This document shows, one piece after another, positions 1 to 64,000 of a stretch of DNA of 64,000 bases. The DNA is taken from NCBI GenBank assembly GCA_965153355.1, contig OZ231126.1:47926001-47990000 (forward strand). The letters are read 5' to 3'. The notes beneath the pieces were generated by a model, which had not been told where the DNA came from, searched no databases, and saw only the letters and a program-made list of their open reading frames with translations. Each line of letters starts with the position of its first letter. The first letter of the stretch is position 1. The translations under genes and the position numbers were made by a program. The stretch comes from Flaccisagitta enflata (lineage: Eukaryota).

Positions 1-1746
1 GTCTTTTGTTGGCGCCGTGCACACTTTCCGGTATCTTGACTCGGACAATCTGAGTCCCTACAATTACAAAAGACATGGCATGACGATGATAAAAGAAATC
101 GTAGGGAAAGGATAACATCGCATGGGATTATTGGCAATGTCTGATTGTCGGAAGAAGAGGTTAGATAGCTGACCTAGGGTCGTCTTAGTGCGATTTGTAC
201 GAATTGACGGCGCATATGAAGCTTGGTCCCTGTCAGGATTTTTCAATGAAAGGCAATTATGCCATTATGCCAAGTGAATTGTTTGAGCGCGAATACTTCC
301 TTGCCTGTCAATTCATCGCTTGCTTCATCTTTTTATTGATTGATTGATTTTTTGATTGATTGATTTTTTTGATTGATTACCGTGATCTACTTCTTGGTCG
401 AGACGAAACAACAGACTGGGCACTGAAAAAGAAATAGTCGACGTTTTCTGACAAGCTGTTGTTTACATATCTTTCCGCTTAACGATCTATTCATTTTCAC
501 TTACTGCCTACGAGTCTGTCCTCTTTCATTAATTTTCTATCATCTATTACTTCCTTTCTATTTTTCACTATGAATTGCGTACTCCCTTTAGTCCCTTACA
601 TGGACAACATGACTCGTTCAACTGTTCAATTCATCCGTCTTTTCCGTTAGGTCCTTGATTTCCTTGTGATTTCCTTGTGTCTCATCTCACCGACTTACTC
701 TATTATTGGCTCCGGCTCTGGTTCTGGTTTAGCCTTCGATTTGTGTCTTTTGGACTTTCTCTGCTTTTGAGTTTGGAAAAGCTGCTGAGGGAGCATTTCT
801 TCTAAACCCATGATGTCGACTCTTCCTAGGTGACCATGAGGCATTTCCACGTAGCCTATTTCCAATGTCAATTTTCAGTCTCATCAAGTAAATCTTGGTT
901 TTAGCAATTCTGAAAAAGCTCAATATGTTTCTACCTGATGCGAGAACTCGGTATTTTGACTCCCAGCCCTCTGGCATCTCCGGACGTAGACAGCTGCACG
1001 ATGATTTTATGATCTTTTTATGTTGCCAATTTGGAAATGTCATCTGAAGAAATAATCATCAAGAGAATCACAGACACCGACCTTTTCCATGTAGGTTTTT
1101 TCATTGTGAAAAGAAGCCATGTCTAAACTACGTTAGACCGCCACCAAGAAAGACAAATGTTTCTGTGGCAAAAAAAAAAAAAAAAAAATCACCAACCTTC
1201 TCCTCATCCTCATCCAAAAAGCAACCACACGCGCCTTCTTTATCTCGATAGGATGTTTCATTGGATCCAATGATGGAATCTCCTTTGTCTCTGTTGGGTC
1301 GATTGTGCTTGAAAGACACTTTGCTGAATTCGGCGCTGCCACCTGATTTTGATGCCTTTGATGGTATCTCGTCCTCAGAGTTGGACTTTTTCCCTTGACT
1401 ACTACGGTTGCTTTGACCACTTGTTTTCTTTCCTTCTTCCAGGACATCTGGACTGTTGATCTCCTTGATGTTATCTGCCCTTGAAGCATCCTCTGCCGTT
1501 AAAGTTTTTACTGACATCAAAGCACTTTCTGCCTTGGAAACTCTCTCTGCCCCGTCTGTGTTTCCCTGATAAGATGTTTGACTGGGTCTGAAGGTGGAAC
1601 CGCCTTTGTCTCTGTCGGGTGGACTGTTTATGGCAGAAACATCGCTGATTTTGGCGCTACTACCAGACTCTGGTGGCCCATCTGCGTGTGAAAAGTTCTT
1701 GTTGAAATGTCTGCTCTTGCAGATGTTTGGGAAGTATCTGAACGCC

Positions 1747-1805
<59 letters not shown>

Positions 1806-3298
1806 GCTGTTGTTGATATTGTCGTTGCTGTCGTAGCAGAAGAAGTTGTTGTAATTGTTTTTGTTGATGTTGTTGTTATTGTTCTTGTGTTGATTTTGTA
1901 ATCCGCTGTGTCTTGAGATGCCATTTAGCTTTTGGGTGCTTGGCTTATCCCCACTTTGCCATGCGCCCAATTGGTTTGCAGGTTGTAACCCACTCTGGCC
2001 ACTCTGTTGTCCGGCGAGTTGATTTTGTAATCCGCTATGTCTTGAGATGCCATTTAGCTTTTGGGTGCTTGGCTTATCCCCACTTTGCCATGCGCCCAAT
2101 TGGTTTGCAGGTTGTAACCCACTCTGGCCACTCTGTTGTCCGGCGAGTTGATTTTGTAATCCGCTATGTCTTGAGATGCCATTTAGCTTTTGGGTGCTTG
2201 GCTTATCCCCACCTTGCCCTGCGCCAAACTGGTTTGCAGGTTGTAACCCACTACGGCCACTCTGTCGTCCGGCCATTTGAGTGCTTGATTTAAGAATCAG
2301 CTTCTGCATTGCAGTTCCACGGCTGGTCGATGAAGTGGTTCGGACTGGGCTCCGCTGAACCCCCAAGTGGTCGTTCGATTTCATGGGATGTGATTGAGGG
2401 AAGGCCTTCAATTGACTGCTTCGAGTCATTCCAGAGCGGATTCCGGTTGGAACCTTGCCATCGCTCGTGGGCCTATCAGTCGCACTTTGTTGCCGGGGCG
2501 ACTGTTCGCCATTTGTGGAGTTTGATGGTTTTCTGCTCCCAGAGTTGGGCTTCTTGCTCTGACCACTTCGGTCGCTTTGACCACTTGCTTTCTTTTCTTC
2601 CTCCTCGACTTTCAGACTCTCGGTCTCCCTGACATTATCTACCTTCGGAGGACGCTCTGCCGTTGAATCTTTCTCTGTCCTTGAAACGTCCTCTGCCTTC
2701 GAAGCTCTCTCCGCCTTTGGAATAGCCTCTGCCCTTGAACCAGTGCTTGACGTTTCTGACGAAGGCGATGGTCCCGCCTTGCCTAAAAACTTATGATCGA
2801 GCGATGCGAATTTCTTAAGCGAGGATTTCATCACCATGCTGGCGCCGTATTTGTCGTCGAGATGTTTCTTTTGGTCGTTTGTCAGATAGAGAGTTCCGAA
2901 CCTGATGTTTAGAAGACGTTAAAAGGGTTTAAAATGTAGAATCATTGACCGTCGGACGGACAGACCAACGGACGGGTAAAGCAGACAGGCTACCAACAAG
3001 AATACCTCACATGTTCTAACTCAGCATACCATGGTTTTAGCAAAATATCTGGAGAGGCAGCGTCCGAATGGACGCAAGACCGACAGGTTGTTCCTTCACA
3101 CTGTATCGGGCCCCAGTCGCAACGACACGGTACCACCGCACTGGATGCGTTCGATTGTTTTGAGAGCCGCGACGACCAGTTCTTTCCGAGCGAAGATATC
3201 GACGTTTTGACGTGAGCGAGCGATTCGCGGGTTTTACTGTAAAGACGCTTCAACGACGACCGATCACTCGGTTCGCTCATGATGATTTTTTCGCTCAT
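1..3298 (-). CDS. Multi-exon gene for an unknown, mostly low-complexity/disordered protein; 3' end runs off the window
   Basis: Phase-consistent GT-AG chain: 3298-3006, 2901-1197, 1043-935, 855-699, 422-381, 229-174, 57-<1 (joins such as PWYAELEHVR|FGTLYL, DEEK|MTFPNW, LASG|YVEMPH). The 1.7-kb exon contains the 569-aa ORF. No recognisable domain. Confidence 0.6.
1748..1880 (-). repeat. (AAC)n trinucleotide tract encoding poly-Asn
   Basis: (TTG)n on the plus strand, in frame within ORF 1128..2837. Confidence 0.9.
1895..2280 (-). repeat. About three copies of a 126-bp (42-aa) coding tandem repeat
   Basis: Repeated peptide QKLNGISRHSGLQNQLAGQQSGQSGLQPANQLGAWQSGDKPST; DNA copies near-identical. 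Confidence 0.9.
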
Positions 3299-4443
3299 TT
3301 CATTGTGTCTTTTTCACTGATATCATGTTTGAGTTATGTATATTGCTTTTGTAGGTATAACCAGTAGCGAGGAGGGCACTCAAGGCCGAACCTCATTTGA
3401 AAATGAGGGCAGTAAGCTCCCTAACCATTCAAGGCAGAATGGGATCTGAGTGGTTTTCAACCTTAACTGCCCTTTCTAAGTAGAGTGGTTTTTCAATTTA
3501 CTTCAACAAGAAGGATATCTTAGGCCTGATTTGAATCTAATTTGCATCACTCTCCTACTTTTTTTATATTATCATTAAATATAATCTTTAACTGTTCATT
3601 TTAAAAAAAACTTAGGATAACTATTCCTCAAAAATGATTTTTTTAAATTCAAAAAAATATTTTAACAGGAATTGACGAATGTAGTTTTTTTCAAGATTAA
3701 ATTAATTGTTTTGTTCTCACGTAGAATTTCAATATTTCTTTATCTAGAATAGGCAAAAAAGTGATCTAAAAAAGGTGAAGCTCAACAGTGAAAATAGATT
3801 CAGAATTGAAGAAAAAAAAAATAAAACACTCTCTGTCACTGATAAAATAAACCAGACTTCTAGAATTTCCATGAGTAAGTAAAAATAAAAACCACTATGG
3901 TTAGAATTGAAAATGAGGGATGTTCCATTTTATTCCACTCAAGTACAAATCTGAGTATAGTCGTTTCAGTGTTAACTCTAGTACGAAATTCGGCCTAAAT
4001 TGGTTCCCCCAAAGTAGCTCGTTTTAACCTTTTAAAGCAATAGTTATTTTCTATCGGTCTATCTATCTATCTATCTATCTCTATCTCTCCGTCTCATTTT
4101 TGTGTCCTGAGTTCTTTCTTAGCTTATTTTCTTTTCTATCTGCCAAATTTCTATGACAACCTGTATATTCAAGTTTCAATTGAAGTCTCAAGAATAACAT
4201 TTGGCGAATAAGATAAAATTATTTTTTTAAAAAAGGTACAAAAAGAGATTAATTTTCACTAACTTAGTCCATCTATCCATCGGACAAAACTGTGGGGCAG
4301 AGTGGGCGGCGACGACGTGAATCAACCATATACAGCGTTGAATAGCTTCAGCCTATATACCACTGGCCTGTATATATACCACTGGTCAGCTAAGTCAGTA
4401 ATTGTATCATTTGATTTTAGTGTTGACCGCGGATCGTAGATTT

Positions 4444-7539
<3,096 letters not shown>

Positions 7540-7790
7540 TTCTGAGGCGTCTCGGTGAACAAATTTCTCTTACTTAGGAAAGCGTAAGGGCATCACCACA
7601 ATTAAGCAAACTATACAACATGGACGATACTGCCATTGCATTGTGCCATGCGCAATGAGTGATAGGTACATAAGAGAAGAATTTCCTCTCGAAGCGACTG
7701 GTGAGCAACCAATTTCAACCTGGAATCTTATTCTCAAGATAAATCATGCAATCCTAATTAATTCAAGCCGGTTGCCCCTTTTCATTTTCC

Positions 7791-8300
<510 letters not shown>

Positions 8301-8456
8301 CTCCTTTCCTTGTTTACGCGTTGCCGTTAGAATCAAATAAACAAGCAAGTTGATATTGATATGTACTAATAATTTTAATCAAAAAGCAACTGGTGTGCTC
8401 AACAAAATGGGCAATGTAACGACCAACGGGAAAATATTCGTGACCTATCTACCCCT

Positions 8457-17326
<8,870 letters not shown>

Positions 17327-17390
17327 TGTCCTTGTAATTGTATTAGTGGTTTAAAACTTAAAATCCAGGAAAAGAAATAAATGTCCTGGG

Positions 17391-17398
17391 CTTTTATA
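17391..17398 (-). promoter_or_regulatory. Putative TATA box of astacin A
   Basis: TATAAAAG about 65 bp upstream of the ATG; the same motif precedes paralog B. Confidence 0.55.
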
Positions 17399-18150
17399 AT
17401 TGAGTTGGTAAAAAAGTGATTGAAAAAACAAAGACAGATTGTTGCAAACTGGGTTTATATGTTAACAAATGATTGGGGTTATCAGAATCGCATTGGGACC
17501 GATACGCCACATTGCAACTGATTCAACAAACGATTTCTTTGTTTTCTGCTATCAACCTGTGTTTGTCGCCAAATCTTTTGTGTCGTGTTTTCATTTGGGT
17601 TTTACGCTTTTCCTCGTTTTCATTTGCTTCTGTGGCAAAGTGGATCTGTCTGTCTGAATGTTGTTTTTAGTTGCGGACACGCAACTCTATAAGAGGCTTT
17701 GTTCGTCCGTCCGATGGTCCGTCCGTTGGTCCGTCTGATGGTCCGTCCGATGGTCCGTCCGTTGGTCATGGTGATCGAGTTGAAAAGTGGGAAAATGCGC
17801 ATATCCGCCCCTGCCCACCTGTCCGCAACTGGTGGCCGTGTATCCGGCCTTGTTCTTTTTGAGACTCTCCGTCCATTTCCTGATAGTTTTTCATTGATTC
17901 CTTCGACGTCTTCAGAAGCATTCATTTCATCAAGCGCCTTGGTAACTTGTTACCAATGCATTGGACTTTTCCTTTGCCGGGCTCAGAATTTAATTCAAAT
18001 ATTTTCAGACAAATAAGCTTTTAATTCTCATTTCTTTACTGCTCTTTGACCTTTGCTCACCCTCGCCGCCACCAATTTCCTCTCACGTGGCTCCCCTTCA
18101 CCCCTCTTTCCCTACTTTTACTGAAATGTCTGGTTCTTAAAAATGATGAA

Positions 18151-18218
18151 CCTCTCGGGTTCGAAACTGCAACCCAACTATCTGAGGTCCAACAACATAA
18201 CCAATAGACCACGTTGCC
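18151..18218 (-). pseudogene. tRNA-derived fragment (pseudo-tRNA or SINE head)
   Basis: A-box-like TGGTCTATTGG and B-box-like GTTTCGAACCC at tRNA spacing; stems degenerate. Confidence 0.45.
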
Positions 18219-18590
18219 AGTCTGCCTTTTCATAGAAACGAAAGCTATTAGTTTCTTAATGAGCAGTCCTGCGCACTGATCGAAACCGCAAAACCGCGAA
18301 TTGAAGTCATCGTCACTTTTCTTATCAAAACTTTGGAAGGCCACTACTCAGAGAAGAATTGACCGATTTACTTGATTTTTTGTATGGTAACATATCATGA
18401 CCTTGTCTATTACGCAGTAAAGTCTAAGAAGATTTTGATAAGTCAAACCACCCCAACCGGTCTACCTGCAATCTCATTGAACATTTTTTCTCACAGCGTC
18501 AAAAATAAAAAAATTCAGACTTTTTTTTTATCACGACCGTAGGTGGTGCGTTTCAGCCACATGTTAGGCGTTTTGGCCAGGCGCGTGATA

Positions 18591-19217
18591 CACTTATTTC
18601 TTTTTATAAGAACCAAGTATATAAGAACGTTAGGCCTAAGATTGTCAAAAATTTAAGAACATGCTAAGAACACTGGAAGCCTTCATTTCTTCAAAAATTC
18701 AAGAACATTAAGGTTAAAATCTTTAAAAATTTAAGAACATGCTAAGAATAGAAAAAAAGCTTCATTATTTCATTGAGCATAAAAAACTAGGGCACAATTT
18801 TTTAATTCCTTTTCTTTTTAGTCTCGGACTAGCGACTCTATAGGAGGCTTTGTCCATCCGTCCGTTGGTCGGTCGGTTGGTCCGTGGTGATAGAGTTGAG
18901 ACAGTAAAAAACGCGCATTTCTGCCCCTGCCCACTTGTCCGCGACTGGTATTAGTTGTGTATCCGGCCTAGTTATAATGGTTTTACTCTATTTTCATTCA
19001 CTAATAATTTTAAACATGCAGCTTTGTTTCATTGACATTTACCCTCAATTTTTCCTAGAAAACAAATTCAAACCAATAAAAACGTTTTTAATTGAAGGTT
19101 AAAATTTGTGTTTAAATTAAGAACAATTTAAAAATGTTTAAGCCTTGAAACTGCATAAAATTTAAGAACATTGAAAGCTCGCTCAAATAGTGACGTTCTT
19201 ATAAAAAGAAATAAGTG
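18591..19217. mobile_element. TA-flanked MITE with a nested HINE; relatives at 56789-57228 and 59686-60152
   Basis: TIR CACTTATTTCTTTTTATAAGAAC / GTTCTTATAAAAAGAAATAAGTG, with TA on both sides. Confidence 0.8.
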
Positions 19218-19234
19218 TACTTTCCATTTTTTTT

Positions 19235-20113
19235 TAATCGCGTGTGATTGCTGTGCAAGACACATTATGGCCACGTGGTACACATTACAGCTGTGCAGGT
19301 TGCATTATAGTCGCAAGGGACACACTATGGCTGCAATGAGCGCATAACAGCCGCAAGGAGCGCATTACGGCCGCGAGAAGCGCATAACGGCCGCAAGGAA
19401 CGCATTACAGCCGCAAGGAGGGCATTACGGCCGCAAGAAGCGCATTACGGCTGAGCAGGACACATCCCGTCCTCAGCGACCAAATCCTAAGTTTTGCAAC
19501 CTATTTTCAACTTAAAGGATCTGGTCCTGGCCTCAGTGACTTAACCCTGACATTGGCGACCTAATCCCAGCCTCAGCGACCTAATACCAGCCTAATACCT
19601 AATACCTAATACCTTATCCCGGCCTCAGCGACCTTATCCCCGCCTCAGCGACCTTATCCCCGCCTCAGCGACCTTATCCCCGCCTCAGCGACCTCCCGGG
19701 CTCAGATACTTATGCGTCCTGACCTTATCCCGGCCTCAGGCATCCCGGCCTGAGCGACCTCCCGGCCTCGGCGACCTTATGCCGGCCTCACGACCTCCGG
19801 CCTCAGCGACCTTATCTCGGCCTCGCGACCTTATCCCGGCCTCAGCCATCTTGGCCTCAACGACCTTATCCCGGCCTCAGCGACCTTATCCCGGCCTCAG
19901 CGACCTTATCCCGGCCTCAGCGACCTTATCCCGGCCTCAGCGACCTTATCCCGGCCTCAGCGACCTTATCCCGGGCAGCGACCTAATCCCGGCCTCAGCG
20001 CCTGTCCCGGCCTCAGCGACCTAATCCGGCTGGCCACCTAATCCCGGCCTGTCTGTCTACCTAACTTTTTTTGGAATTGTCGACGCACGCGACTTAGGTC
20101 TAACGATCTTGTT
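19235..20113 (+). repeat. Two 20-bp minisatellite arrays between HINE-like termini
   Basis: Units GCGCATTACGGCCGCAAGGA (~19260-19455) and CCTCAGCGACCTTATCCCGG (~19465-20050); ends TAATCGCGTG and CACGCGACT..CTTGTT. Confidence 0.75.
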
Positions 20114-20455
20114 AACCTGGTTATGGTATGGCATGGCCTCAGTTTAGATCAACAACTGAATAAGGACAAAGAATTAGCAAAGATTCATAAAATCAAGATT
20201 CTAGAATTAAACATCCATGAAGAAGAAATCAATTTTCAATTCAGAAAAAAAAGGAGAAAATAGAAAAAAAAAAACAGCCCAATATTGATGAAAAATAGCT
20301 AATGACGAATTTCACGTTTCCTCTTTTTTGACGCCGGTTTCCATTTCGGGCGTGATAATGTTCCACATCGTTGGCGACAAATATATTGCTGACTGAAATT
20401 CCGTAAACATGAGCGTCAAGTTTGGCATTACAAGAATGAAAGATTGCTGCTGCAG

Positions 20456-20512
<57 letters not shown>

Positions 20513-20820
20513 TTGTTGTTGTTGTTGTTGTAGTTTTCGTTTGTCAGACACGTGTTCTGCCGCGTTCTCCCAATCAACTTCCTCCTCCACTTCCTCCTGA
20601 GTCCTGTTCGCTTGACTCAAGAATTCGTGACTAGGCTGCAATTGCTTCCTCCTGAAGTGCTAATTGAGGCCCGGGGGAATGGTGTAGCTTTACGTAAGGG
20701 ATGTTGTTTCTTCCATAGCGTCTTCTGCTCTGAGATTCGCAAGCAGTCGATCAACATCTCGCAGACGAGTTTCTGAAAAGCATTGGGTTCGAAACATGGT
20801 AGTTAATATTCATGATTGTT

Positions 20821-20869
<49 letters not shown>

Positions 20870-21058
20870 TTGTCGTTGTCGTCGTCGTCCTTCGTTTCAC
20901 ATTTTTTGTATTCCTAAGTAAAAGTATCCTTTTAACTGAGCAGTTCATTTCGCAGGATGGAAACATTATTAAGGGTCGTTGTTCCAATTTTTACTTTTGC
21001 ATTTCTGTACAGCAGTCTTCCTACGACTCAGGAACGGAGTGTGGGACTTGTTGGACTA

Positions 21059-21457
21059 CAGACAAAAGTGAAATACAAGAAGTAAACCCCCCAAAAACTG
21101 TAGCACCCCCCCCTACAGCTTAAATCGCGAAATGAAGGTAAGGAATGGAAGCTTATATCAATACAATTAGCCTCATCAGAGCGTTTTTGGAATTTCATTG
21201 CCAGTGAAGAATTATAGCAAAAAAACTAGTGAAAAATTGCATTTTTAGCATTATTCAAAAAATGTTAATTTTGGATAGTTTTTTAGCTGTAACTTTTTAC
21301 TGGGATTGAAATACTAAAATTGCTCTGATGAGGCTAATTGTATTGAGATAAGCTTCTATTCCCTATCTTATATGCCTTTCTTCATCCAGCGATTGCGGCT
21401 GTAGGGGGGATGCTACAGTTTTTGAGAGCTTAACTTCTTGTATTTCACTTTTGTCTG
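21059..21457. mobile_element. Palindromic TA-flanked MITE (Tc1/mariner-type)
   Basis: CAGACAAAAGTGAAATACAAGAAG / CTTCTTGTATTTCACTTTTGTCTG, with TA TSD. Confidence 0.8.
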
Positions 21458-21641
21458 TAGAGGTTGATGTCGAGATTGAGCGGCACAGGTCCCATGGTAC
21501 AATCGCATTCTCCACAGGTAAATGGTCAGTGAGGCTGAACTCGTGTTTTGGCGTCAACATCGATTCTGTTTCCGTACGTACGTCAACAGCTTCGCCGCGA
21601 CGCTGCAGAGTCAGAGAGAGAATTGGAAGGAGGGTTATATC

Positions 21642-21642
<1 letters not shown>

Positions 21643-21694
<52 letters not shown>

Positions 21695-21808
21695 ACACTA
21701 TCACACACACTCACACTATCACACACACTCACACTATCGCACACACTCACACTATCACACACACTCACACTATCACACACACTCACACTATCACACACAC
21801 TCACACTA

Positions 21809-21886
<78 letters not shown>

Positions 21887-22020
21887 TCACACTATCACAC
21901 ACACTCACACTATCACACACACTGACACTATCACACACACTGACACTATCGCACACACTCACACTATCACACACACTCACACTATCACACACACTCACAC
22001 TATCACACACACTCACACTA

Positions 22021-22082
<62 letters not shown>

Positions 22083-22100
22083 GCGCACACACACACACAT
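21643..22100. repeat. (AC)n interleaved with 18-bp ACTCACACTATCACACAC arrays
   Basis: Direct reading. Confidence 0.9.
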
Positions 22101-23384
22101 GCACAAAATTCGATGTTTTACAAATAAAACCTATTTCGAAATTTTCCTCGAATTTTGGCAAACGCCGGGAACTCAAGAAATATTGATCATACCTAAAAAC
22201 GCAAAGAACCTCAAAGAGGTTTCACCCTCCTCCATGAGTTTCCGCGGGCCGCCGCCTTTCAACCTCAGAAGTTTAGGAGTAAAAAAAATAAAAATGAAAA
22301 AGAAGAAAAGACGCGACGCTTCTTCGCAAGAATTCGATGCTCGAAGATAGTCATATGGATCGAAGGCTAATGGTTTTGGCCGGCCTGATGGAGTGCTTAC
22401 CGTATTCAACTAGTCTTTTTTTATGAACTGATTCATTGCAAACACTTTATTGGGCCTTTATGACAAGTTATCACAACTTTTTTTCTTGCTTTCAGTCAAT
22501 TCTAGCAGTCGATGTTAATATCAGCCTTAAATCGAATGCCAGGGATGTTAAAAATACGTTTTTACTGTTTATACTTAATCTTGTGACATCTTAATTGTGG
22601 ACGGCATTATGCAAATTAGCATAAGCACGAAAGACGCGTGAAGCTTTGAGATGGGGTGATATCATATTTTGAGCAACTTTATAATGTGCCATTTGGAATA
22701 CTGAATACATGTGCCCCACGTGGTCTGAAATTCTTTTAGTTAAATGAAATTAGTTCAAACAATATTCTATTTATTTCATTGAAAAAGAGACTACAAGCAT
22801 CAGTGAACTAACGCATATGAATCAATGAGCGCGTTGAGTGTCATTTTATTTTGGACGTCTATCAGCCTATCACAATATACAATGAAAAAAAAAATAGAAG
22901 CGATGATTGCGACATGACAGCCACTGAGTTCTTCCTCGATGTCTTTCCATAGTTTGTAAATCCCGCTGAAGGTCCCCAATTTGAGTGCGCATTCCTCGAG
23001 TCTTCGAGTTACGATCAAACTCATGATCAACGACGACGCTTTCCGAGTCTGCCGCAAATTCATTAGGGAAAATGTTCAAGCGAAAGATTTCGCGACGGTT
23101 TTTCTCCCAATGTCTCTTCTCTCGTATTCTTCGACGCATAGTAGCAAAGCGGTCGCGAAGTGGTTTGTCCATTTTGAGTTGAAGATGCCTTATTTGGAAA
23201 AGGGAGCCATGTACTTCATCGTCAAATCATGATGGTACATAATCAACATCATCGTCTGATCATCATCGTCCTTGTCAGTACGGGCCTAATCATAATAATC
23301 TAGAGTTTGCATGGAGACAAGTATCTCTGCTATGTTATTCTGTCCGTCGCATTGGTCTGACAGTTTTGCTGTGTCTTCCCTCTA

Positions 23385-23611
23385 GCTCTTTTCTTTCTTT
23401 CTCTTTCTTTCATTCTCTTATTTTCTTTCTTTCATTATCTATCTTTCATTATATTTCTTTCTTTTCAATTTCTTTCTTCCTTTCTTTTGTTCTTTAATTT
23501 GTTCTTTCTTTTGTCTTTTCTTTTGTTCTTTCTTTTGTTCTTTCTTTTGTCTTTTCTTTTGATCTTTTTTTTTGTTTCTTTTGTTTCGTTTGTTTCTTTC
23601 TTCCTTTCTTC

Positions 23612-23669
<58 letters not shown>

Positions 23670-23714
23670 CTCTGTCTTTTTTGTTCTTTTTATCGCTTCT
23701 TGCTTTTGTTCTTT

Positions 23715-23770
<56 letters not shown>

Positions 23771-24033
23771 TCCGTCTTTCTTCTTACTTCTTGCTTCCTT
23801 TCTTCCCTCCTTCTTTTCTTTACTTACCTCCTTTTGTTCTTTATTTTGTTCATTCTTTCTCTCTTTCTTTCTCTTTTTGGTTTGTCGGTCGGTCTGTCGG
23901 TCCGTCCGTCCATCCATCGGTAACATTTTTGAATTGCGAGTGGTTTTTACATTACTGCTCCAGCCCAACCGTCCGCGGCTGTCCTTCCGTGTACGCATGT
24001 AGCCAGCCTTGTTTCTCTCATTCTTTCTTTTTT

Positions 24034-24109
<76 letters not shown>

Positions 24110-24200
24110 GGTTTCTTTCTCTCTTTCATTCATCCTTTCTTTTCGTCTTTCTTCCTTCTTCCTTTCTTTCTTTGATTCTTTCTTTCTTTCTTTCCTTCTT
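23385..24200. repeat. Degenerate (CTTT)n polypyrimidine field with HINE insertions
   Basis: Direct reading. Confidence 0.9.
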
Positions 24201-24689
24201 TTTGTTGCGGACACGCAACTCTATAAGAGGCTTGTCCGTCCATCCGTCGGTACGTCCATCGGTCCGTTGGTCCGTCAGCACAAGTCGCGAGCGGGAAAAC
24301 GCGCATATCCGCCCCTGCCCACCCGTCCAGAACTGGTATTGTCCGTGTATCCGGCCTTGTTCTGATACGATCAGCCCAAATTGATTGTCATTCTTACGTG
24401 GTCTCATTGACTCCTTCCAGTCCTTTCTCCATCCAAAATTCTCCCGAAGCCGCAATCGAGAAAGCTGCGTGTTTCGCATCGATTGATCGTGGCACAATGC
24501 AGGGCACCTCCAACTCCAGATTCATAAAACAGAAAGCAAACTTTATCAGAACAATAACGCTTTTTTTGTCCGCGACGGAATATCATTCCGACGCGGACTA
24601 TAATTCAAGGCGGGTGGGTGTCGTCGTTGTCGTCGTTGTCATTGTCGTTGTCGTTGTTATTGTTACGGATTTTAAAAAATGGATAACTT

Positions 24690-25850
24690 TTTTATGCTTC
24701 GACCGATTTGGTTGATATTTGGTGGGAAGTTGTACCAGGGTAAGGCGCTTTACATCCTATCCGATTTTTATGATCCGACCAACCCAACCAGCCCAACCAG
24801 CCTACTGGCCTAAAAGTGAAATGTTTGTGATTTATATACATTTGAGCTAACCGGCCAAACCGACCTACCACCCAACCAGCCAACCGGCCTAAAAGTGAAA
24901 AACTTGCATAACTCTGTCATTTTTCTACTAATTTGGTTGAAACTTGGTATGGGGTCTCTAAATGGAAGAACTCAATATATGCGCACTATTTATCCTGTCA
25001 AACCAGCCTACCACCCAACCAGCCTACCAGCCAAAAAGTGAAAATGTGCATATCTTTTGACGCTAACCAATTTGTTGAAATTTGTATGGAGTCTCTAAAT
25101 GGAGGATCACAGGTGCAACATGAAATAGGGTCACCGAAAAATTATATACTCTAGTTTTTTGCATAAATGTACCAAAAAAGAAGGTCTTCCCACAAGTAGA
25201 GGTCTGAATTTGAAGATTAAACCATGGCGGCAAAAGTATAGGCTTCCTATGGCAATAAAAAAATCCCCATAGCAACCCTATAGTTTTGCCGACAAGGTTT
25301 CTTGTTTGCTTTCACACCCCAGCTTGTGAGAAATCCTTCTTTTATTGGACATTTGTGCAAAGGGCTCAAGTATATCAATATATGAAATTTGACCCAATTC
25401 GGGACCACCCTACTCAACACATGTATGTGATTTATTTATGTTTAAGCATGCTAACCGGCCAAACCAACCTACCACCCAACCAACTTACCGGCCTAAAAGT
25501 GAAAAAACTTACATAAATTGGACATTTTTCAACCAAATTGGTTGAAACTTGGTATGGAGTCTCTAAATGGAAGAACTCAACATACGCACACTATTCATCC
25601 AAACCAGCCTACCACCCAACCACCCTACTAGCCTAAAAGTGAAAAACGTGCATAACTTTGCCATTTTTTAACGGATTTGCATGAAACTTTGTATGAAGGC
25701 TCTAAATTTAAAGACTTATAGTTTTAGAAAATTTTCATGGATAACGATCTTTTGGTCATAGCGATCTTATGGAATTGGTGATCTTTAACCCCCCTCCGTC
25801 GCGGACCCAGATACTGTTCAGATTTTCATATAAGGACCTCGACCAGTAGA
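24690..25850. mobile_element. Repeat element with internal ~130-150-bp subrepeats (Helitron/Helentron-like)
   Basis: Recurring CCAACCAGCCTAC..CCTAAAAGTGAAAA..GGTTGAAACTTGGTATGG..GTCTCTAAATGGAAGAACTCAA. Confidence 0.5.
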
Positions 25851-26764
25851 TTATCTTCATGAGTGCAAACAATATATTTGAGATCATGATTGTTTACACA
25901 CCAGCTGCATTCTTTCTTGAGGCCTAACAGCCACCTCTTCTCCTTCCTCTTCTCCATCTTCTGCTAAAGTCTCCACTTCATCTTCATCAATGACCTCGAT
26001 GTCACTTGTCATCAAGCGAGCCGAGTTTCCGGCGCCGTTGCTTTCGCGCGCAGAAAGTTCGATGACCTCCTCGTCCGAATGATATTCTGGATCGCAAGTG
26101 GCGGCGTTGTCAATTCGGAATGAGAAACGAACATTCAACTTGCCCACCTCGTCACTAAACGGCTTTGTGAAGTCTGATTTCAATACAAGATAGAAGAGAA
26201 TTGTCTGTTAACCTTGATTATCGTCGATTATTTCCCATCTTGTTTTCCGTAGTCTATTGGTCTCTTTGTATATTTGTGTGCCGGTCTGTCTTTCTGTTAG
26301 TTGGTGTTGCTGTCTGTTGCATTGAGGACGGAGGACGAGTCGTCTTTGTCTGAAGCACTTGGGACATAGCACGACGAGTTGCCTGTGGCATCGAGGACAG
26401 TGGAAGCGGTGCCATTGCTTGTGACATTGAGGGCAGAGGAGGCGACATCGTTCTCCGCAGCATTGTGGACTGGGCCAGAAGCATTGTCGTGTTTGGAGTT
26501 GAAGATGGCGGATGCGCCAATGGAAGCAACTTCGTCCACAAATTTGAAGATGTGGGAAGAGTCGGAGGGAGAGGCGTCTTTTGAACAAACTGCGACTGCG
26601 CGACTGGTTTTGTGGCCGGCGGAGACGTGGAACGAAGCGCAGAATTAGCGCTCAAATTTCCCTTTTAAGAAATGTTTAGGTCGTGCTGTATTTTTCCTTT
26701 TAGGCGCTCCACCCAATTCCTTGATACATTGATGTAATTTCAATTTCTTTCACATTATTTTCAG

Positions 26765-26800
<36 letters not shown>

Positions 26801-27423
26801 CTCTCTTGCTTTTGATATCAAATTGTTTTCGGGTTTGAGTCTATATTGATTGGGGGCCTTAGATCTAGATAATTTCATGCAGAAAGGAGAGATACAGTAT
26901 GAGTTTGCGTCGTCGATTGAAATGACAGAGTACGCAGCGGCGATCGCTGCTGTCGTTGTTTGATTTGCTGACTACATTTACGGGTTGAAAATGACTGGCA
27001 ATCTAACTTCTCATCGTGTGCACAAGAAAAAAAAAATGAAAAGAAAATTTTCGAAATAAAATAAATCTTGACTCGACATCAACTTGACGGGCAAATATTG
27101 AATTACCTGACATTTTCTTCCTGGATACATGAAGCGACGATCAAAGTCGCCGTGTCCCAAACGATTGCAGCACTTTTCTTACTTCCCGTACAACTTGAGG
27201 AAAAAACGAAATTTGTTCGCCAGGGAAATTTCCTTCTCGACGACTTAGCCTTTCCGTTCTAAAGACAGTACACAACTCAGGAAGGGTGGGGAGGAATACG
27301 TCTTCTTTTGCCATATGCTGACAATCTAGCAACCAATTTTTCAAAGCAGCATTGGGAGTCACTGATGCCAGATAGCACTTATCAGGCGTCAAACGATGGT
27401 TGCATTTAACTCTGTTTTTCGTA

Positions 27424-28019
27424 ACCATGGCAAAAAAAAAAGAGACAAATTGTTTTTCAATGTTTCACATTCATCCAATAAGAAAAACATAGCAAAATCC
27501 ATGACTGTTTTAAAGATCTTCAAAAGATCTTCAAAATGGGACCATGCTGGTTGTTGAAGCTTTATTCGTTTAGAAATGACACAGGGATAAAGAGTAGATG
27601 GTCAAGACTGTAAAAGCCAAGTTGAAAAAGCTGTACTTTTTTGTTAGTTCATAAAAAAACAGAGAAAAAAAATATTTTTTAACTTTTTCATTAAGGTATT
27701 TTCAAAGATTTTTAAATTTTCTTTCATTCGAGACCAATCCCAGATCTGTAACTCAAACCGTTTAGAAGTTAGAGCTTGTCAAAGTGAATTACTTCTTTTC
27801 AAAACCTTTTGAATACAGTTAAATCAAAAAATTGAATATAGCAATGTTTTCATTCATTCTTGTGCCATTTCTAAACGAATAAAGCTAGAACTACCAGCAA
27901 CGTCGCGTTTGAAAGATCTTTTGCAGATCTTTAAAACGGCCATAGATTTTTTATATTTCATATCGTTAGCTCAGCAGAAATAAGCTAAATAAGTTGTCTC
28001 TTTTTTTTTTTGCCATGGT
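27424..28019. mobile_element. TA-flanked TIR element; relative at 31365-31895 in astacin B intron 4
   Basis: ACCATGGCAAAAAAAAAAGAGACAA / TTGTCTCTTTTTTTTTTTGCCATGGT; shared internal CCAGATCTGTAACTCAAACCGTTTA. Confidence 0.8.
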
Positions 28020-28698
28020 TAGTATTTTAAATGAGCGTCCTTGGCAATCAGTCCGCGAACTTTAGGCTTGTTAGAGTCGTCCGACGTGGGAGGACTTGCC
28101 GGCTAAATGAACAGAATAGTTTCTGAAAAAAGTATGCAATGACCCGTTTTTAGCTGGCTTGTACTCGCCCTAGTTCATTGTAATTCTGATTGATCACTGC
28201 ACTGCTTTCTATTTATTTTTTGTCTTTTGCGCTACTACACTATTGAGTGAATAAATCGACTATATGGGTCCTTGGTGAATTGTGATGTCTATGCACTCGG
28301 TTTTCTTCTTATCTTTTGACGTAGATTTCTGCCAGAGTGCCGTTGACGTGGTCGTTTTATTACTTTGAATTACTTTTAATCGCCTGCACGCAACTCACTT
28401 CATACGGTGGTTGGTTGGAGAATCTGTCGATCGCACTATTTTCCCATTTTTCACGTCATGCACGAATGCCCCATAGCCACGCAAAATCAACTTGAAACTG
28501 GTAACATAGGTTTCTACCCCAATGGATTGTGTCATGTAAATAAACGTTTCGTTTCCAACACCACCTGAACCCGCTTGCACAATGCACATGGCAAAGGACA
28601 CCTTTTATCACTCAAGACATGATTTTCATATGTTTTCCTATACTGATGCGACGTTGCAGGTGTTGAGTCATCCTCAAGATACCATAGAACAACTCAAA

Positions 28699-29364
28699 GA
28701 ATAGTATGAAAGTTGGACAACATTGCTACTCAACAATATCTAAAATAAGGACAAGAGCCTTTGGAGCTCTTACTGGTATTTAATCCGGACCCATCACAAC
28801 TATCCTTTAAATTTCTGAAAAAACATTCCCTCTTCAGAAATTATCATAGGACTTGTCAAAAGTTATGCAACATTTAGAAAAGGGTAACCAATTCCTTTCT
28901 ATACATGAGATATGCAGACCACAAGAAAACACTTGATAAATATGGCGACCATATGAAGAGACCATATCCATCAGGGCACCTTCTTATACTCCTCATATAC
29001 CAAAGATAGCAAGAAACTCAAACTCTCTTCCTCCTGAAACAACCCTCTCAAAAATCCTATGTCAACCCCAAAATCTTGAATTCAAAATTTCTGTAGTATT
29101 TCATTCCAATTGTTAAAAATGTCAAATCACCTCAGGATGAACTAGTTACCAAAAGATAAGCTATTTACCAGAGGCAATGTTGTAAAAAACCAGGCAAGAA
29201 TCGAGGATCAACCATACGGGACCGCCGGCATTCCATACCAAGGTACTGAATAATATGAAAGTTGGACAACATTGCTACTCATCAATATCTAAAATAAGGA
29301 CAAGAGCCTTTGGAGCTCTTACTGGTGTTTAATCCGGACCCATCACAACTATCCTTTAAATTTC
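28699..29364. repeat. 117-bp direct repeat pair (28699-28815 and 29248-29364) around a ~430-bp spacer
   Basis: Near-identical copies from GAATA(G/A)TATGAAAGTTGGACAACATTGCTACTC to CCTTTAAATTTC. Confidence 0.85.
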
Positions 29365-29639
29365 ACACATTACACAGTACACATTACAGATTACTTACAC
29401 GCTGTGTGTGACTGTCACTGTAAGTATTTCTCTGCATGTTCTTTGTCACTAGTGTAACTGAAGCTACCTGCAAACGGCATCTCATGTTTGAGATTTTCTG
29501 ACTTGAATTGAAATTGATGTTATTGATGGTAATGATCACTCAAGTAAGCACAGATTAAAAAAAAAACACTCTTGTACAATTACGAATATAAGGCTTCTAT
29601 TCGTAGGTAAATGTCAGCTCGAAATTATGACAGTAATCA

Positions 29640-34483
<4,844 letters not shown>

Positions 34484-34523
34484 TGTAAAAAATAAAGAAC
34501 TTAATGGAGTAATCGACTTATCC

Positions 34524-34531
34524 CTTTTATA
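34524..34531 (-). promoter_or_regulatory. Putative TATA box of astacin B
   Basis: TATAAAAG about 40 bp upstream of the ATG. Confidence 0.55.
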
Positions 34532-35193
34532 CGCTATATGCTCGATTCTAACAAAGGCAACTATTGTTTTGCGTTAGATTGAGGCGGTTTGATAAAGCAC
34601 ATTTGAATGAAAATGTAAAACTAAAAGCTAAGATATCTTAATGCGCTGTTGCTGTTGGAGAACCTCATTCATTCTGTCAGCTCGTCTGACTGATTTTGAG
34701 CAGCAGCCCTAAATAGTCTGATTACCTGCACTAAGGCTTTGCTAAAATGCATTTTTGAATATTGGTTTAGAAACTGAAATAGGCAACGTTTTTACTCAAA
34801 CTGATGCCATTTCTATACGAAAAAGATAGCAATGCCAGAGTGGCGCCAAATGAAAGTAATTTTGAAGGCCTTTATGGTAAGTTTTTCTAAGATTCATAGG
34901 TAAAATTAGCCATCCAAAATTGCGTCTTTTTTTTTTGGGGGGGGGGGTCGTATGGTATATTGTGATCTGTACTACACTCACTATGATTCATGGATACAAT
35001 TAGAAATTCTAAGCTTGAATTTCGGTTGATATTCAAATTTTAGAGCTGCAATTCTATTTGAAAACTAATGCCTTGAGGCCCGCCCCATTTACACTGATAA
35101 GGGGTGCACCCGGGTGGCAAGTACTGCTAAACATCTAACGCTTCTGTTTAGTCTGCTGTAGGTCATTTCCACAATAAACCGGCCCAGCTGAAA

Positions 35194-35872
35194 TGTCGTA
35201 AATGTGAAAAGCCTCAAAACCTGTATAATAGTGACTCTACCTCATATTTACCGCTTTTTGTGAAGAAGTGGTTGGATGCAACTAGAGTAGCGTGGTCAGG
35301 AGCTGAATGCATGCAAATGTACCCTCGATCTTACAACTACCTTGCAACTCTTGTGCATCGATGTTGCGTGTTTGCAACTTAACCTCATGGATGATCAACT
35401 TCATGAAGAGGAGACTAGAATGCAACTACCTCTTGCTCATGGAGTAAGCTTCTTCTTGAAGGAAGAGGCTAACTGTAGGACTATAAAAGAGTGGTTGATC
35501 ATCCATCGGGGCTCACTCTTTAACTGAGGCCAGTCACTGTAACATCTTGTGACTGAACTAAATGAACCATCAATCCTCAACAAATAACATCAATAGTCAA
35601 CATTTGATATCAATTAACAACAATTACCATCGATTATCTTGCATTGTCTACCATTTGTCATCGCCATCAAATAAATATCATCTATCATCAACTGCGTCTT
35701 TGTCAAATAAAACCGAGTCTTGTAATCAAAGACAATCTCTTCTCTTTTCAACCATCGTTTAAACAACAAACTATAGACAGTGTAATCAATCAATCAATCA
35801 GTCAGTAAAATCGTGTAAACCCATATCTCATGCCCTATAGCGTTGCCAACTGGTTAGAACGTCATTAACTCA
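35194..35872 (+). repeat. 5' LTR
   Basis: TGTCGTAAAT...TTAACTCA; TATAAAAG at 35482; AATAAA motifs near 35670-35711. Confidence 0.95.
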
Positions 35873-35874
35873 GT

Positions 35875-35884
35875 TGGTGGCAGC
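35875..35884 (+). promoter_or_regulatory. Primer binding site, tRNA-Leu type
   Basis: TGGTGGCAGC two nt after the LTR, complementary to the ..GCUGCCACCA 3' end of eukaryotic tRNA-Leu. Confidence 0.8.
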
Positions 35885-37004
35885 TAATGGGAACCTCCTA
35901 ATATTTTAATAACATTATTAGGGGGAAAAGGGACCCAAGACTGTTTTTACAATAATGTTCTAAAATACGCTATGAACGGGAAATCGATTTTTTCATCGGA
36001 AAGAAAAACGCTTTTTTTTTCTCTCCCTTTCTCCGTTAAACTCAAACCATATGAGCCAATTTGTACAAGATCGAAACTGACCATCAAGACGATCATCCAC
36101 TTGACCAAAAATCTCGGAATAAGAAAGAAAAAGAAAGAAAGAAATCGCCGGCTTTAAATTCAAAAGAAACCTCATAGATTTCGGCGATCTAATCACCAAA
36201 ATGTTTTTATTTCTACAAAACACAACCACACTTCTCTCGTAAAACATTTAACAACCTCGTCTGAAAACTAAATTTCTCCTCCTTGCATCTTGAGTTACTC
36301 ATCAACAAAACCTCACATTGCGTTTGACTTGGCCGCCTTAACGAGTCAATCGCCACTATGCGTTAAAATGAATCCGGGAATTAGTAATTCTCATCAAGGT
36401 TGGAAAAACTTCGTTTCTTTGACCTTTTAAGTCGCGTGCACGCGACTCTATGACCCGCTCTGTCGGTCCGTCGGTGTTGGTCTTGTTCCAAATTATGTCC
36501 TGGCTTTGATCATCGATTCAACGCTCAATCTTCATAAATTGATTTTGACCTCGTTTCGTTTCATGCGCAAAGCTTTTGAAGCCTTCGTCCGAAAACTAAC
36601 TTTCCCATTCTTTCATCTTATTGATAACAATCAAACACCCAAATCCTCAGCGCTCAAAACGTACATAATTACAGCAATCTTTTTTGACTTGGGGCTTTAA
36701 TGATCATCGATCGAACACCATTTAGAAATCATATTTTGCGTCATTTAAAAATACGATAGAGTCACCAACAAAATTGTGCTTTACGTCATAGGCAATCACG
36801 TTCTCCTCCTCTGAAAACTAAGCATTTCTCTGTTTTCCGACTTTATTTATTTATCATCGTTATTGACTCAATTAACAATGATAAGGGGGAAGATATAATG
36901 ATCGTGAAGGGAAAACCAGTAAGGAGAATTGAGTGACGATGCTGAGGAGAGTAGCCTGTTGAAGCAAAGATGGGCAAGTAAGGGAAAATACATCAATAAA
37001 CCGC

Positions 37005-38850
37005 ATCCTCTGAGTGGGCCACCACCATCCTCTGAGTGGGCCACCACCATCCTCCGAGTGGGCCTCCACCATCCTCCAAGTGGGCTTCCACCATCCTCCG
37101 AGTGGGCCACCACCATCCTCCGAGTGGGGCCACCACCATCCTCCGAGTGGGCCACCACCATCCTCCAAGTGGGCCACCACCATCCTCCAAGTGGGCCACC
37201 ACCATTATCCGAGTGGGCCACTACCATCATCCGAGTGGGCCACTACCATCCTCCGAGTGGGCCACCACCATCCTCCGAGTGGATCACCGCCATCCTCCTC
37301 CTCCTCCAGGTGGACCACCGCCACCCTCCTCCTCCAGGTGGACCACCGCCATCCTCCTCCTCCGAGTGGACCACCGTCATCCTCCTCCGAGTGGATCACC
37401 GCCATCCTCCTCCTCTGAGTGGACCACCGCCATCCTCCTCCTCCGAGTGGACCACCGCCATCCTCCTCCTCCGAGTGGGCCACCGCCATCCTCCTCCTCC
37501 GAGTGGGCCACCGCCATCCTCCTCCTCCGAGTGGGCCACCGCCATCCTCCTCCTCCGAGTGGACCACCGCCACCCTCCTCCTCCGAGTGGACCACCGCCA
37601 TCCTCCTCCTCCGAGTGGGCCACCGCCATCCTCCTCCTCCAAGTGGGCCACCGCCATCCTCCTCCTCCGAGTGGGCCACCGCCATCCTCCTCCGAGTGGG
37701 CCACCGCCATCCTCCTCCTCCGAGTGGGCCACCGCCATCCTCCTCCTCCGAGTGGGCCACCGCCATCCTCCTCCTCCGAGTGGGCCACCGCCATCCTCCT
37801 CCTCCGAGTGGGCCACCGCCATCCTCCTCCTCTGAGTGGGCCACCGCCATCCTCCTCCACCAAGCTGGCCACCGCCATCCTCCTCCTCGGAGTGGGCCAC
37901 CCCATCCTCCTCCTCCGAGTGGGCCACCGCCATCCTCCACCGAGTGGGCCACCGCCATCCTCCTCCACCGAGTGCCACCGCCATCCTCCACCGAGTGGGC
38001 CACCGCCATCCTCCTCCTCTGAGTGGGCCACCGCCATCCTCCTCCACCAAGTGGGCCACCGCCATCCTCCTCCACCAAGTGGGCCACCGCCATCCTCCTC
38101 CTCCGAGTGGGCCACCCCCATCACCCTCCTCCTCCGAGTGGGCCACCGCCATCCTCCTCCACCGAGTGGGCCACCGCCATCCTCCTCCACCGAGTCGGCC
38201 ACCGCCATCCTCCTCCACCGAGTGGGCCACCGCCATCCTCCTCCTCTGAGTGGGCCACCGCCATCCTCCTCCACCAAGTGGGCCACCGCCATCCTCCTCC
38301 ACCAAGTGGGCCACCGCCATCCTCCTCCACCAAGTGGGCCACCGCCATCCTCCTCCACCAAGTGGGCCACCGCCATCCTCCTCCTCCGAGTGGGCCACCC
38401 CCATCCTCCTCCTCCGAGTGGGCCACCGCCATCCTCCTCCACCGAGTGGGCCACCGCCATCCTCCTCCACCGAGTGGGCCACCGCCATCCTCCTCCACCG
38501 AGTGGGCCACCGCCATCCTCCTCCACCGAGTGGGCCACCGCCATCCTCCTCCACCGAGTGGGCCACCGCCATCCTCCTCCTCTGAGTGGGCCACCGCCAT
38601 CCTCCTCCACCAAGTGGGCCACCGCCATCCTCCTCCTCCGAGTGGGCCACCGCCATCCTCCTCCTCAGAGTAGGCCACCGCCATCCTCTGAGTAAGCCAC
38701 CGCCATCCTCCTCTGAGTAAGCCACCGCCATCCTCCTCCTCTGAGTGGGCCACCGCCATCCTCCTCCTCCAAGTGGGCTACCGCCATCATCTCCTCCGAG
38801 TGGGCCACCGCCATCCTCCTCCTCCAAGTGGGCCACCGCCATCCTCCTCC
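37005..38850. repeat. GC-rich minisatellite (22-bp, then 28-bp units) inside the LTR element
   Basis: GAGTGGGCCACCACCATCCTCC grading into GAGTGGGCCACCGCCATCCTCCTCCTCC. Confidence 0.95.
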
Positions 38851-40441
38851 CTCCAGCTGCAGTGCCGTCCTCCTGCTGCAGCACCATCTCTCTCCGGCTG
38901 CAGCGCCATATATCCAACTGCAACGCTTCAGCCGTGGCATCGCCCATATTTCCCTTGTCTCGCCCCCTCTGCCTTGGTAACATTGAAAGACCAAAATCAA
39001 CCACGGTAACATCCATTACATTCATAACATCGAATATCAGAAATGAAAATCAGATGCGAAGGAGGGATTGATAGATGCAAAATTGGAAACGTACAAATGG
39101 TCAAAATGTATCTATTCAATATTCAGTAAGATCCGTCCTTTGGTCCAAAACGTGTTTGATTTCTTCTAACGAAACGATTCAATTTTTAGTCGCGGACACG
39201 CGACTCTACACCTTGCCGTGTCGGTCGGTAGGTCGGTATGTCGGTCCGTCGGTCCGTCGGTCCGTCGGTCCGTCCGTCACATTTTTGAATTCCGAGCGGT
39301 TTTTGCATTACTGCTCCTGCCCAACAGTCCGCGACTGGATTGCCGTGTATCCGGCCTTGTTTACCTCCTCAATGCCATTGTCTCTCATAAATTTTTAACG
39401 ATTGTAGCATAAATTTATGTTAGAAATGTTCGCCTAATCTTACAGATTTTTCCGCTATTTTCTGTTTTTCACATTACCAAGATCTAATAGTGATATTGTA
39501 AAGCAAAAGGAGTTGAGCAAGAAAGTAGCTACACTTTTGTTTTGAATTGTTTACTTAGATATCGGCATACAGACATCACCAAATCTACTTTAAATTCATA
39601 GCTGTTATAAAATCAACGTTTACCCCTTTCATGTTGGCCGTTTGATCACTTAGTTCCTTGATGTTTACATGTTTGTAAATGTGGCACTGGTTTTACCCGT
39701 CTGGTGAAAGTTCTGTCTGTCAGTGGATCTGTCTGCAAACAAGGGTCGGTGAACCTCTCCTTTTCTTTTACGTCGTGTACTATGTGACTTTCTCTCGCCT
39801 TGTCCATCTGTTGGTTGGTTTGTCCTCATTTGGCGTTTTTAAGCCTTTTGAGCTCACTGCTCCTACCAAAATGCCCTGGTTGTCTTTTCTATCACTGCAT
39901 CTGCCCACCAACACGCGACTGAGGTAGCCGTGTATCCAGCCCTGTAAGGTGTTCATAAAATACTTTTTAGGTGCGACAAAGCACCTCAATAACTGGCTGT
40001 GTCCGTTGGTCAGTCGGTCGGTTGGTCTGTCGGGTAACGCATTTATTTCGACAATCCACACGTCGCACCTTATTGGCCTACTTGGCCTTGTTTTAAGAGC
40101 TGACCTTGGTCAAATGCGACAAGAGTAGTCTTGCCCTCAGCCCTCCATCACATCGCGTGTGCCTAACTTCAGCAGAAGCAGGTAGCCATCTGTACAAACA
40201 TATATCTTTAACGGAAATAGCCATAGGCCAGGTCAACAACAAAGCTGATGAGTTAACAGGTACAGACTGTGATTTGATGCATTGAATGAACACAATGCTT
40301 GGATAACATAAGTATATCATTTTCAGTTACATGCCCATTGATCAAGAGAATTTGTGCAAAAAAAAAAACCGTGAAAATGGAACATCGCATTTTGACTCAC
40401 GCATAGACTAAAAGGCACACTCATGATCTAGCGAAGGCGTG

Positions 40442-43400
40442 ATGGGACTAAATGAAATGATGAAACCTTCAAAAAGTGAGTCAATTTATGTGGATGCTTT
40501 GTGGAGCAGTATTGAAATGGCAAAACTGGCTCAGGAAGAAGCTAATCAGTGGAGAAAAGGTACAAAAAATGAAGCAGGACACAATCAAAATTGGGAGGCA
40601 TTATTTGATAGCTACGGAATGCCGGAACCCAATTCTGGGTTGGCTTCAGTTGGTGCCAACTTGAAATCTAAATCTAAACATGAATTTGATGAATCATACC
40701 TTTGGAATCGTGAAGTCAAACCAACTGAAACCCGTCAAACCCAACCACTGATTGAATATGTCCCAAGCAATCAAGCAACCAACAGTCGCGCAGATAATTA
40801 CCAGGTGACAGACAATAATGGATTTTATGACAAAAGAAGTGAAAATAAGGACGTCTTCGGATGGGAATCTCCAGATACAGGACCCTCACAAAAATCAAAT
40901 TGTGATCTGGATCCTCTGAAGTATTGTAAAGAACAATACACTCGCCAAGACTGGGGCAATAACAGCGTCGAAAACCCTTTACAAAAGCAAGAATGGCAAG
41001 CTGAAATTTGTGGATTTGGATTTGTATCCGAGAATGAATCTGAGTCTGAATCTGAGTCTGAATCTGAGTCTGAATCTGAATCTGAGTCTGAATCTGAGTC
41101 TAAATCAAAGGCTGAATCTGAGGTCGAATCCGAGGTTGAATATTGTGGAACAAACTATGATTTGAGTCACAGTATTGATCAGCTTGATCGACTTCGACTC
41201 CAGCCTCATGCTAAGAGTATACCATCTTTCTCCAGTCAAGCAACAAGAGAAACTAACAAATGGAGAATGGATACCATGAAAAAAATAGACTGCAACCAAG
41301 GATGGAGAACCCCAAATGATAGTACAGTAATGATGACAAAGTACAGTTGGGCACTCAGACAACCTGACATACCTCAAATGCAACCAAACAGTGATAATCC
41401 ACAAGGTCTTGCATTTGATGATCATATGGATATTTCCCAGATGATTGACGAGGATGGATTCTTTGACCCCAGAATGGAAAATTGGGCCATTTTCAGATGT
41501 GCCCCCCAAAACAAAGGGAATTCTGGTATGGCTCTAATGAGTTGCTGTACAGAACAACAAAGTCATAAAGACTTGGGGAATGACTGCAGCCTGAATTCTG
41601 TAAACAAGCAAGCATGGCAAGCTCCAATTTCCATTTATGAATCTGGATCTGACAGTGAATATGAGTCTGAAAGTGAATCTGTCACATCCGAGACTCCATC
41701 TGTCACTGAGTCTGTTGCTGAGTCTGAGATTCTGTTTGTTGCTAAGTCTGTGTCTGTAGATGTATCTGAGTCTGTCAATGAGCCAATCGATGAGTCTGAG
41801 ACTGAATCTGTTGATGAGTCTCAAACTGAGTCTGTCGCTGAGTCCGAGTCTGTCGCTGAGTCCGAGACTGAGTCTGTCGCTGAGTCCGAGACCGAGTCTG
41901 TCGCTGAGTCCGAGACCGAGTCTGCCGCTGAGTCCGAGACCGAGTCTGTCGCTGAGTCCAAGACCGAGTCTGTCGCAGAGTCCAAGACCGAGTCTGTCGC
42001 AGAGTCCAAGACTGAGTCTGTCGCAGAGTCCAAGACTGAGTCTGTCGCAGAGTCCGAGACTCAGTCTGTCGCAGAGTCCAAAAATCCGTCTGTCGCAGAG
42101 TCCAAGACTCCGTCTGTCGCAGAGTCCAAGACTCCGTCTGTCGCAGAGTCCAAGACTCCGTCTGTCGCAGAGTCCAAGACTCTGTCTGTCACAGAGTCCA
42201 AGACTCCGTATGTCGTAGAATCCAAGACTCCGTATGTCGTAGAAACCAAGACTCCGTCTGTCGCAGAGTCCAAGACTCCGTCTGTCGCAGAGTCCAAAAC
42301 TCCGTCTGTCGCAGAGTCCAAAACTCCGTCTGTCGCAGAGTCCAAGACTCCGTCTGTCGCAGAGTCCAAGACTCCGTCTGTCGCAGAGTCCAAGACTCCG
42401 TCTGTCGCAGAGTCCAAGACTCCGTCTGTCGCAGAGTCCAAGACTCCGTCTGTCGCAGAGTCCAAGACTCCGTCTGTCGCAGAGTCCAAGACTCCGTCTG
42501 TCGCAGAGTCCGAGATCGAGTCTGTTGCTGAATACAAGACTCCCTCTTTCTCAGAATCAAAGACTCTGTCTGTCCCAGAGTCTGAGACTCCGCCTGTCGC
42601 AGAGTCCGAGACTCCCTCTGTCGCAGAGTCCGAGACTCCCTCTGTCGCAGAGTCTGAGACTCCCTCTGTCGCAGAGTCCGAGACTCCGTCTGTGGCAGAG
42701 TCCGAGACTCCGTCTGTGGCAGAGTCCGAGACTCCGTCTGTGGCAGAGTCCGAGACTCCGTCTGTGGCAGAGTCCGAGACTCCGTCTGTGGCAGAGTCCG
42801 AGACTCCGTCTGTGGCAGAGTCCGAGACTCCGTCTGTGGCAGAGTCCGAGACTCCGTCTGTGGCAGAGTCCGAGACTCCGTCTGTGGCAGAGTCCGAGAC
42901 TCCGTCTGTCGCAGAGTCCGAGACTCCGTCTGTCGCAGAGTCCAAGACTGCGTCTGTGGCAGAGTCCGAGACTGCGTCTGTGGCAGAGTCCGAGACTGCG
43001 TCTGTGGCAGAGTCCGAGACTGCGTCTGTGGCAGAGTCCGAGACTGCGTCTGTGGCAGAGTCCGAGACTGCGTCTGTGGCAGAGTCCGAGACTGCGTCTG
43101 TGGCAGAGTCCGAGACTGCGTCTGTGGCAGAATCCCAGACTCCGTCTGTCGAAGAATCCCAGACTCCGTCTGTCGAAGAATCCCAGACTCCGTCTGTCGA
43201 AGAATCCCAGACTCCGTCTGTCGAAGAATCCCAGACTCCGTCTGTCGAAGAGTCCCAGACTCCGTCTGTCGAAGAGTCCCAGACTCCGTCTGTCGAAGAG
43301 TCCCAGACTCCGTCTGTCGAAGAGTCCCAGACTCCGTCTGTCGAAGAGTCCCAGACTCCGTCTGTCGAAGAGTCCCAGACTCCGTCTGTCGAAGAGTCCC

Positions 43401-46400
43401 AGACTCCGTCTGTCCAAGAGTCCCAGACTCCGTCTGTCCAAGAGTCCCAGACTCCGTCTGTCGAAGAGTCCCAGACTCCGTCTGTCGAAGAGTCCCAGAC
43501 TCCGTCTGTCGAAGAGTCCCAGACTCCGTCTGTCGAAGAGTCCCAGACTCCGTCTGTCGAAGAGTCCCAGACTCCGTCTGTCGAAGAGTCCCAGACTCCG
43601 TCTGTCGAAGAGTCCCAGACTCCGTCTGTCGAAGAGTCCCAGACTCCGTCTGTCGAAGAGTCCCAGACTCCGTCTGTCGAAGAGTCCCAGACTCCGTCTG
43701 TCGAAGAGTCCCAGACTCCGTCTGTCGAAGAGTCCCAGACTCCGTCTATCGAAGAGTCCCAGACTCCGTCTATCGAAGAGTCCCAGACTCCGTCTATCGA
43801 AGAGTCCCAGACTCCGTCTGTCGAAGAGCAAGCCCAACATTCACATCATTGCTCAGATTTGAACTTTGATCCTCTTTGGCAGACTAAACAAGATGCAAAA
43901 GCTATGGAAAATGATGATAAAGAATGCAAGAAATATCAATCCGCAGGCAACAAGGAAGAGGATTTTGGACATTCAGATGAAAATAAAAAAGAATTGGATT
44001 GCATCGAAAATAATGCAGAAACCTTCAATAGTGGCAGTTGTGGCAAGAGCAGATACAGTGGTAGCAACTTAAATAAAGTTATCAAGTTCATTGAAAATTC
44101 AGTGCCAAATTTGAACTCAAACCCTTTTCCCAAACCTGTGCATGACTCCAAAAAAATACCTAAGATTGAAGCAGAAGCACCACCCAGACCCACAGAAAAT
44201 GCTCTTCACAACTCAAGGGGGAATAAAATAGTGTATCACGGATCATCATTACAAGGCAGTGAAGCCTTAATTGAGATAACAAATATGAGTCTACATTTTC
44301 ATGATATCTCAGAAAAGAATGAGGTTGCAGAAAACCAAGTTTTTATGCCACTGAATCATGGCGCACCAGATCATGATGCACTTGACCGTGGCAGAATTGA
44401 CCATATCGCACTCAATCATAGCACACTTGATCATAGCTCAATAAGTCTTTGGAAACTCAAACCTCACATTACATCTGATGCTTATGACAATCAAGTTCCT
44501 GAACGTTGTGCAATTGATTGTGCACTTGAGGATTGCACACTTGAAAATTGTGAACTGGACTACTCTGCACAAAGCAATTGCGCCCTGAATCTTGAACATG
44601 ACATTTGCGCCCTGGACAGTTGCGCACTTGATAAACTGGTATTTGTGCTGAAAACAGAATGGGAAAGTGATCCTAGATTACCCATATCCACAGAGAAGGC
44701 ACATAACAGCTACTCAAGGGGGAATGAAAATCTATGTCAGAGGATATCAATGAAAAATCAAGGTCTGAATAGAATGTCAACCGGCAATGTAAATTTTCAT
44801 AATACCTCAGGGGGAAAGAAGGATGTGGTAGAGAATGAAGATTTAATGAGGAATGATGAAAATGTACTATTTGAAATCAAGGAACGCACGACCAAACTCA
44901 TTAATGACAAACCTGTGCCAGATGCAGGGACCATGTATGAGCATGAGAAATCACTAAAACCTGAACCATGTCCCAAATGTGGGGAAAACCTCCTTGGCAA
45001 ACCTGCGATCAAGCTAGAACTTGGGGACAGACTATCTAATTACACATCACCAGGAAATCAGGATAAAGAGAACAACACAACAGATAAAGCACTTATCACC
45101 AATGTAATCGAGAATGAAAGGAGCAACCTTGCCTGTGGCATCGGTATGTCTGAGGATCACGCTCTTATCAACTGTGCCCTAGACAGTCAGGCTCATAGCA
45201 ATTGTGTTGTCTACAATCCTGCTCACAGCGAATGTTTGTTTGATGGCCCTAGACCCAAAGATAGTGCAATTGAAGATGGTGCACCAAAGGATTGTCAAAT
45301 AGAAGGTTGGGCACTCAAAGGTGCGCTCCAAGATCCTGCGCTCCAAGATCCTGCGCTCCAAGATCCTGCGCTCCAAGATCCTGCGCTCCAAGACTGTGCT
45401 CTCAATGAACAGGCTATCAGCAATCAGGCGCTCCAAGATCCTGCGCTCCAAGATCCTGCGCTCCAAGATCCTGCGCTTCAAGATCCTGCGCTCCAAGATC
45501 CTGCGCTTCAAGATCCTGCGCTTCAAGATCCTGCGCTCCAAGATCCTGCGCTCCAAGATCCTGCGCCCCAAGATCCTGCGCTCCAAGACTGTGCTCTCAA
45601 TGAACAGGCTATCAGCAATCAGGCGCTCCAAGATCCTGCGCTCCAAGATCCTGCACTCCAAGTTCCTGCGCTCCAAGATCCTGCGCTCCAAGATCCTGCG
45701 CTCCAAGATCCTGAGCTCCAAGATCCTGCGCTCCAAGATCCTGCGCTCCAAGATCCTGCGCTCCAAGATCCTGCGCTCCAAGATCCTGCGCTCCAAGATC
45801 CTGCGCTCCAAGATCCTGCGCTCCAAGATCCTGCGCTCCAAGATCCTGCGCTCCAAGATCCTGCGCTCCAAGATCCTGCGCTCCAAGACTGTGCTCTCAA
45901 TGAACAGGTGCTCAGCAATCAGGCACTTAACCATAAGCTGCTCAACAGTAAGGCGCTTAACACCCTGACCCTTAACAATCAGGTGCTGAAGGATCAGGCT
46001 CTCTATGATCAGGTTCCCAAGTATCAAGCACTCAAGGACCAGGCACTGAACAATCGGGCACTGAACATTCAAGCACTCATGAAACATACATTTGATGAGA
46101 ATGCACTTGTTGACCCTACCTTCAATGATCATTCACTCCATGAACAGGTGCCTGACATATGCGACTCCAGCACTTTTACATCTAATAAGCGGGTTGTAAA
46201 ACAGCTTCAGTGCAAGAAGCCTACCAAAAAGTATCAACCCCCAAGCTTAATTGGCAGCAATGGTAACAAGTCAATGAATAAGAATGGAAGCACAGATAAA
46301 ATCACTTGCTGGCGCAAAGCTGCTGAGAGAGTGGAGGATCAGGGAGGTTACATGAATGCAGCCCAGACAGCTTATGAAGCCACAAATGCCAGGAATGCCA

Positions 46401-47407
46401 GAGGTAAGTATGGTGTACCCTGCGATTTGTTGTGTCAGAGCTCTATACTCATTCTCCTTGCATTTCTTATGACAATTTTCTCTTCACCAAATTGCACAAT
46501 GAAGATCAATCAAGTTGAAATGAAAGCACATGTGAATCACAGGTTGACACCTGGTATTGTAGAAAACTTGCAATACCCCATGAACCAAAAACTTCATCTA
46601 TCAGTTGACAAAAAAAATGTCAAAGTCATCAACCATGTCCAAAATATTGAGATGGATGCTAACAATGGTGATAGAGCAAGCAACAAACCATCAGAAGAAA
46701 ATCAAAGTGAAAAAGTTATGATTTACCCTGAAATGGTAAGATTCGAAGTTGCAGATGCCGTGAAATTCCCACTTCAGTACTTGCAATCATGGTTCCAGAC
46801 CTATCATGGGATGGATAAGAAGGAAAACACCAAGGTCTTTCCCTCTACAACAGTTGACTATCCAGAGACATCCACAACCTGGAAAGACTCTCAGCAAAAA
46901 TCTGCTTTACGAGAAGAGTCAAAAACCAACTTAATCCAGGCAAAGAATGATGGCAGGCATCAAACTATGGAGCAAAAGAGACAACTGGTATACTCAGGCG
47001 ACTGGATAAAGAAAAATGAAAAACCAATTAAAGCACATACTCTTGCAGTCTTAAAAATTCACAGTACAAACAGCGAGCTGCCAGTTGGAAAGGGGAAATT
47101 CAAAGGTGAAAAGCACTCATCTTTAGCTGTAATATCAAAAGCAAAGATGCACGATATCAAATTGGCAATTGAAACTATCCATACTGGTGGACTTGAGATG
47201 AAATTTGGCCAAGGATTCAACAATCACAGCAAAACAATTGGTATGGATTCGAAGTTATTGGGCAAAAGTGAGGGTGCACAGCAAAGGAAAACCACTGACA
47301 AACTCAACGGTCAGAGAAATGTCTACAAATGGTGCGAGCAAACACTGAAGAAGCAAGCACCTTCAAAGACAGCCACCCAGAATCGGATGCGACAAAAGTT
47401 GTTTTAG
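40442..47407 (+). CDS. Giant (~2320-aa) repeat-expanded, catalytically degenerate Gag-Pol-derived protein
   Basis: Stop-free ~7-kb ORF. Vestigial motifs occur in gypsy order: FDPRMENW; INDKPVPDAG..NLLGK; KPTKKYQPPSLIG; YGVPCDLLCQ..LAF..NQVEMKA..LQYPMNQKLHLSVDKK..VADAVKFPL; SELPVGKG..IHTGG. Similarity judged by eye. Confidence 0.75.
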   Translation: MGLNEMMKPSKSESIYVDALWSSIEMAKLAQEEANQWRKGTKNEAGHNQNWEALFDSYGMPEPNSGLASVGANLKSKSKHEFDESYLWNREVKPTETRQTQPLIEYVPSNQATNSRADNYQVTDNNGFYDKRSENKDVFGWESPDTGPSQKSNCDLDPLKYCKEQYTRQDWGNNSVENPLQKQEWQAEICGFGFVSENESESESESESESESESESESESKSKAESEVESEVEYCGTNYDLSHSIDQLDRLRLQPHAKSIPSFSSQATRETNKWRMDTMKKIDCNQGWRTPNDSTVMMTKYSWALRQPDIPQMQPNSDNPQGLAFDDHMDISQMIDEDGFFDPRMENWAIFRCAPQNKGNSGMALMSCCTEQQSHKDLGNDCSLNSVNKQAWQAPISIYESGSDSEYESESESVTSETPSVTESVAESEILFVAKSVSVDVSESVNEPIDESETESVDESQTESVAESESVAESETESVAESETESVAESETESAAESETESVAESKTESVAESKTESVAESKTESVAESKTESVAESETQSVAESKNPSVAESKTPSVAESKTPSVAESKTPSVAESKTLSVTESKTPYVVESKTPYVVETKTPSVAESKTPSVAESKTPSVAESKTPSVAESKTPSVAESKTPSVAESKTPSVAESKTPSVAESKTPSVAESKTPSVAESKTPSVAESEIESVAEYKTPSFSESKTLSVPESETPPVAESETPSVAESETPSVAESETPSVAESETPSVAESETPSVAESETPSVAESETPSVAESETPSVAESETPSVAESETPSVAESETPSVAESETPSVAESETPSVAESETPSVAESKTASVAESETASVAESETASVAESETASVAESETASVAESETASVAESETASVAESETASVAESQTPSVEESQTPSVEESQTPSVEESQTPSVEESQTPSVEESQTPSVEESQTPSVEESQTPSVEESQTPSVEESQTPSVEESQTPSVEESQTPSVQESQTPSVQESQTPSVEESQTPSVEESQTPSVEESQTPSVEESQTPSVEESQTPSVEESQTPSVEESQTPSVEESQTPSVEESQTPSVEESQTPSVEESQTPSVEESQTPSIEESQTPSIEESQTPSIEESQTPSVEEQAQHSHHCSDLNFDPLWQTKQDAKAMENDDKECKKYQSAGNKEEDFGHSDENKKELDCIENNAETFNSGSCGKSRYSGSNLNKVIKFIENSVPNLNSNPFPKPVHDSKKIPKIEAEAPPRPTENALHNSRGNKIVYHGSSLQGSEALIEITNMSLHFHDISEKNEVAENQVFMPLNHGAPDHDALDRGRIDHIALNHSTLDHSSISLWKLKPHITSDAYDNQVPERCAIDCALEDCTLENCELDYSAQSNCALNLEHDICALDSCALDKLVFVLKTEWESDPRLPISTEKAHNSYSRGNENLCQRISMKNQGLNRMSTGNVNFHNTSGGKKDVVENEDLMRNDENVLFEIKERTTKLINDKPVPDAGTMYEHEKSLKPEPCPKCGENLLGKPAIKLELGDRLSNYTSPGNQDKENNTTDKALITNVIENERSNLACGIGMSEDHALINCALDSQAHSNCVVYNPAHSECLFDGPRPKDSAIEDGAPKDCQIEGWALKGALQDPALQDPALQDPALQDPALQDCALNEQAISNQALQDPALQDPALQDPALQDPALQDPALQDPALQDPALQDPALQDPAPQDPALQDCALNEQAISNQALQDPALQDPALQVPALQDPALQDPALQDPELQDPALQDPALQDPALQDPALQDPALQDPALQDPALQDPALQDPALQDPALQDPALQDCALNEQVLSNQALNHKLLNSKALNTLTLNNQVLKDQALYDQVPKYQALKDQALNNRALNIQALMKHTFDENALVDPTFNDHSLHEQVPDICDSSTFTSNKRVVKQLQCKKPTKKYQPPSLIGSNGNKSMNKNGSTDKITCWRKAAERVEDQGGYMNAAQTAYEATNARNARGKYGVPCDLLCQSSILILLAFLMTIFSSPNCTMKINQVEMKAHVNHRLTPGIVENLQYPMNQKLHLSVDKKNVKVINHVQNIEMDANNGDRASNKPSEENQSEKVMIYPEMVRFEVADAVKFPLQYLQSWFQTYHGMDKKENTKVFPSTTVDYPETSTTWKDSQQKSALREESKTNLIQAKNDGRHQTMEQKRQLVYSGDWIKKNEKPIKAHTLAVLKIHSTNSELPVGKGKFKGEKHSSLAVISKAKMHDIKLAIETIHTGGLEMKFGQGFNNHSKTIGMDSKLLGKSEGAQQRKTTDKLNGQRNVYKWCEQTLKKQAPSKTATQNRMRQKLF
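41826..43827 (+). repeat. ~80 x 24-bp coding repeat, (E/K/Q)T(P/E/A)SV(A/E)ES
   Basis: Direct reading, in frame. Confidence 0.95.
45322..45900 (+). repeat. 15-bp coding repeat (ALQDP)n with a CALNEQ higher-order unit
   Basis: GCGCTCCAAGATCCT units. Confidence 0.95.
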
Positions 47408-48684
47408 CTCAACATCAGCCATCGCGATTAGGTGTCCATCAAACTGTCCCACAAGAAACAAAAGGACTATGTCAGATTGTATTGAAAATAAGTAATACAT
47501 CAATCAAAATTTTGAGATTCACTATCATTGTATATAACTAGGAATCAAGGCAATTGTGATCTGTTGAAGTTAAAGCTCTTGGATGTAGATTTAACTCCAA
47601 CTCTTATAAGAGATAACCCCGCCAAGCTAATGCCGACCCTACTAAGCTTTTGGACACTTGAAGCAGACTCAAAAAGCCTGAGTTCAATCTCACCCAAGTA
47701 GAAAGATGCATGAACTGTCATTTTGTTAAATGGTGCACTCCCAGACGGTGCACTCCCAGACGGTGCACTCCCAGACGGTGCACTCCCAGACGGTGCACTC
47801 CCAGACGGTGCACTCCCAGACGGTGCACTCCCAGACGGTGCACTCCCAGACGGTGCACTCCCAGACGGTACACTCCCAGACAATGCACTCCCAGACGGTT
47901 CACTCCCAGATGGTGCACTCCTAGATGGTGCACTCCTAGATGGTGCACTCCTAGACAGTGCACTGCCAGACGGTGCACTCCCAGACGGTACACTCCCAGA
48001 TGGTGCACTCCCAGGTGGTGTACTCCCAGACAGCACACTCCCAGACAGTGCACTCCAAAAGTGTGCACTCCAAGACAGTGGTAAGAATCCAGACTCAGAA
48101 TGGCAATTGTAAAAGGGATCACCCAGTCGAAGAAGGCATGAACTGTGAAATTTACAAACGCCACACACAAATAATGTACGGGGTTTTACTGATTTTTGCC
48201 ACGGTTAAGAAAAATAAATCAGACTAGACATCGACTCGAGGGTGTCTGAAAAATGACTGAAACATTGACTAGTCGGAAGTTAACATGATACAGTATAAAT
48301 ATGCAAGAAAGGAGCACTGGAAAATAACGAATGCCTAACTTTGAAGGGGAATCAGGGCGTATCACGCGCAATTGAGGGATCTTGCAAATCATGTGATGTA
48401 ACCAAAGGAATTTGGGTCCTGCCTCAAAGCATAGTTGATAGCGTTATGCAGTTGGCTGCTTGAGCAATACTGAGGAAGTCATGGCTACGATTAGAATTAC
48501 CTTGAGGGCATTTGTTCTAGGAAACACAATTTAGCTTTAGAACTACTCTTTCTCCATCCTCACAGATGGATTCCGGCAACGATTTTTAAGCGAATGATCC
48601 GTATCGCTGCCATTAACAAAAGGCAAGCAACCGATCGATGCTATGTCGAAGCCAAGCGGCGTATGGCGACGTCGTGAAAAATGA
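47408..48684 (+). pseudogene. Decayed integrase remnant interrupted by a 15-bp (GALPD)n array (47731-48075)
   Basis: TPTLIRDNPAKL (cf. IVSDNGPQF); LRAFVLGNTI*L*NYS, RWIPATI and PSGVWRR (cf. gypsy IN C-terminus), with stops and frameshifts. Confidence 0.5.
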
Positions 48685-50125
48685 CACAGTTCTCGCAAAG
48701 GTGACAGAGGAATTGGACCTTGACAAATCAATTGCATAGAGTATGGATTACAGAGAAATGCGTGGTTCCACTGCTGCAATTTTGCTAGGATTTGATATTT
48801 GACATCTGAAGAGCCAAGCGGCGGCGGAAGGCGACGCTGCAAAAACAAATGACAGTCAAAGTGGAAAGAGACATAAGGGTGACAGACCTTCCAGAAAAGA
48901 ACTTGGGAGGAAAAGCGAGGTTCTACTGCGGCAATCAAGATTTACTGCAGCTTGATAATCTTGTGGCTAATCTTGACAAGACGTTTAAGGCAAGCAAGTC
49001 AAGATACTAGTTCATTCATAAGTTGAAGTACATTTCAAACAGGTCAGGATGAGAGGTAGTCATGAGCAAATATATACACCTGATAACTCTATGGCAGGAG
49101 GCCACTTAAATGAGAGGAAATAATGGCTATGCTAAAATACCTCGAAGGTGAAGGGCTGAGCTGCAAGTTTGTCCGTGTTCTGCAGCTTAATCTACAAATA
49201 AGATTTGGGAAGCTGTGATATTTGGTTAAATATACAGGGCTTGGGCCTAAATTTATACACCTATGTCTTTTATACTCTATTCAGATAGGCTCTTTGTTAC
49301 TGGAAAGTAAGTTTTTGTTTTTATTTTTTTTGCATCAAAATTAGATTATTTTTAATCATGCCCATATAGCCTCGGCCTTGGTAATGAAACTATGGAATAG
49401 CATGAAACTAATTTTGTAGTGACATGTGAGACAGTTTGATTGAAGGACGCTAATACTTTATGCTCGATGATAGACTATTTCAGAATTGGATCAATGGCTT
49501 ATTGCGACTAAATTTTCACCTTAATCACTCATGATTAAACAAGGCAACGTTTCATATTTAGAATTTGACAATAGTTGGTGTTTAAAAAGATGTAGTTCCT
49601 TATATTGTTCTTAGTAAAGAATTTCCTTTATTGTCTTTTCAAAACTATATTGCTAGAGAAATCATTTTGTCATGAAAGCCATAGTTAAGTCTAACATTCA
49701 TGATGAATGAAATATTCTCAGGAAATTATTGGTGGCGATAAATTACAACCCTCCTTATGATACTGACATAATCTTCCTCTATAACACAATGTTGTTAGAT
49801 TTTTTTTCATTATTTTTTTTTGGTTTCAGGTAACTATGTGTGTAAATAAACTGTTTATTCAATCATGATTCTGAGGAAAGCTGATTTATGATTTTATCCT
49901 TCTTTTCTTTCTTTTAAACTTGAGATTGGAAATTTTGAATCCTTCAATGTTCCCTATTGTTTTCAAAGCTGCTTAAATCCATTTTTGACATGTCTTTGAT
50001 TTAATTCAGTTACCTTCAGATCAATGATTTTAATTCTCTTGGATACAGGATTTCCTTTATCTTTGTAAATGCTTGAATGTTTTTGCTGAATGTTGCTATT
50101 TGCTTTGTCCTCCAACCACTTATTC

Positions 50126-50134
50126 AAGGGGGAA
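50126..50134 (+). promoter_or_regulatory. Polypurine tract
   Basis: AAGGGGGAA two nt before the 3' LTR. Confidence 0.85.
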
Positions 50135-50136
50135 TC

Positions 50137-50815
50137 TGTCGTAAATGTGAAAAGCCTCAAAACCTGTATAATAGTGACTCTACCTCATATTTACCGCTTT
50201 TTGTGAAGAAGTGGTTGGATGCAACTAGAGTAGCGTGGTCAGGAGCTGAATGCATGCAAATGTACCCTCGATCTTACAACTACCTTGCAACTCTTGTGCA
50301 TCGATGTTGCGTGTTTGCAACTTAACCTCATGGATGATCAACTTCATGAAGAGGAGACTAGAATGCAACTACCTCTTGCTCATGGAGTAAGCTTCTTCTT
50401 GAAGGAAGAGGCTAACTGTAGGACTATAAAAGAGTGGTTGATCATCCATCGGGGCTCACTCTTTAACTGAGGCCAGTCACTGTAACATCTTGTGACTGAA
50501 CTAAATGAACCATCAATCCTCAACAAATAACATCAATAGTCAACATTTGATATCAATTAACAACAATTACCATCGATTATCTTGCATTGTCTACCATTTG
50601 TCATCGCCATCAAATAAATATCATCTATCATCAACTGCGTCTTTGTCAAATAAAACCGAGTCTTGTAATCAAAGACAATCTCTTCTCTTTTCAACCATCG
50701 TTTAAACAACAAACTATAGACAGTGTAATCAATCAATCAATCAGTCAGTAAAATCGTGTAAACCCATATCTCATGCCCTATAGCGTTGCCAACTGGTTAG
50801 AACGTCATTAACTCA
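50137..50815 (+). repeat. 3' LTR
   Basis: Same sequence as 35194-35872; followed by GAAA. Confidence 0.95.
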
Positions 50816-51663
50816 GAAATTCTTGATATAACTGGCAAAAAAATATTTTTTATCATGCTATTATTTTTTTTCATGACGGAAGTTTTTGAAACACAATACT
50901 TATACTTTAGTGCCTTGCTAATATCCTTCATACTTAAAATTTTGATTAGCTATTTAGCAAAAAATAAGGCCAAAATTACCCCATTTCTTATGTCACACTG
51001 ATGTCACACTCATAACCACTATGAAAAAGACATAAAAAAATCATTAAGCCTACCGAAATACAGGTTTTTTTTGTTTAGTTGCAATCCCTGAGAAAGAACT
51101 AAAGATTTGATGGTGTCCAGTTGTCATTTACTATGGAAAAATTTGACTTACAGTTGATAGGTCCAAAATGATGATTTTTTCTGATTTTGACAAATAGAAG
51201 TATCCTATACTTTAAAGGGCAATATCTTACATATTATTTAAAAATTTTTTTCCCCCTTCAGTACAGACATAACCCAAGTCACATACAAAATTTCAGACCT
51301 TAATGTTGATTCTAGCCGGAGATATTGATTTTTGAAGAGAGTGTCTTAATTTATTAACACCCTGTTACGCTTATGTTACTCTGATTATGATGAAAATTAA
51401 CATAGTTGAACACACTTTGAGTATTAGAATATTTTTTTATATGATCGAAAAGAGTATCAAATTCCAAGCATAAGCCTCAAATTTCAGACTATTAGGCGCA
51501 ACCATTATGAAATTATAATATTTTTAGCAATCTTAACGAATTTAGACATCTAATTTCCGCCAGTCTAGATTATTGTGGAAATTGCCTGTATCTGTCTTTC
51601 CGTGCATCTTTGTCTTTAACTTTGTTCGTCATACTTCTTCTTATTCGCTCGGTCAGTTTCTCA

Positions 51664-51756
<93 letters not shown>

Positions 51757-52015
51757 TGTCTCTCTTAGATTTTGTGCACCATAAACTGCGGGCTTAAGTG
51801 CGCTTTATTCATTATAGGCGTTCAGCGGAGCGCAAAAAAACGGGAGAGGGCTGTCGGCAGTTTTATTACTTAAATGTTTTAACGTCTTCATTAAGTCGGT
51901 GCAGTGGCCATTGGCAATGACGATGTCAGCGATGTGAACGCAGATGATGGCACTTCTGGCGTCGGCGACGGAATGACGCTCGTTTCTATGGCGCGCTTTA
52001 AGTCTTAGAGGCGCC

Positions 52016-52082
52016 TATAAAAGGATGGCGCTCGTGCAGAAAGAGAGCGTTTGGCGCCTGTCTTCATAGATTCTGCTCTGAG
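52016..52082 (+). promoter_or_regulatory. TATA box and non-coding first exon of the prokineticin-like gene
   Basis: TATAAAAG at 52016-52023; donor GAG|GTAAGA at 52082/52083. Confidence 0.6.
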
Positions 52083-52245
52083 GTAAGAGGAATGGTTCTA
52101 TCTTCATTAAAGACATTCAGAAATTAAGAAACACATCAGCGCTCGATCTTTCTAGTCACCAAATGTTCATTTCATACATTTTTAAATGCTTTAAATCATA
52201 TTGATTGGCTTTAGTGTAAGAGTAGCTATTTTCAATCTATTAGTA

Positions 52246-52830
52246 CAGTGGGGTTCATGGAATAACAGCCTAAACTGGAGGAAGGTATTTAAGTGTCTTA
52301 ATTTTATTTGACAAACTTGATATTTGAAATATAAGTTGTTCACTAGATGCATTTGTCCCCGAGTTTTTCGGTTGCTATGGAAACCAAAATTATTTTTTCA
52401 AACATTTATAACTACTAAAATATCAATATTTCAAGAAATATTGTCATGGAACATTGCTCAAAGTTAAATTTGCTACAACTTTCCCACAGTATGTTCTGTA
52501 AGAATATTGCTCGTTTGGCCGTTGCTAGGGGGCATCCCACCTAGCAACCGCTAAATGATGCTCCCTAGCAACGGCTAAACGAGCAATATTCTTACAGTTG
52601 TAGCTAATTTAATTCTGAGCAATGTTCCCTGATAATATTCATCAAAATATCAATAATCTAGTTGTTATGAATATTCAAAAAAATAATTTTGGTTTCCATG
52701 GCAACCAAAAAACTAAGGGACAAAAGCATCAAGTGAACAACTTAAATTTCAAATATCAAGTTTGTCAAATGAAATTAAGCCACTTAAATACCTTCCTCCA
52801 GTTTAGGCTGTTATTCTACGAACCCCACTG
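52246..52830. mobile_element. 585-bp near-palindromic Tc1/mariner-type MITE
   Basis: TA-CAGTGGGGTTC...GAACCCCACTG-TA; arms of ~270 bp. Confidence 0.88.
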
Positions 52831-52981
52831 TAAGTTACTGATGGTTCCTATAAGTTAAACAAGTTGTGGTTTTGCAGTATAATCAATAAGATATTTTCTA
52901 TAACTTCTCCAATTTCAAGGGTTTTCAATGCATCAAAAGGCAAGACACGGCGAAGAATTTGCTTTATCTAAGTTGCAGTTC

Positions 52982-60749
<7,768 letters not shown>

Positions 60750-61216
60750 ATTTCGCCCACTTATTTATGTTTTTTTTTCAATTAACTTCTGCAAACTAAA
60801 AAAAACCTATCAAAAAAAAAACAAAACAAAACATATATATGAAATAACGACTGCTCTTCGCTTACTTTTAACTGATTTTGTTTAATGAACAAACTTGCTG
60901 ATTAATGTTTTAACTCTGTTATGTAATTTATCTCTGTTATATAATTTATTTATCATTACCATTGTTCTTTTTGGAAATTTTTGCATGCCTGCTTCCCTTC
61001 AATGACAAACTTTGATAAACTGTACTGGTTCTAACTAGCATTGAAAGCCGTTGATTGCTTATTTTCTGCCACTCATGTCATTTAATCTTTTATAACTATC
61101 TTCACATTAAATTATTTGTTTTTGCTTGTTGGGTTATATCACTTTAAACATAACAGGGGAATCTCGGCTAAATATTCATATGGGCCTCGATATTTTTCAT
61201 CTATTAAAATGAGGGA

Positions 61217-61526
61217 TTATCGTATTATCGTAAAACTAAATGATTTGTTTACTCAACATCATATAGAAGAAAGATGAAAAGTATCTCTTAAGAATCAAAA
61301 ACATTTCCATTGAATTTTCTTCCAAGGGGCCCAATGAGGCCTTTTAAGGTGGGTCATTGTCAACAGAGGGGTTATCGTATTATCGTAAAACTTAATGATT
61401 TGTTTACTCAACATCATATAGAAGAAAGATGAAAAGTATCTCTCAAGAATCAAAAACATTTCCATTGAATTTTCTTCCAAGGGGCCCAATGAGGCCTTTT
61501 AAGGTGGGTCATTGTCAACAGAGGGG
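61217..61526. repeat. 155-bp tandem duplication within an AT-rich, transposon-like tract
   Basis: Two near-identical units starting TTATCGTATTATCG. Confidence 0.9.
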
Positions 61527-62199
61527 AAAAACTTTTTTTTCATATGAATAATTTGAAGATCTGGTATGTCATTCTCTAGGACAAGCACGCTATCTGGGAT
61601 TTGATCTTAAAGCAATGACTGTTTTTTGAATTCCTATATTAGACATTTATTTGCAAAAAAATGTCATCGGTGTATGAGAACAATTTTATGTAAACCAAGT
61701 ACTTAAAAATAAAGCATACATGCACAGGAATCTTTTTTTCTCAAGACAAATTTTCTTAATATTGCTTTTTGAATGGCTTGAGCTGTAGATGCCAGATTGG
61801 TCTCAAATGAAGGGTAACTCGATTTTCTTTTACAATCACTTATCTGTAGATCAAGCTATTTGGAAATGAGAGTAATTGAGAATAGAATGATTAAAACACG
61901 CTTGGCGCGATCGCGCAATAATTTTGTCAGATATATCTTTACTCTACTTCGAGTATTTTCTCTCACAGTATTGCTTTCCACTGCTGATTCTGAGCGGCAA
62001 TCACATCAATGAGCTCCTTCAACCCAGACATATGGAGGGGAAACGTTTTGTAATCAACACAGTGAGAAACATAAAGGGAATAGGAAATTGTTTTACTGAA
62101 AATTGAGTGATAAAAATTGCAAGGAGGTTCCGCAAAAAAATTCTTAATCCGCTTCCAGATGAACTTTTTTTGCATTTCCAAGAACACGGCTTCCTATGC

Positions 62200-62702
62200 A
62201 CTGTGCTTTTAAAATAATTCTGAGTGGAAAATCATATAACTGTGGGTTTTTCTGCAGTTTTGAGTATCATTGGGGTGTAAAAACATGTAGCTAGCAAAAA
62301 TAAAATCATTCACCGAGCACTTTTTAAGAAATCTTCAAAAAAGAAAAAAATGAAATCCTTTTTTAATGCATATTCTATGGAGTCGTATTGACTTATTTTT
62401 TGATTATATATAATTAATCCTTAAATTTTATTTTTTTATGAAACCACACAGTGCGACCTATCAAATGAAAGGAAATTTTGCAAGGATTAACAATATCTTA
62501 TCAAATAATGAGTCAGTGCAAATCCTCAGAATCTGTTTTGAAAATGAACCTAATTTTTTTCCATATTGCAGATTTCTCAAAAAGCGCTCGATAAAAGATT
62601 TTTTTTTTGCAAGTTATATGTTATTACACCCCAATACTACTCAAAACTGTAGAAAAACCCACAGTTATATGATTTTTCACTCAGAATTATTTTAAAAGCA
62701 CA
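62200..62702. repeat. Imperfect inverted repeat (MITE/foldback-like)
   Basis: TGCTTTTAAAATAATTCTGAGTGGAAAATCATATAACTGTGGG at ~62205 is mirrored at ~62660-62700. Confidence 0.7.
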
Positions 62703-63574
62703 GCGTATGTACATGTTTTTTGAAGAGGGCCATGTTTTTAGTTTTTTGAGTAAGTCATTTTCTATGCAAATTAAGAATTTTTTGTTAGGCTTGTCCAGTG
62801 AGAAAAGAGAATTTTCTTTAAAAAAGTTGTATTCTTATCCCCATATTGATATCTTTTACACTATTTAAGTCATCCCTATGAGGTTTCCATGCAAATGCTC
62901 CATGAATGTGCACCTGCCTATGTCGAGGTGCAAACGAAGATCAAAATTCATAAGTCAATCCAATTTTTTCAATATTGTAAATCTTACCAATTTAGATTTT
63001 TTTTATCAAAAAATATAATTATTATGTTGTATTAATTTTAGTTTTGCATGGAAAAGCTTTGGTAGAAAAAACAAGAGCCCTGAGAAAGCAAAAAGGGGGG
63101 AAAATATGAAGGAATTCTAAAAAGAAATGATTTTGCAACTTGACTTGTCTTAGGGAAAATTCTAAGACTCTCTCTGAATGTAAAATTTTGCATTTTCAAA
63201 AACATGGCCTCATTCTAAGAATATATAAGATGAGAGCCATGTTTTTAGAAATGCAAAATTGTTCAATTTGTAAAAGTCTTAGAATTTTCCCCTCACAGGT
63301 TTTGAATTTTTGCTCTATCATTTTGAAAGAATCTATCACTTTGAGTGATCATTTCTTGTCTTTATCAATAAAACAAAGCAATGCCTTTATCATAACAGAT
63401 TTTTGTTTTACTAATAAGATAATTCTAGATAACAAAAATATGAATTTTATTAAGAAATTATAATCGGGTCATTAATATAGTTATAGAAAGAGTCTGAAAC
63501 CAAAACTTGTCCTTCGTTTGCACCCCGACATATGTTCTGGGAAGCTCAGTGAAAGTGTCTGATCGAATTATCTG

Positions 63575-64000
63575 CATATCGGTAAACAAGGGCCGGAACA
63601 TGATCGCCTTACTTTTGATGCTTGTGCAATTATTTCGGTCCGCCAGGACGCGCGAATATTTTTTTATTTTTTTTTCTCAAGTAAATAATTGCTCCAGAAT
63701 TCTCCTGTTAAGACTCCCGCATTCTACAGCAAACAAACTTTACTTATACACCATCGCATTTGGCTCAATCGGCATTTAGAAGAAGAAAGTCGCATCGAAG
63801 GGACATTGACTCTCTGGCCAACCATGGATTGACGGAACCGAAAACTAATTTGACTGTTTCTGCAGCTTTTAACTGTAATCTTGGCCCGCGTAAGTCATCG
63901 GAAATCATCACCACCAGTTACGTTGCTACGTCGACGCTTGAATGAAAGTATCTTGTCAAAACCGCGATTACGTACAAAAGGGAAAACATGATAAGAAACT
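63575..64000. repeat. Right arm of the inverted duplication, open at the window edge
   Basis: Reverse complement of 57467-57892. Confidence 0.92.

What the first reader, a model, noticed from the sequence alone, without database searches (positions are those of the whole stretch)
35194..50815. Freshly inserted 15.6-kb LTR element that carries a giant repeat protein instead of working retroviral enzymes
Seen: 679-bp LTRs with no visible differences, TG..CA ends, GAAA TSD, tRNA-Leu-type PBS and PPT, which together indicate a very recent genuine retrotransposition. Inside there is no YxDD RT core, no intact D(T/S)G protease, no CCHC knuckle and no intact integrase, only one 2322-codon ORF. Known non-autonomous LTR elements (LARDs, TRIMs) are generally non-coding or simply deleted. 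Inference: this is a trans-mobilised element lineage that maintains a large, acidic, repeat-built protein. The protein might help hijack a helper's particle, form condensates, counter silencing, or be a mobile neofunctionalised gene. This is the best candidate for an undescribed system in the window.
Basis: partly seen in the sequence, partly recalled or inferred. Interest (0 to 1): 0.9.

Follow-up and report, generated by a model that had tools for sequence, protein, structure and literature searches.

The report
LTR element carrying a drifting ORF
This is a real, recently inserted LTR retrotransposon that has lost all its own enzymes and carries a 2321-codon orphan reading frame, but that frame appears to be drifting, unexpressed cargo rather than a protein the element maintains.

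Summary
Two 679-bp LTRs are 100% identical, end in TG..CA, are flanked by GAAA|GAAA, and have a TGG-type primer-binding site and a purine tract in the right places. No RT, integrase, protease or gag signal exists in any frame. The interior (14.3 kb) is four tandem arrays, SINE-like fragments and one 2321-codon sense ORF. About 39% of the ORF is in-frame 24-bp and 15-bp arrays. The other 1419 codons are open far beyond chance.

The interpretation "maintains a protein" is not supported:
- Against the dominant sibling variant in public runs, the C-terminal 501 codons show 24-25 non-synonymous versus 4-5 synonymous changes. pN/pS is 1.2-1.6 and omega <=0.3 is rejected.
- Unit variants within both arrays look neutral.
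- The ORF part diverged 2.6 times faster than the 3' non-coding part plus LTR.
- No polyA RNA read fell on the ORF among 12.2 million reads.
- It has no homologues beyond near-identical fragments.

Best reading: a LARD-like, trans-mobilised non-autonomous LTR element with trapped or relic coding cargo. The ORF's intactness remains mildly puzzling.

The parts
35190..35193 (+). left copy of the 4-bp target-site duplication (GAAA)
35194..35872 (+). 5' LTR, 679 bp, TG..CA; TATAAA at 35482, AATAAA at 35670 and 35706
35875..35892 (+). primer-binding-site-like 18-mer starting TGG, 2 nt after the LTR (tRNA identity not tested)
36417..36475 (.). fragment of a short dispersed (SINE-like) repeat also found at several other places in the window
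   Evidence: element coordinates 1224-1282
37004..38850 (.). G+C-rich minisatellite (22-bp then 28-bp units, about 70 copies); open in several frames on both strands, giving spurious ORFs such as 37205-39025 (-)
39182..40095 (.). stretch with several fragments of dispersed SINE-like repeats shared with window 6.1-6.4 kb, 15.7 kb, 17.7 kb, 23.9 kb and 56.1 kb
   Evidence: element coordinates 3989-4902
40442..47407 (+). 2321-codon sense ORF (P0001), an orphan. Segments: A (residues 1-440), 8-aa array (441-1137), B (1138-1625), ALQDP array (1626-1830), C (1831-2321) with one hydrophobic stretch at about 1994-2015
41848..43828 (+). 24-bp tandem array, 82.5 copies, in frame (ES[KEQ]T[PA]SV[AE])
45322..45888 (+). 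15-bp tandem array, 37.8 copies, in frame (ALQDP)
47408..50136 (+). 3' non-coding part; more conserved between copies than the ORF; metatranscriptome contigs lie only on 49357 onwards
47732..48080 (+). 15-bp tandem array related to the ALQDP array (reads GALPD in the ORF's frame), separated from the ORF by 7 stops
50126..50134 (+). polypurine tract AAGGGGGAA, 2 nt before the 3' LTR
50137..50815 (+). 3' LTR, identical to the 5' LTR
50816..50819 (+). right copy of the target-site duplication (GAAA)

Best explanation
A young copy of a small family of non-autonomous LTR retrotransposons of the LARD type, in a marine eukaryote. The element keeps only what is needed in cis: LTRs with a promoter and polyA signal, integrase-recognised TG..CA ends, a PBS and a PPT. 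It is copied and inserted by the Gag-Pol of an unidentified helper element, giving the 4-bp duplication. This mechanism is inferred from the anatomy and was not observed. Its 14.3-kb interior is trapped or relic DNA: minisatellites, SINE-like fragments, and one long sense ORF that was once real coding sequence and was lengthened by in-frame 24-bp and 15-bp array expansion. The ORF is cargo. It evolves without detectable constraint on its amino-acid sequence, is not detectably expressed, and is still open in this copy mainly because the family or the capture is recent and because array units lack stops. Whether the ORF came from a cellular gene or from a former element gene is not settled.
For: Structure: (identical LTRs, termini, TSD, PBS, PPT, TATA and AATAAA, all in one orientation with the ORF in sense). 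No enzymes. More than one copy: the dominant contig over 45900-47761 is the same variant in X1 (organism A) and X3 (marine metagenome), with 33 other letters and two 15-nt deletions in both. X1 holds a second variant of 48530-48876 (25 differences, depth 82 versus 275). Four LTR contigs carry 50473 C>A. Summed depth in X1 is 327 on the ORF and 590-1100 on the LTR, against 58-91 in the two outermost flank bins; in X3 it is 10.5 and 17-20 against 0. X3 record 12 joins the 3' non-coding part to the LTR. Neutral drift: 24-25 non-synonymous to 4-5 synonymous changes over 501 codons (1197 N sites, 306 S sites), pN/pS 1.2-1.6, P=0.0012 or 0.00026 under omega 0.3 and P=0.45 or 0.27 under omega 1. Array unit variants are 12 synonymous to 24 non-synonymous and 5 to 13, matching neutral fractions. 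The ORF diverged 2.0% versus 0.77% in non-coding plus LTR, Fisher p=0.0006. No expression: 0 reads on 45900-47407 among 12.2 million polyA RNA reads of X16, and 0 X8 contigs on the ORF. The ORF lies 4927 nt and 40 ATGs downstream of the predicted start. Orphan: only near-identical fragments among 1.84 billion representatives for residues 1138-2321 (2 real hits among the 150 listed), and 2 fragments for residues 1-440. It was once coding: 0 stops in 440, 488 and 491 codons versus 19-65 in the other frames. Precedent: DNA trapped between two LTRs and moved in trans (passages of PMC6431247).
Against: The ORF is intact over 1419 non-repeat codons. With 4.8% of random substitutions making stops, about 1% divergence per lineage gives about 2 expected stops (P of none = 0.13), and 2% gives P = 0.017. 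N-terminal fragments at 79% and 69% identity (P0154, P0153) imply 10-16% nucleotide divergence if neutral. If those are copies of the same element family, the frame could not have stayed open in this lineage without selection. All indels seen inside the ORF are multiples of three (15, 15, 33 and 3 nt), whereas 3-4 frameshift-type indels lie in the compared non-coding part (per-substitution p = 0.09 or 0.04; per-nucleotide not significant). The dN/dS rests on one pairwise comparison of one third of the non-repeat ORF, using a contig that may blend copies. Omega 0.5 is only marginally rejected (p = 0.04 or 0.014). Only about 6 in 100 of one polyA run was read, of unknown tissue. No helper element, no empty site and no copy with another flank was seen directly.
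Confidence: 0.6

Rival explanations
1. The element lineage (or the host) does maintain the protein. It would be a fast-evolving, largely disordered, acidic repeat protein that serves the element, for example by competing for the helper's particles or countering silencing, or a mobile host-like gene under weak or diversifying selection.
For: The frame is intact over 1419 non-repeat codons. The diverged fragments P0152, P0153 and P0154 are open over 514, 163 and 127 aa with only in-frame indels. The start context is good, with G at -3 and G at +4. pN/pS of 1.2-1.6 is also what diversifying selection gives, and omega 0.5 is only marginally excluded. The composition is typical of disordered proteins, which tolerate high omega.
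Against: Synonymous sites are as diverged as non-synonymous ones, and both exceed the neighbouring non-coding DNA, which points to drift or mosaic origin rather than selection on the protein. No RNA lies on the ORF. There is a 4.9-kb leader with 40 upstream ATGs and no clear splice signals. P0003 loses similarity upstream of residue 1445. Fragments in a protein database are open by ascertainment. There is no signal peptide, domain or homologue.
Confidence: 0.2
2. Selection keeps the frame open but not its sequence. A long translatable frame would protect or help the element's RNA, for instance by avoiding decay triggered by early termination, so missense changes are free while stops and frameshifts are purged.
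For: The pattern fits: omega of about 1 together with no stop, and only multiple-of-three indels in the ORF against 3-4 frameshift-type indels in the adjacent non-coding DNA. Array periods inside the ORF are 24 and 15, whereas the upstream non-ORF array has 22 and 28.
Against: The indel contrast is weak (p = 0.04-0.09 per substitution, not significant per nucleotide). The two 15-nt deletions lie in a 15-nt-periodic region and need no selection. P(no stop in 29 substitutions) is 0.24 under pure drift. The ORF ends 2.7 kb before the 3' LTR and starts 4.9 kb after the promoter behind 40 ATGs, so it would not shield the RNA well. The downstream array also has a period of 15 without being coding.
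Confidence: 0.1
3. The ORF is a very diverged element protein, gag-like or env-like, swollen by repeats, so the element would be semi-autonomous like TR-GAG or RLG_Quinta elements.
For: It lies in sense orientation between the PBS and PPT. There is one hydrophobic stretch near the C-terminal quarter. Non-autonomous elements that keep gag, sometimes with an unknown domain, exist.
Against: There is no gag, capsid, zinc-knuckle or envelope match in Pfam, in solved structures by sequence or by motif. There is no N-terminal signal sequence. A size of 2321 aa is far outside those proteins. Drift-like evolution would be unexpected for a contributed Gag. A fold comparison could not be run.
Confidence: 0.07
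4. It is not one mobile unit: an assembly artefact, or a host gene that happens to lie between two separate LTR insertions.
For: No read-level check of this locus was possible. LARD and TRIM calls in animals are often mere repeat pairs (passages of PMC5718144).
Against: The PBS lies inside the left LTR and the PPT inside the right LTR. There is one shared 4-bp duplication outside both, canonical termini, and the two LTRs share the minority states relative to the dominant LTR variant in X1 (the 6-nt insertion at 50418 and 50473 C>A are absent from both). The metagenome contig X3 record 12 independently joins the interior to the LTR.
Confidence: 0.03

Closest known systems
Large retrotransposon derivatives (LARDs; Kalendar et al. 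2004, as cited in PMC6431247 and PMC13570524, passages read)
   Same: LTR-bounded with PBS, PPT and TSD; longer than 4 kb; no RT, IN or PR; must be moved in trans; the interior is DNA that replaced the original coding region.
   Different: LARDs are described as non-coding, while this one holds an intact 2321-codon ORF. The interior is 14.3 kb, whereas the review says material between LTRs rarely exceeds 10 kb. The host is a marine eukaryote, not a plant. No helper was identified.
LTR elements that transduce or trap host sequence (cases listed in PMC6431247, passages read; maize Bs1 is recalled, not read)
   Same: A foreign ORF sits between the LTRs of an element that lacks its own enzymes, and the cargo is not needed for movement and drifts.
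   Different: No cellular source gene could be shown here, because there is no genome and no homologue. The cargo is far larger and about 39% of it is tandem array.
TR-GAG elements and RLG_Quinta (PMC13570524 passages; PMC11302176 abstract and passages)
   Same: Non-autonomous LTR elements that keep one open sense ORF; Quinta also carries a domain of unknown function.
   Different: Those ORFs are recognisable GAG and are thought to contribute protein. Here no GAG signature was found, and the sequence evolves as if unconstrained.
Mammalian apparent LTR retrotransposons (MaLR/THE1)
   Same: From recall only: animal non-autonomous LTR elements with a non-retroviral-looking interior, moved by ERV-L.
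   Different: Their interior is short, about 1.5-2 kb by recall. The one passage retrieved (PMC5753468) only lists family names, so this comparison is untested here.

Membership tests
LTR retrotransposon (structural definition) | two direct long terminal repeats ending TG..CA | tested here: met
   679 of 679 bases identical, TG and CA ends
LTR retrotransposon (structural definition) | short target-site duplication flanking the pair | tested here: met
   GAAA on both sides; chance 1 in 256
LTR retrotransposon (structural definition) | tRNA primer-binding site just inside the 5' LTR | tested here: inconclusive
An 18-mer starting TGG lies 2 nt after the LTR. Which tRNA it matches was not testable: no tRNA gene in the window and no genome held.
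LTR retrotransposon (structural definition) | polypurine tract just inside the 3' LTR | tested here: met
   AAGGGGGAA at 50126-50134
Autonomous Ty3/gypsy, Ty1/copia, BEL/Pao or ERV element | gag and pol (PR, RT, RNase H, IN) reading frames | tested here: not met
   No such Pfam family in P0001 or in any of the 149 other frame pieces; 0 CCHC, YxDD, DTG or HHCC motifs
LARD | non-autonomous, longer than 4 kb | tested here: met
   15,622 bp in all, no enzymes
LARD | non-coding interior | tested here: not met
   A 2321-codon ORF, with 1419 non-repeat codons open at 10^-52 by chance. By sequence change and RNA it behaves as non-functional, so it works like a LARD but does not fit the strict definition.
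LARD | repeated family with an autonomous partner sharing LTR ends and PBS | tested here: inconclusive
   More than one variant and raised depth in X1 and X3. No partner was found: 0 matches to the U5-PBS junction and 0 confirmed protein relatives in metagenome contigs. The organism's genome was not available.
TR-GAG / semi-autonomous elements | ORF recognisable as GAG | tested here: not met
   No gag or capsid match by Pfam, PDB sequence search or motif. A fold-level test was not possible.
Gene-transducing LTR element | interior homologous to a cellular gene present elsewhere without LTRs | not testable with these tools
   No genome is held. The only relatives are short unnamed metagenome fragments without context.

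The most novel reading that the evidence does not exclude
The active lineage of this enzyme-less LTR element is under selection to keep a 7-kb frame open. Either the disordered acidic repeat protein acts for the element, or translation itself protects the RNA. In both cases the amino-acid sequence is almost free to change. That would be a non-autonomous retroelement with a maintained non-retroviral gene. The 69-79% identical but still open N-terminal fragments, and the lack of frameshifts, would be its trace.
Probability: 0.15. Interest if true: 0.75.

Novelty: new member of a known kind. Interest (0 to 1): 0.3.

Why it matters
Non-autonomous LTR elements are poorly catalogued outside plants. 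This copy is a clean, very young example from a marine eukaryote, with an unusually large interior (14.3 kb). It shows how tandem-array growth inside a mobile element can build a giant open frame that looks like a gene. For annotation it is a warning: a 2321-codon ORF can be drifting cargo. If the minority reading were right, and the frame is kept open by selection, it would be a rare case of a parasite-of-a-parasite retroelement carrying its own non-retroviral gene. The test is cheap once the genome's copies are compared.

Tried and rejected
- Whole-genome search for sibling LTRs: no genome is held for this window.
- Rfam at gathering thresholds and tRNA scan of the window: 0 matches each.
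- Pfam on 14 long frames of the flanks: 0 of 14 hit, so there are no organism or context clues.
- The Pfam hits on P0001 (Gp5_trimer_C, Extensin_1, Fibrinogen_BP and others) lie on the periodic arrays. I reject them as low-complexity matches.
- In one search, 148 of the 150 listed hits align only to the ALQDP pentapeptide region. I reject them as repeat matches.
- Paralogous empty site: the right-flank repeat copy at 13647-14067 starts 173 nt beyond the insertion point, so it gives no information.
- Whether the odd ends of P0003 and P0153 are frameshifted readings of the same DNA: no match in any frame of the window. This shows rearrangement or unrelated sequence, not a simple frameshift.
- Frame 0 read past the stop: 7 stops before the downstream array, so it is not a recently truncated ORF.
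- Metagenome contig scans for the U5-PBS junction and for segment C: nothing.
- X8 record 19 runs 113 letters beyond 50816. I first read it as another copy's flank, but it can equally be the PBS and leader that follow the 5' LTR, which was not in the laid stretch. I do not count it either way.
- Depths are summed contig depths, and I do not use them as copy numbers.
- Literature searches listed no paper describing an enzyme-less LTR element with a multi-kb orphan repeat ORF. Supplements were not seen.

Full report
**1. The observation**

The two proposed LTRs (35194-35872 and 50137-50815) are 679 bp long and identical at 679 of 679 positions. They begin TG and end CA. GAAA lies directly outside each, and the identity stops at the boundaries: 0 extra bases on the left and 1 on the right. 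An 18-mer beginning TGG sits 2 nt inside the 5' LTR, and a 9-nt purine run ends 2 nt before the 3' LTR. The LTR holds TATAAA at 35482 and AATAAA at 35670 and 35706, all on the + strand. There are no further LTR copies in the window. The ORF 40442-47407 (+) has 2321 codons.

With 0 differences in 679 bp, the 95% upper bound on LTR divergence is 0.44%. That puts the insertion below about 0.2-2.2 million years for rates of 1e-8 to 1e-9 per site per year. These rates are assumed, not measured.

**2. No retroviral enzymes**

- Pfam on the ORF gives only matches that lie on its periodic arrays.
- None of the 149 other stop-to-stop pieces of at least 30 aa from all six frames of the interior matches an RT, integrase, protease or gag family. 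Nine give weak hits to unrelated families (E 0.012-0.049), all below their curated cut-offs.
- CCHC, YxDD, DTG/DSG and HHCC patterns occur 0 times.
- The three non-repeat ORF segments have no meaningful relative among solved structures by sequence.

Fold-level checks could not be run.

**3. What the interior is**

Tandem Repeats Finder reports four arrays:
- a G+C-rich 22/28-bp minisatellite (37004-38850)
- a 24-bp array of 82.5 copies (41848-43828)
- a 15-bp array of 37.8 copies (45322-45888)
- a second 15-bp array (47732-48080)

The first array is open in several frames on both strands and produces spurious ORFs of up to 606 codons. Two stretches (36417-36475 and 39182-40095) carry pieces of short dispersed repeats that recur elsewhere in the window.

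The big ORF contains the 24-bp and first 15-bp arrays in frame, 697 + 205 of its 2321 residues. The remaining three segments (440, 488 and 491 codons) have 0 stops, against 19-65 in each of the other two frames. By the stop density of those frames, the chance of this is about 10^-52. So this is, or recently was, real coding sequence, lengthened by array growth.

The protein is acidic (402 D+E against 191 K+R). It is rich in S, E, N, K and Q, has one hydrophobic stretch near residue 2000, and has no N-terminal hydrophobic leader. Parts of segments B and C are visibly decayed pentapeptide repeats.

**4. Relatives**

- phmmer of residues 1138-2321 against 1.84 billion cluster representatives listed 150 hits. 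Of these, 148 align only to the pentapeptide array. The two real ones are short fragments at 95% and 90% identity.
- A third fragment, P0152, covers the last 514 residues at 93% identity with two in-frame 5-residue gaps and the same stop.
- Residues 1-440 found nothing among proteins of 1276-4062 aa. Among shorter proteins they found two fragments, at 79% and 69% identity.
- All five fragments come from unnamed metagenome contigs of 561-3964 bp.
- P0003 loses all similarity to the window upstream of residue 1445, in every frame.

The ORF is thus an orphan with a handful of close to moderately diverged siblings.

**5. Public runs**

The stretch 43900-50900 is held at 0.51-0.67 of its sampled words by six DNA-type runs: two of 'organism A' and four marine metagenomes of one study.

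I laid 45900-52000 on four runs: X16 (polyA RNA, raw reads), X1 (organism A), X3 (metagenome) and X8 (metatranscriptome).

a) Over 45900-47761 the single dominant contig is the same variant in X1 and X3, with 33 other letters and two 15-nt deletions. It corresponds to P0152.

b) X1 has two variants of 48530-48876 (2 and 25 differences). All four LTR contigs carry C>A at 50473 and a 6-nt insertion at 50418, and both LTRs of the window copy lack these.

c) Summed contig depth by run:

| Run | ORF | LTR | Two outermost flank bins |
|---|---|---|---|
| X1 | 327 | 590-1100 | 58-91 |
| X3 | 10.5 | 17-20 | 0 |

The tool warns that this is not a copy number. I take it only as showing more than one copy.

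d) X3 record 12 joins the 3' non-coding part to the LTR across 50137.

e) X16 gave 0 reads on the ORF part among 12.2 million reads (about 6 in 100 of the run), and only 5 partly fitting reads anywhere.

f) X8 contigs lie only on 49357-50816.

No listed contig bridges 50815/50816, and the left flank was not in the laid stretch. Neither an empty site nor a copy with another flank was therefore seen.

**6. Selection**

I classified the 30 listed differences up to 47407. Of the 29 in sense codons, 24-25 are non-synonymous and 4-5 synonymous, depending on how one doubly changed codon is counted. The thirtieth turns TAG into TAA. With 1197 non-synonymous and 306 synonymous sites, pN/pS is 1.2-1.6.

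| Assumed omega | P of the observed split or more extreme |
|---|---|
| 1 | 0.45 or 0.27 |
| 0.5 | 0.04 or 0.014 |
| 0.3 | 0.0012 or 0.00026 |

Among the 79 in-register 24-bp units there are 12 synonymous and 24 non-synonymous mutation types (neutral expectation 0.72 non-synonymous, observed 0.67). Among 37 15-bp units there are 5 and 13 (expected 0.76, observed 0.72). Omega 0.3 is rejected at p = 0.005 and p = 0.03.

Against X3, the ORF part differs at 2.0% of sites and the non-coding part plus LTR at 0.77% (Fisher p = 0.0006). The ends that must work in cis are the conserved parts, or else this copy is a recombinant of two subfamilies. Either way the ORF is the fastest-changing part, and its synonymous sites are as diverged as its non-synonymous ones.

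**7. What remains odd**

Of random substitutions in the non-repeat codons, 4.8% make stops. At 1% divergence per lineage, about 2 stops are expected (P of none = 0.13). At 2% the probability is 0.017. The intact frame is therefore mildly surprising for drift even within the young family.

It would be impossible under drift if the 69-79% identical fragments are older copies of the same element, since those identities imply about 10-16% nucleotide divergence if neutral. They may instead be the cellular source gene, or orthologues in related species present in the metagenomes. Their context is unknown.

All indels seen in the ORF are multiples of three. However, two of them lie in a 15-nt-periodic region, and two are known only from called proteins, which are open by ascertainment. 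The contrast with 3-4 frameshift-type indels in the non-coding part is weak (p = 0.04-0.09 per substitution, not significant per nucleotide).

**8. How it most likely works**

Shown: the cis anatomy of an LTR retrotransposon, the absence of enzymes, more than one copy, drift-like change in the ORF, and no RNA on the ORF in the data read.

Inferred: transcription from the 5' LTR, priming at the PBS, and reverse transcription and integration by a helper's proteins, giving the 4-bp duplication. Also inferred: the ORF is trapped or relic cargo.

Translation from the full-length RNA would face a 4927-nt leader with 40 ATGs, and I found no clear splice signals.

I put 0.6 on this reading, 0.2 on a maintained fast-evolving protein, 0.1 on selection for openness only, 0.07 on a diverged gag-like or env-like protein, and 0.03 on an artefact.

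**9. Comparison with what is known**

- The review PMC6431247 (passages read) describes host ORF capture by LTR elements. It also describes DNA, 'not necessarily coding', trapped between two LTRs and moved in trans (LARDs), and notes that such material rarely exceeds 10 kb. Here it is 14.3 kb.
- PMC13570524 (passages) shows that non-autonomous LTR elements form a continuum that includes ORF-bearing TR-GAG forms.
- PMC11302176 (abstract and passages) describes RLG_Quinta, which carries GAG plus an unknown domain.
- PMC5718144 (passages) warns that LARD calls in animals need termini and target duplications, both of which are present here.
- The MaLR comparison is from recall only.

The element works like a LARD or gene-trapping LTR element. 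It fails the strict 'non-coding' criterion of LARDs and the GAG criterion of TR-GAGs.

**10. Verdict**

The structure is real and the insertion is young. The enzyme-less state is real. The giant ORF is real but about 39% array, an orphan, drifting and silent in the data available. This is a new member of a known kind, with modest interest (0.3). The residual puzzle of the intact frame is kept as the novel case (probability 0.15).

Noticed in passing
window 50988-51407 (also 13647-14067): The DNA starting about 170 nt right of the insertion is a very high-copy dispersed repeat. Summed contig depth is 46,000-157,000 in X1 and 660-2450 in X3, against 58-91 and 0 further out. A second copy at 87% identity lies at 13647-14067.
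   Followed up: partly
window 6149-6365, 15733-15860, 17664-17854, 23879-23993, 56061-56170 and inside the element at 36417-36475 and 39182-40095: A family of short dispersed (SINE- or MITE-like) repeats, 69-88% alike, occurs many times in the window and at least twice inside the LTR element. Either they were trapped with the interior or they inserted into an ancestor of it.
   Followed up: no
window 1128-2918 (-): Another long low-complexity open frame (596 aa, P0155), with a 129-bp unit repeated 3 times and a long poly-Asn run, and no Pfam match. Giant repeat-built open frames are not unique to the LTR element in this genome.
   Followed up: partly
window 32690-33980: A 1.3-kb (TCTC)n microsatellite with extreme strand skew lies 1.2 kb upstream of the insertion. 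The window as a whole is dense in microsatellites and minisatellites (23 rows at score >=200).
   Followed up: no
window 47732-48080: The 15-bp array downstream of the ORF is related to the ORF's ALQDP array (about 50% identity at protein level, reads GALPD) and lies in the same frame, but is cut off from the ORF by 7 stops. It is probably a duplicated or decayed piece of the same minisatellite.
   Followed up: yes
window 49357-50816: Contigs of a marine metatranscriptome run (X8, depth 3-8) cover only the last 780 nt of the interior and the LTR. One of them runs on for 113 letters beyond 50816. This could be the PBS and leader behind the 5' LTR, or another copy's flank. DNA carry-over is not excluded.
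   Followed up: partly
P0001 residues 26-190 and 267-430 (window 40517-41011 and 41240-41731): The N-terminal segment contains an old internal duplication of about 165 residues at 21-25% identity, each copy ending in a Ser-Glu run. It was seen as secondary alignments of P0153 and P0154.
   Followed up: no
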